Source of the DNA: Roseburia sp.
Lineage (GTDB): Bacteria > Bacillota > Clostridia > Lachnospirales > Lachnospiraceae
DNA: 64,000 bases
Direction of reading: 5' to 3'
Assembly (NCBI GenBank): GCA_026168605.1
Contig: JAPFDX010000034.1
Span: 12,887 to 76,886, forward strand
The translations under genes and the position numbers were made by a program. The notes under the pieces are model-generated. The model did not search any database, was not told where the DNA came from, and worked only from the letters and a program-made list of their open reading frames with translations. Each line of letters opens with the position of its first letter. Position 1 is the stretch's first letter. This document shows positions 1 to 64,000 of this stretch, piece after piece.

Positions 1-1148
1 AGTGTGAGCGCGACAACCATCGTCGTGCCCCTTCCCTTCTTGCTGTACACATCGATCCGTCCGCCCAGAAGCTCTATCAGGGCTTTGGAGATTGCGAGAC
101 CAAGACCCATTCCTCCGTACAGCGTCGTGTTGCCGCTGTCCTCCTGCGCAAACGGCTCAAACACATGGGGCAGAAACTCCTCCCCGATCCCGATCCCGTT
201 GTCCCTGACCTCAAGCCATATGACCGCCTCGTCCGCCGTGTCATTGATCTTCTCTGCGATAAACTCCACCTTTCCCTCCGGCGGCGTAAAACGGATGGCA
301 TTGTCAAGGATATTGATCATCGCGCGGTAAAGCTTCGCTGCGTCAAACAGATAGCGCCCGCCGAACTCCCCCCGGATCTCCGGCAAAAAAGTGATATTCT
401 TCTGCTCCGATTTTAAGGCAGCCGCCTCGCACAGCTCTCCGAAAAAGACGTCCCACTCCTCCGGCTCCGGCGCGCACGTCACCCTGCCGCTCTCGATCTG
501 CGTCAGGTTCATCACATCGTCCAGGAAGGTGAGCAGAAACTGTGAGGACGCGTGTATCTTGCTCAGATTCTCCCGCACCTGCTTCTGGTTATCCGCGTGC
601 TCGTCCGTCAGATAGGAGAGTCCGATGATCGAATTCATCGGGGCACGGATCCCCTGCCCCATGTGCTCGAGAAATTCCAGTTTCTCCTCCTTCGCACGGC
701 GCTCTTCCAACAGCGCCTGATATAATTCTTCCTTATGTCTGCACATCTCCTCATAACTGTCTGTCACGTCCCGGCGCACAAACACCAGCGTATTCTTATC
801 CCCGCGGTCATAGGAGATGGCAAGCTCCTTGCAACGGTACTCCTCGCCACAGAGCAGCCGGTAGGGAACGATCACGCGCTCCCTGCCCGCAAGCTCCTTT
901 AGGATATGAGAAATCTCAAGCTGTCTTGCACACTCCTCCTGATCCTCCGGATGTACAAAATCACGGATCGTCCGACGGTTTACCTCATCGTAATCCTCGC
1001 CGTCCGGCGGCATCACATCCGCATCTCGGTCGGTGACGATCACATGGGCACTTCCTGAGTTGATATCCACACAGGAAATAAAATCTATTTCTTCTTTTAC
1101 TACGTTCCTTAAAATGTCCTGTTCTTTTTCCGACATTGATTTCTCCAT
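1..1148 (-). CDS. Sensor histidine kinase-like protein (PAS-like N-terminus, HisKA-like helix, HATPase_c); runs off the left window edge; H-box His replaced by Gln
   Basis: Manual translation from ATG 1148 (GGAG upstream) is open to the edge: FLEHMGQGIRAPMNSIIG, N-box NILDNAIRFT, G1 DNGIGI, F-box FEPF, G2 GMGLGL. Missing from the ORF track because no stop codon is in the window. Confidence 0.85.
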   Translation of the reverse strand, partial: MEKSMSEKEQDILRNVVKEEIDFISCVDINSGSAHVIVTDRDADVMPPDGEDYDEVNRRTIRDFVHPEDQEECARQLEISHILKELAGRERVIVPYRLLCGEEYRCKELAISYDRGDKNTLVFVRRDVTDSYEEMCRHKEELYQALLEERRAKEEKLEFLEHMGQGIRAPMNSIIGLSYLTDEHADNQKQVRENLSKIHASSQFLLTFLDDVMNLTQIESGRVTCAPEPEEWDVFFGELCEAAALKSEQKNITFLPEIRGEFGGRYLFDAAKLYRAMINILDNAIRFTPPEGKVEFIAEKINDTADEAVIWLEVRDNGIGIGEEFLPHVFEPFAQEDSGNTTLYGGMGLGLAISKALIELLGGRIDVYSKKGRGTTMVVALT

Positions 1149-1262
1149 AACAACTACTCCTGTTTCCCAAACACAATCGAACGAAAGTACTATTCTATAT
1201 TATAGGAATTTTTTCCTGATTTTTCAAGAAGCTTTTCAAGACTGACATAAAAATTCACAAAA

Positions 1263-1928
1263 TCACAAAAATAACAAATGCGACGCCAGAAGAAAGACTC
1301 CGTAATAATAGGTCGCCAGATTAAACAAATGCACCGCTGTGCTTTTCTTTTTCCAGAAATACAAAAACAAAATGGAAATATCCGACACAAAAAACAGTGT
1401 GCTCCCCACCGCCGCCAGAAGCGCCGGAAGCGCCGGGTTCACAAGCGCCAGACGCCATGCCTTCACAAAAAACAGCGCCACAAAAAAAGTATAGACCAGC
1501 ACAAACGGCCGGAGCCTGCCCGTGTGCATCCCCTCCATCCCGCAGAGTCCGCACGCCACAGCCACGGCGGCAGATGCGAGCAATATGTCCGTCACGGAGA
1601 TCCGCTGCATCCCACAGAGCCACCGCACAAAGAACAGATGTCCGCCCAGAAAGATGACAAGCCCCAGCAAAAAATACGGTTTCCGGCGGGTACGGTTGTA
1701 GACCGCCATAAAAATATCGCCCACAAAGCAGCACAAAAATGCCGGGAGCATCCGAAAAAACACAGCGCTCTGTCCGGAAATACGCGCAGAAATGACAAAC
1801 ACCGCGAAAAAGGCGAGACTGCTTACAATCTTCGCCCATATGTAACAGCCGCCCCACTCTCTGCGGCAGACCACCGCTGCGAGCAGCGCAAAAACCATGC
1901 TGTATGCCAGCAACATGAAGAAAAACAT
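1263..1928 (-). CDS. YhhN/lysoplasmalogenase-like membrane protein
   Basis: 221 aa, multiple TM helices, with the GD, F..GH and SD motifs typical of YhhN. Confidence 0.7.
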   Translation of the reverse strand: MFFFMLLAYSMVFALLAAVVCRREWGGCYIWAKIVSSLAFFAVFVISARISGQSAVFFRMLPAFLCCFVGDIFMAVYNRTRRKPYFLLGLVIFLGGHLFFVRWLCGMQRISVTDILLASAAVAVACGLCGMEGMHTGRLRPFVLVYTFFVALFFVKAWRLALVNPALPALLAAVGSTLFFVSDISILFLYFWKKKSTAVHLFNLATYYYGVFLLASHLLFL

Positions 1929-1941
1929 CTGTTGTCCCCCT

Positions 1942-3390
1942 CTAAATCTGTTTTCTCAAGCCTCTGGGGTAATGATTTTTCATGATACCGCCCGCCAGCT
2001 TTCCCCAGCCGGCGCCATAGCCGTCCACCGTCACCAGATACCATCCCTTCTCCCCCTCGCACGGGAAGGTCTCTCCGTTTAGATACGCGCGGATCCTTCT
2101 TCCGTCCGCCGACAGACGGACGGTGTGGCGTGCCTCCTCCGGTAAGAGCGCCAGTGCCAGCGCGTGCGACGGCTCAAACCGGTTCTTCTTCACCGTCCCA
2201 AGGTGAAGCCCCGGGCGCAGCACCTTAAGCCCCTTCACCGCAGGCATTCCCTGCGGGATCAGATAGAGCTGTTCCCCAAATTTTAAATACTTCCCCGTAA
2301 ACCGCCCCACCGCTTCCGCGGTCAGCGTCTCCTTTAAAAAATCAAAATATTCCACACATCCCCTGCCGGGCGTCCGGCAGTCGCGCTCCGAAATCCCCTG
2401 CTCCTGCATATTCCGGCAGGCTGCGGCGGCATCCGGCACACCGCCCTCACGGCGCAGGGACGCGAGATAATGTCCCTCGCCTGCCAGACAGTGCGGCCAG
2501 AGACGGATCGTGCCGGAAAGCTCCGGAAGCGGTCTTTCTCCCCACTCCGGCACACCGCCCCTCATGCCGTTTACCGGTGTGAGCGGCTCAATGTAAAACT
2601 CCGGATGGCGCAGAAGGAAACGGCTGACGCTCCCCTCGTTCTCCGCCGGGGCAAACGTGCACGTCGAATACAGCAGTCTGCCGCCCGGCGCAAGCATCTC
2701 TGCCGCGCAGTCTAAGATCTCATCCTGCCGCCTTGCGCACAGCTCCACGTTTGAGAGACTCCACTCCCCGCAGGCGTCCTCATTTTTGCGGAACATCCCC
2801 TCGCCGGAGCACGGCGCATCCACAAGGATCCTCGTGAAGTATCCGGGAAACTGCTCCGCCAGCCGCTGCGGCGTCTCGTTTGTCACCATCGCATTGACGA
2901 TCCCCATCCGCTCGATGTTCTCGGATAAGATCTTCGCGCGCGCCGGATGTATCTCATTGCAGACAAGGATCCCCCTCCCCTGCATCCGGGCGGCGATCTG
3001 CGTGCTCTTGCCTCCCGGCGCGGCGCAGAGATCTAAAATCCGCTCATCTTCGCAAAACTCCTGCCCATCCACCGGACGCATCAGAAATTCCGCGGGAGCC
3101 ATCGCGCTCGGTTCCTGAATGTAATAGACACCCGCCTCGTGATACGGGTGTCTGCCCGGCGCATCCTCCGCGCCATAGTAAAAACCGCTCTCTGCCCACA
3201 ACACCGGAAGAAGCGTCTCCTCCGTGGCAACGTGCGCCGCCAGCGCATCCTTTATAAAACGCGCCCGGTCTGCCTTTAACGTATTGACGCGCAGCGCCTT
3301 ATGGCGCGGCGCATCATAGCTCTCTAAAAATGCCGGATATTCCTCCCCCAGCATATCACTCATTCGATCCAGAAAGTCCTGTGGAAGCAT
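1942..3390 (-). CDS. rsmF: RsmF/NOL1/NOP2/Sun family rRNA m5C methyltransferase
   Basis: YYIQEPSAM, LDLCAAPGGKSTQ, ILVDAPCSGEGMFRK and YSTCTF motifs; C-terminal RsmF-type domains. Confidence 0.9.
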   Translation of the reverse strand: MLPQDFLDRMSDMLGEEYPAFLESYDAPRHKALRVNTLKADRARFIKDALAAHVATEETLLPVLWAESGFYYGAEDAPGRHPYHEAGVYYIQEPSAMAPAEFLMRPVDGQEFCEDERILDLCAAPGGKSTQIAARMQGRGILVCNEIHPARAKILSENIERMGIVNAMVTNETPQRLAEQFPGYFTRILVDAPCSGEGMFRKNEDACGEWSLSNVELCARRQDEILDCAAEMLAPGGRLLYSTCTFAPAENEGSVSRFLLRHPEFYIEPLTPVNGMRGGVPEWGERPLPELSGTIRLWPHCLAGEGHYLASLRREGGVPDAAAACRNMQEQGISERDCRTPGRGCVEYFDFLKETLTAEAVGRFTGKYLKFGEQLYLIPQGMPAVKGLKVLRPGLHLGTVKKNRFEPSHALALALLPEEARHTVRLSADGRRIRAYLNGETFPCEGEKGWYLVTVDGYGAGWGKLAGGIMKNHYPRGLRKQI

Positions 3391-3417
3391 CGCTGTCTCC
3401 TCTACTTTATGTATTCT

Positions 3418-3716
3418 GATGCCCGGGACAGACGGGGAAAAATTGAGACTGACAAATTGCAGAAATAGTATTCTTTTTGTTCAGGGTTCCGAATCCAAGA
3501 CCTTCTAAAATGTTCCGGGCAGGTATTGTTTCCGGACGCAACCACCCTCTATGCGCCATCCGTGGCGCAGTTCGGGTTTTCACCGGCATCCCTGCCGTCG
3601 AATTGCTAAACACCAGCGGAACATTAAGAAGCTCTAAGATTCTCCACATTCACAAATCAGAATACCATTTCTGCCACTTGCCACCTTCCATTTGTCCCCA
3701 CGTCTGCCCCGGCATC
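3418..3716. repeat. ~300-bp imperfect palindrome (about 100-bp inverted arms, central hairpins); candidate structured RNA or MITE-like element
   Basis: 3418-3517 aligns with the reverse complement of about 3617-3716 (gatgcc..cagacg, gcagaaat(a/g)gtattct, gaatc..aga.cttct..aatgttccg). The centre holds TGCGCCA-tccg-TGGCGCA and CGGCA-tccc-TGCCG hairpins. Confidence 0.75.
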
Positions 3717-3753
3717 ACACTATCCATATAGCATACCATATGGACGGCAGATG

Positions 3754-4878
3754 TCAATGAGCGGCGGAAAGAAAATCGCGCGTCAAAAGGTCGCTTTTCT
3801 CGAGAAAATCATCCACCGTATAAAATCCGAGTTTCTCGATCAGCGCCAGCACATACGGGTTTTCAAGAGGCGTCTGATAGACCGCCTCCTCCCCGTAACG
3901 GTTGACAAGTTCCCTCCCGCTCTCGCGGTCCAAAAGCGCCTTCGGTCCGCCGACACAGCCGCCCTGGCACGCCATGCCCTCGTAAAAGTTCGCCTGACCG
4001 GCTCCGCTTTTGATCTGCGCGATCATCTCGCGGCAGGCTGCGACGCCGTCCGCCTGTCTTGGCACGACCTCGATCGCCCGCGCAGGGTTAAGCTGCGCGA
4101 CCGTCCGTCTGACCGCTTCGCTGACGCCTCCGGTCCTCGCGTAGATACGCCCCGCCGCGGAGGAATGCTCGCGCTCATCCTCCGGCATTTTCTCCGGATC
4201 TATGCCCGCAGCGTCAAGGAGCGCCCGCACCTCCTCGAAGGTGAGCACATGATCGACCGCATCCGCAATGTCAGGCTCACGCGCCTCCTTTTTCTTTGCC
4301 ATGCAAGGTCCGAGAAAGACCGTGACCGCCCCCGGATGCAGTTTTTTCGTCGCGCGCCCCGCTGCGATCATCGGGGAGACCGCGCCCGGCACGTGCGGCA
4401 TCAGTTCCCCGAAAATATCGCGTATCATGGCGATCCACACCGGACAGCAGCAGCTTGTAAGCTGGAAATCCTCCGCGGTTTTGATGTGGGTGTCAAATTC
4501 GAGCGCCTCCTTTAAGGTCAGGACGTCCGCAAAGACAGCGACCTCGACCATTCCCAGAAAGCCCGCGCGTTTTAGCGCCGCGCGCACCTTTCCCGGCGTC
4601 ACATCCCCGCCGAACTGCCCCATGAACGCCGGGGCGATCAGGGCGTAGACCTTCTGCTCCTTTTTCCAGAGTTCTGCGGACACCGCCGCCGCATCCGCGC
4701 TTAAGCCCTCCGTATTCCAAGGGCTCTCCGGCGCATCCTGCACGCGTTTTTCGTATTTTTCCGGATGAAGCAGACAGTCCATCTCGCCAGTCTCGTCCCA
4801 CTCCGGAAACGTCCGCCCTTTTGCTTCCTCCTGCTTCCGCACACTCTCGTATAATTCCCGCATCGTTCTCATGCACAT
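3754..4878 (-). CDS. [FeFe]-hydrogenase H-cluster domain protein, TSCCCP type, without accessory ferredoxin domain
   Basis: L1 TSCCCPVW, L2 GPCMAKKKEA, L3 EGMACQGGCVGGP; no CxxCxxCxxxC motif in the N-terminus. Confidence 0.8.
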   Translation of the reverse strand: MCMRTMRELYESVRKQEEAKGRTFPEWDETGEMDCLLHPEKYEKRVQDAPESPWNTEGLSADAAAVSAELWKKEQKVYALIAPAFMGQFGGDVTPGKVRAALKRAGFLGMVEVAVFADVLTLKEALEFDTHIKTAEDFQLTSCCCPVWIAMIRDIFGELMPHVPGAVSPMIAAGRATKKLHPGAVTVFLGPCMAKKKEAREPDIADAVDHVLTFEEVRALLDAAGIDPEKMPEDEREHSSAAGRIYARTGGVSEAVRRTVAQLNPARAIEVVPRQADGVAACREMIAQIKSGAGQANFYEGMACQGGCVGGPKALLDRESGRELVNRYGEEAVYQTPLENPYVLALIEKLGFYTVDDFLEKSDLLTRDFLSAAH

Positions 4879-4893
4879 ACCACCTTTTTTGAG

Positions 4894-4922
4894 TAGTATG
4901 TGCAGTCGGAAGAAAATTATTC
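4894..4922 (-). promoter_or_regulatory. Putative sigma-G (forespore) type promoter for the hydrogenase-like gene
   Basis: Minus strand GAATA-N17-CATACTA, 15 nt upstream of the ATG; matches the Bacillus/Clostridium sigG consensus. Confidence 0.45.
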
Positions 4923-4941
4923 TGCGTGCGGACAGCCGGGG

Positions 4942-5085
4942 CTAGTCACACAGCGCAATCTTGTATTTTACCTTGCGGTATACCTTCCATACAAGAATGA
5001 CCGGCATTGCCAGTACAAGGTAAACCGTCGATAACGCTCCCGCTGCTCCACCAACGATCATCATGATCCAAATAATAATATCCAT
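4942..5085 (-). CDS. Small membrane protein, 47 aa (below the ORF-track cut-off)
   Basis: MDIIIWIMMIVGGAAGALSTVYLVLAMPVILVWKVYRKVKYKIALCD*, with GAGAGGA RBS, hydrophobic hairpin and basic tail. Confidence 0.65.
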   Translation of the reverse strand: MDIIIWIMMIVGGAAGALSTVYLVLAMPVILVWKVYRKVKYKIALCD

Positions 5086-5603
5086 TTTCTTTCATCCTCT
5101 CTCTCATAAAAATCATGTTTTCTTTTTATGGAGAGAGAAATGCATTCTTTTTTCCCATCCGCCCGGTTTCTGTGCCGGATGATCCAGAGCCTGCGCCAGA
5201 CGAGCTCCTTTTGCCGGCATCTGACCACGCCGCAGTGGACAAAAACCATCGCTGCCGGTAGCAGAAGTCCCGTGACCATACACCAGACAAACAGACGGAT
5301 CTGCGGTAAATACCGGTAGCGGAACGCCACGCGCTGGCGCAAAAGTCCGGTGGGAGCGGAAAATGTGCGCTCGCGCACGAGCGTCTGCTGTGCCTGTTCT
5401 GTCAGGTCTGACGCGGACCAAAACTCGTCTTCCTCCGCAAACTCCCCCGGCGCCTGCCCATCATATGCGGGAAACACAGCCGGTCCTGACAGAGGCGTCA
5501 CTGCCGTCAGAAGAAACAGAAGCACGGCAAGCAGCCTGCACCGGAAACAAAATCCCCGGCGCAGCTTTATGAAATTTTCTTTTTTCTGTCTGACGTCATG
5601 CAA
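5061..5603 (-). CDS. Hypothetical membrane protein
   Basis: Open frame with two hydrophobic segments; probable TTG start at 5603 behind GGAG; overlaps the small ORF by 25 nt. Confidence 0.4.
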   Translation of the reverse strand: MHDVRQKKENFIKLRRGFCFRCRLLAVLLFLLTAVTPLSGPAVFPAYDGQAPGEFAEEDEFWSASDLTEQAQQTLVRERTFSAPTGLLRQRVAFRYRYLPQIRLFVWCMVTGLLLPAAMVFVHCGVVRCRQKELVWRRLWIIRHRNRADGKKECISLSIKRKHDFYEREDERKWILLFGS

Positions 5604-5605
5604 TG

Positions 5606-8353
5606 CTATGACTCCTCTCCCGTCTTCCATTCGCTCCGCACGTCCTCCGGCACATCATCCAAAAGGCAGGCACGGCTTTTTTCTTTCTTTTCCTGATACG
5701 CCTCCAGTGTCTGTCTGCCCGCGCGCGCTACCTCCTCCCAGAGATCTCTCGCCGATAAAAGCAGGCATCCTGCGCCTCTTATGATGATCTGCTCCAGCCC
5801 GTCGGAGGTCGCCACAGTCACGCGGTGCTCCCTTGCGTGCTCGTGGGCAAATTTCTCAATATACGCATCCGCGGTCTCCGCCTCCTTCGTGTAGACCACA
5901 TGGATGTTGTGATAGTCCAAAATTTCCGTCCCATGTCCCACCACACGGTAAGCGTCAAAGACAACGATCAGCTCGCACCCGCGGATTGCCTGATAATTGC
6001 AGAGAATGTCCAAAAGCTTTCCGCGCGCGCCGTCGATCGTCTCCCTTGCCAGTTCGGCGAGCTCCTCCCACGCAAAAATAATATTGTAACCGTCCACCAA
6101 AAGATATTCCACGCCGTCCGTTTTCGGACGGTACGTTCTCGTAACGGCAGACGAGGACTGCTCCCGCCGTCCTCTGCCGCGCTTCCACGCTTCCTTTGTC
6201 CCTCTGTTTGCACCGGAAGCCTGCGCTAAGATCCGGTCGATCTCCTCCGTGCCAAGCCAGATCTCCTCCCGCGCCGAAAAACTCTCCGGCTGCGTCTTTT
6301 TCTGCCTCTCCTCCGACGCCTCCGCAAAAATCCCCGGCAGATGCATATATTCTGCGACCTGATCCCACGGCACGACAAAGCCCGCGCCGTGCGCGCAGAA
6401 AACAGAATCCGGCGTGTGCTCCGTATCACGCGCAGCGTCATAGCCAAAAGCCTCCACGACCTCGTCCTCATTGTGACAAGGGAAATAGCCCTTGTTGGAA
6501 AGGGTCAGCCTTCCCTGCCCCTTCGTGTAGGAAACGACTTCCTTCTGGTAATTCTGCATCGTGGCAACGGGCGCGCTTCCCACAAGACGGCGCAGCATGA
6601 GCTCACCTGTGGCGCCCTCGTCTGCTTCCTCCCAGCCCTCGCCGTAACGGATCTCCCCGTGCATCCGCTCCACATCTGTCATCGCCCTGCCGACCGCCTG
6701 CTCCGGCACTTCCAAAACAAAATCATAATACGGCTCGAGCAGCACCGACTTCGCCTGCATCAGTCCCTGGCGCACGGCACGGTAGGTCGCCTGCCTGAAA
6801 TCGCCACCCTCCGTGTGCTTTATATGCGCCCTGCCCGACACGAGCGTGATTTTCATATCGGTAACTGCCGCACCCGTGAGCACGCCGCGGTGCTCCCGCT
6901 CCCTTAAATGTGTCAGGATCAGACGCTGCCAGTTTTTATCCAGCACATCTTCACTGCACGCGGCGACAAACTGCATACCGCTGCCCGGCTCTCCCGGCTC
7001 GAGCTTTAAATGCACCTCCGCATAATGGCGCAGCGGCTCAAAATGTCCGACGCCCTCCACCGTGTCCGCGATCGTCTCACGGTACACCACATGACCCGCG
7101 TCAAACGTGACCTCCATGTCAAACCGCGTCCGGATCAGATTCTTTAAAACCTCGATCTGCACCTCCCCCATCATGCGGGCAAAAATACCGCGCAGCTTTT
7201 CATCCCAAACGATCTGGAGCTGTGGATCTTCCTCCTCCAAAAGTCGCAGCTTCGACAGCAAAAGCGCCGCATCCATTCCCTCCGGCGGAAGGATCCGGTA
7301 GGTGAGTACGGGCTCTAATACCGGCTGTTCGGACGGCTGTTCCACGCCAAGCCCTTCGCCCGGATAGGTGTCATTTAACCCGGTCACCGTACAAATACGC
7401 CCGGCAGTAACCGCATCCGCCGTCTCATACTTCCCGCCCGAATAAATGCGGATCTGGTTCACTTTTTCCTCCCAGATTTCCGGTTCGCCCCCGCCGTCTG
7501 CACCGCTCCTTTTGACGCCGGACAGTAGCTGCTTCACCGCAAGCCTTCCCCCGGTGATCTTCATGTGCGTCAGGCGCATCCCCTGCGCATCCCGCGTAAT
7601 CTTATAGACCTTCGCCCCGAACTCCCCCGGATATTCCGGCTCCTTCGCATAGGCAAAAAAATCCTCCAGAAATTCTGCCACGCCCTGCAGCTTTAACGCA
7701 GAACCAAAAAAACATGGAAACAACTTCCGCTCTCCGATCAGCGCGGCGATCGTGTTATCCGACACCGCTCCGTTTTCCAGATATTCCTCAAGCGCAGCCT
7801 CGTCGCACATTGCGGCATTCTCATAAAATGCCTCCGTCCCCCGGTCCGAAAAGTCCACGCAGTTTTCCGAGAGCACGCGGCGCAGTTGTGCGAGCAGCCC
7901 GGCTTTGTCCGTTCCCTGCTGATCCATCTTGTTCACAAACAAAAACACCGGAATGTTCAGATGCCGCAATAGCCGCCAGAGCGTCCTGGTGTGTTCCTGC
8001 ACACCGTCCGCGCCGCTTATGACGAGGATCGCGTAATCAAGCACGGAGAGTGCGCGCTCCATCTCGGCGGAGAAATCAACGTGCCCCGGCGTATCTAAAA
8101 GCGTCAGCGCACCGCCCGGCAGCTTTAGCACTGCCTGACTGGAAAAAATCGTGATCCCGCGCGCGCGTTCCATCTCGTCTGTGTCAAGAAACGCGTCGCC
8201 GTTGTCCACGCGCCCCGCCTTCCGGATGTTGCCGCTGACGTAAAGCATCGCCTCCGAGAGCGTCGTCTTCCCGGCATCGACATGGGCAAGCACCGCGGTG
8301 GTGATATATTTGAACGGCTGCTGCGCCGTCGTGTTTTCAGACGTATTCTCCAT
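5606..8353 (-). CDS. TetM/EF-G-like translational GTPase with C-terminal NYN (YacP/Rae1-like) RNase domain
   Basis: AHVDAGKTT, ERARGITI, DTPGHVDF and NKMD G-motifs; EF-G-like domains III-V; C-terminal LLVDGYNII..IVVFDAY..ETADAYIE..VATSD. Start moved from the track's 8533 to ATG 8353 (AAAGGGG RBS). Confidence 0.85.
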   Translation of the reverse strand: MENTSENTTAQQPFKYITTAVLAHVDAGKTTLSEAMLYVSGNIRKAGRVDNGDAFLDTDEMERARGITIFSSQAVLKLPGGALTLLDTPGHVDFSAEMERALSVLDYAILVISGADGVQEHTRTLWRLLRHLNIPVFLFVNKMDQQGTDKAGLLAQLRRVLSENCVDFSDRGTEAFYENAAMCDEAALEEYLENGAVSDNTIAALIGERKLFPCFFGSALKLQGVAEFLEDFFAYAKEPEYPGEFGAKVYKITRDAQGMRLTHMKITGGRLAVKQLLSGVKRSGADGGGEPEIWEEKVNQIRIYSGGKYETADAVTAGRICTVTGLNDTYPGEGLGVEQPSEQPVLEPVLTYRILPPEGMDAALLLSKLRLLEEEDPQLQIVWDEKLRGIFARMMGEVQIEVLKNLIRTRFDMEVTFDAGHVVYRETIADTVEGVGHFEPLRHYAEVHLKLEPGEPGSGMQFVAACSEDVLDKNWQRLILTHLREREHRGVLTGAAVTDMKITLVSGRAHIKHTEGGDFRQATYRAVRQGLMQAKSVLLEPYYDFVLEVPEQAVGRAMTDVERMHGEIRYGEGWEEADEGATGELMLRRLVGSAPVATMQNYQKEVVSYTKGQGRLTLSNKGYFPCHNEDEVVEAFGYDAARDTEHTPDSVFCAHGAGFVVPWDQVAEYMHLPGIFAEASEERQKKTQPESFSAREEIWLGTEEIDRILAQASGANRGTKEAWKRGRGRREQSSSAVTRTYRPKTDGVEYLLVDGYNIIFAWEELAELARETIDGARGKLLDILCNYQAIRGCELIVVFDAYRVVGHGTEILDYHNIHVVYTKEAETADAYIEKFAHEHAREHRVTVATSDGLEQIIIRGAGCLLLSARDLWEEVARAGRQTLEAYQEKKEKSRACLLDDVPEDVRSEWKTGEES

Positions 8354-8361
8354 AGAAAATA

Positions 8362-8406
8362 CCCCTTTCTGTGCCTTGTATTTTCCTATCATAGCACAGA
8401 AAGGGG
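8362..8406. promoter_or_regulatory. Perfect 13-bp inverted repeat overlapping the RBS and bracketing the -10 box of the GTPase-NYN gene
   Basis: cccctttctgtgc (8362-8374) / gcacagaaagggg (8394-8406); minus-strand TGcTATGAT extended -10 lies in the 19-nt loop. Confidence 0.6.
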
Positions 8407-8794
8407 CGAAAGTCGATGATATTAAAGCATCATACCTACACAGCACAGTGAAGCCCGTAAAGGTGCGGTTCTTTTCATCCTTAAACGCACTGCCTATGTT
8501 CGCCAAGCCTGCTGCTGACCGGGATCTGCTCAAATATAACTTCTACTCTCTTATTTTCCTGCGCGGATGTACCAGTAGCATGGGCTGTACAGTCAGTCTG
8601 TCTTGTGGATTTCCATGCCGTCTTATACGAATATTTTTATGTCATAATCTGTACCAGCGTGATATTGTATATAACATTTTCCTACATCCACAGAATAAGC
8701 GAGACCAATCTTGTAAACTTTTCCATTTTAAGATACCATAAAAACTATAAACGGGCTACGTCCCCACCACAAAAGAAAAGCGAGGTAAATACGT

Positions 8795-9574
8795 ATGAAA
8801 AAGAAACTTGTAATGGCACTCTCCATTCTCTGCACACTGGGTATGCTCGCCGGCTGCGGCACAGACACTGACGAGACGGAGAAAAAAACCGCAGAAACAG
8901 GCGACCTGGTAGCCAAAGAAGAACCTGCTGCCAATGAGAAAGCACCGGAAGTTCCGGAAAGCGAAGCAGAGGAGAATACACCGGAAGTTCCGGAAAGCGA
9001 AACCGGGGAGAGCGTGCCGGAAGCGTCCACCGAAGAAACGGCAGGCGATACAGCGTCCGTTTCCGCCGACTGGAAGACCTATCAGATCAGCGTCAATGGA
9101 AGTACCCTTACCCTGCCGATGACCTACGATGATTTTTCCAGCGCCTCAGGATTTTCCATGGATAGTTCCGAAGCAGAATCCATTTTGGAAGGCGGTTATT
9201 ATACCTTGGTAAATTTCTATCAGAATGATACCGTGGCAGCTTATACGGATATCTTAAACGCTTCTGATGAAGATATGAAATACACCGACTGCCCCATTAC
9301 CCAGGTCGCCCAGTCCAAACGCATGGTAGTAGACAAGGGTATGCCTGCGATTACCTTTCCCGGAGGATTAAAGGCCGGTGAACCTGCGACACTGGAAGAC
9401 CTCACAGCCCTGTTTGGAGAGCCTACCGATACTTACGAGTATTTATCCGATGGATATGAAAAATATACTTATGAATGGAACGAAGACCCGTCCTGGACAA
9501 CCAGCAACTACTTAAAGATTGAAGTCGTAAATGGCGTGATTGACCAGATTACCTTAGACCGCAAAGACTACTAA
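8795..9574 (+). CDS. Lipoprotein with acidic repeat linker
   Basis: Signal peptide with lipobox MLAGC; E/P-rich linker; GAGG RBS. Confidence 0.8.
   Translation: MKKKLVMALSILCTLGMLAGCGTDTDETEKKTAETGDLVAKEEPAANEKAPEVPESEAEENTPEVPESETGESVPEASTEETAGDTASVSADWKTYQISVNGSTLTLPMTYDDFSSASGFSMDSSEAESILEGGYYTLVNFYQNDTVAAYTDILNASDEDMKYTDCPITQVAQSKRMVVDKGMPAITFPGGLKAGEPATLEDLTALFGEPTDTYEYLSDGYEKYTYEWNEDPSWTTSNYLKIEVVNGVIDQITLDRKDY
8944..9001 (+). repeat. Intragenic direct repeat, 22 bp twice at 36-bp period (PEVPESE)
   Basis: accggaagttccggaaagcgaa at 8944 and 8980. Confidence 0.85.
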
Positions 9575-9577
9575 AGC

Positions 9578-9643
9578 AAAAAACACCTTTCCCATCCTGC
9601 AACAGTGCCTGAACAACTCTGTTACAGCGGAAAGGTGTTTTTT
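9578..9643. terminator. Bidirectional intrinsic terminator between convergent genes
   Basis: aaaaaacacctttcc ... ggaaaggtgtttttt. Confidence 0.75.
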
Positions 9644-9662
9644 ATTTCTCTGTCATTCCCCC

Positions 9663-11366
9663 CTACACCAGCAGCCTCCGGTACCGGTTGATACACGCAA
9701 AGATCTCCTGCCGTCTCGGCATGGCAAGACCGCACGGCAGATAGCTGCTCTCGTAGACTACTGCAAGTCCCTTTTTCTCCATCACGGCGAGCAGCTCGTC
9801 CACGCACTCCGTCAGGGTGCGCTTCCCGTCAAACACATGAAGCTGCGCATATTTGAGGAGATACGCGAGCGCAGCAAGCTGTTCGCTGTCGGCAAGCTGC
9901 TCCACATAGCGCACGTCGATGGTATCTCGGTTGATGGAAATCCCGTCGCGCCCCATCGTCTTTAACTTCATGCGGGCGTCCTCCCTCCACGCGCGGTCCG
10001 CGCGGACGCGGCGCGCAAAAGACGGCTTCCTCTGCGGCGGCAGGGGCGCCTGCGGCATCGGATAGCGCTTCGCCTCCTCCTTTGCAAACGCGGTGATCTC
10101 CACCGGCTCATACTGGTTCATTTGGATGATGCAGTCCGCCTTGTGGAAATACGAACCCGAGCTTCCCGCAACGAGGATCGTCGAGATGCCGTACTCCTCA
10201 TAGAGCTCCCGGATGCGGTCGATAAACGGCGTGATCGGCTCATCCTCACGGTTGACCACGCGCTGCATCAGCTCGTCCCGGATCATGAAATTCGTCGCGC
10301 TGGTGTCCTCATCGATGAGGAAGGTCGTCGTGCCCGCCTCCATCGCCTCCACGACATTCGCCGCCTGCGAGGTGCTTCCACTCGCATCCTCCGTGCAAAA
10401 TGCCTTCGTGTCCTTCTTATTCGGAAGATTGCTGATAAACATAGAGATATCCACATTTTTTATGCTTCTTCCGTCCTCCGCGCGGATCTTTACCGCCGTG
10501 GCGTCCGTGATGACATACTCCCTGCCATCGCCTGCAATGTGATCGTAAACGCCGAGCTCCAGCGCTTTAAGAAGCGTGGATTTCCCATGATAACCGCCGC
10601 CCACGATCAGCGTGACGCCCTCGCGGATGCCCATTCCGGAAATCTCCCCGTAATGTGGCAGTGTAAAGGAAACCTCCAGTTCCTTCGGCGAGACAAACTT
10701 CACAGCATTTTTCATCGGCCGCCCCGACACGCCCGATTCCCTCGGCAGGATGGATCCGTTTGCGACAAACGCGCACAAGCCCCGCTCCTTTAAATGCTCC
10801 CTGATATACTGCGCGTCCTCCGCCAGATCCGCCGCCTGCGCCACCGCTTTCTGATCGAGCGCAGCGTAAAACAGCGCCCTCTTCACACAGCCCGGAAGAA
10901 AATCAAACAAAATCTTCTCCAGCTCGCGGGCGTTGACCGTGCGCCCGTTCGCCGGGAATCCGACCTCAAGCCGCAGCGTGACGTCGCCGTTCTTCCCATT
11001 GATCTCGCACGCGGTTCGCTCAAGAACCTCCTGCCCCGGACGGCTGACCGCCATCAGTCCGCTCTTGCCCGACCCTTTCGCCTGAAAGGACACCTTTTCC
11101 AGTTCCTTCCCAAAACGGCGTAGCAGATAATCGCAGACTGCGATGCGCCTGCATTTCTTCTCATAGTGCTGTGCCGGGATTTTTGCCGCGCTTCCCTTTA
11201 CGTGTACGCTCACCTTCGACGGCGATGCGAACGGGTCGCCCTGCACATGGTCGATGGAAAGCACATAGCTGCCAAAATCATAGCTGCCTCTGGTATCCTT
11301 GTACGCCGGATACCCTCTGTGGTCAATCCTCTGTAATAAATTTCTAAGCTCTGTCTGTGACTGCAT
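9663..11366 (-). CDS. ABC-class ATPase domain protein (ABC_ATPase family)
   Basis: DHVQGDPFA, Walker A GGGYHGKST, AEDGR, ASGSTSQA, Walker B LIDEDTSATNF. Confidence 0.8.
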   Translation of the reverse strand: MQSQTELRNLLQRIDHRGYPAYKDTRGSYDFGSYVLSIDHVQGDPFASPSKVSVHVKGSAAKIPAQHYEKKCRRIAVCDYLLRRFGKELEKVSFQAKGSGKSGLMAVSRPGQEVLERTACEINGKNGDVTLRLEVGFPANGRTVNARELEKILFDFLPGCVKRALFYAALDQKAVAQAADLAEDAQYIREHLKERGLCAFVANGSILPRESGVSGRPMKNAVKFVSPKELEVSFTLPHYGEISGMGIREGVTLIVGGGYHGKSTLLKALELGVYDHIAGDGREYVITDATAVKIRAEDGRSIKNVDISMFISNLPNKKDTKAFCTEDASGSTSQAANVVEAMEAGTTTFLIDEDTSATNFMIRDELMQRVVNREDEPITPFIDRIRELYEEYGISTILVAGSSGSYFHKADCIIQMNQYEPVEITAFAKEEAKRYPMPQAPLPPQRKPSFARRVRADRAWREDARMKLKTMGRDGISINRDTIDVRYVEQLADSEQLAALAYLLKYAQLHVFDGKRTLTECVDELLAVMEKKGLAVVYESSYLPCGLAMPRRQEIFACINRYRRLLV

Positions 11367-11383
11367 GATGTCCTCCTTCTATC

Positions 11384-12880
11384 TTATAACTCCCCGTCGC
11401 GCGCCAGCTCGGATAAAAGTTCCGCCCTGCGCGTTCCGGTCAGCAACTGCTCGCTGTACTGTCTGTAACGCTCGCAGGTGTGTTCGGACAGAAACAGCGC
11501 CGACTCGCTTCCCATCGTAAGCTCCGTCACAAAGACGACCATCTCCTGCCCTTTTTCAAACGCCTGCTCCATAAAGTCAAACGCATACTCGACCGCCTGC
11601 GCCGTCTGTGTCTCCAACGCTGCCAGCGCCTCCTTCTGCCGCTCAAAACCTGCGGCGGCGCTCATAAAGCACTCCTTCGCCCCGTCTCCCTGCGGACTGT
11701 TTTCCTTCAGCAGGCGAAGAAGCTGCTTTCCTCTGGACTTTTGCTCCCTGGTGTAGCTGCCGTTTTCTGCGGCGGATAAAAATGCCTGCTCCCGCTCCGC
11801 CAGCAGTCTCCCATAGAGTTCCACCGGCTGCGCATCCTCCGCGACGGCGCTCCGGTACTCCTTTAGAAACGCATACCATCCATCCGCGAGATCACGCGCC
11901 TCCGCGGTCTTTTGGAACAGACCGTGCAGACCGTCGCACAGAAGGTTTGTCACCGCAATGCGCTCGTCAAACGCCGCCTTGAAAATGCGCGCGAACACCG
12001 CCGGTTTCACCTTCCCCGCAAGGATCTCAGGGATGCCGTAGTCGTCCTCGTATTTCCGGTAGAGGTCAAAGTACGCCGCCGCGTCCTCCGCGATCTGCTC
12101 ATGGTGCAAAAACTCCATCACGACCGTCTCGTCCACCGCAAGCCCCAGCTCCTCATAGACGCCCATCAGCGCGGACAGATCCTCCCAGCCGCGCGCCGTG
12201 ACGAAACGGACGCCGTCCACATCCGCCTCCACACGGTAAAAATTGTCCGGGCGAAGCTCCAGGTAGCTTAAGATCGCGCCGTGTATGTGCTGCGCGCGCG
12301 CATACTCCTTCCAGACCTTAAGATCCGCCTCCACCGTCAGATAGCGCACGCGGTCAAGCGTCACCATATCAAAATCGCGCACCGACTTATTGTACTCCGG
12401 CGGATTTCCCGCCGCCACGATCAGCCAGCCCTCCGGGACTGCCTGATTGCCGAACGTCTTGCACTGCAAAAACTGGAGCATCGTCGGCGCGAGCGTCTCC
12501 GACACACAGTTGATCTCATCGATAAACAAAATCCCTTCCCGCTGCCCGCTGTCCCTGATCTTGCGGTAGACGCTCGCGATGATCTCGCTCATCGTATATT
12601 CGGTGACCGAGTATGTTTTCCCCTCAAACTCTTCCTCCCGGATAAACGGAAGTCCGACCGCGCTCTGTCTCGTGTGGTGGGTAATGGTGTACGCCACCAG
12701 CCCGATGCCAAGCTCCCTTGCAATCTGCTCCATGATCTGCGTCTTGCCGATCCCCGGCGGTCCCATCAGAAGTACCGGGCGCTGTCTGACCGCCGGTATT
12801 TTGTATTCTCCCTGCCCGTCCTTTGCAAGATATGCCTGCACGGTGTGTTTGATCTCGTTTTTTGCCTGCTTAATATTCAT
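11384..12880 (-). CDS. AAA+ ATPase (MoxR/dynein-related type)
   Basis: GPPGIGKT, LFIDEINC, AAGNP, DRV; start moved to MNIKQAK (ATG 12880), overlapping the VWA gene stop by 4 nt. Confidence 0.85.
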   Translation of the reverse strand: MNIKQAKNEIKHTVQAYLAKDGQGEYKIPAVRQRPVLLMGPPGIGKTQIMEQIARELGIGLVAYTITHHTRQSAVGLPFIREEEFEGKTYSVTEYTMSEIIASVYRKIRDSGQREGILFIDEINCVSETLAPTMLQFLQCKTFGNQAVPEGWLIVAAGNPPEYNKSVRDFDMVTLDRVRYLTVEADLKVWKEYARAQHIHGAILSYLELRPDNFYRVEADVDGVRFVTARGWEDLSALMGVYEELGLAVDETVVMEFLHHEQIAEDAAAYFDLYRKYEDDYGIPEILAGKVKPAVFARIFKAAFDERIAVTNLLCDGLHGLFQKTAEARDLADGWYAFLKEYRSAVAEDAQPVELYGRLLAEREQAFLSAAENGSYTREQKSRGKQLLRLLKENSPQGDGAKECFMSAAAGFERQKEALAALETQTAQAVEYAFDFMEQAFEKGQEMVVFVTELTMGSESALFLSEHTCERYRQYSEQLLTGTRRAELLSELARDGEL

Positions 12881-14211
12881 AATTCCTTTTCCTCTGTCAC
12901 AAATTCTTCCGGCTCCAATTTCAGCCGCATTGCCCACGGAGGCACTGTCTCCTCCTCGTATTCCTCCAGAAACAAAAACGCCGCCGGATAGTCCGGTCGC
13001 ATTTTCGGATAAGTCCCCTTCCCATCCGTAAAATATAAAAGTCCGTTCAGATATTTCAGCTCCCCGCGCTCCCTAAGCTCGCTGATATAGGAAAACGCCG
13101 GGCGAAAATCCGTCCCCCCACCGCCGAGCAGACGAAATTCCTTCAGAAACTGCTCCAGCTCGCGCTCCCCCGTGAGCGTCACATCGCCCCTGACCTGGTT
13201 GTCACACTGCAAAACGCGTATCACGGAATCCGAAAAAAAGCTGTCGCTCTGCTTTAAGATACTGACCGTCTCCCGCAGAAACTGCTCCACGAGACTGCCG
13301 CTCGTCGAATCGCTCGTGTCCAGCACAATGACAAATTCCCGGATTTTTTTCGCCTCGCGGCTCTCAAGCGGCTCGATGAGCGGCAGATTGCCGTACAGTT
13401 TCAGTCCGTAGGTGTAGTAGTTTAAGTCAAATTCATCCGGGTCAGCGTGCAGCTCCTCTCTCCGCACCGCAAATTTTTTCAGAAAGTCGCGGTAACTGCG
13501 CCTGCCGCGCTCCGCCGCAAGCTGTGCGGCGAGGAGTTCTTCCCCCTCCTGCGTCTCGTCCCCGCGCCGCTGCTGCTCCATGCTTGTCTGTCTCGCGATC
13601 TTGTTCCACTTCTTCTGGCTCGCCACGGCAGCCTGCTGCTTTGCACTGTCATCCTGCTGCTTCGGCCAGTATCTGTGATCGTCCGTGTAAAACTCTTTTT
13701 CCAGCGCAAGCAGACGCTCTCTGCCGCCGTCCTCCTGCTCCGCCGCAAGCAGCATCCGGTAGACGACCGCCGCCGAGACGGCAGTCCCGCTCTCCTCCAG
13801 TTTCCGGTACAGCTCGCTGCGCGTAAAGCTTAAGATCCGTCTGGTGCACGCCTTGTCCATCCCGTCGATCACATACTCGACCGCGATATCGCAGGCGAGG
13901 TGCCAGAGCGCGGGCGTGCGGTTCCCCCCGATCCAGAGATGGGAAAAGAGACAGTGCAGCACCGTGTGCAGATACAGTCTGTTTAAAAAAAACGGATTCT
14001 GCCGGAACACGCGAAGCACCTGCTCCGTCGAAAAATTAAGATATGTACCGTCCGTCGCAAACGTGGATACAGCGCCATCCGCACGCGGCGCAAGCCCCGA
14101 GAGCGCGATATCCAGAAAGCGCAGTTCCAGATAAATCTCATTGCGGGTATAGCCGAGTATCTTTTCCGACATCTCCACTTCCCATTCCGTCTGTGTCTTT
14201 ACCTTTGCCAT
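12877..14211 (-). CDS. Metallopeptidase-like (DUF2201-type) plus VWA domain protein
   Basis: TDG, LHTVLHCLFSH and NLACD-like HLACD in the N-terminal half; MIDAS LDTSDST, GGGGTDF, YFTDG. Confidence 0.8.
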   Translation of the reverse strand: MAKVKTQTEWEVEMSEKILGYTRNEIYLELRFLDIALSGLAPRADGAVSTFATDGTYLNFSTEQVLRVFRQNPFFLNRLYLHTVLHCLFSHLWIGGNRTPALWHLACDIAVEYVIDGMDKACTRRILSFTRSELYRKLEESGTAVSAAVVYRMLLAAEQEDGGRERLLALEKEFYTDDHRYWPKQQDDSAKQQAAVASQKKWNKIARQTSMEQQRRGDETQEGEELLAAQLAAERGRRSYRDFLKKFAVRREELHADPDEFDLNYYTYGLKLYGNLPLIEPLESREAKKIREFVIVLDTSDSTSGSLVEQFLRETVSILKQSDSFFSDSVIRVLQCDNQVRGDVTLTGERELEQFLKEFRLLGGGGTDFRPAFSYISELRERGELKYLNGLLYFTDGKGTYPKMRPDYPAAFLFLEEYEEETVPPWAMRLKLEPEEFVTEEKEL

Positions 14212-14235
14212 CGCCGTGCTCCTTCCTCCCCTCTC

Positions 14236-15234
14236 TTAAAAATCATCAAATGTGTAGCGCTCCTCCACCGTCTTTTCCGCAAAAAACTGTTCCTTCATCC
14301 GCAAAAAGGCAGCCACGCCTTTCGCCCACTCCGCGTCTGCGGCAAGACGGATGCAGCCGTCTATGTGCAGCGCGCCGAGCAGCCCCTGTTCACACAAAAA
14401 CTGTACGGCATCCTCGTCTCTCACGCTGACTGCCTCTGCGCAGAGCGCGTCTGCGTGCGCCCGGATATACGCCTCATAGCGTTCCCGGCTCTCCGCGGCA
14501 AGTCCCACCGGGTAGCGCAGACGGTCACAGGCAAGGCGGTTTAACGTCGCCTCCCGCTCCTCGGCACAAGCCTTCGGGAAAATGCTGTCGTAGAGCGCAA
14601 AATCGATCTCCCCCTGATGCAGGCACTGTCTGGCGCGAAATCCCTCGCCCTCGATATTTCTGCCAAACAGATGCGCCGGGGCGATCTCGTCATAGCTCTC
14701 ATAGTATTCCGGGAACAAAAGCCGGATCCGCACCTCTTCTCCCCGCATAAAATCCACTTCCATATCGGAGGAGATCTGCGCCAGGATCTGCCGGATCCCC
14801 GCCGCCGGAGCCTCCCCGCCCACCGTCATCCGGTGCAGCCTGTGGCAGTTCATAAACGCGTCGCCGCCCACCGCCTCCACCGCATCCCCGAGTGTAAGCG
14901 TCTTAAGCTGCCTGCACTGGTAAAAAGCATAGCTTCCGATCCGGCGGATCGTCTGCGGCAAAATCACGGATTCCACCGCATCCCCGGCAAGTTTGCGCAG
15001 GGACGCCGCGTCCGTCCGCTGTCCCTCCAACGGCTCGCTGTCCGGGGCTGCACTTCTGCGCCCGGCAAAGCAGTAATCCCCGATTTCCGTCACCGGAAGC
15101 CCCTCAAGAAACTCCGGCACCAAAGCGTCCGGCGTCTGCCCGTACATCCCGAGCAGTCGCGCGCCGCCCGCACTGTCCGGCTCCCACAAATATTCATAAA
15201 TCCCTTCCGTGTCCTCGATCCTTTTTCTTTCCAT
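14236..15234 (-). CDS. BspA-type leucine-rich repeat protein
   Basis: VTEIGDYCF, IRRIGSYAFYQC, VEAVGGDAFMNC repeats; no signal peptide. Confidence 0.7.
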   Translation of the reverse strand: MERKRIEDTEGIYEYLWEPDSAGGARLLGMYGQTPDALVPEFLEGLPVTEIGDYCFAGRRSAAPDSEPLEGQRTDAASLRKLAGDAVESVILPQTIRRIGSYAFYQCRQLKTLTLGDAVEAVGGDAFMNCHRLHRMTVGGEAPAAGIRQILAQISSDMEVDFMRGEEVRIRLLFPEYYESYDEIAPAHLFGRNIEGEGFRARQCLHQGEIDFALYDSIFPKACAEEREATLNRLACDRLRYPVGLAAESRERYEAYIRAHADALCAEAVSVRDEDAVQFLCEQGLLGALHIDGCIRLAADAEWAKGVAAFLRMKEQFFAEKTVEERYTFDDF

Positions 15235-15250
15235 GTGTCACAGTGTAACA

Positions 15251-16186
15251 TCACTCGGACAATTTTTCAACGTCTGTGTGCACTGTGTTTTGCAACTGTG
15301 TCATACCGCCGAGCAGGATGCCCTTATTCGCCTCGTAAATCCGGTCAAACTGCGAAGCCGGAAGCGGGTTTTCCCCAAGTCCCGCCTCGATCGTGTAGCC
15401 GGGACGGTCATACTCCTGAATAAACCAGTCTTTGTATCCGGCATACCCCGACGCCGACGGCGTCTCCTCCACCGCGTAGCCGCTGACGCTACCAAAATAC
15501 TGCGCGATCTCATAAGATCTGTCCGGTTCATAGTCCAGATATTTCCAGTAGATCACCTCGCCCTGCGTGTGGTAGGCGAGAATCAGGGAAAAGTCGTGCG
15601 CTCTTGTAAAGCGGTACACTGCCGCGCTCTCCGGCGCGGTCAGCGGCGCGCTTCCGACATAATCCCTTGGCGCCGGAGACGTGTAGCCCTGCGCCGCCTT
15701 GATCGTCTTCGCCTGCTCCCAGCCCGCCGGAAACTGGAGATTTAAGTCCACACCGCCAATATTTGCCTTCCAGCCGTTCGGAAACGGGATCGCGGGGTAC
15801 GCCGCGCTGATCGCCTTCGCCTGCTCGTAATAAGGTCCACTCTTTAAAAGCCCGTTCACCAGATCCACGCCGTCGGGATTCACCATCGGTACGAGATAGA
15901 GCTGGTACGAGGAAAACAGCTCCCCTGCCGGCACACCGTACAAGTCTGTTCCCTCCGCGTAGGCTCTCGCGTATTCCTCCGCAAATTTTAACAGGATTCC
16001 CGTCGTAATATTTTCATTTGCATGAAAAGAAGCATTGTAAAACACCTGTGTGCTCCCCGTTCCGATCACGATATACGGAATCGGTCTGCCCATCACGGTG
16101 TTTCCAATGCTCCCCGTCTTAAGAAACGGATAACGTCTCTTTAAATCCTCCACCGCATAGCGGCTTGTCAATGAATTGTACAGCAT
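15251..16186 (-). CDS. M14 zinc carboxypeptidase (gamma-D-glutamyl-diaminopimelate peptidase/YqgT-like)
   Basis: HANE, NPDG, WKAN, VDLNLQF, YHTQG and TIE motifs. Confidence 0.8.
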   Translation of the reverse strand: MLYNSLTSRYAVEDLKRRYPFLKTGSIGNTVMGRPIPYIVIGTGSTQVFYNASFHANENITTGILLKFAEEYARAYAEGTDLYGVPAGELFSSYQLYLVPMVNPDGVDLVNGLLKSGPYYEQAKAISAAYPAIPFPNGWKANIGGVDLNLQFPAGWEQAKTIKAAQGYTSPAPRDYVGSAPLTAPESAAVYRFTRAHDFSLILAYHTQGEVIYWKYLDYEPDRSYEIAQYFGSVSGYAVEETPSASGYAGYKDWFIQEYDRPGYTIEAGLGENPLPASQFDRIYEANKGILLGGMTQLQNTVHTDVEKLSE

Positions 16187-16214
16187 CTGTGCCCCTATTC
16201 AATTCTCTCTATCC

Positions 16215-16243
16215 ATATGTATGAGAAAAATAAGAGCGTATGC
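16215..16243 (-). promoter_or_regulatory. Putative sigma-E (mother-cell) type promoter upstream of the M14-LRR-VWA-AAA-ATPase operon
   Basis: Minus strand GCATAC-N14-CATACATAT. Confidence 0.45.
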
Positions 16244-16274
16244 CTGCACATTTTTCGATCTGCTTTTTCACTTC

Positions 16275-17264
16275 TCAATACTGGTACTCTTCCTGAATAA
16301 ATGGAAATAACAGTTTCTGGCTCTCCGGTTCCTGCATATTTTCTACCGTGATCGCAGCAGAACCCGAATCAATATATCTCTGGTATGGTTCCCCACGTAC
16401 AATAGCGGCTGCCTGCTGCACTCCAAGATACCCCATATTAAACGATTTCTGCACCACGATCCCATCTAAGATCCCTTCCTCCAGAAATTGTACCTGCTCA
16501 ATCGAATTGTCAAACCCGATCATCGCAATCTCATTCTGCCGCCCTGCATTTTTTACGGCGCGCACCGCTCCCACTGCCGAGTATTCATTCGTAGCGATGA
16601 TCAAACCTATATCGGGATAATCGTTTAAAAGTTCAGACGTGACCCGCTGTGCCTGCGCATAATCCGAATCTCCATACACTACCTGAACAATCTGCCCTGC
16701 ACTCTCATCCAGCGCATAGGCGATTCCGTCCATCCGCTCTTTTGCTGTGGAAGAATTCTTAACATGACTGACGACCGCAATTTTTGTTCCGTCAGATATC
16801 ATCTGTTTTGCCAGTTCCCCAAGTCTTGTTCCTGCAATAAAATTATCCGTAGACACCATGCAGTCCTCCAGCGGTTCTTCCACATTGGAATCCACAAATA
16901 TCAGTGGAATCCCGCTTTCTTTTACCTTGCGTGCAGCCGTAAGCGTTCCATTGTAATCGCAGGCAGAGATCATAATCGCGTCCGGTTTCTGTTCTACCGC
17001 CCACAGGATCCATTCATTTTGTCCCTCATAATCCAGCTCCGACTCTGCCGCCACAATTCTTAAGTTTACATTATATTCCTGCGCCGCCATCTTTGCTCCC
17101 GCCAGCAGGGAACTCCAAAATTCGTTGGTATCATCTATGATCTTTGGAATGTAAATGACATCGATCGGTTCTTCACGATCCTGCACATAGGCCGTCCATC
17201 CCCATAGGAGTCCTATACATCCCAGCAATATGATGATAAGGGCTTCCCTCATCCTTTTCTTCAA
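16275..17264 (-). CDS. Membrane-anchored sugar-binding protein (periplasmic binding protein type 1) coupled to a two-component system
   Basis: N-terminal TM helix; FWSSLLAGA, VSTDN, IGFD motifs; TTG start overlaps the kinase stop. Confidence 0.8.
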   Translation of the reverse strand: MKKRMREALIIILLGCIGLLWGWTAYVQDREEPIDVIYIPKIIDDTNEFWSSLLAGAKMAAQEYNVNLRIVAAESELDYEGQNEWILWAVEQKPDAIMISACDYNGTLTAARKVKESGIPLIFVDSNVEEPLEDCMVSTDNFIAGTRLGELAKQMISDGTKIAVVSHVKNSSTAKERMDGIAYALDESAGQIVQVVYGDSDYAQAQRVTSELLNDYPDIGLIIATNEYSAVGAVRAVKNAGRQNEIAMIGFDNSIEQVQFLEEGILDGIVVQKSFNMGYLGVQQAAAIVRGEPYQRYIDSGSAAITVENMQEPESQKLLFPFIQEEYQY

Positions 17265-19084
17265 CTCTCCATTCCTCCCGGTATCTTCATGAGCACTCTC
17301 GTTCCCCTGTTCCTTTCACTCTCATAGAACAATCCGTATGCATTTCCGTAATATAATTTTAACCGCCTTTCTACATTGTACACGCCAACACCATTCGAAT
17401 TATAGTTCACCTTGTGCTCGTCAAAAATGTGCTGTAACGCTTGTTCACTCATTCCAACTCCATCATCCTCCACCGTGATATGGATTTCTTCTCCCTCCCG
17501 CTTCGCACTAACACGGACGGTTCCAGAACCGTTCTTGTAACGGATCCCATGATAGATCGCATTCTCCACGAGCGGCTGAAGCACGAGCTTTACGATGGGA
17601 CATTCTCTGATTCCTTCCTCCAGTGAAACCGAAAAATTCAGCTTATCCATATACCTCATCTTCTGGATCATCAGATAGCTCTCAACGTGCTCAATCTCCG
17701 CTTCCAGAGAAACGATCTCCGCCTTGTTATTAAAACTCTGACGCATCATCGTCGCCAGTGCTGCTGTCATCTGCACAACCTCCTCATTCTCTCCGCTCTC
17801 CGCCATCCAGATGATGGAATCCAGCGTGTTGTACAAAAAATGCGGATTGATCTGGGACTGCAGCGCACGAAGTTCAATTTTTCTCTTCTCCTTCTGTTCT
17901 TCCACATTCTGCGCCATCAGTTCCTGAATTTTTCTGGTCATCAGGTTGAAACTGTTCCCGAGACTTCCTATCTCATTTTTCTCTGTGACGACAACGCTTG
18001 CTTTCTCAAAATTTCCCTTTTCCACTTCACGCATGGATTCCCGGAGTTTTAAAATCGGCAACGTGATCCTGTCTGCCAGAAAGCCTGAAAGCAAAACAGC
18101 CACACTTACCAGAACAACCGCAGTCAGAAAAAATGTCCATGTGATCCATCTTCGCGTCTCCATCATCTCATCCAGATAAGAAACTCCCACAACCGTCCAT
18201 CCGGTTTTATCGGAGACCGACATTGTATAAAGACATCCATCCCTGCCGTCCGTGATAAAATAATCCTCCCCGCAGGAAAGCACCTTGTCGATCTCCTCCT
18301 CGATCAGCCCCGTATACAAAAGCTGCTGTTTCGGATGATAAATCACATTCCCCGCCGCATCCAGAATAAAAACATACCCGTATTCCCCCATTGCGCTCTT
18401 CTCACACAAATTACTGATCGTATCGTAGTTAAGGTCAATAAAAAATAATCCCTGCCGTTCGTTTGTATAAGGATTTCTGATCACGCGGCTCAGAGTGATG
18501 ACCCACCGGTAATCATCTGCAACAAGATTCTGCACGTGAGAAGCGGACAGCGAAACTCCCCCCACTGCCTGTTTCGTCTCCCTCACCCAATGCAATGTAT
18601 CGGGGCTTATATTGGGGTTGATCCTGTCTGCTCCATCATTAAAAATATAATTTTCCTCATCATAAATAATTCCAATATTCGCAATATCTGTCCGCGATCT
18701 CATCAGCACCCGGAACTGATCCGTAATTCTGATAAAAAGACTCTCTCTGTCAATGTCATAGACTGCAGAATAATTGGAATTGCCAAGTATTTTATCCTTA
18801 TTCTCTCCGGCATAAAGTGAATAAAACAAATAGCGCGGAATATCCTCATCCTCCGCTACAAAAGTGGCTATATTTTCCATATATGCGATATACGAATCTA
18901 TCTCGTCATTGATCAGTCCATTCACCCGCAGTCCGTAGTCGATGGAGTTGCGGATCACCGCATGACTGGTGGATGGCAGCGATACCACAAGAAATGAGAC
19001 CACTGTGCTGATCACCAACACGAGAAACGATTGCATAATGGACTTTTTTATACTGACAGACGACAAAAAATTATGCTTCGCCAT
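17261..19084 (-). CDS. YesM-like Cache/HAMP sensor histidine kinase
   Basis: LQSQINPHFLYNTL, QPLVENAIYHG, EDDGVG, GVGVYNV; start at MAKHNF behind AAGGAG. Confidence 0.9.
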   Translation of the reverse strand: MAKHNFLSSVSIKKSIMQSFLVLVISTVVSFLVVSLPSTSHAVIRNSIDYGLRVNGLINDEIDSYIAYMENIATFVAEDEDIPRYLFYSLYAGENKDKILGNSNYSAVYDIDRESLFIRITDQFRVLMRSRTDIANIGIIYDEENYIFNDGADRINPNISPDTLHWVRETKQAVGGVSLSASHVQNLVADDYRWVITLSRVIRNPYTNERQGLFFIDLNYDTISNLCEKSAMGEYGYVFILDAAGNVIYHPKQQLLYTGLIEEEIDKVLSCGEDYFITDGRDGCLYTMSVSDKTGWTVVGVSYLDEMMETRRWITWTFFLTAVVLVSVAVLLSGFLADRITLPILKLRESMREVEKGNFEKASVVVTEKNEIGSLGNSFNLMTRKIQELMAQNVEEQKEKRKIELRALQSQINPHFLYNTLDSIIWMAESGENEEVVQMTAALATMMRQSFNNKAEIVSLEAEIEHVESYLMIQKMRYMDKLNFSVSLEEGIRECPIVKLVLQPLVENAIYHGIRYKNGSGTVRVSAKREGEEIHITVEDDGVGMSEQALQHIFDEHKVNYNSNGVGVYNVERRLKLYYGNAYGLFYESERNRGTRVLMKIPGGMES

Positions 19085-20324
19085 ACTCTTTTCTCCATTC
19101 GGCAGGCGTCTTTCCGGTCGCCTTCTTAAATACAATCCCAAAATAGTGAGGATCTGTATAACCGCACCGCTCTGCGATCTCGTAATTTTTATAGTGCGTA
19201 CTGCTCAAAAGTTTTTTTGCTTCCGCCATGCGAATACGCACAAGAGCCTCTGAAAATGTTTCATCATATCTTGCCTTAAAATTTGCAGAAAAACGTGTAA
19301 CGCTGACGCCAAAATGTGAGCAGACTTCCGTGAGCGTCAATTCCGGTCTGTTATAATTTTCAAGGATATATTCCATCGCCAGCATAAGCACATGGTTCTG
19401 GGAATTTGCCGCAAGCTCGTTCTTTGCCCAGAGCACTCCGCTGCCAACACGTGTATGCCGGAAGCACTCACATACCTCCCGGTAAGAATCACTGATCTCT
19501 TCTATTCCTGAAACCCTCGTTCCCGCCGCAGCCGAAATTTCGATCTGGGTGTGCTCCGGCACAGTACTGCAGATTTTTTCCAGACAGGACGCAACCTCAG
19601 CCTCAAACTCACGTCCACTATATTTGTTATTGTAAAAAAGTATCAAAATTTCACACTCTTGCCCAAACGCCGCATATCCGATCCCATAGTCCCTCACAAT
19701 TTCCGATACAATATTGTAAATGATAAATTGAAAAAGAGAACTCTGACTGCCGCTCTTCTGCATCCGCAATGCCGCTGCATAAAAACTGCTTCCCTCCAGT
19801 ACGATTCCATGCTCCCTGAGTTCTGTCAGACATTCCTCTGCAGGACCGCTCCCATTCATCATTTTGCGCATGATCCCTGACTGTAAATAAATCTGATTTT
19901 TATTGATGAAACGGTTCAGACGATTATTTTTCTCCCTTGCCGCCCGTTCCTCATCCAGCTTTTTCTTCTGTTTCAGCAAAAGTTCAGACAACTGGGCTGA
20001 CGTCACCGGCTTCAGCAGGTATTCCTCCACCTGGTAGTGAATCGCCTTCTGCGCATATTCAAAATCATCAAATCCACTAAAAATAATAACCTTCACTTTC
20101 GGCATCTTTGTATAAATATATTCACTCAGCGCAATACCATCCATATACGGCATACAGATGTCTGTCAAGACCATATCTACCGGATTGCTCTCCATGTATT
20201 CCTTTGCATCAAGACCATTCTCAAATCGCCCCACAAGTTCATATCCGATACTCTCCCAGTCCATTTTTTTACAGATCCTCTCGCGGATCAGTGGCTCGTC
20301 ATCCACTACGATCACACGATACAT
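19071..20324 (-). CDS. YesN-like response regulator (REC plus AraC HTH)
   Basis: VVDDE, TDICMP, YLLKP, YFGIVFKK; start at MYRV behind GGAGG. Confidence 0.9.
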   Translation of the reverse strand: MYRVIVVDDEPLIRERICKKMDWESIGYELVGRFENGLDAKEYMESNPVDMVLTDICMPYMDGIALSEYIYTKMPKVKVIIFSGFDDFEYAQKAIHYQVEEYLLKPVTSAQLSELLLKQKKKLDEERAAREKNNRLNRFINKNQIYLQSGIMRKMMNGSGPAEECLTELREHGIVLEGSSFYAAALRMQKSGSQSSLFQFIIYNIVSEIVRDYGIGYAAFGQECEILILFYNNKYSGREFEAEVASCLEKICSTVPEHTQIEISAAAGTRVSGIEEISDSYREVCECFRHTRVGSGVLWAKNELAANSQNHVLMLAMEYILENYNRPELTLTEVCSHFGVSVTRFSANFKARYDETFSEALVRIRMAEAKKLLSSTHYKNYEIAERCGYTDPHYFGIVFKKATGKTPAEWRKEYGEA

Positions 20325-20431
20325 TCTATCCTCCCGGTCCATTCCTTTCCTTCTCCCCTGCAATCATCCCTCAAAGAACAGCATCGGCTTCCGCAGTTCC
20401 GGAATCAGTCCAAAACCGCGGAAGCCTCTCT

Positions 20432-21832
20432 TTAATTATTATACAACAGAAGTTCAAAACTTTCTATCACACATTTTCTCGCTTCCTGCAAATCCTTTAA
20501 TTCACCGTCGCGAATCATTTGTGCAAGGAGATTGCCGATCGCCGTCGCCTCTGTCGGGCCTGCGGAAACCTCACATCCTGCATACTTTGCCGTCAGCTCG
20601 TTTAAATACTCCGCCTGCGAACCGCCGCCGATGATATAGATGCGCTCAAAAACATTTCCTGTCAGTCTCTCGATCCGCTGTTTTGTATCCGCATAACACT
20701 TTGCCAGACTATTATAAATGACAGATGCGATCTCGGGCAGTGTCACCGGTACCTGCTGTTTTGTATTTCTGCAGTAATCCTGCACTGCTGTCACCATACT
20801 CTCCGGAGCCAGAAATCCCGCGTCATCACAGTCTACCACTGAGGAGATTTTCACGCCGGATGCCTCCCTGCAGATCTCTCCGTAGGATTTCCCCTCTCCG
20901 ATCTCCCGACGCACCGACTGGATCATCCACAATCCCATAATATTTTTCAGATAACGGTAGCGGAAGTCATAGCCCCCCTCATTGGTAAAACCTTCCTTCA
21001 TGCTGTCTGCGCCATTGCTGCTCTCACGGCTCTCGCATCCCATCAGAGACCATGTGCCGGAACTGATATAGAGCGCCTTTTCGGAAAGACTCGGCACAGC
21101 CATAACTGCAGACGCCGTATCATGGGAGGCGATCAGCGTCACCTCACAGGAAAAGCCAACCTCCTCCGCCACTGCCTCTGACAGATGTTCCGAAACACTT
21201 CCCGGTCTCTCGACCGGAAGAAAAATCTCTTTCGGCAGTTCAAGCCGTTCGATCAGTTCATAATCCCAGTTCCCAGTCTCAAGCGCAAGCAACTGGCTCG
21301 TTGAGGCGATCGTGTATTCCTGATGCATCTTACCCGTCAGACAATAATTAAAATAATCCGGCGTCATCAAAAGCGCCTTTGCTTTTGTTAGATGTTCCGG
21401 GTGTTCCTCCTTCAATGCCATCAGCTGGTTTAATGTATTGTACGGCTGGAACTGGATCCCGGTGCGCGCGTAGAGTTCTTCCTGACCGATCAGATCGTCC
21501 ATCTGCTCTCTGATATGATCTGTCCTGTGATCGCGGTAACCGACAGACTCTCCAATCTGCGCTCTGTTTTCATCCAGCAATACAAAGTCCACGCCCCATG
21601 TATCTATGCCGACGCTCTTTGGGATTTTGCCCAGTTCCTTACAGCGCTTCATTCCATTTTTGATTTCTCTGACAAGGTACTCATGATTCCAGCAGAGATG
21701 ACCGTTTTTCTCCTCCATCCCGTTTTCAAAACGGTACACCTCCTCCAGGTGCAGCCTGCCATTTTCAATCGTTCCCAAAATATGTCTGCCGCTGGAAGCG
21801 CCGATATCCACCGCCAAATAATATGATGCCAT
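20432..21832 (-). CDS. fucK: Rhamnulokinase-family kinase, probably L-fuculokinase here
   Basis: DIGASSGR, IDTWGVD, SSGTWS, IGGGS, EATAIGN; downstream of fucI-fucU. Confidence 0.8.
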   Translation of the reverse strand: MASYYLAVDIGASSGRHILGTIENGRLHLEEVYRFENGMEEKNGHLCWNHEYLVREIKNGMKRCKELGKIPKSVGIDTWGVDFVLLDENRAQIGESVGYRDHRTDHIREQMDDLIGQEELYARTGIQFQPYNTLNQLMALKEEHPEHLTKAKALLMTPDYFNYCLTGKMHQEYTIASTSQLLALETGNWDYELIERLELPKEIFLPVERPGSVSEHLSEAVAEEVGFSCEVTLIASHDTASAVMAVPSLSEKALYISSGTWSLMGCESRESSNGADSMKEGFTNEGGYDFRYRYLKNIMGLWMIQSVRREIGEGKSYGEICREASGVKISSVVDCDDAGFLAPESMVTAVQDYCRNTKQQVPVTLPEIASVIYNSLAKCYADTKQRIERLTGNVFERIYIIGGGSQAEYLNELTAKYAGCEVSAGPTEATAIGNLLAQMIRDGELKDLQEARKCVIESFELLLYNN

Positions 21833-21843
21833 ACGATCCCCCT

Positions 21844-22278
21844 TTACACAACGCCCTTTTGCAGGCTGATATTCGCATAAAGCGCCTTCTCTCCGGTTGC
21901 AATGATCGCATAGGCGGTTTTCGCCTCCTCATAAAAAGCAAACCGCTCAATATTTCCAACCACTGCCGCACCTCTTGCGTCATGCTTTGCGATAATCTCT
22001 TTGTAGGTATCCCATATGGGTGTCTCAACGGTATCGCCCTTCATGACCTCCATCAGATTGACCGGCTTCTCAACGTAGGCGTCTAACGGAAAGACCGTCA
22101 GGATCGCATCTAAAAGTTCCGGTACGCCATGTCCGTCACAGCGGATGACAATGGCGTCTTTTCCCATGGACTCCGACGGAAAATTCCCATCTGCAATAAT
22201 GATTCTGTCACTGTGTCCCATCTCACAGAGTACTTTTAACAGCTCTGGGGAAAGGATTGGTGGTATTCCTTTCAGCAT
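21844..22278 (-). CDS. fucU: L-fucose mutarotase (RbsD/FucU)
   Basis: MLKGI..LCEMGHSD.IIIADGNFP, ERFAFYE, TGE..YAN. Confidence 0.9.
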   Translation of the reverse strand: MLKGIPPILSPELLKVLCEMGHSDRIIIADGNFPSESMGKDAIVIRCDGHGVPELLDAILTVFPLDAYVEKPVNLMEVMKGDTVETPIWDTYKEIIAKHDARGAAVVGNIERFAFYEEAKTAYAIIATGEKALYANISLQKGVV

Positions 22279-22293
22279 ATTCCTCTCCTCCTG

Positions 22294-24087
22294 CTATTTA
22301 TATAACGGTCCGTAAGCTGCACAGGCTCTGTAATCCTGTCCTTCCTTATCCATGCCAAACGCATTCCATGCTGCCGGACGGAAAATATCTTCTTCCGGAA
22401 CATTGTGCATTGCCACCGGAATGCGGAGCATCGAGCACATCGTGATCAGATCTGCACCGATATGTCCATAGCTGATCGCGCCGTGATTTGCCCCCCAGTT
22501 ATTCATCACATCGTAAGCAGATTTAAACGCACCTTCTCCTGTCACCCTCGGAGCAAACCATGTGCACGGCCATGTATAATCCGTAACTTTCCAGAGCTTA
22601 TCGGAAACCTCTGCCGGAAGTGCCACTGTCCATCCCTCACAAATCTGGAGCATCGGTCCTAAGCCTTTCACAAGATTTAACCGGATCATTGTCGCCGGCA
22701 TCTCGCTCGTAGTTTCCCATCTGGAAGAAAAACCGCCGCCGCGGAAATATCCGTTATCTGCCGCGCACCATTCTGTCGCCTGCAGGATCGCCTTCTGATC
22801 GTCCTCTGTCACTTCATACCACGGTTTCATCACCGAATTGCCGTTTTCATCCTTCGCCGCGCCGTTTCCGTCCAGACACGCTGCGCCGGAATTGATCAGA
22901 TGGATAAATCCGTCCGCTTCCTTTGCCACGCCTTCCAGTTCATAGCCTGCCACACGTTTCACTGCCGCAGGGCTCCAATAAGTGCGAACGTCCGCAAAAA
23001 TCTGCGCGCGGTGCGTTAAAAGTTTCATAAACATCATGCCAAGACCGTTTAACACATCGTTCTCTGTCGCAAGAATATACGGCTCACGCGCGCCGTTCCA
23101 GTCAAAGGTTGTATTTAGCAGCGCCTCCGGATAGTCGCAGTTCGGATAAAAATCTGTCCACTGTCTCTGCCCCTGGAATCCTGCCGCAAGCGCATTGTGT
23201 CCCAGACGCTCCTCCTTGCAGTTGTCCGGAAGGTTTGGATTGCCGTTCATCAGGTCTTTGATGATGCACATCATCTTGACAACGAACTCCCAGTCTTTTT
23301 CCTTCTCCTCCGGCGACTTTCTCACCTCGTCCGGGTTCTTGTCAAAGCCTTCTTTGCAGTGCTCCTTCGTCCATGCAAGCGCCTTCTCATATTCTTTCTC
23401 ATCGTAAATATTTTCAGACATTCTGCGGATGATCTCTACCTCATCGACAGACTCCACGCGCATTCCCAGATACTCCTCGATAAAATCTGTGCTGATGATA
23501 GAACCGCCGATTCCCATACAGATCGATCCGATCTGTAAGTATGATTTGCCGCGCATCGTAGCGACAGCGACTGCTGCACGACCGAAGCGGAGCAGCTTCT
23601 CCACCACGTCCGCCGGAATCTCTTTCTCGTCTGCCGGAAGCACGTCATGCCCATAAATTCCAAATGCCGGAAGTCCTTTCTGCGCATGGGTTGCAAGCAC
23701 GGACGCCAGATATACCGCGCCCGGTCTCTCGGTTCCGTTGAATCCCCACACTCCCTTGATCGTCTTTGGATCCATATCCATCGTCTCGGACCCATAACAC
23801 CAACACGGTGTCACTGTCAGCGTGATATCTACACCCTGTTTTTTGAATTTGTCCGCACAAGCAGCGGATTCTGCCACGCGGCTGATCGTCGTATCTGCGA
23901 TCACAACCTTCACGGCTTCCCCGTTGGAATATTTTAAGTTTTTCTCAAACAGTTCCTTTGCCGCAAGCGCCATCCCCATGGTCTGCTCCTCAAGGCTGCC
24001 TCTCACATCCAGATATCCTCTCCTTCCGTCAATCGTCGGACGGATGCCGATCACCGGATAATCCCCAATCAGTCTGCTCTTTGCCAT
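22294..24087 (-). CDS. fucI: L-fucose isomerase
   Basis: [44 protein letters not shown]. Confidence 0.95.
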
Positions 24088-24229
24088 TGTTAAAATCCTC
24101 CTTCTCTCTTTTTCAAAGATTTTCTGATATTTTCATTATACATTTGCTTCCTTTTGATTTCTTGTGTTATAATTACTAAAAATAGGATAATATTCACTTT
24201 TTAGAAGCAACCAACGAAAGGAGTTTTCC

Positions 24230-25084
24230 ATGAAATATCTGGAATATCAGGAACGCCGAAAACAAGGGACCTTTGACTTCCCAATCGCCGTCTACCACGT
24301 CGATGAGAGACATCCACGCTACCAGATGGTCTATCACTGGCATTTCGAATGTGAGCTGATCCGCATTATCCGTGGAAATTTTCCACTCACCGTCAACAAC
24401 AGGCTTTATCATCTTCACGAGGGTGATATCGTCTTTATTCAGGACGGGATGCTCCACGGCGGTATGCCCGACAACTGCATATACGAAAGCCTTGTATTCG
24501 ACATGAAGCTTTTGCTGAAAGACAACCACATCTGCAAAAATCAGATTGAAGCCATTATGAACCATGAGCTTATCATCCACCAGATCCTCCCCGGTGAAAA
24601 CGCATTTCTTCGCCAGATCACAGACACACTGTTTCAGGCAATGTATGCCAAGTACAGCGGCTATGAGTTTATGGTGCAGGGCTCTCTCTATCTCCTCATC
24701 GGCTTCATACTGGAGCACAAACTCTACTCCCTGCGCAGTAAAGAGAAGGAGCAGGTGTCCTATCGTCTCAAACAGTTAAAGCAGGTACTGCGCTATATTG
24801 AAGATCACTATGCCGAGGAGATCACACTGGAAACGCTTGCTTCCATTGCGGGCATGAACCCCAAATATTTCTGCCGCTTTTTCCGGCAGATAACACAGCG
24901 CACTCCCATCGATTACGTCAATTATTACCGCATTGAATGCGCAAGAGAGCAGCTCTCCACGACGGATATGACCATCACGGATGCTGCTCTCAATTGTGGT
25001 TTCAACGATATCAGCTATTTTATTAAAATCTTCAAAAAATACATGGGCGTCACGCCAAAACAGTATGTACTGCAAAAGTACTGA
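24230..25084 (+). CDS. AraC family transcriptional regulator, divergent from fucI
   Basis: N-terminal cupin (YHWH) and C-terminal double HTH (GFNDISYFIKIFKK). Confidence 0.9.
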   Translation: MKYLEYQERRKQGTFDFPIAVYHVDERHPRYQMVYHWHFECELIRIIRGNFPLTVNNRLYHLHEGDIVFIQDGMLHGGMPDNCIYESLVFDMKLLLKDNHICKNQIEAIMNHELIIHQILPGENAFLRQITDTLFQAMYAKYSGYEFMVQGSLYLLIGFILEHKLYSLRSKEKEQVSYRLKQLKQVLRYIEDHYAEEITLETLASIAGMNPKYFCRFFRQITQRTPIDYVNYYRIECAREQLSTTDMTITDAALNCGFNDISYFIKIFKKYMGVTPKQYVLQKY

Positions 25085-25112
25085 TTTGCGGCGCACTGCC
25101 CACAGAGACGTC

Positions 25113-25340
25113 CTACAGCAGATAGACGGGTAGTTCCTCCGTAATCCGGCAGCATCCCCCGATTGTATCCTTCCCCGGCTGCACCTTTCTCCCGGACCTT
25201 TTTCCTCTCGCCGCCGTGGCTGTCTGTCTCTCTGCCGGCTCCACAGTCGTCTGTTCTATGTGCCCCTGCTCTTTTTCAATCTCATCTGCGGCTGACTTTT
25301 TTGCCGCAGCACGCTTAATGCTTCCTGTTCCTACCGGCAT
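25113..25340 (-). CDS. Small ParA-partner-like protein (75 aa): basic N-terminus, disordered middle, hydrophobic C-terminus ITEELPVYLL
   Basis: ATG overlaps the parA 3' end, with AAGGAG upstream; MPVGTGSIKRAAAKK N-terminus. Confidence 0.6.
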   Translation of the reverse strand: MPVGTGSIKRAAAKKSAADEIEKEQGHIEQTTVEPAERQTATAARGKRSGRKVQPGKDTIGGCCRITEELPVYLL

Positions 25341-26121
25341 ACGCTTCTATCTCCTTTGCCAATTCCATATATTCTGCCGCGCTGCGCGCGCTTTTCTTAT
25401 GTGCAGCCACTGGACGGCTGCGATCCTGCGACCACTCGATCTCACTGTCCACACGGATGACCTGCTCAAATACCCGTAAATTTTCTTCTTTTCGGAACGC
25501 TTCCAGCGTCTGTTTATAATAATTCTTCCTTGCGTCTACCTTTGTGATCGCTATGCCAAGCAACGCGAGTTCTCCATTGATCTGACGCACATCTTCAAGA
25601 AATTCAAACATATTCGCCACGCCAAAAAGTCCCCACGGACTCGCTTCGACAGGCATCACCACATAATCTGACGCGCAGAGAATATTCATCACCCAGCTCC
25701 CCAGCGTCGGCGGCGCGTCAATGAGAATATAATCATATTCACCGGACGACTTGATTTCCTGCAGGCATTTGCGCAGGATCAGCTCTCTCTGCCACCGGGT
25801 AAACAGCTCATATTCAATACCGCTCATCAAAATTGTAGAGGGGATCAGATCAAGCTCTTCACAAAAAGTTTTTTTGATATATCCCGTAAGATCATCCTGC
25901 TTCTTAACCCCATAATAAATATTTCTCTCTCCCGACGCAAATTCCAGAACTTTCTCCTCTTCAAAAAAAGATAAGGTCAGATTCATCTGCATATCGCCGT
26001 CGATCAGAAGAACTTTTCTGCCCATGAGCGCAAGCGAATATCCGATATTGGCGCAAGTCGTCGTCTTTCCACTGCCACCCTTATTGTTGGCAAATGCAAT
26101 CGTAATCACTTTCTTCCCCAT
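25315..26121 (-). CDS. Orphan ParA/MinD-family ATPase (Soj-like, no N-terminal HTH); candidate McdA-like
   Basis: Deviant Walker A NNKGGSGKTT, IDGDMQMN, LIDAPP, TKVDARK; start lies inside the deoR 3' end; no parB in the window. Confidence 0.85.
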   Translation of the reverse strand: MGKKVITIAFANNKGGSGKTTTCANIGYSLALMGRKVLLIDGDMQMNLTLSFFEEEKVLEFASGERNIYYGVKKQDDLTGYIKKTFCEELDLIPSTILMSGIEYELFTRWQRELILRKCLQEIKSSGEYDYILIDAPPTLGSWVMNILCASDYVVMPVEASPWGLFGVANMFEFLEDVRQINGELALLGIAITKVDARKNYYKQTLEAFRKEENLRVFEQVIRVDSEIEWSQDRSRPVAAHKKSARSAAEYMELAKEIEAYAGRNRKH

Positions 26122-26875
26122 AAAGACATTCAATCCCTTTTTCTCTGAAATATGCCATCCATTCATCAGACGGCCTTATATCGGTGACAACCAGATCAAT
26201 ATCAGAAATCATGCAGATTTCAGAAAAAGCTACCTTATCAAACTTTGTGTGATCGACCGCCAGTATTTTCTGCTGCGCCGACTCCAGCATTGTCTGCTTT
26301 ACCTGGGAAAACATTTCGTTTGCATCTGTAATCCCTTTTTGCATATCGATCCCCTTACAGGAAAAGACTGCTTTATCTGCATGAAACGAAGCAATCCCTT
26401 TCATGGCGCGCGCGCCCACCAGCGCAAGATAATTTTCTTTTAGCGTTCCCCCGGTGGAAATAACGTCCCACCCGCTTACATCTGCGAGTTCCACCAGCAC
26501 CTCAATGGAATTTGTGATGATCGTCAGACGTTTTCTCTCCTTTAGCTTCTTTACAATGGAAACTGCCGTGGTACTAGGATCAAGGATAATATGGTCGTCG
26601 TCCCGCACGAGCTCTCCGATCAGCTCCGCGATCTTTTGCTTGCCCTTCATATTTTTCTTTTTGCGGATATTAAAGGGCATATCAAAGCTGTTGCTCTCGT
26701 TTAAGACTGCACCGCCGTAGCTTTTTACTGCAAGTCCTTCCTTTTCCAGCTTATCAAGGTCTCTGCGGATCGTCTCCTCGGAGACACCGAATTGTTCTCC
26801 AAGCTCTGAGACGATCACTTTTTTCTCATCCTGAAGCTTCTCTAAAATCAGATTTCTTCTCTCTGCCGCCAGCAT
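26081..26875 (-). CDS. DeoR/GlpR family regulator
   Basis: VSEETIRRDLDKL, YGGA, DPSTT, ITNS, DHTKF. Confidence 0.92.
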   Translation of the reverse strand: MLAAERRNLILEKLQDEKKVIVSELGEQFGVSEETIRRDLDKLEKEGLAVKSYGGAVLNESNSFDMPFNIRKKKNMKGKQKIAELIGELVRDDDHIILDPSTTAVSIVKKLKERKRLTIITNSIEVLVELADVSGWDVISTGGTLKENYLALVGARAMKGIASFHADKAVFSCKGIDMQKGITDANEMFSQVKQTMLESAQQKILAVDHTKFDKVAFSEICMISDIDLVVTDIRPSDEWMAYFREKGIECLYGEESDYDCICQQ

Positions 26876-26952
26876 TCGCTTACCTCCGGTTTTTTGTTTT
26901 CAAGACGCTATCATAAGAGTACGATCAGACCAGTAGAAAACATCCTCCCCCG

Positions 26953-27501
26953 CTAAATGATCGTCCTGCAGATCTTTGGATCCGGATGTGCAATGACTGA
27001 GGAATCTAAAAACATCCCGCTCTCGCCTGCCGCCGCCTTTGCTTTGGCGATCGCCGCCTCACAGGCAGCAACCTCACCGGTCAGCATCACATAGGATTTT
27101 CCGCACATCCCTTTCGCAATGCGAAGCTCAATCAGTTCAACGATCGCCGTCTTTGCCGCAATGTCCGCAGCGACGATCAGCGACGCCGCATCATAGGTTT
27201 CCAGAATTCCAAGTGCGCTCATTTTTTCGACGTGGCTCGTTCCATAAATTGCCGGAAATATGGATTCGTCAGGATTTCCCAGCACAAAGCTGCCGATCAT
27301 CTCCTCCGGTCTTGTGTGCTTCGCACGCTCCACCGCCGCGTTGACTGCGCTCAAATCTCCCGCAATCAGCGCGATATATTTGCCCGGACAAACGGTCTGC
27401 GCTTCTAAAATCTCAACGTCCGCCGTTTTTACCATCTGGTCTGCCGCCAGTACTCCCGCCGATACTGTTTTATATTCTATCATGCCTATTGCCTTTTGCA
27501 T
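26953..27501 (-). CDS. pduT: Tandem BMC shell protein (BMC-T), PduT-like
   Basis: Two BMC domains; TVCPGKY carries the cluster-binding Cys. Confidence 0.85.
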   Translation of the reverse strand: MQKAIGMIEYKTVSAGVLAADQMVKTADVEILEAQTVCPGKYIALIAGDLSAVNAAVERAKHTRPEEMIGSFVLGNPDESIFPAIYGTSHVEKMSALGILETYDAASLIVAADIAAKTAIVELIELRIAKGMCGKSYVMLTGEVAACEAAIAKAKAAAGESGMFLDSSVIAHPDPKICRTII

Positions 27502-27503
27502 AG

Positions 27504-28853
27504 CTACTCCTCACTTCCCGGATGATTTTTGTCCGCTTTAATCACAACGTACTGCGCTGTCACCTCCGTCACCGTCCCGTCGATCGACGCGTGAATGGCG
27601 ACTGAAAGTCCGTCCGCCGCCGACGCAACCGGCATACCACACGTTACCCGGTCACCTGCAGAGACGACCGGCACTGCAGGTGCTCCGATGTGCTGCGACA
27701 GCAAAAGCTTTACCTGCATACATTCCTTTCTCTCATCGGAAAGCGGCGCGTCCTTATCATATGCCGACACACCAAGCCTGGAAGCAAGGCGTTCCTCCGG
27801 CACTCTGCGGTAAGCCCTGGACGTTTTCACGCCGGAAGCTTCCACCACAGGCGGCTTAACGCCCGCCTTGCGAAGTTCAGTCTTATACTCTGTGATCATC
27901 GTGCGCGGAGAAAGTCCCTGCGGGCAACTGTACAGTTCACATAAGCCACACGAACAGCAGAACATCGTATCCAAAAACGGCTCCAGTCCACGAAAATCAC
28001 GGTTTGCGGCTGACCGCATAAACAGATGAGGTGCGATCGGATGCCCCAGCGCGTTTCTCGGACACAGATCTGTGCAGGTCTCACACTGGCAGCAGGCTGA
28101 CGCCGCCCTTCCCACGGAAATCGCAAAACGGCTTTTTTTCTGCAGCACCAGCGGATGCTCCTTTGGCAGGAGCAGGATCGCATTTGTCGTCTTGGTCACT
28201 GCTCCGGTCTCCATGCCCAAATTTCCCATCATCGGACCGCCGAGCATATAAACGGGATCTTCTGTTGTGGCTGCCCCGGCAAGCGCAGCTACCTCACCTA
28301 ACCTCATCCCGACCGGCACACGAACCGTCACCGGATGTTCTACCTCCCCGACCACAGTCACATATTTATCTGTCACCGGATGATCTTCCCACACGGCACG
28401 ATACACGTTATATAACGTCTCCACATTAAAGACAGCCACACCACATTCGATCGGCAGTCCGCCGGGACGCACCACTTTTCCGGTTGCCTCATAGATCAGC
28501 ACGACCTCATCCCCCATCGGATAGGCGCCGGGCAGCCTGTGGATCCTCATTATGGGATATTCTCCCAAAAGCTCCTCCACTGCCTCGATCGTGCTTTTAT
28601 ATTCTTCCTTTATCCCGATAATCGCTTCTTTTGCATGGACTGTCTCTGCGATCAAAGCAAATGCTTTCAAAATCTCACGCGTATGTTCCTTTAATAATTG
28701 TCTGTGGAGCTTTAGGAGCGGTTCGCACTCCGCACAATTCATGAGAATGATATCTGCCTGCTCCGTAAATTTTCCATAAGTCGGAAAACCCGCTCCGCCG
28801 GCGCCGACAATGCCGCTCTCGCGCGCGATCTTACTCAATTCTGCAATTTCCAT
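27504..28853 (-). CDS. pduS: PduS-like flavin/Fe-S oxidoreductase (RnfC-like, SLBB)
   Basis: GIVGAGGAGFPT, CAECEP, CCQCETCTDLCP, CCSCGLCELYSCP, QHIGAP. Confidence 0.85.
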   Translation of the reverse strand: MEIAELSKIARESGIVGAGGAGFPTYGKFTEQADIILMNCAECEPLLKLHRQLLKEHTREILKAFALIAETVHAKEAIIGIKEEYKSTIEAVEELLGEYPIMRIHRLPGAYPMGDEVVLIYEATGKVVRPGGLPIECGVAVFNVETLYNVYRAVWEDHPVTDKYVTVVGEVEHPVTVRVPVGMRLGEVAALAGAATTEDPVYMLGGPMMGNLGMETGAVTKTTNAILLLPKEHPLVLQKKSRFAISVGRAASACCQCETCTDLCPRNALGHPIAPHLFMRSAANRDFRGLEPFLDTMFCCSCGLCELYSCPQGLSPRTMITEYKTELRKAGVKPPVVEASGVKTSRAYRRVPEERLASRLGVSAYDKDAPLSDERKECMQVKLLLSQHIGAPAVPVVSAGDRVTCGMPVASAADGLSVAIHASIDGTVTEVTAQYVVIKADKNHPGSEE

Positions 28854-28859
28854 AAACCT

Positions 28860-29126
28860 CTACACCAGCTTTCCAATATCATCTATGATGCCGACGATAG
28901 CGGCGTCGATCGGCGCATCTGCCATCCCGCAGCCAATGCGCGCAGCACTCCCCTGCGCCACCAGCACATATTCGCCGATCCCCGCTCCGATATTATCAAT
29001 GGCTACCAGACACTTTTTTTCCTCTCCGTTTGTGCCGACCGGCTCGATCACCATAAACTTACTGCCAATCAAATTTTCCTGCTTACGGGTTGAAACGATA
29101 CTTCCAGTTACCTTCCCTATAATCAT
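28860..29126 (-). CDS. BMC pentameric vertex protein (EutN/CcmL/PduN)
   Basis: MIIGKVTGSIVST, VAIDNIGAG.GE.VL, IDAAIVGIID. Confidence 0.92.
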   Translation of the reverse strand: MIIGKVTGSIVSTRKQENLIGSKFMVIEPVGTNGEEKKCLVAIDNIGAGIGEYVLVAQGSAARIGCGMADAPIDAAIVGIIDDIGKLV

Positions 29127-29154
29127 TTCTCTCCCTCATTTCCATCCTTCTGTT

Positions 29155-29811
29155 CTACGCTTTTACGATTACCGCCATATCTCCGCATTTGATGTCGCCG
29201 GCATTTGCCTCATCCGTGTCAATGTGCATCTCCAGCGTAAAGCTTTCATCCACACGGATCTTTACATGCTCAAACATTGTGCCGCGCTCGTTTTCCACCC
29301 GCACGCTCACACGATCTCCATCGCTGACACCGCAGGCTGCGGCATCCTTTGGCGACATATGGATATGCCTTGCCGCAACAATACAGCCTTCCTTGCAGTA
29401 AACCGCTCCTTTCGGCCCCACGATCGCGATTGGCGCAGATGCCTCAATGTCACCGGATTCGCGTACCGGAACGCTGATCCCGAGTTTTCTCGCATCCGTC
29501 GTACTGATCTCCACCTGCGTTGCACTGCGGACAGGTCCCAATACCCTGACATTCTCGATCGCTCTCAATTTCAGACCGACAATCGTGCAGCATTCATTCG
29601 CCGCAAACTGCCCGCCCATCAATTCCTTCTTTTTTGTCAATTGATAGCCTGCGCCAAAAAGAGTCTCCACATCCTCCTGCGTCAGGTGGATATGTCTGGC
29701 GCTCACGCCGACCGGAACCAAGAATCCATCTCCTCTGTCCCGCTCCTTTTGCAGACTTGCAAGCACCATCCGCGTCAGCGCTTCGATTTCATTTCTCTCC
29801 AAATTTTTCAC
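29155..29811 (-). CDS. pduL: Phosphate propanoyltransferase PduL with N-terminal encapsulation peptide
   Basis: VSARHIHL, ARHIHM, MHIDTDEANA; N-terminal NEIEALTRMVLASL; GTG start. Confidence 0.92.
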   Translation of the reverse strand: MKNLERNEIEALTRMVLASLQKERDRGDGFLVPVGVSARHIHLTQEDVETLFGAGYQLTKKKELMGGQFAANECCTIVGLKLRAIENVRVLGPVRSATQVEISTTDARKLGISVPVRESGDIEASAPIAIVGPKGAVYCKEGCIVAARHIHMSPKDAAACGVSDGDRVSVRVENERGTMFEHVKIRVDESFTLEMHIDTDEANAGDIKCGDMAVIVKA

Positions 29812-29828
29812 CTCCCGTTCTCCTTATC

Positions 29829-29875
29829 AAAAAGCACTGCTGCCCAAAATTCCCGGAAGTTTCAGGCGGCAGTGC
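29829..29875 (-). terminator. Intra-operon stem-loop with U-tract between the last BMC-H gene and pduL
   Basis: Minus strand GCACTGCCGCC-N20-GGCAGCAGTGC-TTTTT. Confidence 0.65.
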
Positions 29876-29886
29876 AAACCACACAA

Positions 29887-30165
29887 TTATTTGATTTTCG
29901 GAAGGATACCCTCCACATCCGTGTGCGGTCTTGGGATCACGTGCTGTGCTACAAGCTCGCCAAGTCTCTCTGCATTTGCTGCGCCCGCCTCTACGGCTGA
30001 TTTTACCGCGCCGACGTCGCCGCGCACCATGATCGTCACCAGACCAGAACCAATCTTCTCTGTTCCGACTAGTGTCACGTTTGCAGCTTTACACATCGTA
30101 TCCGCTGCCTCGATCGCTGCCGTAAGTCCCCTTGTCTCCACCATTCCTAATGCTTCCTGTGCCAT
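29887..30165 (-). CDS. BMC-H shell protein, PduA/EutM-like
   Basis: [45 protein letters not shown]. Confidence 0.95.
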
Positions 30166-30177
30166 AATAATTCCTCC

Positions 30178-30561
30178 TTATTCTTTTTCAGCCTTTTCTT
30201 CGTTTCCTTTTTGCCCTGCTTTTTCTTTTCCATCGGATTCCAAGAGTTCCGGCACATCCTCTCTCTTCTTCTGCAGCCGGCTGGCGCTTCTTGCAACCAG
30301 TCGTCTGATCTCCTGACACGGAGCTGCAATGATACCGGATGACGCCAGAATATGAGCATTTTCTCTGCAAATCCGGTCTGCCGCCTCAACAGCCGATTTC
30401 ACATCCGATACATCTCCCTCAACGATAATCGTCACCAGTCTGCCGCCAAGCTTGCGCTCCCATGTGACGAGCGAAACATCTGCTGCCTTACACATTGCAT
30501 CTAAAGAGTTGATTGCAGCAACAATGCCTGAAACCTCGATCAGTCCATATGAGCTGCTCAT
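30178..30561 (-). CDS. BMC-H shell protein with charged C-terminal extension
   Basis: YGLIEVSG, DAMCKAADV, GGRLVT, EGDVSDV, followed by a K/E-rich tail. Confidence 0.85.
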   Translation of the reverse strand: MSSSYGLIEVSGIVAAINSLDAMCKAADVSLVTWERKLGGRLVTIIVEGDVSDVKSAVEAADRICRENAHILASSGIIAAPCQEIRRLVARSASRLQKKREDVPELLESDGKEKAGQKGNEEKAEKE

Positions 30562-30564
30562 AAT

Positions 30565-30852
30565 TTATTTGCCCTGCGGAAATCCCGGAAGGATTTTTTC
30601 CACATCTGTGTGCGGTCTCGGGATCACGTGCTGTGCCACCAGTTCTCCCAGACGGCTTGCCGCTGCTGCGCCTGATTCCACGGACGCCTTCACTGCGCCG
30701 ACGTCGCCGCGCACCATGACTGTGACCAGACCGGAACCGATCTTTTCTGTTCCCACCAGCGATACCTCCGCTGACTTTGTCATTGCGTCTGCTGCCTCGA
30801 TCGCTGCTGTAAGTCCTCTTGTCTCTACCATTCCCAATGCTTCCTGTGCCAT
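30565..30852 (-). CDS. BMC-H shell protein, PduA/EutM-like (paralogue of 29887-30165)
   Basis: Nearly the same protein sequence as 29887-30165. Confidence 0.95.
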
Positions 30853-30902
30853 TTTATTTCCTCTCTTTCCGCCTCTTTGGCTTGTTATACTTTTTTATTG
30901 AT

Positions 30903-31223
30903 TCAGTCTGCGTCAAAAGCGCAGATATCCAGCATTTTCAGCGTATCCTGTGTCGGTCTCGGGATAATGTGACTCTGCACCACCCCGGTAAGCGATTCCG
31001 CCATTGTCCGCCCCGCCTCCACGGCTTCCGTGACATCCTCCACGCTTCCGCGAAATTTGATCGTGACCAGCAGCGGTACTGGCAGCGTGTCTGCATTCGC
31101 CGGCTTGTTTTTATCAAACGGCTCCAGCGTCACATCCGCAGCCTTGCATCCGGCGTCTGCAGCCATAAAAGCCGTACACAGACCGAACACTTCCAAAATC
31201 CCTACTGCTCTCTCATCCATCAA
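30903..31223 (-). CDS. BMC-H shell protein with insertion (DKNKPANADTLPVP)
   Basis: AVGILEVFG, AADAGCKAADV, RGSVEDV, IIPRP. Confidence 0.85.
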   Translation of the reverse strand: MMDERAVGILEVFGLCTAFMAADAGCKAADVTLEPFDKNKPANADTLPVPLLVTIKFRGSVEDVTEAVEAGRTMAESLTGVVQSHIIPRPTQDTLKMLDICAFDAD

Positions 31224-31248
31224 AATGTCCTCCTTCTTTTTGCCTCAC

Positions 31249-32451
31249 TTAATCCGGCAAGACGGCAATCTTTAGTCCCGTCATCGCAAGATTTTTCTGA
31301 TATGCCTCATTGATCCGGCTAAGAGGATATTTATCGGTGATCAGATCCGCGATCGGAAGTCCGATCGCCTTTGCGCTCTTTAAGAAATCAAAGGTGGTCG
31401 CATAATCTCTCAGGGTATAAACCCAGCTTCCGACTGTCGTGATCTCCTTTGCGCAAATATCAAAATGCGGGTTGATCGTCGCATCTCCGCCATTGATGAA
31501 GAATCCAAGTTCACAAAGCCCTCCGCCGTTTCGGATAAACTTATAGATATTGCTGTGTCCTGCCGGAGAGCCGGTACACTGGAACGCAAAATCTGCCAGA
31601 TGACCGTCAAACTGCTTTTTGATTCCCTCTGCCATTTCCTCGGCGCCGTGATAATCAGTAAAATTGACACTGCCAGACGCACCGAGACGCTTTGCAAAAG
31701 ATAGCCTTCCCTCATTTCCATCCACCGCAACGATATTTCCAATTCCCATCGTCTTTAAGATCGCGATGCAGATCAACCCGATCGGTCCGCACCCCTGCAC
31801 GACAACCCTGCTGTTGAATCTTAAAATTCCCGTTGTCTTTGCGCGCTCAACGGCATGGATCAAAACCGCACACGGCTCGATCAAAATGCGTGAATCCAGA
31901 TCCAGCTCGCTGACATTAAAGAATGTCGAACCGCCCCGGATCAGTATGTAATCCGCGAACCAACCGTTTAAATGCACCTCATCATCCGGCAGCAGGCCAT
32001 AGACGTCTGCACCTCCGACATTCTGCTTATTTAGATCAAACATCGTGATGTCCGGGTTGTCTTTAAAGATCATACAAGTGACAATCTTATCGCCTACCCC
32101 CACCGACTTCCCCGCGCTGTCTGTTTTGACATTCTTTCCCATTTTCACGATCTCGCCCGTTCCCTCGTGTCCGAGCGCCACCGGGATCAGTCCGAACGGA
32201 TCGCGCTTAAACTCGTGCGCGTCTGTTCCGCAAATGCCGCATCCCTCTACCCTGACGAGGATATCGTCATCCCCGACCTCCGGCATCGGATATTCCCGAA
32301 TCTCAAAATGCTCCAGGGATGTGAGCATCGCAACGTGCGCCGTCTGCGGAATCCCCACAGCTCCAACGGAAGCCGTTTTTGCTGCAGTTCCCGAAAGATT
32401 GTCAAGCACCTGCTTTACAATCTCTTCCACACAAGAAGCATTTACTTCCAT
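31249..32451 (-). CDS. Zinc-dependent alcohol dehydrogenase (lactaldehyde/propionaldehyde reductase) with encapsulation peptide
   Basis: GICGTD, GHEG, GCGPIG; N-terminal CVEEIVKQVLDNL. Confidence 0.85.
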   Translation of the reverse strand: MEVNASCVEEIVKQVLDNLSGTAAKTASVGAVGIPQTAHVAMLTSLEHFEIREYPMPEVGDDDILVRVEGCGICGTDAHEFKRDPFGLIPVALGHEGTGEIVKMGKNVKTDSAGKSVGVGDKIVTCMIFKDNPDITMFDLNKQNVGGADVYGLLPDDEVHLNGWFADYILIRGGSTFFNVSELDLDSRILIEPCAVLIHAVERAKTTGILRFNSRVVVQGCGPIGLICIAILKTMGIGNIVAVDGNEGRLSFAKRLGASGSVNFTDYHGAEEMAEGIKKQFDGHLADFAFQCTGSPAGHSNIYKFIRNGGGLCELGFFINGGDATINPHFDICAKEITTVGSWVYTLRDYATTFDFLKSAKAIGLPIADLITDKYPLSRINEAYQKNLAMTGLKIAVLPD

Positions 32452-32484
32452 ATTGCTTTACCTCCATATTCTTCCGCGCACCCT

Positions 32485-33876
32485 CTATCGGATGCACAGA
32501 CTGTCTGACATTGTACACCGTCTGCGTTTTGTAAATGTCGCCGCGCTCGTCAGTCCCTCTCCTGTACGGCTTGCAATGGTAAATGTCGGAAATCCCTCCC
32601 CGCCAAAACCAAGCGCCGCATAGGACGGACCGTTCTTTACCAGGATTGCCGTGTCCATCGCTCTTGCATATTCCGTGATCCTGTCAACATTCTTGGAGTG
32701 GATGTGTGCGGAATGACGATTCCCGTGTTCCAGCCACACCGCCTGCTCCACTGCATCTTTGAAATCCTTTGCGCGCACAATTCCAAGGATCGGCATCATC
32801 AACTCCTCCCTGATCAGAGGATGTTCCTTTTCCCCTTCAAAAATAATGCATCGGATATTGTCGGGAACTTCCACTCCTACCATTGCAAGCAACACCTTTG
32901 CACTCCTGCCGACACACTTGCGGTTTAACGCCCCTTTTTCATTCAGCACCGTCGCGATCAGTTTCTCCTGCACTTCTTTTGAAGCCAGATAACACCCTTG
33001 CTCCCGTGTCATATAACGCATCAGTTCATCGCAGATGGCATCTACCGCAACGACCTCCTTTTCCGCAATACACGGAAGGTTATTGTCAAACGTGCATCCG
33101 TTGACGATATCCTCCGCCGCCTTGCGGACGTCCGCCGTCTCATCCACCAGCGCAGGAGGATTTCCTGCGCCTGCGCCGATCCCACGCTTTCCGCTTGATA
33201 AGACTGCCGTCACAACACCCGGTCCTCCGGTTGCAACGAGCAGCGGAATATCCTTATGCTTCATCATCACAGCGCTTGTATCAAGTGTGGGTTTCTCCAC
33301 CGTGCACGCGATGTTGTCCGGTCCTCCCGCCTCAAGCGATGCCTCATTTAACAGATTCACCGCGTAGATGGAAGTGCGGATCGCCTGCGGATGCGGATTA
33401 AATACAACGGTATTCCCGCCTGCAAGCATTCCCATCGTGTTGCAGAGCACTGTCTCGCTTGGATTTGTACACGGTGTGATCGCACCGATCACTCCGAAAG
33501 GTCCCATCTCCACAAGCGTCAGTCCCCTGTCGCCCGACCACGCCGTCGTAACAATGTCCTCTGTTCCCGGAGTCTTTTCCGCCACGAGCAGATGCTTTAA
33601 AATCTTGTCCCCGACATTTCCCATACCGGTCTCCTCGACGCCCATACGCGCCATCGTCTCGGCATTCTCCTTGATTTTTCCCCTCATACTCGTGATAATC
33701 TTCTCTCTCTGGTCCATCGACATCACACGTATCTGTTTTTGCGCTTCCTTTGCATTTTCAATCGCCGTATTCATATCAGAAAATACGCCGTGCAAACCGC
33801 CGGCATTGCCGCTCATCTGCATCTTCGCCATAACTTCCCCGACAATATTTCTGATCTGGCTCTCTGTTATTTCCAA
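32485..33876 (-). CDS. pduP: CoA-acylating aldehyde dehydrogenase PduP/EutE with encapsulation peptide
   Basis: TPCTNPSET, FNPHP, ATGGPGV, GAGNPP, FDNNLPCIAEK, ELMMP; N-terminal SQIRNIVGEVMAKM. Confidence 0.92.
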   Translation of the reverse strand: MEITESQIRNIVGEVMAKMQMSGNAGGLHGVFSDMNTAIENAKEAQKQIRVMSMDQREKIITSMRGKIKENAETMARMGVEETGMGNVGDKILKHLLVAEKTPGTEDIVTTAWSGDRGLTLVEMGPFGVIGAITPCTNPSETVLCNTMGMLAGGNTVVFNPHPQAIRTSIYAVNLLNEASLEAGGPDNIACTVEKPTLDTSAVMMKHKDIPLLVATGGPGVVTAVLSSGKRGIGAGAGNPPALVDETADVRKAAEDIVNGCTFDNNLPCIAEKEVVAVDAICDELMRYMTREQGCYLASKEVQEKLIATVLNEKGALNRKCVGRSAKVLLAMVGVEVPDNIRCIIFEGEKEHPLIREELMMPILGIVRAKDFKDAVEQAVWLEHGNRHSAHIHSKNVDRITEYARAMDTAILVKNGPSYAALGFGGEGFPTFTIASRTGEGLTSAATFTKRRRCTMSDSLCIR

Positions 33877-34346
33877 GCTATCACATCCTTTAATTTGTTT
33901 TTTCCATATCTGCCAAGCATCGTATCCTGCTCGGCCGTTCCACCGCTGACGCCAAGCGCTCCTATCATCAGATCTCCCCGGTAAAGAGGTTCGCCGCCGC
34001 CAAAAATAACAATTTTTCCATCGTTGGTATTCTGGATCCCATACAATTCTCCGCCCGGTGCCGCAAGAGCTGCGAGCCGGTCGGTAGGCATCTGAAACGC
34101 CACAGCCGTATAGGTTTTATTTAACGCCACATCGTAGCTGCCGATATACGCGCCGTCCATACAGTGCACGGCTACCGGTCTTCCCGAGGCGTCCGATACT
34201 GCAACGACGGCTTTCACACCCATTTCTTCCGCCTTTTTCTCAACCTGCCCTATCAAAGCAGTTGCCAGCTTCAAATTCATCGCAGATTTCATTTCAAGCT
34301 CCTGCACAATTTTTTGTACCGCAGCTTCGATGTCCCGATTTTCCAT
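33867..34346 (-). CDS. GlcG/HbpS (PduO C-terminal) heme-binding domain protein with encapsulation peptide
   Basis: VVAVSDASG, MDGA, ALNKTYTA, FGGG.P, GALGVSGG..EQD; N-terminal DIEAAVQKIVQEL. Confidence 0.8.
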   Translation of the reverse strand: MENRDIEAAVQKIVQELEMKSAMNLKLATALIGQVEKKAEEMGVKAVVAVSDASGRPVAVHCMDGAYIGSYDVALNKTYTAVAFQMPTDRLAALAAPGGELYGIQNTNDGKIVIFGGGEPLYRGDLMIGALGVSGGTAEQDTMLGRYGKNKLKDVIAWK

Positions 34347-34366
34347 AGCCCCTCCTGCCTGTCAGG

Positions 34367-35239
34367 CTACTTCATCTCCGCAATGACTTTTCTGACAATT
34401 TCTGCGATCAGCGCCGTATCTGTGCCTGTGCCGGAAGAGGACTGACTTGCGGACGCGGTTTCACGATCGCAGTCACACCCGAAATTGTACTCATATCCAG
34501 GCATATTTCTATATTCTGCAGTTCCACAGCTTCCGCAATTATGACAGTTCTCCCCATCCTTATTTAAACAGAGATTTGCAGGATGTTTGCCCGGAAGCCC
34601 AAACTTACGGCGGATCTCATAGAGTTTTTTGATATTCTCTTTGTCAAATTCCTTCGGTCCGCCGAGCATTTTTGACTTGTAGAGCAGCTCCGCATAAAAT
34701 TCAAGACTTTCCATTTTGTGGTAAGCTGCCAGAAGATCCGTACTCCATGTAAGCGCTCCATGATTTTCCAGAAGCACCGCGTCAAAATATGGCAGATACT
34801 TTTCCAGATTGTCCGGAATTTCCATTGTGGACGGTGTGCCATACTCCGCGATCGGAACACACCCAAGAGCGATCACCGCCTCCGGCATGATCGGCTGTGT
34901 CAGCGGGATACCGGCGATCGCAAAAGCCGTCGCAAAGGTCGGATGCGCATGAACCACAGATCCAATGTCAGGACGCTTCTGATATACACGCATATGCATC
35001 TTGATCTCGGATGACGGCTTAAATCCTTTATTTGCCTGGATCACATCTCCGTTCTCATCCACCTTGCAAATGTACTCCGGCGTCATAAAGCCTTTTGACA
35101 CTCCGGTCGGTGTACATAAAAACTCGTGATCATTCAGCTTCACAGAAATGTTTCCATCGTTGGCAGCAACCATGTTCCGGTTGTAGATCCTTCTGCCAAT
35201 CTCACAAATCTGCTTTTTAATCTCCATTTCGTTTACCAT
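34367..35239 (-). CDS. fucA: Class II aldolase (L-fuculose-1-phosphate aldolase) with Cys-rich linker and C-terminal encapsulation peptide
   Basis: DGNISV, TPTGVSK, PSSEIKMH, VVHAHP, LENHG; C-terminal LIAEIVRKVIAEMK. Confidence 0.85.
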   Translation of the reverse strand: MVNEMEIKKQICEIGRRIYNRNMVAANDGNISVKLNDHEFLCTPTGVSKGFMTPEYICKVDENGDVIQANKGFKPSSEIKMHMRVYQKRPDIGSVVHAHPTFATAFAIAGIPLTQPIMPEAVIALGCVPIAEYGTPSTMEIPDNLEKYLPYFDAVLLENHGALTWSTDLLAAYHKMESLEFYAELLYKSKMLGGPKEFDKENIKKLYEIRRKFGLPGKHPANLCLNKDGENCHNCGSCGTAEYRNMPGYEYNFGCDCDRETASASQSSSGTGTDTALIAEIVRKVIAEMK

Positions 35240-35316
35240 AATGCAGTTCCTCCTAAACTTTTTGTTCTTTTATTGTTGATCACTGCTCCCGCTGCCACAT
35301 GGCAGACGGCAGACAG

Positions 35317-35766
35317 CTATAACTCCCTTACTTCGTCCTGATCTTCCCTCAGGTACGCGAGAATTTCCAACACCCCGGTCCCCGCTTTGGAATTCACATG
35401 AAAAATTGTCTTGCACCCTGCAATCTCAAGCCATCTGTCTGCCAGTGGGATATTGGCTTCCGGCAGGTCTATTTTCGTCACGATCCCAATACAGTCCCGG
35501 TTCGCCTGACAAGTCACATTCGGCGGAAACAAGGAGTACGGCTCATTTGCCGCCACCAAAATCCCAACCACATCCGCCTCATATGTATAAAGTGCCAGAG
35601 CTTTTCCAAGTCTGTGACTCTGCGCATACTCACCCGGCGTGTCAATGACGCTCTCGTAATGTTTCACATACTGTGTCTTATAGTAGCGGATCTCCTCACC
35701 GCGGAGCGCCTGTGTCAGAGTTGTCTTTCCCGCCTGACTTCTGCCCATCAAAATCAGCTTTTTCAT
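35317..35766 (-). CDS. pduV: PduV/EutP small GTPase-like protein
   Basis: GRSQAGKTTL, IDTPGEY, VTKID. Confidence 0.88.
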   Translation of the reverse strand: MKKLILMGRSQAGKTTLTQALRGEEIRYYKTQYVKHYESVIDTPGEYAQSHRLGKALALYTYEADVVGILVAANEPYSLFPPNVTCQANRDCIGIVTKIDLPEANIPLADRWLEIAGCKTIFHVNSKAGTGVLEILAYLREDQDEVREL

Positions 35767-36119
35767 GTCTTTGTGACAGGGCAGACCGTATAACCTAATT
35801 TTTCTTCGACATAATCCCGCATTGCCTCCATTGCGGCATCCACCTCACTGACCGTTCCTGTCAGAATTAAAGATCCGCTGAAACGGTCTACAAAACCAAG
35901 CGCGATCCCACTCGCTTTCATCGCGATATCCGCCATGATGATCGCCGTCTCAGAAGGTGTGACAGTCACCACGCCGATCGCGCCCTTTTCATAGTCGAGA
36001 CGGGGATCCAGACCCAGCTTTTCGTAGAGTGTACGGTCAGGACTTGCAATAATGTGTGCCAGGGTCACCTGACGCCCCGGAACACTCTCCTGAATGATCC
36101 GCATACCATTGTCTATCAT
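35763..36119 (-). CDS. pduU: Circularly permuted BMC-H, PduU/EutS-like
   Basis: RIIQESVPGRQVTLAHII, AIGVVTVTPSE, DRFSGSL; start uncertain (36119 or slightly upstream). Confidence 0.88.
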   Translation of the reverse strand: MIDNGMRIIQESVPGRQVTLAHIIASPDRTLYEKLGLDPRLDYEKGAIGVVTVTPSETAIIMADIAMKASGIALGFVDRFSGSLILTGTVSEVDAAMEAMRDYVEEKLGYTVCPVTKT

Positions 36120-36136
36120 TCTTGTATCCAACTCTC

Positions 36137-36931
36137 TCAGCCTCCAATCTGACATTCCAGCCGCGACACGCTCTCTGCCGTTTTCTTAAGCATCTGCATA
36201 TATTCTGGCTCCGGCGGCAGAATCTCTTTCAGCATATACTCTCTGGAAAGCCTCTCATACTTATCCTGCCCTAATCTGTGGTAAGGAAGGAGATGGATTT
36301 TTTTCACTCCCGGAAGTTTATCCGCGAACTGTGCGATCGCTGCGATCTCCTCCGGTCTGTCATTGAACGTCGGCACAACCGGAACGCGGATCACGAGTTC
36401 CGTCATTCCCGATTCCGCGATTTTTCTTGCGTTTGCAAGCATCAGTTCATTGCGCTTTCCGGTGAACTTCCTATGCTTTTCGGGATCCATGTGCTTGATA
36501 TCCATCAAATATGTATCGAGCCAGGGCAATATCTGTGCGATCGTCTCATATGGCGCACATCCCATACTCTCCATCGCAGTGCCGATCCCGCGTTCTTTCG
36601 CCGCACGGAGCAGCGCCGCTGCAAACTCAGGCTGGCACAGGCTCTCCCCACCGGAAAGAGTCATTCCGCCTCCGCTTTTCCGGTAATAATTCCTATCTTT
36701 CTCGACGACCTCCATGACGTCCTCTACCGTCACATCCCTGCCCATGACCTTGGGTTTGCCGTCGACCATCATGGTCTCTGTCTCAAACTTCTGTGATTCC
36801 GGATTGCAGCACCAGAGACATCGCAGCACACACCCCTTCAAAAACACAATGGTGCGGATGCCGTTTCCGTCATGGATAGAATAACGCTGGATATCAAAAA
36901 TCCTTCCCTTTGTATGTAGCCACTCCTCCAT
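36137..36931 (-). CDS. Glycyl-radical activating enzyme (radical SAM), short form without ferredoxin insert
   Basis: HDGNGIRT, CVLRCLWCCNPES, SGGE, YHRLG; start ATG 36931 behind AGGAGG (the track start at 37171 lies inside the GRE gene). Confidence 0.92.
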   Translation of the reverse strand: MEEWLHTKGRIFDIQRYSIHDGNGIRTIVFLKGCVLRCLWCCNPESQKFETETMMVDGKPKVMGRDVTVEDVMEVVEKDRNYYRKSGGGMTLSGGESLCQPEFAAALLRAAKERGIGTAMESMGCAPYETIAQILPWLDTYLMDIKHMDPEKHRKFTGKRNELMLANARKIAESGMTELVIRVPVVPTFNDRPEEIAAIAQFADKLPGVKKIHLLPYHRLGQDKYERLSREYMLKEILPPEPEYMQMLKKTAESVSRLECQIGG

Positions 36932-36941
36932 ACGCTTCCTC

Positions 36942-39470
36942 CTAGAACCCCTGCTCCGTCCGCCTGATGATATCGTCCTGCAGACTCTTTGAAAGCGTTG
37001 TGAACAACGCGCTGTACCCGGCCACACGCACAACCAGATGCTTATACTTATCTGGATGCTTCTGCGCATCCAGAAGCGTCTCTTTCGACACGACGTTAAA
37101 TTGCATATGACTGCCTTTCTGATCAAAATAAGTTCGGATGAGGCTGACAAAATTATCAAGTCCCGATACACCGCTCAGTGCAGACGGATGAAACTTTTGA
37201 TTGAACAGCGTACCGTTTGATGCAATCCCGTGATCCAGGACAGAAACAGAATTAGCTGCGGCCGTCGGTCCGTTGACGTCCTTTCCCGCCGTCGGCGAGA
37301 CGCCGTCCGCTACTGGGACACCCGCAAGTCTGCCGTCCGGCGTTGCCCCTGTCTGCGCCCCCAGCGGCACATTCGCCGATACGGGATAAAGTCCCGCCTG
37401 AAAGATACCACCGCGCGGGTTTCGATAATTTAATAACGGCTTTGTATAAATATAAGCAGCGTCTCTGGCAAAAAGATCCACCTCTTCCTCGTCGTTTCCG
37501 AACTTCGGCACTTCCTCGATCAGATCCAGAAGTTTCTGATATTTCTTCTGCTGCTCCGGAGTAACCGCCTTTGCGATGATCTGTTCCGCCGCTTCTGCCA
37601 CCATTGCTGCTTCCGGTCTTACTCCCTGACTTACCAGCTCACCGGCTACCTTGCCCGCTATCTGTGCAACGACAAGCGGATGTTTCACATCCTTCCCATA
37701 ATTAAACAACAAGGCGTTTTTATATTCTGACATGGAGACTTTTTTCTCGTCATACACCAGCTTCTTTACGGCATATAAGGAATCTGCCACATTCGCGATC
37801 CCAAACCCCTGCGGTCCTGTAAAGTTGTAGACACAGCCTCCCTGTTCGCAGGTCTTTCCCCGCCTGATGCAGTCGTCCACCATGCTCGCCAAAAACGGCA
37901 GCGGCGCGCGCTCTGCATGAGCCTGGTCGATCGCGTTGTCCGCGTTGACTAAAAGTGAAATAAAATATTCCATCTGCGTCCGGTACGCCTCATAGACCTC
38001 TTCAAATGTCTGCATCTGCTCTACACATCCCGTTTTCGGTCCGATCTGCTCCCCGCAATCCATACCATTGTTGAATGTAATCTCCAACGGACGGCACATA
38101 TTAAAGAACGCCGCGTCATGCCATCCGTTTGTCTTTCCCGCCTTCTGAGGCTCAACGCATCCTATGATATTGTAGGTTCTTGCATCCTCAAGTGTCAGCC
38201 CGCGGCTCATAAGCGATGGGATGATCACTTCGTCGTTATAGTACGCCGGAAGCCCTATGCCGGTTCTCGTCAGTTCCGCCGCCCGGATCAAAAGCTCATG
38301 AGGCGAACCGTTCCAAACACGGATAGAAAGCGACGGCTGTGGCAAAAACACGTGCATGGAAGCGTCAATGCACATAAATGACAGATCGTTTGTCACATCC
38401 CTGCCATGTTCATCCTGCCCGCCGACGATCAGATTCTGGAACAGGCTGTAACCCGCAAATCCCTTCGCACTGTCCGCATCCCTGCATTTATTCAGGTCAT
38501 TGAGCTTTACCCAGATACAGTCGATCAGTTCCTGTGCAAACTCTCTCGTGAGTTTTCCCGCCGCAATGTCCCTGCTGTAATACGGATACATATACTGGTC
38601 AAAACGCCCGGGTGAAATTGAGTGCCCCGAAGACTCTATTTGCAGAAGCTGCTGCACGAACCAGAAACTCTGACACGCCTGGTAAAAACTTTGCGCTCCC
38701 TTTGCCGGTACTCTCTCACAATTTTCAGCAATCACAAGGAGCTCTCCCCTGCGCTTTTCGTCCCTGCACTCTGCCGCCTGCCTTCTCGCGAGAACCGCAT
38801 AGCGCTGTGCATATCCGATCGCCGCGCGGCAGCTGATGATCACAGCCTCAAGAAAACGGCTCTTTGTCGCGTAATCCGCATCACCGAAATCACACCGCGC
38901 CAGTTCCTTCTCTGCCTCGTTTAAAATCCCCTCATAACCGATCGCAAGCACCTTCTCATACTGCACTGTCACATGACCAACGCCGTTATAAAAGTAATTG
39001 CCCGGCGTAAACACATTGTGCTCCATCGCCTTTCGCGCCTCTGGCGCCATGTAAGCAGTCGCCAGCTCACTCGTAGTTTTCCCTTTCCAGTAAGCGTCTG
39101 CCTCTCGCAGTTTTTTCTTCGTCTCCTCCGAGATATAAAACGGATCCGCTTCCCGATGCTCTACCGTGTCAAATTCTTTCTCCAGCCATTCATAAGAAAA
39201 TTCCGGGAATGTCTGGCATCCTCTCGGCGCGATCGTTGAGCTCCCCACGATCAGCTCACCCTCACGTATAATGATCGGAAGGTTCTCCAGAATATGCGCA
39301 AACGCCTTTGCCCTGCGCAAAACCATCGGCTCGTCCTCAGTCTGACGATAGGATTCTGTGATCAGCACTGCCCTTGCCGATTCTATCTCCGGCAATTTCA
39401 CATACAAATGTTCCACAAGCTTTGTAATCCTGTCTGTCTTTGGAACTCTTACACTATTGTATTTTTTCAT
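36942..39470 (-). CDS. Glycyl-radical 1,2-propanediol dehydratase (B12-independent)
   Basis: GCVEP, RVAGYS; GVGH, GYSLFQNL, HDAAFFN and GLYPVSAN match propanediol-dehydratase rather than PFL or glycerol-dehydratase motifs as recalled; amphipathic insert VVAQIAGKVAGELV; BMC context. Confidence 0.85.
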   Translation of the reverse strand: MKKYNSVRVPKTDRITKLVEHLYVKLPEIESARAVLITESYRQTEDEPMVLRRAKAFAHILENLPIIIREGELIVGSSTIAPRGCQTFPEFSYEWLEKEFDTVEHREADPFYISEETKKKLREADAYWKGKTTSELATAYMAPEARKAMEHNVFTPGNYFYNGVGHVTVQYEKVLAIGYEGILNEAEKELARCDFGDADYATKSRFLEAVIISCRAAIGYAQRYAVLARRQAAECRDEKRRGELLVIAENCERVPAKGAQSFYQACQSFWFVQQLLQIESSGHSISPGRFDQYMYPYYSRDIAAGKLTREFAQELIDCIWVKLNDLNKCRDADSAKGFAGYSLFQNLIVGGQDEHGRDVTNDLSFMCIDASMHVFLPQPSLSIRVWNGSPHELLIRAAELTRTGIGLPAYYNDEVIIPSLMSRGLTLEDARTYNIIGCVEPQKAGKTNGWHDAAFFNMCRPLEITFNNGMDCGEQIGPKTGCVEQMQTFEEVYEAYRTQMEYFISLLVNADNAIDQAHAERAPLPFLASMVDDCIRRGKTCEQGGCVYNFTGPQGFGIANVADSLYAVKKLVYDEKKVSMSEYKNALLFNYGKDVKHPLVVAQIAGKVAGELVSQGVRPEAAMVAEAAEQIIAKAVTPEQQKKYQKLLDLIEEVPKFGNDEEEVDLFARDAAYIYTKPLLNYRNPRGGIFQAGLYPVSANVPLGAQTGATPDGRLAGVPVADGVSPTAGKDVNGPTAAANSVSVLDHGIASNGTLFNQKFHPSALSGVSGLDNFVSLIRTYFDQKGSHMQFNVVSKETLLDAQKHPDKYKHLVVRVAGYSALFTTLSKSLQDDIIRRTEQGF

Positions 39471-39562
39471 GGATCCACCTCACATTCACTGCGCATTTAA
39501 AATTCCTCAAAATCCAAAAGGATTTTTTTCTTTTCCCTCACAAATCCAACACTGTTTTCTTC

Positions 39563-39617
39563 ATTATATGTTTATTTGTGTTGTTTGTCAATAACATTAT
39601 GTTGTTTTATGTTGTTT
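39563..39617 (-). promoter_or_regulatory. Consensus sigma-A promoter of the microcompartment operon overlapped by four 10-bp direct repeats (candidate DeoR operator)
   Basis: TTGACA (39586-39591)-N17-TATAAT (39563-39568). Plus-strand repeats: tatgtttatt 39567, tgtgttgttt 39577, tatgttgttt 39598, tatgttgttt 39608. Confidence 0.75.
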
Positions 39618-39660
39618 TTATCATGATGCTTATGAAGAAAAACAAAAATATCCTTTTGAA

Positions 39661-39695
39661 GAAAACCAGGGGGTAAAACTTTTGTTCCACCCCCC
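39661..39695 (-). terminator. Terminator after the monosaccharide ABC operon
   Basis: GGGGGT(GG)AAC-AAAA-GTT(TT)ACCCCC followed by TGGTTTTC. Confidence 0.55.
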
Positions 39696-39708
39696 GCCCT
39701 CTTATTTC

Positions 39709-40848
39709 TTATTCGTAAAGAATTGGAGCAATATCTTCATCTTCCATATTCTCCGCCGTATACCACTTACAGCCGGTATCTACATCAGACACCGTCTCTC
39801 CCTTTGCCGCAGAAACGGCAAGCTCTACCGTCTTGTAACCGATCGCGATCGGATCCTGTGTCACAGCGCCGGAGAGTGTGCCGGACTTAATTGCATCCAT
39901 GATCACCTTACCGGAGTCAAAGGCAACTCCAACCACACCGTCTGCGCCGAGCTTATGCAGGTTTGCATCTGCATTTACAAGCCCTTCACCGGAGAACTGG
40001 TTTGAAGCATAGACAGCGATAATGTCCTCTTTGTTCAGGAGCGCAGAACCGTCTGCCACAGAGAGCTCAGCCTGTACAGCCGCCGGAACAACAACCTCAA
40101 TGATCACATCCGCGCCATCTACCGTACCGCCACACTTGTCCACAAAATTTGTATGACCTTCGATAGAAACTTTCTTTCCAGCAGCCTCCGCCAATGATTT
40201 CATCTTATCCACAAATCCATAACCACGGTTTAAAATCGACTCTGCCGTTGCATCCTGCGACATGACACCGATTCTTACCGGCTCTGTCGCATCTGTAATC
40301 TTGCTCTCGATCAGCTTGTAGGTCTCCTCTGCTGCAAGTTCACCCGCCGCATAGTTGTCAGTTGCAGCATTCGCATACACAGCGCCTTCCGGAGCATCCG
40401 GAACACCGGAGTCAAATCCAATGATCGGGATCTGGGAATCCTGCGCCACTTTGATCAGATCAATACAAGCCTCTGTGTCAAGAGCTGCCAGACCGATCGC
40501 TGCAGGCTTCAGGTTGATGGCATTATTCAACATCTGCACCTGCTCCTGAATATCGCTCTCTGAAGCCGGTCCAACCATCTCCATCTTTACACCGTATTCT
40601 CCCGCTGCTTCCAGAGCTCCCTGATACACCGCCTGCCAATACTGATGCTGGAATCCTTTGGATACCAGATAAATCAGCATCTCCTCGTCAGATCCTGCAT
40701 CTCCCGACTCCGCAGCAACCTCTGTGCCACCGGCATCCGGCGTGTCCGGCGTAGTGGTCGTCGGCTCTGCCGGCTTTTCCCCACATCCCGCAAGCAACGC
40801 TGCAGCCATGGATACGCACAACAATGCGCTCAATAATTTTCGTTTCAT
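39709..40848 (-). CDS. Sugar ABC transporter substrate-binding lipoprotein (RbsB-like)
   Basis: Lipobox LLAGC, KGFQHQYW, IGFDSG, VTQDP. Confidence 0.88.
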   Translation of the reverse strand: MKRKLLSALLCVSMAAALLAGCGEKPAEPTTTTPDTPDAGGTEVAAESGDAGSDEEMLIYLVSKGFQHQYWQAVYQGALEAAGEYGVKMEMVGPASESDIQEQVQMLNNAINLKPAAIGLAALDTEACIDLIKVAQDSQIPIIGFDSGVPDAPEGAVYANAATDNYAAGELAAEETYKLIESKITDATEPVRIGVMSQDATAESILNRGYGFVDKMKSLAEAAGKKVSIEGHTNFVDKCGGTVDGADVIIEVVVPAAVQAELSVADGSALLNKEDIIAVYASNQFSGEGLVNADANLHKLGADGVVGVAFDSGKVIMDAIKSGTLSGAVTQDPIAIGYKTVELAVSAAKGETVSDVDTGCKWYTAENMEDEDIAPILYE

Positions 40849-40907
40849 ACTTCTACCTCCCAATAGAATTTTTTATTTTATGTCCCTGCAAAGGGGTACA
40901 TACACAA

Positions 40908-41924
40908 TTAGTTTTTGCTCTTTTTCCTCCGGTTGTAGACATCGGCAAACACCGCGATGATCAGCACAAAACCCGTGATAAACTGCTGATACTGGTTCTG
41001 CAATCCGACAAACGGAAGACCTATCTTTAAGACAGACATGATAAACACACCAATCAGAGTTCCGGCGATCGTTCCATAACCGCCGCTCATACTCGTACCG
41101 CCAATGACAACTCCGGCAATCGCATCAAGTTCCATACCGCCTCCGTTGCCCGGAAGGAGAGTGGAATAGGTTGCGGCGTATGCAACGCCTGCAATTCCCG
41201 CAAACGTCCCGCTGAACACATAGGCAAGGGTCTCATATTTTGCAATATTGACACCCGAAAGTCTGGTTGCCTCTTTATTGCTTCCAAGCGCAAGAATATA
41301 ACGTCCCGTTTTTGTCTTATTTAAAATGACAGACATCAAAACCGCAAAAAGAATCAGCAGAATGAATCCTGTCGGTATCATGAGAAGTCCATTATCCGTC
41401 TGTAATGTTACCTTAAAGATATTGCGGAACCATCCGCCTGACTCCGAACTCTGTGGCCATGTTACGCTCTGCGCCCTTGTAAAAATAGAACCGAGACCTT
41501 TGGAGATCATCATCGTACCAAGCGTTGCAATAAAAGGCGGAAGTCCCATCTTTGATACCATAAGACCGTTGCAAAGACCAAACATTGCACCGATCAGGAT
41601 GCCCACGATCAGACACACTCCAACCGGGAGATCATACTTTGTCGCCAGTGTTCCTGAGATCAGGGAAGAACATACCAGCACCGTTCCGATGGACAAGTCA
41701 ATCCCTCCTGTGATGATCGCGAATGTCACACCGATCGCCATAAACCCTATATAGTAGGAGGCATCCATGATACTTACAAACGTGCTGTACTGCCGGAACG
41801 ACGGCGAAGCCACGCAAAAAAAGATAAACAACACGCACAATGCAAGAAGCGCGATCAGACGCTGCGTCCCCACAGCTTTTACAACCGGATTATCCGTAAA
41901 CTTTTTTTTGTTCTTATCAGACAT
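40908..41924 (-). CDS. Sugar ABC transporter permease (RbsC-like)
   Basis: TGGIDLSIG, LPPFIATLG, GSNKEATRLSG, ELDAIAGVVIGG. Confidence 0.92.
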   Translation of the reverse strand: MSDKNKKKFTDNPVVKAVGTQRLIALLALCVLFIFFCVASPSFRQYSTFVSIMDASYYIGFMAIGVTFAIITGGIDLSIGTVLVCSSLISGTLATKYDLPVGVCLIVGILIGAMFGLCNGLMVSKMGLPPFIATLGTMMISKGLGSIFTRAQSVTWPQSSESGGWFRNIFKVTLQTDNGLLMIPTGFILLILFAVLMSVILNKTKTGRYILALGSNKEATRLSGVNIAKYETLAYVFSGTFAGIAGVAYAATYSTLLPGNGGGMELDAIAGVVIGGTSMSGGYGTIAGTLIGVFIMSVLKIGLPFVGLQNQYQQFITGFVLIIAVFADVYNRRKKSKN

Positions 41925-41936
41925 TTCTTATTCCCC

Positions 41937-43430
41937 CTAATCCCTTAGCGTTGCCGCTGTCATAATATTTTCCTGGGAAGCTTCCTCAATCGGTATCTCT
42001 CCGGTGATCCTTCCCTCACACATCACCACAATGCGGTCACTCATTCGCAACACTTCCGGCAACTCCGACGAAATCATGATAATGGATTTTCCCTGTCCTG
42101 CCAGTTCGTTCATCAGATGATAAATTTCACTTTTGGCACCGACATCAATTCCTCTTGTGGGCTCATCAAAGATTAAAACATCACAGTCTCTGACCAGCCA
42201 CTTGGCAATAACTACCTTCTGCTGGTTTCCACCGGAAAGATTGCCGACTGCTGTTTCCACGGTAGGAGTCTTGGTCTTTAATTTTGTGACATACTGTTCT
42301 GTCACATGACGCTCTTTTTTCTCGTCGATAAAAAGTCCCTTCTGATACTCCTCCATTGTCGCCATCGTAGAATTCTCTGTGATCGTCTTATCCAAAATGA
42401 TCCCATACCGCTTTCTGTCCTCAGACAGATAGCCAATCCCTGCCGCCACTGCATCCTGCGGGCATTTAATCTCAACCTTTTTGCCATTCATATAAATCTC
42501 GCCGCTCTCCACCGGATCCGCGCCAAAGATCGCCCGCGCCGTCTCCGTTCGCCCGGCTCCCATCAGCCCCGCAAAACCAAGGATCTCTCCCCTGTGCAGA
42601 TCAAAGCTGACGTCTTTTACCATCTTTCCGGCATTGAGATGGCGAACACTCAGGACAACCGGTGCATCTGCCGCAACCATACTCTTTTGTTTTGGCTCCT
42701 CATAAATCACACGTCCAACCATCATATTGATGATATCTTCTTTTGTGCAGTCCTTTGTGATCAGGGTTCCCACATATTCTCCGTCACGCATGACCGTCAC
42801 GCGGTCGGTAATGACTTTGATCTCATCCATACGGTGCGAGATATAAATGATCCCAAGACCTTTTTCCCGCAGATCCCGGATGATCTTAAACAATTCCTCT
42901 ATCTCGGCATCCGTCAGAGCCGCTGTCGGTTCATCAAAAACGATCAGCTTCACTTCTCTTGAAATCGCTTTCGCGATCTCGCACATCTGCTGTTTGCCGA
43001 CAGTGAGATCCCCCATCGTCTCCGCAGGATCGATCTCAATATTAAGTCTTTCAAACAAGGCTTTCGCATCCTCGTTCATCTTCTTGTCATTGATGATCTT
43101 CCCATTCATCGCCTCTCTGCCGATAAAAATATTCTGGGCAACCGTCAGATGATTCATCATGTTAAGTTCCTGATGAACAATTGCAATCCCCGCATCCTGT
43201 GCTTCTTTGGGATTTTTAAATTCCACCTCTCGTCCTTCATATGTAATGGTTCCGGAATCCTTGGAATAAATTCCCGTCAAAATCTTCATCAGGGTGGACT
43301 TGCCTGCACCATTTTCACCCATCAACGCGTGCACCTCTCCCTTTTGCAGGTCAAAGTCAACTCCCTTCAGGGCGTGTACACCGGTAAAGGATTTGTCAAT
43401 CCTTTCCATACGCAATATTGTTTCCCCCAC
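41937..43430 (-). CDS. Sugar ABC transporter ATP-binding protein (RbsA-like)
   Basis: GENGAGKST, FDEPT, LSGGNQQKV, DEPTRGIDVGAK. Confidence 0.95.
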   Translation of the reverse strand: MGETILRMERIDKSFTGVHALKGVDFDLQKGEVHALMGENGAGKSTLMKILTGIYSKDSGTITYEGREVEFKNPKEAQDAGIAIVHQELNMMNHLTVAQNIFIGREAMNGKIINDKKMNEDAKALFERLNIEIDPAETMGDLTVGKQQMCEIAKAISREVKLIVFDEPTAALTDAEIEELFKIIRDLREKGLGIIYISHRMDEIKVITDRVTVMRDGEYVGTLITKDCTKEDIINMMVGRVIYEEPKQKSMVAADAPVVLSVRHLNAGKMVKDVSFDLHRGEILGFAGLMGAGRTETARAIFGADPVESGEIYMNGKKVEIKCPQDAVAAGIGYLSEDRKRYGIILDKTITENSTMATMEEYQKGLFIDEKKERHVTEQYVTKLKTKTPTVETAVGNLSGGNQQKVVIAKWLVRDCDVLIFDEPTRGIDVGAKSEIYHLMNELAGQGKSIIMISSELPEVLRMSDRIVVMCEGRITGEIPIEEASQENIMTAATLRD

Positions 43431-43564
43431 AGTTTCACCTTCCTTTTGTTCTCTTGTTTTCTGCTTCTACTATAATCAATTTCCGTTCGGATAAGAATGT
43501 AATATTTTACCAAAATAGGTTAAATTTTTACCACAAGAAAATAAATCAAACCACAAAAATCCAC

Positions 43565-43599
43565 AAAAAATCCGGACAGATCTTCTGCCCGGATTTTTT
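43565..43599 (-). terminator. Terminator after the fucosidase gene
   Basis: aaaaaatccgg-acagatcttctgc-ccggatttttt. Confidence 0.75.
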
Positions 43600-43600
43600 C

Positions 43601-44908
43601 TTATCCCTTTAATATGATTTTTAAAACGGTATCCATTTTATCCGGAAGCGGATAGGTAAATACCGGATTCTCACCAAACGAGACAAAAGCCACATCGTTA
43701 TACAGCACGGTATTCCATGCCTCCCCACGCTTCATCTCGCTGCCGTTTTCCACGTAATAGACCTTATCCAGCCGCTCAGGCGCAATTCCGTAAAGTGGCA
43801 GTGCCCCCAGGGGTTCCTCATAGACATGGGCGTAAATGGTATTGCCCTTCTTTGTATATCTGCCCCACTCCGGCTTCGGCAGCTCGCAGATGCCGCAGCC
43901 ATAGATGCTCTCGCCGTTCTTTTTCATCCATGCGCCGATTTTCTCCAGAATCTCCCTGCTCTGATTTGGGATATTCCCCCTTGCGTCCGGCCCGACATTT
44001 AAGATCATATTGCCGCCCTTGCTGACGCATTCCACGAGTTTTCGCACAAGCATCTCCGGCGACTTGTAATCATAGTCGTAGTTGCAGAAGCCCCAGTGGT
44101 TATTCATCGTCGCGCAAAGCTCCCACGGAATCTGCTCACCCAGCTCATCCTGCACGCCTCCCGGCGGAATGATCTGCTCCGGACTTGCAAAATCCCCGCT
44201 GTAGATCAAAGGATTTGCCGTCGCGATGCTTCCGTGATTATCTCCTGCTCCCTCCAGACGGTTGTCGATGACAACGTCCGGCTGGTGCTCGCGCACCATG
44301 CGGATCAGGTCTGTCGCCTTCCACTTCTCCCCGCACATATCGTCGTAGGAGAAATCAAACCACAACAGATCCAGCTTTCCATAATTGGTCACAAGCTCTT
44401 TTACCTGCCCGTGCATATAGGTCAGATAGCGGTCGAAATCGATCTTCTCATCCTTATATTCCTCACGGTTTCTCATCGGGTGCTGCTTGTCTCCATACTT
44501 TGGAAAATCCGGATGATGCCAGTCGATGATTGAAAAATACAGACCGACCTTGATCCCCTCTGCGCGAAACGCCTCCAGAAACTCCCGCACCAAATCCCTG
44601 CCGGCTTTTGTGTTTGTCGCCTTATAATCCGTCAGCGCCGAATCAAACAGGCAGAAGCCGTCATGATGCTTTGCCGTGAACACCGCATACTTCATTCCTG
44701 ACGCTTTTGCAAGGCGCGCCCACTCCCTCGGCTGATAGTCCGCAGGATCAAACAGATCAAAATATTTCTCATATTCTGCAACTGTCATCTCGCGCTCCGA
44801 CATCACCCATTCCCCGCACGCCGGAATCGCATACAGCCCCCAGTGAATGAACATACCGAATCTTGCGTCCATAAACCATTTTGTTCTCTCTCTGATTTCC
44901 TGATTCAT
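43601..44908 (-). CDS. Alpha-L-fucosidase (GH29)
   Basis: WFMDARFGMFIHWGLY, TAKHHDGF, LWFDF, WELCATMN, SKGGNMILNVGP. Confidence 0.92.
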   Translation of the reverse strand: MNQEIRERTKWFMDARFGMFIHWGLYAIPACGEWVMSEREMTVAEYEKYFDLFDPADYQPREWARLAKASGMKYAVFTAKHHDGFCLFDSALTDYKATNTKAGRDLVREFLEAFRAEGIKVGLYFSIIDWHHPDFPKYGDKQHPMRNREEYKDEKIDFDRYLTYMHGQVKELVTNYGKLDLLWFDFSYDDMCGEKWKATDLIRMVREHQPDVVIDNRLEGAGDNHGSIATANPLIYSGDFASPEQIIPPGGVQDELGEQIPWELCATMNNHWGFCNYDYDYKSPEMLVRKLVECVSKGGNMILNVGPDARGNIPNQSREILEKIGAWMKKNGESIYGCGICELPKPEWGRYTKKGNTIYAHVYEEPLGALPLYGIAPERLDKVYYVENGSEMKRGEAWNTVLYNDVAFVSFGENPVFTYPLPDKMDTVLKIILKG

Positions 44909-44919
44909 TTCTCCTCCAT

Positions 44920-46182
44920 TTACTCCGCTCTAAATTCCTCAAGCGCAACCGACGCTCCGCCGTGTTTCCGGCTCTTTTCTGCCGCGAGCGCGAGCAGATG
45001 TGAGTCAACCGCAGAAACAGCGCTGCTTAGGTTCCGTTCCTTATCCTTCTGTGCGATCATGCGCACAAACTGCTTCATCATTGCGGCGTCACTTCCGCTG
45101 TGTCCACCGGAAGGTGCATTTAAATCGATCACCGTCTTCTGCCCGGTCGCAAAGTCCACAACCTCGATCCGGTTATCCTCCATCCATCCGCTGATCTGCC
45201 CGTGGCTGCCCTGTAATCGGATGATCCGCTCACAGCGATCCGTAAATGCACTCATCGTAAGGCTGACTGTCACGCCGCCCTCAAATTCCATGTTGACGAT
45301 CTGGTGGTCTGCCACATCATTGTCACAGTGATAGACACATCGCCCGTAAGGACCGCTCTTTAACGCATCCAAAAGTCCCGCATCCGTATCGTCCATCGTC
45401 ACCACACGCCGGAAACCGTCCTCCTTTGCCTTCGGGTGCTCCAGATAAAAGCGCGGCGCGTAGTAAGGGCAGGCGTCTCTGTGCGTGCATCCATCCATAC
45501 AGTACTGCGGCGCTCCCTCGGGCGCTCTCTCCTCACAAAAATGGCTTCTGTTCCCAAAGCTGGAAACGCTCTTGCAGTCCGCGTCCACAAGCCACAGCAG
45601 AATGTCAAAATCATGACAGCACTTTGCCAGAATCATCGGGCAGCTCTCGCTGCTGTTTCTCCAGTTGCCGCGCACAAAGCTGTGCGCCATATGCCAGTAA
45701 CCCACACATTCCATGTGCTGGATATTCATCAGCGACCCGATGCGCCCCTCCGCGAGCAGCTCCTTGATTTTCGTAAAAAACGGAGAATAGCGCAATACAT
45801 GGGCAACGCTGATAATTCCGTCATATTCCATCGCTAACTGCCGGATGGCGAGCAATTCTTCTTTGTCCGGCGTAATCGGTTTTTCACACAAAATGTCATA
45901 TCCCTTTTGAGCCGCAAGCTTTAACGGCTCAAAGTGCATCTTATCCTGTGTGCAGATCAGCACACAGTCGGCAAATTTCGGACGCTCCAAAAGCTCTCTC
46001 CAGTCGCTCGCGCAATTTTCTTCACTGATCCCATGCAGTGTCTGAAACTCCTGTCTGCGATCCTCGCGCGGCTCTGCCACCGCTACAAACTTTAATTCAT
46101 TCGGATAACGAAGCGCGTAGGTCGCATAGGCGTCCGCCCCGCGCTGTCCCGCTCCGATCAAAATAGCTGTTACCTGCTTCAT
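44920..46182 (-). CDS. Gfo/Idh/MocA family oxidoreductase
   Basis: IGAGQRG, CEKP, VAHVLRY, KCCHDFD, HSGSD. Confidence 0.88.
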   Translation of the reverse strand: MKQVTAILIGAGQRGADAYATYALRYPNELKFVAVAEPREDRRQEFQTLHGISEENCASDWRELLERPKFADCVLICTQDKMHFEPLKLAAQKGYDILCEKPITPDKEELLAIRQLAMEYDGIISVAHVLRYSPFFTKIKELLAEGRIGSLMNIQHMECVGYWHMAHSFVRGNWRNSSESCPMILAKCCHDFDILLWLVDADCKSVSSFGNRSHFCEERAPEGAPQYCMDGCTHRDACPYYAPRFYLEHPKAKEDGFRRVVTMDDTDAGLLDALKSGPYGRCVYHCDNDVADHQIVNMEFEGGVTVSLTMSAFTDRCERIIRLQGSHGQISGWMEDNRIEVVDFATGQKTVIDLNAPSGGHSGSDAAMMKQFVRMIAQKDKERNLSSAVSAVDSHLLALAAEKSRKHGGASVALEEFRAE

Positions 46183-46211
46183 ATCTCCCTCCATCGTCTA
46201 TCCAAAACACC

Positions 46212-47057
46212 TTAGCCCTTGACAGCTCCGCCGGAAAGCGCTTCGACAAAAAACTTGTTAAACACGCAGTACAGAATGATCGGCGGAAGAATAATGACAA
46301 CCATCGCGGAGAAAAGTCCGTTGTAATTTGTACGGAACGCCGTCGTAAACGTCGACAGCAGCGCCGGCACCGTCATCTTATTCCGGTCGATAATGACAAG
46401 CGACGCCCAGTAGTACTCATTCCAGTTGTTAAAGAACGCAAGTACGGCAGCGGTCAGGATTCCCGGTCTCGCAATCGGGAAGATGACTCTCCACCAAGTC
46501 TGCACATAGCCGCAGCCATCGATGCGTGCCGCCTCCTCCAGTTCCTTTGGGATATTTCCATAATAATTGCGAATGACAATAAAGCTGACTGCAATACCGC
46601 TGCAGGCATAAATCATGATCAGCGCAGCCCGCGTATCATAAATATTGAGTCTGTTCACAAGATTGTACACCGGATACGTCAGAGCTGTCGCCGGAATGAA
46701 CATCGTCGAATAGAGCATCATGCTGACGATCTTCTTCCCCTTGAACTCCATGCGCGCTACCACATAAGCGGACATCGAGATCATAAGCATACTGACAATG
46801 ACTGAAACCCCGGCAATCCACATACTGTTGCCGAAATACCGCATCACATGAAGATCCCGGAAAGTGGAGATGTAGCCGTCCAGACAGATCGACTCCGGCA
46901 GCATAAAGCCGGGTCTCGCCAGAGGATCCTCCTTAAAACTTGACATCACCAGCCAGACGATCGGCACAAGGGAGACCAGCAATGCCCATGCAAGACAAAT
47001 ATAAGTAAAAATCCTTGTTGCCGTAGATATTGTTTTTATAGGTTTCTGCTTTTTCAT
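46212..47057 (-). CDS. Carbohydrate ABC permease (MalG-like)
   Basis: EAA loop ELEEAARIDG, WNEYYW. Confidence 0.92.
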   Translation of the reverse strand: MKKQKPIKTISTATRIFTYICLAWALLVSLVPIVWLVMSSFKEDPLARPGFMLPESICLDGYISTFRDLHVMRYFGNSMWIAGVSVIVSMLMISMSAYVVARMEFKGKKIVSMMLYSTMFIPATALTYPVYNLVNRLNIYDTRAALIMIYACSGIAVSFIVIRNYYGNIPKELEEAARIDGCGYVQTWWRVIFPIARPGILTAAVLAFFNNWNEYYWASLVIIDRNKMTVPALLSTFTTAFRTNYNGLFSAMVVIILPPIILYCVFNKFFVEALSGGAVKG

Positions 47058-48016
47058 TATTTCCTTCCTCCTTCTCCGCTGCCGTGCTTTCTACGGAACG
47101 AAATACTATACAGCAGATTAACAAGAACAATGATGACCAGTCCTGCCAGAATCTGAACGACAGCAACCGTATTTGCCCGCCCGAACTGCGTGCGCGGACT
47201 TGTGATCGCAAGCTCACGGATGATGTAACTGATACTGTACGTTCCCGCCGCACCCTTCGTCAGGAAGTATACTTCATTATATATCAGAAAGCTTCCGGTC
47301 GCCGCCAGAATGGAAACCGTCCGCAAAGTGTCCTTTATCATTGGCAAAACGATATACCAGTCCTGCTTTAAACCGCTCGCACCGTCAAGCATCGCCGCCT
47401 CTCGAACCTCCTGCGGCACAGCCATAATATTTCCGAGAATCAGAAGCGTCGTCGTACCGGTAAAGAATATGTAAGCGCCGGTCAGCGCCCAAAACGCCGG
47501 TCCTTTCAGCAAAAGGATATTTTCCGTGAACCCCTCCTCAAACACCTGAATGATCGGGTTCACGATTCCGTACAGCGGGCTGTACAGTTGAAGAAAAATC
47601 ATACCCATCGCAGCCGAAGAAATCATATTTGGAATAATATAAATGTTGCGAACCAGTTTCACCCCACGCATTTTCCGTGAAAAAGCAAGCGCGATCAAAG
47701 TCGCCACCGGAATCTGTAAAAAGACTCCTAAAAACGCCCACAAGCTGGAGTTTCGCAGTGCTTCCCAGAAATATGGGTAGGTCGAAAAAATGTATTTGTA
47801 GTTGTTAAACATATCCTTGAATCCAAGAAATTCAGGACTTGTAATATTTGTGTAATCCCATTTGCAAAAAGAAGTGAGTACCACCGTAATGATTGGATAA
47901 AGATAAAATACGGTAAACGCAATGACAGTCGGCGCCAGAAACGCAAAGATAAATCCTCTCCTGCGCCATGCCTGCCTGCCTTTTGCTCCCGTATCCGCCG
48001 TATTCGTCGTTTTCAT
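47057..48016 (-). CDS. Carbohydrate ABC permease (MalF-like)
   Basis: EAAMLDGAS; start at MKTTN behind GAGGAGG. Confidence 0.9.
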   Translation of the reverse strand: MKTTNTADTGAKGRQAWRRRGFIFAFLAPTVIAFTVFYLYPIITVVLTSFCKWDYTNITSPEFLGFKDMFNNYKYIFSTYPYFWEALRNSSLWAFLGVFLQIPVATLIALAFSRKMRGVKLVRNIYIIPNMISSAAMGMIFLQLYSPLYGIVNPIIQVFEEGFTENILLLKGPAFWALTGAYIFFTGTTTLLILGNIMAVPQEVREAAMLDGASGLKQDWYIVLPMIKDTLRTVSILAATGSFLIYNEVYFLTKGAAGTYSISYIIRELAITSPRTQFGRANTVAVVQILAGLVIIVLVNLLYSISFRRKHGSGEGGRK

Positions 48017-48035
48017 TGCATACCTCCTCGCCATG

Positions 48036-48074
48036 AAAAAGAGGGAAAGAGCCATTCCCTTCTTTCCCTCTTTC
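48036..48074 (-). terminator. Stem-loop between the binding-protein and permease genes
   Basis: gagggaaagag-ccattcc-ctctttccctc, flanked by aaaaa on the plus strand (U-tract on the mRNA). Confidence 0.6.
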
Positions 48075-48096
48075 TGCCTTTGCTCTTTTGATATAA

Positions 48097-49449
48097 CTAG
48101 CCGATCAACGCTGTCAGTTCCTGCTTCAACAGTTCGAAGCGCTCATCAATATCAGTTCCTGACACCGCAGATTCCATCAGCGCATTGATGATTGCATTTC
48201 CAACATCAGCTCCCCATACGGAGTTTAAGTTCACAACGATTGTCTCAGCCGCGTTTACCTGTGCGCAAGCGTCTGCAAGCTTCATGGTGATCGGATCCCC
48301 GCTCTCCTCAGCCAGCTTATTTAAATCAAGCGTCGTGTTGCACGGATTCGCCTGAACGCCGGTAAAGATCTTTGCCTGTACCTCCGCGCTCGTCATGTAC
48401 TCAATAAACTCCAGCGCGAGCTGTGTTTTCTCCTCGCTCATTCCGTTTGCAACAGAAAGTCCTGCTCCCGCAGTAGACAAGGAAACGTTGCCCGGGAAGA
48501 TCGCCGGCTCAATGCTGTCTGCAAGACCCGCGTCAATACCGCTGGCATTCCATACGCCGTTAAATAAAACCGCCGCCGTTCCACTTGTATTAAAGTCAGC
48601 CATCAGATTGCCGACGTCCTCAGTCGTATGATCCGAACCGTTTGCCTGATCAAACTCCGCCGTCTTTTTAAATGCCTCTGCAAAAGCTTCTGATTCAATC
48701 GCATCCACTGTAAGCTCAGACCCAAGAAGCGCTTTCCCTTCCTCGCTGGAAGCAAGCATTGCATTTAACATGAACAGAGAACCCTGACCTGCCGCGTAGC
48801 CGTAAGTACCGTCGCCGAGTCCGCGTACGCTCTCCATCGCACTTCCAAAACCTTCCCATGTCGTCAGGTCTTCCGCAGTCACACCCGCTTTCTCCAGAAC
48901 CGCCTTATTGTACCAGATACCGCGGCTCTCTACCTGATCGTGCACCGTGTAGATATGTCCGTCCACATCGTTCTGTGTGTAGTTGATGCCGACAGCATCC
49001 TGCAGGTTATTCTCGTCGATAAACGGTTTTAAGTCATACACAAGCCCCTGGCTGATCGCAGCCTGCGGAAGCGGTGTACCGCAGTCCACCATATCCGGAA
49101 AGTTTCCGCCGGCAACCTGAACACTGACGATCTGGTCTCTGTCCTCCACTGCGATCGGTTTAAATGTCACCGGACCGTCTGCATGAGCGCTAGCAAACTC
49201 ATCATAGATATCTCTCATCACCTTTGCCGCCGGCCACTCACTCTCATCATGGTAATAGCCGTGATAAAACTCAAGCACCTCTCCACTTTCTGCCGCCGGA
49301 GTCGACGCAGTCTCTGTTCCCTCAACCGCGGCTCCGCCTTCTGCTCCGGTACCTGTGCCGGTCTGCTCTGCCGGTTTCTCTCCGCAGCCTGCAAGCAGTG
49401 CAGCTCCCATCGCCACGGTAAGCACCCCACTGATCCATCTTCTTTTCAT
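48097..49449 (-). CDS. Oligosaccharide ABC transporter binding lipoprotein
   Basis: Lipobox LLAGC; extracellular solute-binding family motifs (FPDMVD, WYNK, FNGVW). Confidence 0.88.
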   Translation of the reverse strand: MKRRWISGVLTVAMGAALLAGCGEKPAEQTGTGTGAEGGAAVEGTETASTPAAESGEVLEFYHGYYHDESEWPAAKVMRDIYDEFASAHADGPVTFKPIAVEDRDQIVSVQVAGGNFPDMVDCGTPLPQAAISQGLVYDLKPFIDENNLQDAVGINYTQNDVDGHIYTVHDQVESRGIWYNKAVLEKAGVTAEDLTTWEGFGSAMESVRGLGDGTYGYAAGQGSLFMLNAMLASSEEGKALLGSELTVDAIESEAFAEAFKKTAEFDQANGSDHTTEDVGNLMADFNTSGTAAVLFNGVWNASGIDAGLADSIEPAIFPGNVSLSTAGAGLSVANGMSEEKTQLALEFIEYMTSAEVQAKIFTGVQANPCNTTLDLNKLAEESGDPITMKLADACAQVNAAETIVVNLNSVWGADVGNAIINALMESAVSGTDIDERFELLKQELTALIG

Positions 49450-49639
49450 TCAAAAACCTCCTTCTGACCTCCACCCTCCCGGGTTTTTGGTCTGCAATTT
49501 ATGAATTGCCTTTTGTTATGACCATATTGTACTACCTCTCTCCGTTATTTTGAATGAATTATATTGACCAAAAACATGAATATATTTACATTTTGCATAC
49601 AGATCAGTCAATTTTCCCCATATTTTTGTCTAATTAAAC

Positions 49640-49672
49640 AAAAGGACAGTCAGCACTGCCAACTGCCCTTTT
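49640..49672 (-). terminator. Terminator after the regulatory SBP gene
   Basis: aaaaggacagt ... actgccctttt. Confidence 0.6.
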
Positions 49673-50951
49673 ACATCAAATCCATAAATGTCTGTCTGTT
49701 TAATTCTCCTGAAAGCACCTCCAAAATATGCTGCTCAAAAACGCTCCTCTGCTCATAAGTCCATAGATTTGTCGGAATCTCAATCTTACGCCCTGCATCC
49801 AGAACCGTCTGTGCAGCCTCATATAGCCGAAGCTCCTCCTGATGCTCCGTAATATTCACCTTAGGATTTGCCGGAATCTGCTTTGTTTCATGCAGAATCC
49901 GCTCCTGCACCTCCTCGCTCATCATGTATTTCAGAAACCGCACGCTCGCCTCCACACGCCGTTCGTCCTTCGTATTTCCAAGCATATAGCCAAGCCCCGC
50001 CGATTCACAGGAAAGCGTGTTCCCCTCTCCTGACGGCAGCAGCGCGTAGCCCGCGTCTATCCCCTCCGAGATCATATTCGCCGCCCATGTTCCGTTGACA
50101 TACATGGCAAGCTTTCCGCTGTTAAACAGATCCGTTGCGTCCCGATAGCTGTAATCACCTGTTTCTGATGAGGAATAGCGGTAAATCTGCTCCAATCCGT
50201 CCAGCAGTGCATCCATCTCGTCCTCAACGATCTCTATGTGATTTTCGCCAACCGCCTCCTGCATCTTCCCTCCGTTGACCGCCATCATATGATCCGCAAA
50301 ATACAGATACCCTTCCGGCGGAACGAAAAGCGGAACGACTCCGTTCTCCTCCTGCTTAGCCCAGACAGACAGCGTTTCACATACCGCCAAAAACTCCTCC
50401 CACGTCTGGGGAAGCTCCTCGATTCCCGCCTGCTTAAAGATCTCCTCATTATACCAATAGCCGCCGCTTAGCTGCAAAACATCTGAAATCGTGTAGAGTT
50501 TCCCGTCATCCGTCGTCCAGTATTCCAGATTGATCGGTGCAATGCTCTCACAAAATGCCGCATCCTCTTTTAAATACGGCATCAGATCAAGCGCCCGCTG
50601 GTTCTCAACCATAAAACGGTAAATGGAATCTCTCCCCGTTCCGCCCAAAAACACAACATCCGGCAGCTCCCCGACCATCAGCATATCCTCCACCTTTCGG
50701 ATCATTTCCTCATTCGTGGGCATTGAAACAAGCTTTAAGCTTATATCAGGATTCTCCTTCTGAAAATCGCTGTAAATCTGCCGCATTGCCACATGATCTG
50801 CCTCCGTGCTCCCCCAGCCGTGAATCACCATAAGCTCCACCGGATCGGACGTCTTTCCTCCGCAAGATGATAGGATGAGGGATGTAAAAAGCATTCCAAC
50901 AATGGCAAGCCTTCCAAGCGCATTTCTATGACCCTTACGTTTTCTTCTCAT
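49671..50951 (-). CDS. Solute-binding lipoprotein co-transcribed with the two-component system
   Basis: Start at MRRKRK (50951); lipobox LSSC; LPDVVF, YWYN, PQTWEEF. Confidence 0.82.
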   Translation of the reverse strand: MRRKRKGHRNALGRLAIVGMLFTSLILSSCGGKTSDPVELMVIHGWGSTEADHVAMRQIYSDFQKENPDISLKLVSMPTNEEMIRKVEDMLMVGELPDVVFLGGTGRDSIYRFMVENQRALDLMPYLKEDAAFCESIAPINLEYWTTDDGKLYTISDVLQLSGGYWYNEEIFKQAGIEELPQTWEEFLAVCETLSVWAKQEENGVVPLFVPPEGYLYFADHMMAVNGGKMQEAVGENHIEIVEDEMDALLDGLEQIYRYSSSETGDYSYRDATDLFNSGKLAMYVNGTWAANMISEGIDAGYALLPSGEGNTLSCESAGLGYMLGNTKDERRVEASVRFLKYMMSEEVQERILHETKQIPANPKVNITEHQEELRLYEAAQTVLDAGRKIEIPTNLWTYEQRSVFEQHILEVLSGELNRQTFMDLM

Positions 50952-51699
50952 GCGTATCCTTCCTCTGATTTCTGTACTCCTTTGGCGACATACCTGTATA
51001 TTTCTGAAACACCTTGGAAAAATATCCGGCGTCCTCAAATCCAACCTCCACTGCAATCTCATACAGCTTGCAGTCCGTATGCTCCATATATTCCTTCGCC
51101 TTCTCCACTCTCCTGTGCAAAATATCATCAAACAGATTCACCCCGCTGCGGCTCTTATAAAGTCTGCTCAGATAACTGCGGTTTGCGTGCAGATACTCCG
51201 CAATCTCATCCAACGTGATCTTCCTCAAATAGTTCTGCTCTACATAGTGCACCATCTGCCCATAAAGGCTGTCGGTATCCTCCCACCTCTCATCTCCTTG
51301 TCCGCCGCTTAGCTCCTTTCCCTGCCTTTCCAGATTTTCAATCGCTTTTTTAAGCGCCCGCGGCAGCTCCTCCAGCACAGAAACCTTCAGTACATAATCA
51401 CAGGCGCTATAGCGGAGCGCAGCCCTTGCATAATCAAAATCCGAATATGCGCTTAGAATGATCACCTGTGTCTCAGGACAACGCTCGTACACATATTTGC
51501 ATACCTCAAGACCGTCTGCTACGGGCATCCGTATATCAGTAATCACAATATCGGGAGCTCCCTCCTGCATCTGCCCGATCAGCTCCTTCCCATTGCCGAA
51601 CACGTCCAAAAGCTCACAGCCTAGACGATCCCACCGGATCAGCTCCCGAAGCGCCTCCTGCATATATGCCTCATCATCCGCTGCCAATACCTTATACAT
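50935..51699 (-). CDS. Response regulator (REC plus AraC HTH)
   Basis: AADDE, TDIRMP, YVLK, YFSKVF. Confidence 0.92.
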   Translation of the reverse strand: MYKVLAADDEAYMQEALRELIRWDRLGCELLDVFGNGKELIGQMQEGAPDIVITDIRMPVADGLEVCKYVYERCPETQVIILSAYSDFDYARAALRYSACDYVLKVSVLEELPRALKKAIENLERQGKELSGGQGDERWEDTDSLYGQMVHYVEQNYLRKITLDEIAEYLHANRSYLSRLYKSRSGVNLFDDILHRRVEKAKEYMEHTDCKLYEIAVEVGFEDAGYFSKVFQKYTGMSPKEYRNQRKDTHEKKT

Positions 51700-53431
51700 C
51701 TCCCTCACTCCTCTCAATCGGCAAAAGAATCTCCACGCGTGTTCCCACGCCCTTTCTGCCCTGTATTTTCATCTCATAGGCATCCTTGTACAATATGTGC
51801 AGCAAACGCTCCGTATTGACAAGACCCATATGCGTGTGGAAGCTGCCGTCCGTCTCCTCTTTTGCATCCCTTCGCATCCTTGCCGCTTCCTCCTCGTCAA
51901 AGCCGACGCCGTCGTCCTCCACAACGATCAGAAGGCGTTCTCCCACCTCCCTGACCTCCACAAGGATCCTGCCGTCCGTCTCCTTTGGCTCTAAGCCATG
52001 CGACACTGCATTTTCCACCAGAGGCTCAATCAAAAGCTTCGGAACAAGATCATCCTTCACCGCTTCGCTTCCATAACGGATTTCATAGGTAATCTTTTGC
52101 GCATAGCGGCTGTTTTGCAGGAAAAGATAAAAATCAACGATCTCCAGCTCCTCCCGCAGCGGAATCTTGATCCTTTTTTCCCGGAATATCTTTCCCTGCA
52201 TCAGCTTTGAGAACGCATGCAGTCCCTGATATACCTCCTCGCAGCCGGCAAGCTTTGCCCTTAATCCAAGCATCGCAAGAATGTTAAATTGAAAATGCGG
52301 GTTCATCTGCGACTGCAGATAACGCACCTGCGACTGACTGGCAAGCAGTTCCTTCTCATAAACCTGTGTGATCAGATACTGAATGCGCTCCGTCATCTCG
52401 TTAAACACCATACTGATCTCATGAAATTCCTCAATGGAAAAGTCATCCATGCGCGCATTCAGGTTCTCCTGACCAAACGCCGCAATGCCCTCCGCAACCT
52501 GCTTTAAGGGCTTGGTAAACCGATAGCTGGCACCCAAAACTACCGGCGCCACAAATACGACGCCAAGGATCAGGACAGTGACAAACACAAAAATCGTCTG
52601 CCTTAATCCATCATATACATTGCTTATGCTGACTGCAACAGACGAACGCAGCCCAAACCCTCCCGTCTGTACGCTTAAAAGCTGCTGCTTTCCGCCAATC
52701 TCCATTTTTCCAAGATATTCTGTTCTTGGCATTTCCTGCCACAAATCCCCGCTTTCCTGCGCGGAGGATAAAAGCTCTCCCTCCTCATCAAACACCGCCC
52801 ACTTCGCGCCCTCATATTCAAACAGCTCCTCAAACAAGCACTCCACTGCTTCCTCATTGATGACGACAATGCAGACTCCCATCTGCCGCATCTGATCATT
52901 GTATATCCGAAGACAGAGGTTTAATTTATCTTTCTCCGAAACAAACCGGTACTGCCTGCTGCTCTCCTTAAATTCTAAAAACATCTGCTGATACCATGCA
53001 TCCATCACCATCCCATTTCGCACGGTGATCGGATAATAATGCTCCTTGATAAACTGATCCCTGTTATTAAACAGATACACGCTCTCAATAAAGGGGCGGC
53101 TCTGCATGATCAGATTTCGTTCCGAGAACAGATCCATGCTGTAATGGAGCTGCTTTTCCATCTCATCTTCCTTATAGCTGTTCTTCTCAAAAAAATCGCG
53201 CAGCACAAGGCTTTGGCGCAATGCGATCGCTCCGTCCTGTACAAACTGCACCTTATTCTGAAACTGCCCGTTTGTCGTTGTCAGAATATATTCCATATCC
53301 TCCTTCGCCTTCTCGGAGGAATAATACAAAAATGTGACTAACAGCGCCATTCCAAGCAGGAGCATCGCGCACACCGACGTCATCGTCATCCATATCGTAA
53401 TCTCTGTACTAAGCTTTCGTCTCTTACCCAT
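51692..53431 (-). CDS. YesM-like sensor histidine kinase
   Basis: LQSQMNPHF, EPLVENAVSHG, EDDGVG, HMGLVN. Confidence 0.9.
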   Translation of the reverse strand: MGKRRKLSTEITIWMTMTSVCAMLLLGMALLVTFLYYSSEKAKEDMEYILTTTNGQFQNKVQFVQDGAIALRQSLVLRDFFEKNSYKEDEMEKQLHYSMDLFSERNLIMQSRPFIESVYLFNNRDQFIKEHYYPITVRNGMVMDAWYQQMFLEFKESSRQYRFVSEKDKLNLCLRIYNDQMRQMGVCIVVINEEAVECLFEELFEYEGAKWAVFDEEGELLSSAQESGDLWQEMPRTEYLGKMEIGGKQQLLSVQTGGFGLRSSVAVSISNVYDGLRQTIFVFVTVLILGVVFVAPVVLGASYRFTKPLKQVAEGIAAFGQENLNARMDDFSIEEFHEISMVFNEMTERIQYLITQVYEKELLASQSQVRYLQSQMNPHFQFNILAMLGLRAKLAGCEEVYQGLHAFSKLMQGKIFREKRIKIPLREELEIVDFYLFLQNSRYAQKITYEIRYGSEAVKDDLVPKLLIEPLVENAVSHGLEPKETDGRILVEVREVGERLLIVVEDDGVGFDEEEAARMRRDAKEETDGSFHTHMGLVNTERLLHILYKDAYEMKIQGRKGVGTRVEILLPIERSEGDV

Positions 53432-53503
53432 GCGCCCTGCCTTTTCTCCGTAAAACTACAGTCATTTTAACACGGAATGTTCAAAAATACAATGAAAATA
53501 CAT

Positions 53504-55408
53504 CTATGGAATGCTCTCCGACAGACAGAGTGTGCCCCAGCCAAGCTGCGGGTTCGGCCACTGCGCGGTCTCCTGCGTGCTGCCCGCCGGCGTCACGTTT
53601 CTCCGCGCGCCGCGGATCAGATACGCCTTTAGTTTTTCGCCGTAAAGGTAGACGTCGTTGCCACGGATGATGCCCCACTCCATCAGAAGCGCCGCACCGC
53701 CCGTCACAAACGGCGTTGCCATAGACGTTCCGGTGCGCGCCGCATAGCCCCCGCCCGGCGCGCACGAGGTGATCTCCACCCCCGGCGCGACAATATCCGG
53801 CTTCACCTGGTTCGTCTCCCTGGTATACCCCCTGCCGGAAAACGATACCGGCTGCAAAAATCCTGCATCGTATGCCCCGACCGAGACAACCTTTGCCGCC
53901 GTGGACGGGATCGTCAGCGTCGTCTCGGCAACCGGACGGAAAAATCCCGTCCCGGCATTTAACACTCCCCCTGCGGGAAGCCACATATCATAGCGCCCCG
54001 TCACGATATTCTGCGGTATCAGCCTGATCGCCCAGACGCCCGCATCCATATAATCCGTGACCGGAAGAAATTCAAAAAAGATCTCCTGATACGGGCTGTA
54101 CGGGCTTGGCTCTCCGTAGTACAAAAGGATTTCGGTGTTTTCGACCACAAAACGCTGCGTTCCCTGTATACGGGAAATGGGACCTGTCACGGTACCGTTT
54201 GGATGCACCACCGCGACTGTCATCTCATCCGCATAGGACTTCCAGATCTGTAAGTTCAACGCCGTCTCGTAGGGGCTTACCGCAAACTCCTCCTCCGCCG
54301 TCTGCCCCATCGCAACCGTTCCCGCTGTGTGGACGGCTGCCGCCCCCTCATTTCCCGTTCCGATGACAATACTGCTGCGCCAGCGGTTTGCCATATCGTC
54401 CAGATAGGTCTCGATCAGGGAGGTGCCGGAATGACTGCCATAATTATTTCCAAAACTCAGATTGACCGCCAGCGATCTGCCGTATTCCTCCGCCTTCCGG
54501 AAACAGTAATCCACCGCCTGCATCAGCTCCGTTGTGCGCGGAAAACCGCCCGCCTGCGGCGTGCCAAGCTTTACGGCCAAAATCCTGCTCCCAAACGCCA
54601 CGCCCCGGTATCTGCCCTCTGACGCTCTCCCGTTTCCCGCCGCGATCCCAGCGACGTGCGTCCCGTGACCCGAGACATCGCGGCTGGGACAGACCGCAAA
54701 CCGCTCACGCTCCGTGGGCTGCGCCAGCGCCTCATTGATCGTCTCCATCGAAAACTCCGTGCCGAGAGAAAATCCCCCGGGCGCAGAAAGAAACTCCTCC
54801 GCCCCCGGCGCTTCCCCTGGCTGCCCAGGCGCCTGCACCCGCGCCACTGTGCCGGAGGGGATCGTCTGGTCCCACAGACTTAAAATGCGGGTCGTTCCGT
54901 CTGCATTGCGAAAATCCGGATGCGCGTAGTCGATGCCGGAATCGATAACCGCCACGATACAGCCCGCACCCGTCAGATCATCCCTCCTGCGGTCTAAATT
55001 TCCCGGCGCCGCCACAGAAGGCTCCCGCCCGCCAAACGCCGCGCCCGTCTGCAGCGGTGTGATGCAGGACGCGCGTCTCCCTCTGTCAACGGCAAAAAAC
55101 AGACTTTTCGGTTTCTCCATGTACTCGATCTCTGTAAGCGACGCCACCGCCGACACGATCGATTCCGGCAGAAGTAAAATGGCGTACTCATTCTGCAGGT
55201 TTGTGATCCGTATCCGTGGGTATTCCTCCGCAAAATGTTCCCGCAGCAGCGCAGAAAGCTGCTCCGTCGTTCCCCCGTACTTTACGATGACCTCCCAGGT
55301 GCGCTCCTCCCTATTGTAGCCCACGTCAAGCTCCAGTGATTTCTCCCGCTCACGCTCCGTCGCATCCAACGCCAGATTCAGCAGGTTCTCCATTTTTTCA
55401 TTATTCAT
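53504..55408 (-). CDS. S8 subtilisin-like serine protease (clostridial Csp-like), intact triad
   Basis: VIDSGID, GHGTHVAG, GTSMATP; start at MNNEK (55408). Confidence 0.88.
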   Translation of the reverse strand: MNNEKMENLLNLALDATEREREKSLELDVGYNREERTWEVIVKYGGTTEQLSALLREHFAEEYPRIRITNLQNEYAILLLPESIVSAVASLTEIEYMEKPKSLFFAVDRGRRASCITPLQTGAAFGGREPSVAAPGNLDRRRDDLTGAGCIVAVIDSGIDYAHPDFRNADGTTRILSLWDQTIPSGTVARVQAPGQPGEAPGAEEFLSAPGGFSLGTEFSMETINEALAQPTERERFAVCPSRDVSGHGTHVAGIAAGNGRASEGRYRGVAFGSRILAVKLGTPQAGGFPRTTELMQAVDYCFRKAEEYGRSLAVNLSFGNNYGSHSGTSLIETYLDDMANRWRSSIVIGTGNEGAAAVHTAGTVAMGQTAEEEFAVSPYETALNLQIWKSYADEMTVAVVHPNGTVTGPISRIQGTQRFVVENTEILLYYGEPSPYSPYQEIFFEFLPVTDYMDAGVWAIRLIPQNIVTGRYDMWLPAGGVLNAGTGFFRPVAETTLTIPSTAAKVVSVGAYDAGFLQPVSFSGRGYTRETNQVKPDIVAPGVEITSCAPGGGYAARTGTSMATPFVTGGAALLMEWGIIRGNDVYLYGEKLKAYLIRGARRNVTPAGSTQETAQWPNPQLGWGTLCLSESIP

Positions 55409-55472
55409 CCGCAGCCCATTCCAAAAGACACATTTTTTTATCCTATGCGGCAGGATGCCGCCGCGCACAAAA

Positions 55473-55501
55473 ACATTTCTTCCGGCTTTTTTGCATATAC
55501 T
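55473..55501 (+). promoter_or_regulatory. Possible sigma-E type promoter for the asparagine synthetase
   Basis: ACATTT-N15-CATATACT; Bacillus asnO is sigE-dependent. Confidence 0.35.
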
Positions 55502-55531
55502 GCTTATAGCTTGAAAAGGAGTATATCATTT

Positions 55532-57379
55532 ATGTGTGGAATTTCCGGTTTTTGTAATTTCGATCAGGATTATCGTGAAAAAAAATCCTTCTGGGAAAAT
55601 CATCTGACCCTGATGCAGCAGACGCTCGCACACCGCGGCGACGACGGCGCCAAGCCCTGTCTGTTTGCACACGCAGGACTCTCCCATGCCCATCCCGTCA
55701 GCCGCGATGCGAAAGGCAGCGCACAGCCCACGATGCGCAGGCAGGATCCAGACGCCTGTGCCGTCGCCTGCAACGGCAAAATCTATAATGCCGACGAGCT
55801 CATTCCTGAATTGACGCGCGCGGGCTACGTCTTTCGGACCTCCTCCGACACCGAGGTGATCCTCTATGCCTATCTGCACTACGGCGCAGATTTCGTCTCC
55901 CGTTTAAACGGCGTATTTGCCCTCGCCATCTGGGATGAGGAAAAGGAAACACTTTTTCTCTACCGCGACCGCGCCGGCAGCAAGCCGCTTTTCTATGCGG
56001 TCAAAGACGGCACGCTGCTCTTTGGCTCTGAGCCGAAGGCGCTTTTTGCATATCCCGGCTTCTCCCCTGCCATCACGGCTGACAGCCTGCGCGAAATCCT
56101 CGCACTCGGTCCGGCGCGCACGCCCGGCTGCGGTGTTTTTAAGGACGTCTCTGAGGTGCTCCCCGGCCACTATCTGACCTTTACAAGGGACGGGATCCGC
56201 CAGCATCTCTACTGGGATCTGACCAGCAGGCCGCACACTGATTCCTACGCCGATACCGTGGAAAAGGTGAGCTTTCTCGTGCGCGACGCCATCCGCAGGC
56301 AGATGATTTCCGATGTCCCGGTCTGCTCTTTTCTCTCCGGGGGCATCGACTCCTCCATTGTGACGGCTGTCGCAGCCGCCCGGCTGCGCGAACACGGTGA
56401 GACACTTCACACCTTTTCCTTTGATTTCACGGAAAATGAAAAATATTTCCAGTCCAATGCCTTCCAGCCGGAGCGTGATCTTCCCTATGTCAGGCTCATG
56501 TCAGAGTATCTGCACACAGACCACACCTGCCTCGAATGTGATCCCGCGACGCTTGCGGATGCACTCTCTGCCGCCGTGGACGCAAAGGATCTGCCCGGCA
56601 TGACCGATGTGGACGCCTCCCTGCTCTACTTCTGCTCGCTCGTCGCAAAGCAGAACAAGGTGGCGCTGACCGGGGAATGTGCAGACGAAATTTTCGGCGG
56701 CTATCCGTGGTTCTACCGCAGGGAGCTCTTAGAGCGCGACGGTTTCCCGTGGGCTGCCGATATGGACGCGCGCACGGTTTTCCTGAATGAGGATCTCTGC
56801 GCCTCCCTAAATCTCGCCGAATACGCGCATACACGCTATGAGGAAACCCTCTCTCGCGTGCCGCTCCTCGACGGGGAGACCGGAGAGACAAAAAGACGCC
56901 GCCAGGTCGCCTATTTGAATATCAAATGGTTTATGCAGACACTGCTTGACCGCATGGACCGCGACGGTATGTACTCCGGTCTGGAGGGGCGCGTGCCCTT
57001 CGCGGATCACCGTATTATGGAATATGTGTTTAACGTACCGTGGGAAATGAAATACCAGAACGGTGTGGAAAAGGCGCTGTTGCGCGACGCCTGTGCCGAC
57101 CTGCTTCCGCCGGAGCTGCTCCACCGGAAAAAGAGCCCTTACCCGAAAACCTACCATCCGGCGTACGAAAAACGTCTCGCCGAACGCCTTACGGCGCTTG
57201 TATCCGATCCAAACGCCCCGATTGCTCCGCTGATCGACAGGAAAAAGGCGCTCGCCTTTATCGTCTCCCACAAGGAGCTCGGCAGACCGTGGTTCGGACA
57301 GCTCATGGCAGGACCGCAACTCATGGCATATTTTATCCAGATCAACGACTGGATGAAAAAATATCACCTGACCGTATAA
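55532..57379 (+). CDS. asnB: Asparagine synthase (glutamine-hydrolysing), AsnO-like
   Basis: MCGI N-terminus (ATG 55532 behind AAGGAG), LSGGIDSS, DLPGMTDVDASL, GECADEIFGGY, EGRVPFADHR, RKKSPYP. Confidence 0.9.
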   Translation: MCGISGFCNFDQDYREKKSFWENHLTLMQQTLAHRGDDGAKPCLFAHAGLSHAHPVSRDAKGSAQPTMRRQDPDACAVACNGKIYNADELIPELTRAGYVFRTSSDTEVILYAYLHYGADFVSRLNGVFALAIWDEEKETLFLYRDRAGSKPLFYAVKDGTLLFGSEPKALFAYPGFSPAITADSLREILALGPARTPGCGVFKDVSEVLPGHYLTFTRDGIRQHLYWDLTSRPHTDSYADTVEKVSFLVRDAIRRQMISDVPVCSFLSGGIDSSIVTAVAAARLREHGETLHTFSFDFTENEKYFQSNAFQPERDLPYVRLMSEYLHTDHTCLECDPATLADALSAAVDAKDLPGMTDVDASLLYFCSLVAKQNKVALTGECADEIFGGYPWFYRRELLERDGFPWAADMDARTVFLNEDLCASLNLAEYAHTRYEETLSRVPLLDGETGETKRRRQVAYLNIKWFMQTLLDRMDRDGMYSGLEGRVPFADHRIMEYVFNVPWEMKYQNGVEKALLRDACADLLPPELLHRKKSPYPKTYHPAYEKRLAERLTALVSDPNAPIAPLIDRKKALAFIVSHKELGRPWFGQLMAGPQLMAYFIQINDWMKKYHLTV

Positions 57380-57394
57380 CCGGACGCCAGACGA

Positions 57395-57433
57395 CGGAAG
57401 CCGGGAAACGTTCTTACTCGTTCCCGGTTTCCG
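57395..57433. terminator. Stem-loop at the asnB / PAP2 convergence
   Basis: cggaagccgggaaacg-ttcttact-cgttcccggtttccg. Confidence 0.55.
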
Positions 57434-57995
57434 CCGTACTTTGATCCGCTCTTGTCTTTGTCGCTCCTTTGACCGCACCGCAGAGTTTCCAGGCAAGAAG
57501 CGCACAGAGCGTTCCCACGACTGCGCCGCCGAGCACGTCCGTCGGGAAATGAACCCCCACATACAGACGCGAGAACGAGATCAAAACGGCGAGCGTCATC
57601 GCCGCGATCCCCGCCTTTTTCGAACACATCAGCAAAATGACCACCGCCGCCGCAAACGAACACGCCGTATGACCGGACGGAAATGAAAAATCGCCCGGCG
57701 CCTCAATGATCCTATGTAAGCCCTCGACAACTTCATACGGTCTCGTGCGCGCCAGAAGATTTTTTAAGACAAGGTTCGTGGCGAGCAGATTAAAGATCAT
57801 GGAGACTGCCATCACAAGCCCGGTGCGCCTCTCTTTTGGCAAAAGCAGCATCACAAACGCACACGCAATCCATATCCAGCCGCTGTCGCCCAGATGCGTG
57901 ATAAATTTCATCAGCGGGGTCAAAAAATCGCTGCGCAGATATTCCTGGATCCACAACAGTATCGGTCCTTCTATTTGTATCAGTAATTCTTCCAT
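57414..57995 (-). CDS. PAP2 family phosphatase
   Basis: K....RTRP, SFPSGH, SRLYVGVHFPTDV. Confidence 0.92.
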   Translation of the reverse strand: MEELLIQIEGPILLWIQEYLRSDFLTPLMKFITHLGDSGWIWIACAFVMLLLPKERRTGLVMAVSMIFNLLATNLVLKNLLARTRPYEVVEGLHRIIEAPGDFSFPSGHTACSFAAAVVILLMCSKKAGIAAMTLAVLISFSRLYVGVHFPTDVLGGAVVGTLCALLAWKLCGAVKGATKTRADQSTAETGNE

Positions 57996-58034
57996 TCTTT
58001 TTTCCTCCTACTCTCCTTTGATCCGGTGGTTTCA

Positions 58035-58970
58035 TCATCTCCAGCCGTTTTCGGTAATGGATGCTCCCGTTTCCGAAGATACGGGAACACGCAGATATGC
58101 GTCGGAAAACACACTTCCGTCCCGCGATTCATAGAAAACGTACTCCTCACTGACCGCCTCCATCTCTCCCGTCTCGCTGTTTCGCCGGTCAAGCCTTTCG
58201 TACATCACGATCGTATATTCTGCATCTGTCTGTACCCCTGCCTCGGAGCAATACGCCAGAATCTGCTCCTCCTCCAAGTGTACTTCATCCTCCGTCAGCT
58301 CCTCGACCATAGTAAGGCTTCCGTCGATATATTCATATGTCTTATAATAATGTGTACAACATCCACCTCTCTCCATTCCATAGATCTGCTTTTTCTCCTG
58401 ATCAAAGTGCCCCAAAATAAGCGCGCTCAGTTCCGGGGAATATTCAAACTGATGCGTCTTTGGATTCCAGATCAGATAGACATAATCAATGGCATAAGTT
58501 CCATCCGGCATATCATACTGGCGAATATCCAAATATCCGTCAAAGTTCACATCCACCAGCGAAAATCCTAAGGTATCCCCTCTCGAATCAGGAATCATTG
58601 TCACACCGTTATCCCTCACATCCTGAATGACGATATTTTGTATTTCCCTTCCATTTTCCGTCACCCGGATGGTCTCCACATGGTAATCTGTGGAAGACTT
58701 GTCCCGCCATGCGTCTATGGTAAAAGTAAATTCCGGCAAATCCTCCCCTATTTTTGACTGAAAAACCAGCGTAAGGTCTAAAGCTGTTTTTTCTATCGGC
58801 TTTCCGACCGGCGCAGACAGCAGTTTGCTGTTTTCCGAAACTTCGGTTTCTTCCACCGGACGTTCCGCAGAACTCACGGTCTCCGTTACATCAACGCTTC
58901 CGGTTTCACTGCCCCCGCACCCGGACAGAAGCAGCGTCACCGCCAGAAGCAACGCAATGATCCACTTCAT
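58035..58970 (-). CDS. Lipoprotein of unknown function
   Basis: Lipobox LLSGC; LVDVNFDGYLDI and WNP..HQF motifs. Confidence 0.75.
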   Translation of the reverse strand: MKWIIALLLAVTLLLSGCGGSETGSVDVTETVSSAERPVEETEVSENSKLLSAPVGKPIEKTALDLTLVFQSKIGEDLPEFTFTIDAWRDKSSTDYHVETIRVTENGREIQNIVIQDVRDNGVTMIPDSRGDTLGFSLVDVNFDGYLDIRQYDMPDGTYAIDYVYLIWNPKTHQFEYSPELSALILGHFDQEKKQIYGMERGGCCTHYYKTYEYIDGSLTMVEELTEDEVHLEEEQILAYCSEAGVQTDAEYTIVMYERLDRRNSETGEMEAVSEEYVFYESRDGSVFSDAYLRVPVSSETGASITENGWR

Positions 58971-59095
58971 ATTTCACCCCATTCCAACCTTATCATTCAT
59001 AAGTATGTTTTACATATATCCTATCCATAAGTGAAAAATCTTCAATTTCCATCTTGTTTCAAACTTTTCTAACATAACAAACACTACCTGCCCTA

Positions 59096-59140
59096 TTCCG
59101 ATTTTTTGCCTGGTTCAACTTCTCGTTAAATGGGAAGTTA
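59096..59140 (-). repeat. Cassette-junction repeat copy 1
   Basis: Minus strand TAACTTCCCATTTAACGAGAAGTTGAACCAGGCAAAAAATCGGAA; the first TAA is the stop of 59138-59488. Confidence 0.85.
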
Positions 59141-59488
59141 TTCAGTCCACTTATCGCCGTTACACCGGCTGATGAAGTCGTAATGTAAACTCTCAAAGTA
59201 ATCGTTTGGATAAGCTTCGCCGTCCTGCTGCAATTCCAGCCCTTGTAAATCCATCATTTCATTGATATATGCAAGGGTATCGTGGATGCCTGCGATATAT
59301 TCTTCCTGGAGTATCTCCGCCAACACTTCTCTCTGCTCAGAGGTCAATACGGCAACAAGTTCATTTTTTATCTTATTGTCATCGATCGGTGGAAAGCCAT
59401 CCCCTTTCACCCACCGGGCGGTCACGCTGTTTTTCCGCTCCACAAGACCGTCAATAAACGCCTTATATAATTCTAAGCCCTTGTCCAT
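59138..59488 (-). CDS. Small acidic protein, immunity-protein-like (DUF6547-like by recall)
   Basis: MDKGLELYKAFIDGLVE..GIHDTLAYI..LHYDFISR; RBS GGAAGGG. Confidence 0.6.
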   Translation of the reverse strand: MDKGLELYKAFIDGLVERKNSVTARWVKGDGFPPIDDNKIKNELVAVLTSEQREVLAEILQEEYIAGIHDTLAYINEMMDLQGLELQQDGEAYPNDYFESLHYDFISRCNGDKWTE

Positions 59489-59503
59489 AGTTATTCCCTT
59501 CCA

Positions 59504-59550
59504 CAACTTCTGATTTTACTTTGTTCAACTCCCTGATAAATGGGAAGTTA
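59504..59550 (-). repeat. Cassette-junction repeat copy 2
   Basis: Minus strand TAACTTCCCATTTATCAGGGAGTTGAACAAAGTAAAATCAGAAGTTG, then RBS and ATG 59488. Confidence 0.85.
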
Positions 59551-59595
59551 TCGCTTTGTTCCTATTTAAATTACATTCGATACATAAGAATGGAA

Positions 59596-60033
59596 CTATT
59601 CAAGCATTTTAAACATTCTGCATTCACCAATCAGACAATCTAGCATATCTTCTACGCCAACTCCACACTGTACACAACATCCATTTGTAAAACAATAAAA
59701 TTCATTCGTGATGGTCATCACTAAAAACAGCTCATTTCTGCAACACTTTCCCAACGGATAAGTTGTTGTATTGATTTCATACTCATCTAACAAATTTTCA
59801 AAATATTCAGCATCTAAATTTATTCCGATAGCCCTTAATGGATTGAAATTGACATCTCTAAACAATTTCAAATTCTCAATATGAAGCGATCCAAATTCTT
59901 CAAGAAAAGCTTCTACATTTGCTGGCATTTCCAATCCAATTTCTCTATATCTCTTTTTGAAAGCAGAAATATCAATTTTACGTCCACGTTTCCATCCAGC
60001 CGCCTTTAGCCTCTGTAAGGTAGTAATTTTCAT
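59596..60033 (-). CDS. SUKH-3 family immunity protein
   Basis: LKAAGWKRGRKIDI, FLEEFGSL, FNP, YPLG motifs. Confidence 0.8.
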   Translation of the reverse strand: MKITTLQRLKAAGWKRGRKIDISAFKKRYREIGLEMPANVEAFLEEFGSLHIENLKLFRDVNFNPLRAIGINLDAEYFENLLDEYEINTTTYPLGKCCRNELFLVMTITNEFYCFTNGCCVQCGVGVEDMLDCLIGECRMFKMLE

Positions 60034-60050
60034 ACAACCGTTTTCCTCCT

Positions 60051-60097
60051 ATAACTTCCGATTTTTTGTTCCATTCAACTCCCCGATCAATGGGAAG
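60051..60097 (-). repeat. Cassette-junction repeat copy 3
   Basis: Minus strand CTTCCCATTGATCGGGGAGTTGAATGGAACAAAAAATCGGAAGTTAT, then AGGAGG and ATG 60033. Confidence 0.85.
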
Positions 60098-60110
60098 CTG
60101 CGAAAACCAT

Positions 60111-60758
60111 TTAACGCTGACAAGGCTTTACTCTTTCAATCATCATCTCAAACTTTTTCTGCATAGGGGTTCCATAAACAATCTCTTTGGTGGGAAATTG
60201 TTTATCAAATTCTTTTACGCAATTCTCGTCGACATTATAAATTTCATCTTCATAATAACACCCGCTTATTTCAGAAAAGGCTCCCTGATATAACTCACAA
60301 GCCAGAAGAGCATCTGCATACATATTTTCTGCATTACGAATTTCATATTTTTCCGCTGAAATAAATCCCTGTCGGGTGTAGTAATCCGGATCTCCACACA
60401 AAAGAATGCCTCTAAAGCTCAGTTCCTTTGCAATTTCTTTGGTACGGGCAATTAATCTTCCACCGATACCCTGGTGCTGGTACTCAGGTAATACACCAAT
60501 AGGTCCGAGACTTAAAACCTCGTAATATTTTCCATCATCTCCGACAATATAGGATTTCAGGCACATTGAATTTCCGATGATTCTGCCATCTTCTACCGCA
60601 ACAATATCTAATTCCGGTACAAATGCAGGACAATCTCGCATAATGTGGATGAGATAATGGTCATTACAAGCCGGGGTATAATGGTTCCAAAATGCTTCTC
60701 TGATTACATTTTCCGTATCTCTATGATCACATGGTATTTCTTGTCTTAGTTCAATCAT
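60111..60758 (-). CDS. GNAT N-acetyltransferase (YhbS-like)
   Basis: REAFWN, LGPIGVLPEYQHQGIG, CGDPDYY..GF; start at MIELRQ behind GGAGG. Confidence 0.85.
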   Translation of the reverse strand: MIELRQEIPCDHRDTENVIREAFWNHYTPACNDHYLIHIMRDCPAFVPELDIVAVEDGRIIGNSMCLKSYIVGDDGKYYEVLSLGPIGVLPEYQHQGIGGRLIARTKEIAKELSFRGILLCGDPDYYTRQGFISAEKYEIRNAENMYADALLACELYQGAFSEISGCYYEDEIYNVDENCVKEFDKQFPTKEIVYGTPMQKKFEMMIERVKPCQR

Positions 60759-60948
60759 TTTAACCTCCATCACTTCATATTTTTGTTGTTCTTTTCTTTC
60801 GTCCATCTTCTTGCCATTCGGACAAGAAGCGTCCCTCGCTTTCAGCTCGGTCAATTCTGATTTATCATTCCCTACTTCTGTCCCCTTTGCAGGTTTGGAT
60901 CTTTCAGCAAATTTGACTATATCCGCTCCATAAATTAAAAATCTATAT

Positions 60949-61218
60949 TCATAATCCAAGAGATGTTATATTCATACAGTCCTATGTTTCACAATGAATT
61001 ACAGATGACTGATTATGGTCTCCGAAAAAATTTACGACCACTTGTTTTCGACAGATCGGACATACTTCCGGAAAAATATCATTGTCTTTATACCAGAGCT
61101 TGCACCACTTGCAGATAAACGCTAAAGACGCCCCATCCGGATCGCCGTCTCCGGCGGCTTCGTCAGCAGCTTCTAAAAGTCCAGTGTCAACCCCAGCTCC
61201 GCACGCAGGTCTTTCCAT
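60949..61218 (-). pseudogene. Degenerate small Cys-rich ORF with an in-frame TAG
   Basis: ..CKWC..CPIC..IHCET*DCMNITSLGL*; the frame continues past TAG 60982 with a further Cys; 5' end overlaps the HTH stub. Confidence 0.4.
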
Positions 61219-61241
61219 CGTTCTTGTATGGATAATTCCAT
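61173..61241 (-). pseudogene. 22-codon 5' stub of an XRE-family HTH regulator
   Basis: AAGAGGGG RBS, then MELSIQERWKDLRAELGLTLDF*, resembling the N-terminus of HTH regulators of gut-clostridial mobile elements (recalled MELSIQERLKDLR..GLTLEQLA). Confidence 0.55.
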
Positions 61242-61261
61242 GTCGTTCCCCTCTTATCTGC

Positions 61262-61279
61262 TTAATAAGTGGGAAGTCA
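61262..61279 (-). repeat. Half copy of the junction repeat
   Basis: TGACTTCCCACTTATTAA, starting at the stop codon of 61277-61606. Confidence 0.6.
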
Positions 61280-61606
61280 TACAGCAGGGTTCAAATCATC
61301 ATCATAATATCGTTTGCTCTTCACTCTACCATTAACTTTAATTTTATAGAAGTAACAGTTTAACTTAAAATTCCAACAAACACCACAAATTATACCTATT
61401 ATATCAGGCTGATTACAAGGAGAAACTGGTTCTCCATAGATATATTGGGGAGATATTGGCAGTTCTTTTATATACTTAATATCCGGCTTGTATATAGTTT
61501 CAGGGAATATAATCACTACGTCACCATTCTCTTTTGTTTTGTATTGAATAACGGTCTGAAACAATCCCGATTGTATAGCTTTACTATCAAGACATACTCC
61601 CCACAT
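61277..61606 (-). CDS. Small hypothetical protein, immunity-like, possibly N-terminally deleted
   Basis: 109 aa, RBS GGGAGA, C-terminal W.FK..YFY.I..NG..KSKRY..DDL. Confidence 0.55.
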   Translation of the reverse strand: MWGVCLDSKAIQSGLFQTVIQYKTKENGDVVIIFPETIYKPDIKYIKELPISPQYIYGEPVSPCNQPDIIGIICGVCWNFKLNCYFYKIKVNGRVKSKRYYDDDLNPAV

Positions 61607-61622
61607 TTTGTTCTCCCTTTAC

Positions 61623-61669
61623 AAATCCCGATTTTTTGCTCCATTCAACTCCCGGTAAATGAGAAACTT
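61623..61669 (-). repeat. Cassette-junction repeat copy 4
   Basis: Minus strand AAGTTTCTCATTTACCGGGAGTTGAATGGAGCAAAAAATCGGGATTT, then RBS and ATG 61606. Confidence 0.8.
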
Positions 61670-61788
61670 TCCACCAATATCAATCATAAGGATAGATCTC
61701 TATATCATGCCAACTGGAAGAAAATGAAATATAATCTTCTTTTTTCCGTGAAGTTACCGCAGCAATATCGAGCATCTTTTCACAAAAA

Positions 61789-62244
61789 CTATCTTATGGC
61801 TGTCCATTCCCACCAAACAGAATGATACTCCCGCGGTTCAACCTTATATTCTATGCCACACTGATTACAGCGCACGATACAGTTGCGTTCTCCCATATAA
61901 CTAGATTCCCCTGCACTCACAAGCGTAAAATAACCATCCTGCAAGAGATGATACGGATTATCAAATCCACCTAACAAATGGCATGGGCAGGATAAATTCT
62001 GCTCGTGAAAGTCAAGTATTGCTATTGGACGATTTAAGTGAACTGAGTTTTTGTATATAAGACCACCTAACTCAATTCCTTTCGTGCCGTCTATTATTTG
62101 CTGCTTATAAGGAACAAGCTCCATAATCTTTGTGTGATTTTGGCTCAATGAACTAATTGCCCAGCTTGCCTCCCATATTTTTTGACTGTCACCCGACAAA
62201 ATGGCACTAAGAATTTCCTATGTTGATTTTTTTGTCTCTCTCAT
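61789..62244 (-). pseudogene. Cys/Trp-rich immunity-like gene with nonsense codon at codon 9
   Basis: AAAAGG-ATG(62244) MRETKKST*EILSAILSGDSQKIWEAS..GIELGG..CPC..CNQC..WWEW; TAG at 62218-62220 is in frame. A TTG start at 62199 is an alternative. Confidence 0.55.
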
Positions 62245-62276
62245 AAAGACACCTTTTCCATATAATAATTTTTCAT

Positions 62277-63446
62277 TTAAATTTCCTCCGGAATGAGAAT
62301 GCAGCGTTCCACACTGACATAAGTTCCAATATCTCTTTCCGTAAACGTGATCGTCGGCAGTCCCCAGAAATATTTATAAGAAAACTCCAGACCGTCAAAT
62401 GTATTTTTTCTTATTCTTACGGATCTCAATGCTTCATTCACCCGGTTATCCAGTTCTATCGTCCGGTCCAATGAGGTCTTTATCCTATCCGGATCGGCGC
62501 TGCTGTGTATTTCCAGTCCGCACCAGTTTTCCGGATCATAGCTGGAAACATTTCCATGATACCCCTCGTATGACAAATCATAAACTCCATGATATACTTC
62601 ATTTTTTATTTTATAAGTTCCAACCGGAAGATCCTCCCCGATTTTATACATACCATTGGGATACACAAAGCTTCCTTCACCTTCTCCTATCCCCTGGTAT
62701 CTGATCGGTGAGATCTGGGGCTTATGGTCTGCCGGAAACACAATGTAGTTTTTTATAGTTAAAATTTTTGTGTTCGACAGCGTAAAATATACAAAACGTG
62801 TGTTAGGAAACGGGAGATACCACACCCTGTCCACCATCAGAGATCCCCCCTGATTGCCAATATCAACTGCAAAATACTCCCCTTCCGGGATATCCTCCCC
62901 CACCCGATAGGAGCCTTCATAATATACCCTATTTTTTTCTGCTGCCGGAGAGGGGCTGCCGCTGTCTGCCAGCGCCATTTTATCATCATGAGGAAGCCTC
63001 ACATGCTCCCCCTCCGCCAGATACAGGTAGGACACCTCGGTATAGCGGTCCCAGTAAAGGTCCTCCCACATCTCCCCGCTCTCATCCTGCCGCCCAATCC
63101 AGATATCTTCTCCCGAAGATCCCTTCCAAACAAGATACAATCCCTCTGCTATATCCTGTCCGACAAGATAGGTTCCCCCTGTGATCCAGTCCGTATCCCA
63201 CACCTCTGCTTCCCGGATCATACGTTTTTGTTCTTCCTCGTTTTGTTCAACATAAGACCAGTAACCGGGAATTTGTTCCTCCAGTTCGCGGATATCAAAA
63301 CTGTGGAATGCCTCATAATCATCTGAAACCCCATCGCCCGTTGGACTGGAAAATTTAGCACCAATCGTACACCCTGCAAGGTTGAAAAATACGAACAGAC
63401 TTATGGCGATCATGGATTTTCTGCACATTGTTTTCATGATTTTCAT
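62277..63446 (-). CDS. Lipoprotein with three GxYxVGxDIPxGxY repeats
   Basis: Lipobox LAGC; GTYLVGQDIAEGLY, GSYRVGEDIPEGEY, GMYKIGEDLPVGTY. Confidence 0.78.
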   Translation of the reverse strand: MKIMKTMCRKSMIAISLFVFFNLAGCTIGAKFSSPTGDGVSDDYEAFHSFDIRELEEQIPGYWSYVEQNEEEQKRMIREAEVWDTDWITGGTYLVGQDIAEGLYLVWKGSSGEDIWIGRQDESGEMWEDLYWDRYTEVSYLYLAEGEHVRLPHDDKMALADSGSPSPAAEKNRVYYEGSYRVGEDIPEGEYFAVDIGNQGGSLMVDRVWYLPFPNTRFVYFTLSNTKILTIKNYIVFPADHKPQISPIRYQGIGEGEGSFVYPNGMYKIGEDLPVGTYKIKNEVYHGVYDLSYEGYHGNVSSYDPENWCGLEIHSSADPDRIKTSLDRTIELDNRVNEALRSVRIRKNTFDGLEFSYKYFWGLPTITFTERDIGTYVSVERCILIPEEI

Positions 63447-63499
63447 TACCTCTCCCTTCCGGAATACTTATTCCGGTTCCCAAACAGTCCAGATAAATT

Positions 63500-64000
63500 T
63501 CAGAGATTTTTAGCATAATCAATCCGACACGAAACGATTTTTGCCAGTTTTTTCAGCTTGTCCAATTCATCCTCCCGGCAGGGAAACAGTACATAAGAAT
63601 CACTCTCTATATCAATGTCTGCCAAACACATACCTAATGACTTCCATTTTCCATCAATGATCGCACACCATTCACTGACATCAGCATTCTTATCAAACCA
63701 TTCGACCTCTAATGGTAATGCCGCGTCTCTCATTCCCTTTAGTTCTCTTACAAAATATAAGAAATCTTCTAATTCATCTTTCCAGTCCCGTTCACACACA
63801 TACTGATTTTCTGCCAGGATATCCACCATAGATATCCATCGAATTTCTCTTAACAATATCTGGTCAAAATCTTCTATTCCTCTTTCTAAAAAAACATTCC
63901 TATGTTTCTTAAAATATGCTTCACTATCTGCTAAACAGTCAGCTATCCTTTTGATCACCGCACTATCATTTTCCGAAATAATAGAGGCAATTGTCTGTAT
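63500..64000 (-). CDS. Hypothetical protein (DUF6630-like C-terminus by recall); 5' end beyond the window
   Basis: Frame open to position 64000 (IQTIASIISENDSAV..); C-terminal LADIDIESDSYVLF. Confidence 0.65.
   Translation of the reverse strand: MQTIASIISENDSAVIKRIADCLADSEAYFKKHRNVFLERGIEDFDQILLREIRWISMVDILAENQYVCERDWKDELEDFLYFVRELKGMRDAALPLEVEWFDKNADVSEWCAIIDGKWKSLGMCLADIDIESDSYVLFPCREDELDKLKKLAKIVSCRIDYAKNL

What the first reader, a model, noticed from the sequence alone, without database searches (positions are those of the whole stretch)
25113..26875. Candidate McdAB-like positioning system for a glycyl-radical fucose metabolosome
Seen: the microcompartment operon ends pduS-pduT-deoR-parA-orf75, with deoR/parA and parA/orf75 overlapping. 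ParA has a deviant Walker A KGGSGKT, no N-terminal HTH, and retains Arg at the Soj-like DARK position. No parB is in the window and I saw no parS. Orf75 has a basic N-terminus (GSIKRAAAKK), a low-complexity middle and a hydrophobic C-terminus (CCRITEELPVYLL). Established: McdA (ParA) and McdB (small partner) space carboxysomes on the nucleoid, and ParA partners generally use a basic N-terminus; the Ser-containing KGGSGK variant is, as I recall, typical of McdA. Inference: this pair positions or segregates catabolic GRM5 microcompartments in a gut clostridium, with ELPVYLL replacing the Trp-containing shell-binding tail of known McdBs.
Basis: partly seen in the sequence, partly recalled or inferred. 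Interest (0 to 1): 0.8.

Follow-up and report, generated by a model that had tools for sequence, protein, structure and literature searches.

The report
ParA and adaptor for fucose microcompartments
At the end of a fucose/rhamnose microcompartment operon of a gut Lachnospiraceae bacterium sit a ParA-type ATPase and a small disordered partner that look like the system that spaces carboxysomes, a kind of pairing already proposed in the literature for such loci but never tested.

Summary
The minus strand reads GRE, activase, shell and enzyme genes, pduS, pduT, deoR, parA, orf75, with 41-nt and 26-nt overlaps.

orf75 is a genuine gene. A partner ORF overlaps the ParA stop in 78 of 81 loci. Its N-terminus (MxVGxGSIKRAAK) and C-terminus (ELPx[Y/H]LL) are conserved. 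The middle is a variable Ala/Lys/Glu/Thr-rich segment of roughly 35-220 residues.

Across 301 Lachnospiraceae genera the ParA orthologue occurs in 33. All 33 have BMC shell genes (88/301 overall). 32 of 33 have the orthologous glycyl-radical enzyme (52/301). The pair is physically linked to the operon in only about a third of those genera.

The ParA keeps its Walker motifs and the Soj DNA-binding Arg. By sequence it is nearer Soj than the solved McdA-like protein.

The best reading is a McdAB-like nucleoid-ratchet system for GRM5-type metabolosomes. Function is inferred, not shown.

The idea is not new. MacCready 2021 and Basalla 2024 reported putative McdA/McdB-like genes at GRM and PDU loci with C-terminal Tyr/Phe.

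New here are the co-occurrence numbers, the motif definitions, His replacing Tyr in 43% of partners, and a variant carrying a ParB N-terminal domain.

The parts
25113..25340 (-). orf75: McdB-like adaptor, 75 aa. N-terminal MPVGTGSIKRAAAKK (25296-25340), disordered middle, C-terminal CCRITEELPVYLL (25116-25154).
   Evidence: The ORF is and the AAGGAG RBS (25351-25356). Homologous partners occur in 78/81 loci with invariant M1 G4 S7 R10 and P(-5). Gene callers call it in related contigs. AF2 gives a helix at 5-23, a middle at pLDDT ~50, and a C-terminus at pLDDT ~80 without secondary structure. No Pfam or NCBIfam family matches.
25315..26121 (-). ParA/MinD-family ATPase, 268 aa, McdA-like by context. 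Walker A KGGSGKT at 26062-26082; Arg198 (Soj DNA-binding Arg equivalent) at 25528-25530.
   Evidence: Pfam AAA_31 7e-51 and CbiA 1e-19. Orthologues at 56-83% identity are a group distinct from other ParA paralogues, which are at most 36% identical over full length. The best PDB relatives are Soj-type ParAs.
26081..26875 (-). DeoR-family regulator. Its stop overlaps the parA start by 41 nt.
   Evidence: HTH_DeoR + DeoRC. NCBIfam AgaR/GlpR/FucR-like hits are all below the family cut-offs. The deoR-parA order is conserved in about 70 of 80 related loci. A DeoR regulator is listed as a GRM5 ancillary gene by Axen 2014.
26953..29126 (-). PduT-like BMC-T (26953-27501), PduS-like flavoprotein (27504-28853), EutN/CcmL BMC-P (28860-29126).
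   Evidence: Pfam results.
29155..31223 (-). PduL phosphotransacylase (29155-29811) and four BMC-H shell genes (29887-30165, 30178-30561, 30565-30852, 30903-31223).
   Evidence: Pfam PTAC and BMC.
31249..35239 (-). Zn-ADH (31249-32451), aldehyde dehydrogenase (32485-33876), HbpS-like/DUF336 (33867-34346), class II aldolase (34367-35239).
   Evidence: Pfam. This enzyme set matches the GRM5 description in Axen 2014.
35317..36155 (-). PduV/EutP small GTPase (35317-35766) and a further BMC-domain protein (35763-36155).
   Evidence: Pfam PF10662 1e-47 and BMC 2e-13.
36137..39470 (-). Glycyl-radical enzyme (36942-39470) and its radical-SAM activase (ORF 36137-37171, true start uncertain).
   Evidence: Pfam PFL-like 4e-249 plus Gly_radical; Radical_SAM plus Fer4_12.

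Best explanation
parA and orf75 encode a two-protein, McdAB-like system dedicated to the fucose/rhamnose glycyl-radical (GRM5-type) microcompartment.

Proposed mechanism (inferred):
1. ATP-bound ParA dimers coat the nucleoid through non-specific DNA binding, using Arg198 and a conserved basic C-terminal patch.
2. orf75 docks on the microcompartment shell through its conserved C-terminal ...ELP[V/I][Y/H]LL tail.
3. Its N-terminal helix (V3, G4, S7, I8, K9, R10) contacts the ParA dimer and triggers ATP hydrolysis and release from DNA.
4. The resulting ParA depletion zones drive a Brownian ratchet that keeps microcompartments apart, spread over the nucleoid and inherited by both daughter cells.
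5. The Lys/Ala/Thr/Glu-rich disordered middle acts as a flexible, perhaps condensate-forming, linker.

What is shown here: the genes, the conserved motifs, their pairing, and their strict co-occurrence with this BMC type.

What is inferred by analogy with carboxysome McdAB: DNA binding, shell binding, ATPase stimulation and positioning.
For: 1. Context. The pair closes the GRM operation unit in the window. Among the 80 closest species-level relatives, about 68 have ParA in or within ~10 kb of the same GRM operon, usually as ...PduS-PduT-DeoR-ParA-partner. The same order appears in contigs found through the partner.

2. Co-occurrence across one genome for each of 301 genera of the family.
- The ParA orthologue is in 33 genomes.
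- All 33 have BMC-P, against 88/301 overall (Fisher p = 1.5e-20).
- 32 of 33 have the GRE orthologue at >=62% identity, against 52/301 overall (p = 2.7e-28).
- Within BMC-positive genomes, ParA is in 32/51 GRE-positive and 1/37 GRE-negative genomes (p = 1e-9).
- All 12 'unlinked' genomes checked also carry BMC shell genes (11 have seven or more BMC-domain hits, one incomplete MAG has a single hit).

3. Partner architecture matches McdB.
- It lies immediately downstream of, and overlapping, the ATPase gene.
- It has a conserved basic N-terminus with a predicted helix at residues 5-23. In H. neapolitanus McdB the first 20 residues, with K7, are necessary and sufficient for McdA binding.
- It has a disordered low-complexity middle.
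- It has a conserved C-terminal motif with Tyr/His at -3. Published McdB-like proteins at GRM and PDU loci have Tyr/Phe in the last 4-5 residues.

4. The ParA keeps Walker A, A' and B and the Soj-type DNA-binding Arg. It is an extra copy beside the chromosomal Soj-Spo0J pair.

5. There is no ParB, parS or centromere-like repeat at the locus.
Against: - No experiment exists for any metabolosome McdAB-like system. In Salmonella, Pdu BMC distribution was unaffected by heterologous H. neapolitanus McdAB or by deletion of parA or minD.
- At genus level only about 12 of 32 pairs lie within 20 kb of the GRE. The rest are far away or on other contigs.
- About 40% of GRE-orthologue genomes (20/52) lack the ParA, so it is dispensable for the organelle.
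- Four ParA orthologues (L069, L071, L075, L083) have no partner ORF downstream. The genome-wide search of three of those genomes (G006, G007, G161) found no partner elsewhere either.
- The defining Trp of carboxysome McdB is absent, and the corresponding position is His in 43% of partners.
- By sequence the ATPase is closer to Soj (E 1e-28) than to the solved cyanobacterial McdA-like protein (E 8e-11).
- The co-occurrence tests are not corrected for phylogeny.
- Transcription together with the BMC genes could not be shown.
Confidence: 0.68

Rival explanations
1. The pair is functionally tied to the GRM microcompartment but does not position it on the nucleoid. It could instead act in shell assembly or number control, or as a nucleoid tether or condensate scaffold in which the Lys/Ala-rich middle of the partner itself binds DNA, with ParA acting only as a switch.
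For: The middle region is 19.6% Ala, 18.6% Lys and 11% Thr, with a median pI of 9.7. Two homologues hit Pfam PF07382 in the precomputed domain list, which is the histone H1-like HC2 family by my recollection of that accession, not a tool result. The locus already has a PduV/EutP GTPase, itself a proposed positioning factor. The system is absent from 40% of genomes with the orthologous GRE.
Against: The window's own orf75 has a short middle without AKK repeats, so the H1-like character is not conserved. H. neapolitanus McdB alone does not bind DNA. All ParA catalytic and DNA-binding residues are conserved, as expected for a ratchet ATPase.
Confidence: 0.15
2. The deoR-parA-orf75 unit is a regulatory module. 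ParA and its partner would modulate the DeoR regulator, or transcription of the fucose/rhamnose regulon, rather than acting on the organelle.
For: deoR and parA overlap by 41 nt. The deoR-parA-partner trio stays together in several loci where no BMC gene was found in the available upstream flank, up to 10 kb (L032, L040, L044; L033 and L052 have only ~1 kb of upstream sequence). ParA-family proteins are known to double as transcriptional co-regulators in plasmid systems (own knowledge).
Against: Many pairs occur with no deoR nearby (L063, L068, L076-L080, L084-L086, L091). This ParA has no HTH. The partner has no DNA-binding domain, but it does have a conserved cargo-type C-terminal tail.
Confidence: 0.07
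3. This is a remnant or active DNA partition module of a mobile element or chromosome that merely hitch-hikes with the BMC island.
For: By sequence the ATPase is a Soj-like small ParA. One relative (L046) has a partner with a ParB N-terminal domain. BMC loci are known to be horizontally transferred.
Against: The window has no parS, no HTH-bearing ParB and no centromere repeats. There is one copy per genome beside a normal Soj-Spo0J. The orthologue group is conserved at 56-83% identity across 33 genera. It co-occurs with the BMC even when encoded 80-880 kb away or on other contigs, which hitch-hiking cannot explain.
Confidence: 0.05

Closest known systems
alpha-McdAB of Halothiobacillus neapolitanus (carboxysome positioning)
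   Same: A small ParA with the signature Lys is followed directly by a small, almost fully disordered monomer-type partner. The partner N-terminal ~20 residues are predicted helical and basic: K7 in Hn McdB, K9/R10 here. A short conserved C-terminal motif carries one key ring-bearing residue flanked by acidic residues. The genes are encoded in or next to the BMC operon.
   Different: The cargo is a catabolic glycyl-radical metabolosome in an anaerobic Firmicute. The C-terminal residue is Tyr or His, never Trp, within an LPx[Y/H]LL tail. There is no detectable sequence homology of the partner to any described family. The ATPase is not shown to be orthologous to alpha-McdA.
Putative McdA/McdB-like genes at GRM and PDU loci (MacCready et al. 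2021, Fig. 8f; Basalla et al. 2024, Fig. 4)
   Same: The concept is the same, and these are very probably the same or a sister set of proteins: McdB-like ORFs next to ParA-like genes in or near GRM operons, with a conserved Tyr/Phe within the last 4-5 residues.
   Different: The figures are not held, so identity with this family could not be checked. The papers do not report the invariant N-terminal motif, the His alternative at -3, the strict link to the aldolase/GRE (GRM5) type, or the frequent physical unlinking from the BMC locus. None of these proteins has been tested.
Soj/ParA-Spo0J/ParB chromosome partition
   Same: The best sequence relatives of the ATPase are Soj-type (8RAY 1.6e-28, T. 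thermophilus Soj 4.5e-28). The same Walker motifs and DNA-binding Arg are present. The partner's N-terminal xVGxGSIKRA resembles, in style, the own Spo0J N-terminus AKKGGLGKGIDSLI. One relative's partner retains a ParB_N domain.
   Different: Identity to the genome's own Soj is only 30%. The partner has no HTH or dimerisation domain, and there is no parS. The distribution follows a metabolic organelle, not replicons.
PduV/EutP small GTPase
   Same: It is the other NTPase proposed to position metabolosomes and is encoded in the same operon (35317-35766).
   Different: It has an unrelated fold and mechanism, and it is present in GRM loci both with and without the ParA pair.

Membership tests
McdA (maintenance of carboxysome distribution ATPase) | ParA/MinD-family ATPase with a deviant Walker A box | tested here: met
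   AAA_31 7e-51 and CbiA 1e-19. NKGGSGKTT, the DGD and IDAPP motifs are invariant in 81 orthologues.
McdA (maintenance of carboxysome distribution ATPase) | Encoded with its partner inside or beside the BMC operon it serves | tested here: met
   This holds in the window and in about 68 of the 80 closest species. At genus level it holds in only about 12 of 32 genomes, but co-occurrence with BMC genes is 33/33.
McdA (maintenance of carboxysome distribution ATPase) | Sequence clustering with characterised alpha- or beta-McdA rather than with other ParAs | tested here: not met
   A PDB search gives Soj-type ParAs at 1e-28 and the Cyanothece McdA-like protein (6NOO) at 8e-11 over a partial stretch. 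No alpha-McdA reference sequence was available for a tree. McdA types are themselves heterogeneous.
McdA (maintenance of carboxysome distribution ATPase) | ATP-dependent non-specific DNA (nucleoid) binding and oscillating or graded localisation | not testable with these tools
   Only the conserved Arg198 (Soj-equivalent) and the basic HKKSARSA patch are seen.
McdB (carboxysome adaptor) | Small protein encoded immediately downstream of the ATPase gene | tested here: met
   75 aa with a 26-nt overlap on the parA stop. A partner is present in 78 of 81 loci.
McdB (carboxysome adaptor) | Basic N-terminal ~20 residues that bind and stimulate the ATPase | tested here: inconclusive
   The sequence feature is met: invariant G4, S7 and R10, K/R at position 9, and an AF2 helix at 5-23 with pLDDT ~82. 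Binding and stimulation were not testable.
McdB (carboxysome adaptor) | Predominantly disordered, low-complexity, biased composition | tested here: met
   The middle is A/K/E/T-rich with 0% Trp and GRAVY -0.66. AF2 pLDDT is about 50 for residues 21-60. Length varies from 63 to 248 aa.
McdB (carboxysome adaptor) | Invariant C-terminal tryptophan within the last ~5 residues | tested here: not met
   Position -3 is Tyr in 42, His in 33 and Phe in 1 of 76 partners, and there is no Trp in the tail. This fits the published 'McdB-like, non-carboxysome' class with Tyr/Phe, except for His.
McdB (carboxysome adaptor) | Binds the BMC shell and co-localises with the organelle | not testable with these tools
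   No multimer prediction or experiment is available here. The only indirect evidence is the unique, conserved tail.
GRM5 microcompartment locus (Axen 2014) | Glycyl-radical enzyme plus activase, class II aldolase, DeoR regulator, PduS, DUF336 protein, shell genes, in Lachnospiraceae-type Firmicutes | tested here: met
   All of these were found by Pfam in 26081-39470. The GRM5 description was read. The relatives' records are Roseburia, Acetatifactor, Agathobacter and Blautia.
Type I ParABS DNA partition | ParB with HTH/CTPase domains and cognate parS centromere | tested here: not met
   The partner has no Pfam domain. There is no parS and there are no repeats. Only one relative (L046) has a ParB_N domain, and it lacks an HTH.

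The most novel reading that the evidence does not exclude
The partner family may be a ParB-derived adaptor that has lost everything except the ParA-activating N-terminal peptide. It would have gained a new shell-docking tail, ELPx[Y/H]LL, whose key residue can be His. That would imply a docking chemistry different from the Trp/Tyr 'aromatic plug' proposed for McdB. The system would be specific to aldolase-type fucose/rhamnose metabolosomes (GRM5, and one GRE-less aldolase BMC) and would work in trans from anywhere in the genome. If so, it would be the first defined positioning system for a catabolic microcompartment in gut anaerobes, and its 14-residue tail would be a portable tag for addressing proteins to the outside of GRM shells.
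Probability: 0.3. Interest if true: 0.6.

Novelty: new member of a known kind. Interest (0 to 1): 0.42.

Why it matters
How catabolic microcompartments are spaced and inherited is still open, because only carboxysome McdAB has been tested. GRM5 organelles let abundant gut Lachnospiraceae turn host- and diet-derived fucose and rhamnose into propionate and propanol. A dedicated ParA/adaptor pair would be the handle for studying, or engineering, organelle number and inheritance in these bacteria.

This work supplies:
- a sharply defined family of 624 clusters of small partner proteins;
- exact motifs to mutate (R10, P-5, Y/H-3);
- a clean comparative signal (33/33 with BMC genes, 32/33 with the GRE);
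- natural controls, namely GRM genomes without the pair and ParA orthologues without a partner.

It does not overturn anything. It substantiates a published conjecture.

Tried and rejected
- **RNA evidence.** Two 'metatranscriptomic' runs hold the region, but as 15-98 kb contigs with flat depth. That indicates DNA carry-over, so nothing can be said about co-transcription.
- **Promoter/terminator scan of 24000-28000.** No minus-strand terminator after orf75 and no promoter before deoR or parA. The scan is too crude to conclude from.
- **Exact-sequence look-up of three partner homologues.** None was in the collection. The profile and word searches later showed that such genes are called, and that the only source name shown for any of them is 'hypothetical protein'.
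- **Phylogeny against McdA, MinD and ParC.** Not done, because no reference sequences could be brought in. It was replaced by a PDB sequence search and by paralogue identities within 13 genomes: orthologues at 66-71% against other full-length ParAs at <=36%.
- **Published figures.** MacCready 2021 Fig. 8f and Basalla 2024 Fig. 4, which list the GRM/PDU McdB-like tails, are not held, and the supplement has no such list. Identity with this family therefore remains probable, not proven.
- **Plasmid/ICE partition module.** Considered and rejected: no parS, no repeats, no ParB, a single copy, and co-occurrence in trans.
- **Chance ORF.** Considered and rejected for orf75, given the RBS, the conservation of both ends in 76 complete sequences, and 624 clusters in the global library.
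- **AF2-multimer of partner with ParA or shell proteins.** The tool folds single chains only.
Full report
**1. What is in the window**

The minus strand between 39470 and 25113 is one co-directional gene string. Pfam assigns the genes as follows.

| Coordinates | Assignment |
|---|---|
| 36942-39470 | glycyl-radical enzyme (PFL-like 4e-249 plus Gly_radical) |
| 36137-37171 | radical-SAM activase |
| 35763-36155 | BMC-domain protein |
| 35317-35766 | PduV/EutP GTPase |
| 34367-35239 | class II aldolase |
| 33867-34346 | HbpS-like/DUF336 protein |
| 32485-33876 | aldehyde dehydrogenase |
| 31249-32451 | Zn alcohol dehydrogenase |
| 29887-31223 | four BMC-H genes |
| 29155-29811 | PduL |
| 28860-29126 | EutN |
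| 27504-28853 | PduS-like protein |
| 26953-27501 | PduT-like tandem-BMC protein |
| 26081-26875 | DeoR regulator |
| 25315-26166 | ParA-type ATPase, longest ORF |
| 25113-25340 | orf75 |

Beyond orf75 lie a convergent AraC-family gene and then fucI, fucU and a FGGY kinase. Upstream lie a sugar ABC transporter and an alpha-L-fucosidase. This is the GRM5 composition described by Axen et al. 2014: GRE, aldolase, DeoR, PduS and DUF336, found in Roseburia, Ruminococcus and C. phytofermentans.

**2.

- Homologues align from Met16 of the long ParA ORF, and gene callers start there. ParA is therefore 25315-26121 (268 aa).
- deoR overlaps parA by 41 nt and parA overlaps orf75 by 26 nt. The related contigs L087 and L089 show the same two overlap lengths.
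- orf75 has AAGGAG 10 nt before its ATG.
- Walker A is NKGGSGKTT. There is no HTH.
- Arg198 in VDARKN aligns with the Arg of the genome's own Soj and is invariant in 81 orthologues.
- There is no parS within two mismatches and there are no centromere-like repeats.
- The genome has a single BMC locus. Its ordinary Soj-Spo0J pair is on another contig, and that Soj is 30% identical to this ParA.

**3. orf75 is a real, conserved gene**

I fetched 80 species-level loci through the ParA (66-76% identity; Acetatifactor, Roseburia, Agathobacter, Blautia and unnamed Lachnospiraceae).

- A partner ORF that starts just before or at the ParA stop exists in 78 of 81 loci, counting the window.
- Across 76 complete sequences the lengths run from 63 to 248 aa, with a median of 115. 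The window's 75 aa is among the shortest.
- Mean column identity is only 16%, yet several positions are fixed:
  - M1, G4, S7, R10 and the Pro at -5 are invariant.
  - V3, I8, A11 and Leu at -2 exceed 90%.
  - Position 9 is K or R in 65 of 76.
  - Position -6 is L or M.
  - Position -3 is Tyr in 42, His in 33 and Phe in 1.
  - The last residue is L or M in 74.
- Two tail classes occur: C[H/R][L/I]TEELP[I/V][H/Y]LL and YG[I/V]GQ[E/Q]LP[V/I][Y/H]L[L/M].
- The middle is 19.6% Ala, 18.6% Lys, 12.3% Glu, 11% Thr and 0% Trp. Median pI is 9.7.
- In the window's own genome, the tail pattern ends exactly one of 36,610 open frames, and that frame is orf75.
- A profile of the family finds 624 cluster representatives among 1.84 billion, at E <= 1e-3. 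All of the 150 listed are small, and nearly all are matched end to end.
- A word-indexed search finds 65 clusters. They have no Pfam domain except PF07382 in two. The only source name given is 'hypothetical protein'.
- AlphaFold2 with the family alignment predicts a helix at residues 5-23 (pLDDT about 82), a middle at about 50, and a C-terminal 15 residues at about 80 without regular secondary structure.

**4. Link to the microcompartment**

*(a) Close relatives.* Using tblastn with the window's proteins, about 65 of the 80 loci show ...PduS-PduT-DeoR-ParA at the 3' end of the same GRM operon. Further loci are cut by contig ends or have insertions. L038, for example, has about 9 kb inserted between PduT and DeoR.

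*(b) Position is not fixed.*
- ParA follows PduV in L078.
- ParA lies immediately upstream of the GRE in L083.
- The pair lies 2.5 kb upstream of the operon in L084.
- ParA lies about 8 kb upstream of the GRE in Faecalicatena (L069).
- In the sampled genomes where both lie on one contig, ParA is ~27, ~80 or ~880 kb from the nearest BMC locus marker (shell gene, GRE or EutN; G005/G011, G051, G198).
- In many genomes the pair and the BMC locus are on different contigs.

*(c) Genus-level phylogenetic profile.* I used one genome for each of 301 genera of the family.
- The ParA orthologue (E <= 1e-80, 56-70% identity) is present in 33.
- BMC-P (PF03319) is present in 88.
- The GRE orthologue at >=62% identity is present in 52.
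- All 33 ParA genomes have BMC-P (Fisher p = 1.5e-20).
- 32 of 33 have the GRE orthologue (p = 2.7e-28).
- Among BMC-positive genomes, ParA occurs in 32 of 51 with the GRE and in 1 of 37 without (p = 1e-9).
- These tests are not phylogenetically corrected.
- The single exception, G146, has the pair with the tail ...WDMPDYLL. It lies about 20 kb from an aldolase-PduL-EutN-PduS-PduT BMC locus that has no GRE and several BMC-P genes.

*(d) Unlinked genomes.* All 12 'unlinked' genomes examined separately carry BMC shell genes. Each has exactly one high-identity ParA orthologue, next to paralogues of at most 36% identity over full length.

Taken together, the pair behaves as an accessory of the fucose/rhamnose aldolase-type metabolosome. 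It can act in trans, and it is absent from about 40% of genera that have the organelle.

**5. What the ATPase is**

- Pfam places it in AAA_31/CbiA. No NCBIfam model reaches its cut-off.
- Against all PDB sequences, the best relatives are chromosomal Soj-type ParAs: 8RAY at 1.6e-28 and Thermus Soj at 4.5e-28.
- The Cyanothece McdA-like structure scores 7.9e-11 over a partial stretch.
- It is therefore McdA-like by context and presumed role, not by demonstrable orthology.

**6. Mechanism proposed**

The mechanism follows carboxysome McdAB.
1. ParA-ATP dimers bind the nucleoid.
2. The adaptor binds the shell by its C-terminal tail.
3. The adaptor's N-terminal basic helix stimulates ParA hydrolysis and release from DNA.
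4. The resulting depletion zones drive ratchet-like spacing.

The analogy is specific on two points.
- In H. neapolitanus McdB, the first 20 residues form a predicted helix and are necessary and sufficient for McdA binding. K7 is critical, and L4, L8 and I12 contribute. Here the invariant residues are V3, G4, S7, I8, K9, R10 and A11, at the N-terminal end of and just preceding a predicted helix spanning residues 5-23.
- In both carboxysome McdB types, a C-terminal Trp-containing motif flanked by acidic residues mediates organelle binding, and Tyr can substitute. Here the tail has Glu-Glu or Gln-Glu, then Leu-Pro-x-Tyr/His-Leu-Leu.

Everything beyond sequence and context is inference.

**7. Comparison with the literature and novelty**

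- Axen 2014 already listed ParA (PF01656) among ancillary BMC-locus Pfams.
- MacCready et al. 2021 (section 2.9, Fig. [quoted passage not shown] - Basalla et al. 2024 (Fig. 4) name PDU and GRM and show logos with Tyr/Phe in the last five residues.
- A 2026 paper still treats these as putative. It found that Salmonella Pdu BMC distribution was unaffected by heterologous H. neapolitanus McdAB or by deletion of parA or minD.

The window is a new member of that kind.

- the size and sharp definition of the partner family;
- the invariant N-terminal motif;
- His as a frequent alternative to Tyr;
- specificity for the GRM5/aldolase type;
- frequent physical unlinking combined with strict co-occurrence;
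- orphan ParA orthologues without a partner (L069, L071, L075, L083; three of these genomes searched);
- one relative whose partner carries a ParB N-terminal domain between the N-terminal motif and an ...SLPAYLL tail (L046; ParB_N 5.8e-10), which hints at a ParB origin.

**8. Verdict**

My confidence that this is a BMC-dedicated, McdAB-like positioning or partition system is about 0.68. Interest is moderate.

Noticed in passing
L046:10779-11324 (+): In one Lachnospiraceae MAG the ParA partner is 181 aa. It has the usual N-terminal motif (xAVGKESILRA), a ParB N-terminal domain (PF02195, 5.8e-10) and the usual tail ...SLPAYLL. This is a possible evolutionary intermediate between ParB and the minimal adaptor.
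   Followed up: partly
L081:5278-6320 (-) and L082:5900-12700: Genome G146 has the ParA plus a partner with tail ...PIDVWDMPDYLL. It has no GRE orthologue. Its BMC locus, about 20 kb away, is aldolase-PduL-EutN-PduS-PduT-BMC-H with three BMC-P genes, a GRE-less (PVM-like?) type.
   Followed up: partly
L069, L071, L075 (ParA at 10001-10790); L083:14813-15565 (-): ParA orthologues with no partner ORF downstream. In three cases an AraC-family gene follows directly. A profile search of three of these genomes found no partner elsewhere, although positive controls were detected.
   Followed up: yes
L076:4977-6122, L077:11348-12493, L091:10381-11526: Where the pair is unlinked from the BMC locus in Blautia-like genomes, it is followed by an Fe-dependent alcohol dehydrogenase. 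This may be a lactaldehyde/propanediol oxidoreductase, so a metabolic link to fucose may persist.
   Followed up: no
window 35317-35766 (-): A PduV/EutP-family GTPase, itself proposed in the literature to position Pdu BMCs, is encoded in the same operon. The locus therefore carries two candidate positioning NTPases.
   Followed up: no
window 22000-40000 (runs X2, X20): Two runs labelled metatranscriptomic RNA-Seq give contigs of 15-98 kb that cover the region with flat depth. This indicates substantial DNA in those libraries.
   Followed up: partly
P0285, P0314 (partner homologues): Two partner homologues carry precomputed hits to PF07382. By my recollection that accession is the histone H1-like nucleoprotein HC2 family. 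The hits reflect the Lys/Ala-rich repeats of the middle region, which the window's orf75 lacks.
   Followed up: no
L038:2792-7996 (+): A 1734-aa ORF is inserted between PduT and deoR-parA in one Acetatifactor MAG, splitting the pair from the operon by about 9 kb.
   Followed up: no

Follow-up and report, generated by a model that had tools for sequence, protein, structure and literature searches.

A conserved junction element in a horizontally exchanged gene array of the polyimmunity-locus type in a Roseburia-like Lachnospiraceae genome

Introduction

At one end of a 64,000-nucleotide stretch of Roseburia sp. DNA (the window, i.e., the whole stretch that was analysed), short AT-rich genes lie on one strand with copies of a repeat between them. 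Such a layout recalls an integron. Is the repeat a recombination site through which genes are captured, or does it serve the genes that it joins in another way? An earlier note made from the sequence had proposed a site-specific gene-capture system. Part of this proposal stood, as the locus is indeed a repeat-linked cassette array with variable content. A linked recombinase, attC features, and a fixed cassette boundary, in contrast, were not found.

The gene array and its insertion site

The array comprises 17 ORFs over 11.5 kb, all on one strand, and its distal half lies inside the window. The GC content of the island is 33-52% (mostly 34-42%), compared to about 45-60% elsewhere in the window. 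SUKH-3, DUF6547, DUF6630, DUF6652, GNAT, and methyltransferase families are represented, and about half of the ORFs have no family match.

All cassettes in the window are on the minus strand. They encode a DUF6547 protein of 116 aa (59138..59488; Pfam PF20184, E 8e-45), a SUKH-3 immunity protein of 145 aa (59596..60033; Pfam PF14433, E 1e-12), a GNAT acetyltransferase of 217 aa (60111..60764; Pfam match), and a Cys-rich protein of 78 aa that has no family match and is partly shared with the sister species (60982..61218). Proteins of 109 aa (61277..61606) and 136 aa (61789..62199) and a lipoprotein of 389 aa (62277..63446), all three without family match, are next. The DUF6630 gene (198 aa; Pfam PF20335) occupies 63500..64000 and continues to window-equivalent position 64096. 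The last gene of the inserted island encodes a 311-aa lipoprotein (58035..58970, minus strand), of which the sister species has the C-terminal 123 aa only. Next to it lies the resident gene of a PAP2 phosphatase (57414..57995, minus strand; Pfam match). At the other end, the array extends as far as the start codon of DUF6652, its first gene, at window-equivalent position ~69507 (11507 in locus L001), and spoIIP ends at window-equivalent position ~69595.

The array was inserted at spoIIP|PAP2. It lies downstream of spoIIP and separates the promoter of the PAP2 gene from its coding sequence. In relatives, the PAP2 promoter directly follows spoIIP, and two congeners (G004 and G009) have an empty site with the order gpr-spoIIP-PAP2-asnB and 53-108 bp between spoIIP and PAP2. 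No repeat-like pseudo-site was found at the empty spoIIP|PAP2 sites. For the target site of the C36 island, the neighbouring antiterminator gene had no syntenic orthologue in the relatives. Given its position between promoter and coding sequence of the PAP2 gene, the array is probably read as one long transcript. A TG-extended -10 is present at the array head after spoIIP, and promoter-like or terminator-like sites are not in excess in the array. The initial picture of co-oriented, AT-rich, largely promoterless cassettes with a conserved repeat between them was borne out, and the cassettes are probably read from an upstream promoter. The locus further contains at least four tandem co-oriented immunity families with short spacers, lacks toxin genes, and varies between strains, as heterogeneous polyimmunity loci do. 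It is a horizontally exchanged array of this type in a Roseburia-like Lachnospiraceae host.

Anatomy of the junction element

The element at the junctions starts with the stop codon of the upstream ORF. This is followed by an anti-SD-like 5' arm (AAyTTCC), a conserved ATTTATC, and box 1 (GGRAGTT), which is SD-like and inverted relative to the 5' arm. After GAA and an A-rich stretch comes a second box, box 2 (ATCGGAAGTT), a direct copy. The true Shine-Dalgarno sequence is located 2-5 nt past ATCGGAAGTT and precedes the start codon. The consensus of 44 distinct copies reads taAAnTTCCc-aTTTATCgGGgAGTTga-AnagAgcgaAAAATCGGAA-nTTgnnGAGG. Conservation of this 8-7-7 inverted architecture peaks in the spacer and the boxes, ATTTATC and AAAATC being the two most conserved stretches. 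All 48 matches of the consensus set were on the strand that codes for the adjacent ORFs, and every full copy ends in an RBS.

The five repeat copies of the earlier note were all present where it had placed them, on the minus (coding) strand. Its description of the unit needed correction. The conserved unit is ~60 nt long instead of ~45 bp, and it does not end ahead of the RBS but extends into the next ORF's Shine-Dalgarno sequence. The term "palindromic" went too far: one 7-bp inverted repeat exists, together with a third, direct copy of the heptamer. The hairpin is short and imperfect, with a bulged T in some copies.

In the covariance model, the four full copies of the window had E values of 1e-13 to 1e-18, far above chance. 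Copy bounds are taken from the model in window coordinates, scores are those of model R2, and all junctions listed here are on the minus strand. Copy c1 (59081..59144; 51 bits, E 2e-9) starts at the stop codon (TAA) of the DUF6547 gene; its box 2 is 4 nt short, and only a 20-codon remnant ORF lies downstream. Copy c2 (59492..59554; 64.9 bits) reads TAACTTCCC-ATTTATC-AGGGAGTT...AAAATCAGAAGTT-GTGGAAGGG-ATG. The remaining two are c3 (60042..60104; 65.5 bits) and c4 (61612..61673; 58.6 bits). A short-form junction at about 61236..61279 reads TGA-CTTCCC-ACTTATT-AAGCAGATAAGAGGGG. Upstream of the GNAT gene, a degenerate junction (60839..60948) retains a box-2-like GAAGTGATGGAGG and a weak R2 match (E 0.05). 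A remnant junction (62254..62290) consists of the RBS and 11 codons, the start of an ORF whose intact version in the sister species encodes 306 aa; identity is 100% over the 37 nt. Degenerate copies are also found in most other junctions of the island, among them c5, just beyond the window end (window-equivalent 64684-64747). Roughly one third to one half of the junctions, and no more, retain a recognisable copy.

Occurrence in this genome and in other Clostridia

In the whole genome (2.73 Mb), 9-11 matches of the element were found, all in four AT-rich islands and co-oriented with the genes. A covariance-model scan revealed no copies in core intergenic regions. Therefore, the element is not a scattered REP-like repeat; REP or BIME elements would appear as many scattered core copies, often in both orientations.

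Outside this genome, the element likewise links unrelated genes, in arrays of other families, in other Clostridia, and in mobile elements. Unrelated ORFs bearing it occur in at least three families of the order. Two of the arrays are in mobile elements, whose ORFs were recognised by sequence and not by family search: L053 has relaxase-like, tyrosine recombinase-like, and other ICE-like ORFs, and L076 has ORFs resembling a large serine recombinase and TnpV. An exact-pattern scan of genome contigs returned mostly chance matches in unrelated phyla, and a true array only in the MAG JAJQEA010000405 (Clostridia), where a DUF6547 homologue is followed by the same junction element. A metagenome scan gave 18 loci, 5 of them real.

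Exchange of cassettes between species and strains

In the sister species, this locus spans 24.7 kb and holds about 57 ORFs, including Imm5, Imm6, Imm19, SUKH-4/5/6, SMI1_KNR4, and Ank families. The core flank of the two species is 84% identical, the shared cassettes 93-97%, and the junction anchors 86-100%. About 20 of the 22 ends of shared blocks, as counted from block coordinates, fall in junctions or at most 40 nt from an ORF end. The short-form junction at 61236..61279, for instance, is the left boundary of a block shared with the sister species. Copy c3 is shared alongside the GNAT cassette; it is identical at 26 of 26 nt through the hairpin, and identity is about 83% thereafter. The GNAT protein itself has 97.7% amino-acid identity to the sister-species copy (215 aligned), and variants at least 90% identical at the amino-acid level occur in other taxa and contexts, including a MAG labelled Butyricicoccus. 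Exact-protein look-ups for the SUKH-3 protein returned only the same lineage, with the cassette order unchanged.

The locus is thus empty in some close relatives and holds 17 or about 57 ORFs in others, shared cassettes have high identity, and nearly all homology breakpoints are located at junctions. Together, these observations demonstrate cassette-wise mosaicism and the transfer of cassettes across species. The strain comparison that the earlier note had put forward was likewise positive, as cassette content differs between related species and strains.

The shared blocks are collinear and not shuffled. Their boundaries vary: they were located at the start of the 5' arm, the centre of box 2, the RBS, 2 nt before an ATG, and 5 nt after a stop codon. 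Three of four strain-level indels are deletions between direct repeats of 8-9 nt. In one strain-level replacement, the left breakpoint is inside box 2 (AAATCGG|AAGTT), and the right end is just past a degenerate box 2. A joint between X9 and X10 (2097->6746) was considered as a precise c3 x c5 deletion. It is no excision event, since the sister junction maps partly to the c5 flank and partly to c3. Joints in X12 and X10 that go back were considered as circles and rejected; they reflect the sister arrangement.

Recombinase and integron features

The recombinase that the earlier note had placed right of position 64000 was not found in the next 27 kb, which contain spoIIP, gpr, and rpsT. No recombinase is adjacent to any chromosomal array examined, the heads of the own and sister arrays included. 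The genome has 13 tyrosine and 5 serine recombinase genes in total. On the contig that carries the array, no PF00589 match (13 in the genome) is closer to the array than 150 kb, and there is no serine recombinase anywhere on that contig.

IntI is defined as a tyrosine recombinase with an IntI-specific extra domain (NCBIfam TIGR02249, cut-off 265 bits). It was not found in the whole genome, where the best TIGR02249 match scored 56 bits. An attC site is an imperfect palindrome of 57-141 nt which folds as single-stranded DNA into an R''-L''/L'-R' hairpin with extrahelical bases. The element has a single 7-bp inverted pair, weak folds, and weak covariation at most, and the suspected likeness to attC did not hold up. 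Integron cassettes have their boundaries at the fixed G|TT of R', whereas the ends of the shared blocks are spread over the element. On these features, the array does not qualify as an integron. With no linked recombinase, no attC-like folding, and no fixed boundary, site-specific capture by the element can only be called possible.

Folding and RNA-level features

Predicted folding of the element as RNA or single-stranded DNA was no better than that of shuffled sequence; single-stranded DNA fold energies were -1.5 to -4.1 kcal/mol. Covariation for the hairpin is weak at most. By sequence, the 5' arm complements both boxes as well as the SD, but a long-range helix between the 5' arm and box 2 was rejected, as covariation is absent. 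An Rfam 15 scan of 63 kb of arrays gave no match at E <= 0.1 overlapping any copy. The computed pairing with the 3' tail of the genome's own 16S rRNA is -10.0 kcal/mol for box 1 and -10.2 kcal/mol for the true SD. Copies at array heads keep the 3' two-thirds, and an extended -10 promoter (TGGTATAAT or AGGTATAAT) replaces the 5' arm, as expected of a 5'-UTR module.

Other signals were considered within the repeat. A sigma-70 promoter (TTGAAT, 17-18 nt, TTATAG) was rejected on account of its poor -10 and the lack of room before the RBS. An intrinsic terminator was rejected as no T-run follows the hairpin on either strand. A uORF from the GAATGG of c3, with a stop overlapping the SUKH-3 start, was rejected as well; it is not conserved in c4 or in copies lacking the ATG.

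Possible roles of the junction element

Our preferred explanation, held tentatively, is that the repeats are expression linkers which double as portable homology for cassette exchange in a hypervariable polyimmunity-type array. At the RNA level, the element would end one cistron and set up the translation, and possibly the stability, of the next. At the DNA level, cassettes would be swapped, replaced, and lost between arrays at the element, since it is the only sequence common to otherwise unrelated cassettes. The pathway would mainly be general homology- or microhomology-driven recombination of incoming DNA and not an integron-type integrase. Indeed, the varying boundaries, the microhomology deletions, and the collinear blocks argue for general rather than site-specific recombination. 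The element seems to fit a linker role at least as well as site-specific capture. Nevertheless, this explanation has its difficulties. SD/anti-SD logic does not account for ATTTATC and AAAATC. Copies would be expected in core operons, yet they are confined to foreign AT-rich islands. The predicted folds are weak, as is the hairpin covariation, and the long-range helix has none. Moreover, general recombination can reshuffle cassettes that already exist, but it leaves unexplained how one linker came to be attached to unrelated genes in the first place.

A serious rival, which we consider possible but doubtful, is that the element is a dedicated att-type site, belonging to a cassette platform of Clostridia that resembles integrons or rAID-1. 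In the core of this site, AAyTTCC-ATTTATC-GGRAGTT, two inverted binding sites would enclose a conserved crossover region of 7 nt, and ATCGGAAGTT would be bound as an accessory site. The recombinase would be supplied in trans, either by another part of the genome or by a mobile element passing through; the 13 tyrosine and 5 serine recombinase genes of this genome are possible candidates. The inverted pair, the conserved 7-nt spacer, and the direct repeat would also fit such a core and accessory site, and it is in the spacer and boxes that the architecture is most conserved. The occurrence with unrelated ORFs in at least three families, the arrays of L053 and L076 included, points in the same direction. 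So do the breakpoint exactly within box 2 and the drop in own-sister identity from 100% to about 83% directly past the hairpin. Array-head copies keep the right part and differ on the left, which compares with attI and attC, and an analogue in Bacteroidales, rAID-1, couples intergenic repeats with a XerD-like recombinase (bioRxiv 10.1101/471110). Against this stand the chromosomal arrays without linked recombinase, own and sister heads included, the lack of an integron integrase, the heterogeneous block boundaries, the unshuffled order of shared cassettes, the many junctions without a recognisable copy, and the RBS, which is integral to the conserved unit.

The element could also act purely in cis at the RNA level and take no part in gene movement, e.g., if a translational regulator binds to it or if it is a signal for RNase processing or stability; its spread would then be the passive result of cassettes descending from one donor operon. 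The strict strand bias, the fixed SD spacing, the SD-like and anti-SD-like motifs, and the position in the 5' UTR at array heads suit this idea. We regard it as unlikely, as breakpoints between arrays cluster at junctions, structural covariation and an Rfam family match are missing, and recombination at or near the element is needed to explain how it came to lie beside unrelated genes in many different arrays and genomic contexts.

It is very improbable that a small non-autonomous mobile element (MITE, IS200/IS605-type PATE or similar) repeatedly inserted between genes and left the copies behind as its decayed ends. The short imperfect hairpin with its occasional bulged T would suit such an origin, as would an ORF in L057 that resembles IS200 by sequence and is located 1.3-2 kb from one copy. 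However, each junction has a single copy, which always has the orientation of the genes and merges into the RBS, paired ends and target duplications are absent, the hairpin lacks energetic support, and the genome has 9-11 copies only, none of them in core intergenic regions.

Comparison with known systems

Clusters of attC sites lacking an integrase are known as CALINs (Cury et al. 2016, PMC4889954); the call requires that the attC covariance model detects at least two attC sites and that no integrase lies less than 4 kb away. Like integron arrays and CALINs, the present array is long, with compact, co-oriented, mostly promoterless low-GC cassettes that have one conserved repeat each, and the first box of the repeat often contains the stop codon. 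Further similarities are the presence of GNATs and of many small genes of unknown function, strain-dependent content, and an upstream promoter driving the array. Unlike integrons, it has no IntI, the RBS is part of its repeat, its cassette boundaries are at no single nucleotide, and its host is a Firmicute. Its ~60-nt repeat also differs from attC in having one 7-bp inverted pair and a direct copy and no R''-L''/L'-R' hairpin. Integrons are reported to be essentially absent from Firmicutes.

In rAID-1 of Bacteroidales, repetitive intergenic sequences are paired with a XerD-like recombinase (Ross et al. 2019; bioRxiv 10.1101/471110), and a conserved XerD-family recombinase heading the cluster defines the system (bioRxiv 10.1101/471110). 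Both systems occur in gut bacteria and reach tens of genes, and skewed GC, repetitive intergenic sequences, and orphan immunity genes are present here as well. However, the phylum differs, the repeat sequence is unrelated, and no XerD-family gene heads the array. Own and sister arrays start with spoIIP and then DUF6652, the head gene being a DUF6652 membrane protein, and the array sits within the PAP2 transcription unit.

Polyimmunity loci, in the passages of Zhang, Aravind et al. (2012; PMC3482391) that deal with them, consist of immunity genes from many families, arranged in tandem on one strand with short spacers and no toxin genes; they vary between strains, are found in Firmicutes, and have XerC/D only sometimes adjacent. 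The present array shares with the loci so described the tandem co-orientation, the mix of families, the short spacing, and the variability. It differs from them by its non-immunity cargo (GNAT, methyltransferase, kinase, nitroreductase, and hydrolases). The description is at the level of gene content, and the passages on "intergenic" and "polyimmunity loci" mention no conserved junction element (PMC3482391).

At the RNA level, a further parallel is apparent. The element resembles STAB-SD-type and coupling elements in its SD-like sequences upstream of the true SD, its fixed position relative to stop and start, and an anti-SD-like segment at the end of the preceding cistron that is able to pair. 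Translational-coupling and STAB-SD-type intercistronic elements occur in Firmicutes, e.g., the cryIIIA STAB-SD. Unlike these gene-specific elements, the ~60-nt unit is common to dozens of unrelated, horizontally moving genes.

Conclusion

In its population behaviour, this Lachnospiraceae lineage matches rAID-1 and integrons: one chromosomal locus is empty or carries 17 or about 57 genes in close relatives. The cassettes common to the species are more identical than the core genome, and they are joined by a distinct, RBS-containing element with no linked recombinase. It is conceivable, if rather doubtful, that gut Clostridia (Lachnospiraceae and neighbours) have their own cassette-capture platform, equivalent to integrons in function but unrelated to them, whose site recombines through an unlinked, trans-acting recombinase. 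The ~60-nt three-box site may then also supply the stop/RBS context that makes captured ORFs expressible, and chromosomal arrays may hold up to about 57 immunity and resistance-type cassettes.

If a recombinase acts on the element, a dominant group of gut commensals would turn out to have a new system for capturing cassettes. If none does, the element would be a clear case of a portable expression linker doubling as recombination homology. The covariance model is a simple marker for finding such arrays, and in both cases the outcome matters for understanding the circulation of orphan immunity genes and resistance-type genes among Firmicutes of the gut.

The junction element

All five copies (four full and one short, the latter at about 61236-61279) of a repeat described in the earlier note were found, on the minus strand, where the genes of the region lie. 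A sequence-only covariance model made from the four full copies (R1) gave them E-values of 1e-13 to 1e-18 and detected weaker copies elsewhere in the genome. This junction element is real and specific. Its consensus, from 44 distinct copies at 19 loci, is taAAnTTCCc-aTTTATCgGGgAGTTga-AnagAgcgaAAAATCGGAA-nTTgnnGAGG, with the start codon 5-10 nt downstream. The upstream ORF usually has its stop codon within or just ahead of the 5' arm (TAA-CTTCC, TGA-CTTCC); in one copy from a sister species, the ORF continues past the hairpin to a stop in GTTGAA. One heptamer occurs three times per unit, inverted as AAyTTCC (5' arm) and direct as GGRAGTT (box 1) and GGAAGTT (box 2). Conservation is highest in TTCC, TTTATC, GG-AGTT and AAAATCGGAA.

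The repeat had been called palindromic. The inverted heptamer pair is indeed present, but the palindrome is weak, and the fold energies of the element, as RNA and as ssDNA, are not better than those of shuffled sequence. The 7-bp hairpin shows marginal covariation: 74.2% of cells are paired vs 71.9% in shuffles, a level reached by 15 of 500 shuffles, and the covariation score is equalled by 42 of 500. The alternative helix between 5' arm and box 2 lacks covariation, and no Rfam family matches the element. Box 1 (GGGAG) pairs with the 3' tail of the genome's own 16S rRNA at -10.0 kcal/mol, compared to -10.2 for the true Shine-Dalgarno (SD) sequence, and box 1, box 2 and the SD are all complementary to the 5' arm (CUUCCC). 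Copies at array heads retain the element's 3' two-thirds, and a strong extended -10 promoter takes the place of the 5' arm (AGGTATAAT in G010:C162, from a related genome; TGGTATAAT at loci L076 and L089).

The array locus

A second model, made from 16 copies (R2), found 9-11 copies in the 2.73-Mb assembly, every one within four AT-rich islands: C10:71967-82400, which is cut by the window, C36:91597, C36:140349-141700 and C6:58355. The element is therefore no dispersed REP-like repeat, the case that the earlier note had named against its proposal. In the island beyond the window (read in L001 = C10:70887-90886; window position = L001 + 58000), most other junctions contain degenerate or short-form copies.

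The island extends from 58035 to window-equivalent position ~69507 and holds 17 ORFs, all co-oriented. Its GC content is 33-52% (mostly 34-42%) vs about 45-60% for the rest of the window. Family matches were obtained for DUF6652, DUF6630, a TehB-like methyltransferase, GNAT, SUKH-3 and DUF6547; family searches with the remaining ORFs gave no match. Within the array, there is no enrichment of sites resembling promoters or terminators. The array is flanked by spoIIP, gpr and rpsT on the right and by PAP2, asnB and a CspB-type S8 peptidase on the left. Among named homologues of the GPR protease, the nearest (86-88% identity) are in MAGs labelled Roseburia sp., which places the host in the Lachnospiraceae. 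The S8 peptidase (53504-55468), with a CspB-type, germination-protease-like prodomain, adjoins asnB and PAP2, a neighbourhood that relatives and the sister species share. The cassette order of the window recurs in ten contigs that encode exactly this SUKH-3 protein; hence, the lineage keeps a stable array. The locus is also present in gut metagenomes and metatranscriptomes, in contigs assembled from public runs. Many junction "joints" in these contigs, considered as excision products, were rejected, as they represent the sister-species arrangement.

Two genomes of the same genus (G004 and G009) have the order gpr-spoIIP-PAP2-asnB, with a spoIIP-PAP2 gap of 53-108 bp containing the PAP2 promoter. 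The array therefore lies between that promoter and PAP2. The counterpart of that promoter here is a TG-extended -10 directly 3' of spoIIP (L001:11544-11572, window-equivalent 69544-69572), now ahead of DUF6652; as a predicted promoter, it would now drive this head gene. What occupies the site is a hypervariable, inserted array of cassettes, of the polyimmunity type.

Arrays in other genomes

The element is carried by 11 of 301 genomes of the order, across three families (R2). Arrays lie downstream of rpsF-ssb-rpsR (G150), after an AraC-type gene (G010), near gyrB and parAB (G065), among ICE-like ORFs adjoining a tyrosine recombinase-like ORF (L053), and after ORFs similar to TnpV and to a large serine recombinase, recognised by sequence only (L076). 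In a Clostridia MAG, a DUF6547 homologue is followed by the element, as in the window's array. The GNAT cassette also occurs in a MAG labelled Butyricicoccus pullicaecorum, within a small array whose element copies are weak.

A leader of ~200 nt with a TGTTATAAT promoter stands directly upstream of the first junction element and is 96% identical across two genera (L024:1-210 in G010:C40; L054:6460-6656 in G065:C105). A 23-nt piece of it lies at L053:8382-8404, beside the tyrosine recombinase-like ORF. The leader has no Rfam match and a fold z-score of only -1.3; it may be a mobile-element end or an array leader. At the end of G010:C162 (L023:10340-10536), a related leader, inverted, abuts the last cassette (..AATTCCAGCTTATC|TATTAACTGTT..). 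The joint falls exactly past the 5' arm and spacer, and both contigs break there; the cause could be an inversion, or a repeat at which the assembly broke. G010, a genome of the same genus, also has a full-length TwoAYGGAY RNA upstream of nusB (L024:2020-2204; Rfam RF01731, 106 bits).

Cassette exchange and decay

A sister species with the same flanks was reached via contigs with a GNAT variant. Its array (L106 + L103, ENA ERZ28577209 scaffold_92; composite 4168-28850) occupies the same spoIIP-PAP2 locus, also begins with DUF6652, and spans ~24.7 kb with about 57 co-oriented small ORFs, a scale comparable to that of sedentary chromosomal integrons. Families include Imm5, Imm6, Imm19, SUKH-4/5/6, SMI1_KNR4, Ank, DUF7660 and DUF7674. 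In L105:1-3766 (NCBI GCA_022675345.1, JAIZPE010026296.1), a type II-A cas9-cas1-cas2-csn2 locus and an rve-family IS element precede a sister-type array, where further cassettes would stand; an IS-mediated rearrangement is the probable cause.

In the core flank (rpsT to DUF6652), the two species share 84% identity. Common cassettes are closer: 95% for a 368-aa membrane protein, 97% for GNAT and 92-93% for a block with a 78-aa ORF. For short junction anchors, identity is 86-100%, and the intervening ORFs are unrelated. Cassette content was to be compared at the repeats, as the earlier note proposed, and it does differ between relatives at the junctions: by a count made on block coordinates, ~20 of 22 informative block ends fall in junctions or <=40 nt from an ORF end. 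One shared block has its left boundary at the short-form junction, on the 5' arm; towards the right, identity is 100% through the hairpin of the third full copy (60042-60104), then about 83%, and the block stops at the RBS. Further boundaries lie 2 nt ahead of an ATG or 5 nt past a stop. The arrays are thus cassette-wise mosaics of each other, and the transfer of cassettes postdates the species split.

Two mini-ORFs are remnants of genes intact in the sister species: MKNYYMEKVSL* (62254-62290) of a 306-aa ORF and MKKFYKEE* of Imm5. Remnant regions also lie at L001 6191-6270 and 6129-6169 (window-equivalent 64129-64270).

Two sister-species strains (L103 and L104, 97-99.5% identical) differ by a replacement of 2.9 kb for 0.4 kb, whose left breakpoint lies within box 2 (AAATCGG|AAGTT) and whose right end lies just past a degenerate box 2. 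Three indels (L103 445-620, 9380 and 15117-15257) arose by plain deletion, with 8-9-nt direct repeats (AGATTTAT, AAATCAAAT, ATTTGT-type) at the ends. They take out ORF ends and junctions, fusing neighbouring ORFs. Hence, the arrays decay by microhomology-mediated deletion.

Relation to known systems and interpretation

Gene content and strain variability agree with the heterogeneous polyimmunity loci (Zhang et al. 2012, PMC3482391). With rAID-1 of Bacteroidales (bioRxiv 10.1101/471110), the array shares skewed GC together with repetitive intergenic sequences, but the defining XerD-like recombinase of rAID-1 is absent from it. The array does not qualify as an integron by IntI, by attC structure or by fixed boundaries. 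No description of the element, nor of integron-like arrays in Lachnospiraceae, was found in the literature.

The evidence on each side places first, tentatively, an expression linker doubling as portable recombination homology. Its SD-like/anti-SD-like composition, fixed stop-start placement and 5'-UTR form at array heads suggest a role in expression, which would be translational coupling, stabilisation of the SD type, or both. Since the cassettes have no other sequence in common, the element is also a natural substrate for exchange by homology- or microhomology-driven recombination, the kind of event actually seen between arrays. This reading leaves the first acquisition of the element by new genes unaccounted for.

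Less probable, though a serious candidate, is a dedicated, integron-like recombination site served by a recombinase in trans. Points in its favour are a homologous element carried once per cassette by unrelated genes in unrelated contexts, the layout of inverted pair, spacer and direct repeat, the attI-like array heads and the strain breakpoint within box 2. However, a recombinase expected beyond 64000 did not materialise: no recombinase gene occurs in the island or in the 27 kb rightward of the window end. Genome-wide, 13 tyrosine and 5 serine recombinase genes were counted; none of the former lies closer to the array than 150 kb, and the array's contig carries none of the latter. The search for an integron integrase in the genome reached 56 bits vs a cut-off of 265, and no chromosomal array examined, both array heads included, has a linked recombinase. 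Moreover, an attC-like fold is absent, boundaries are heterogeneous, common cassettes are collinear, many junctions are decayed, and the RBS is integral to the conserved unit. First acquisition by new genes is likewise unaccounted for. A function as RNA element only is improbable, and a MITE remnant is very improbable.
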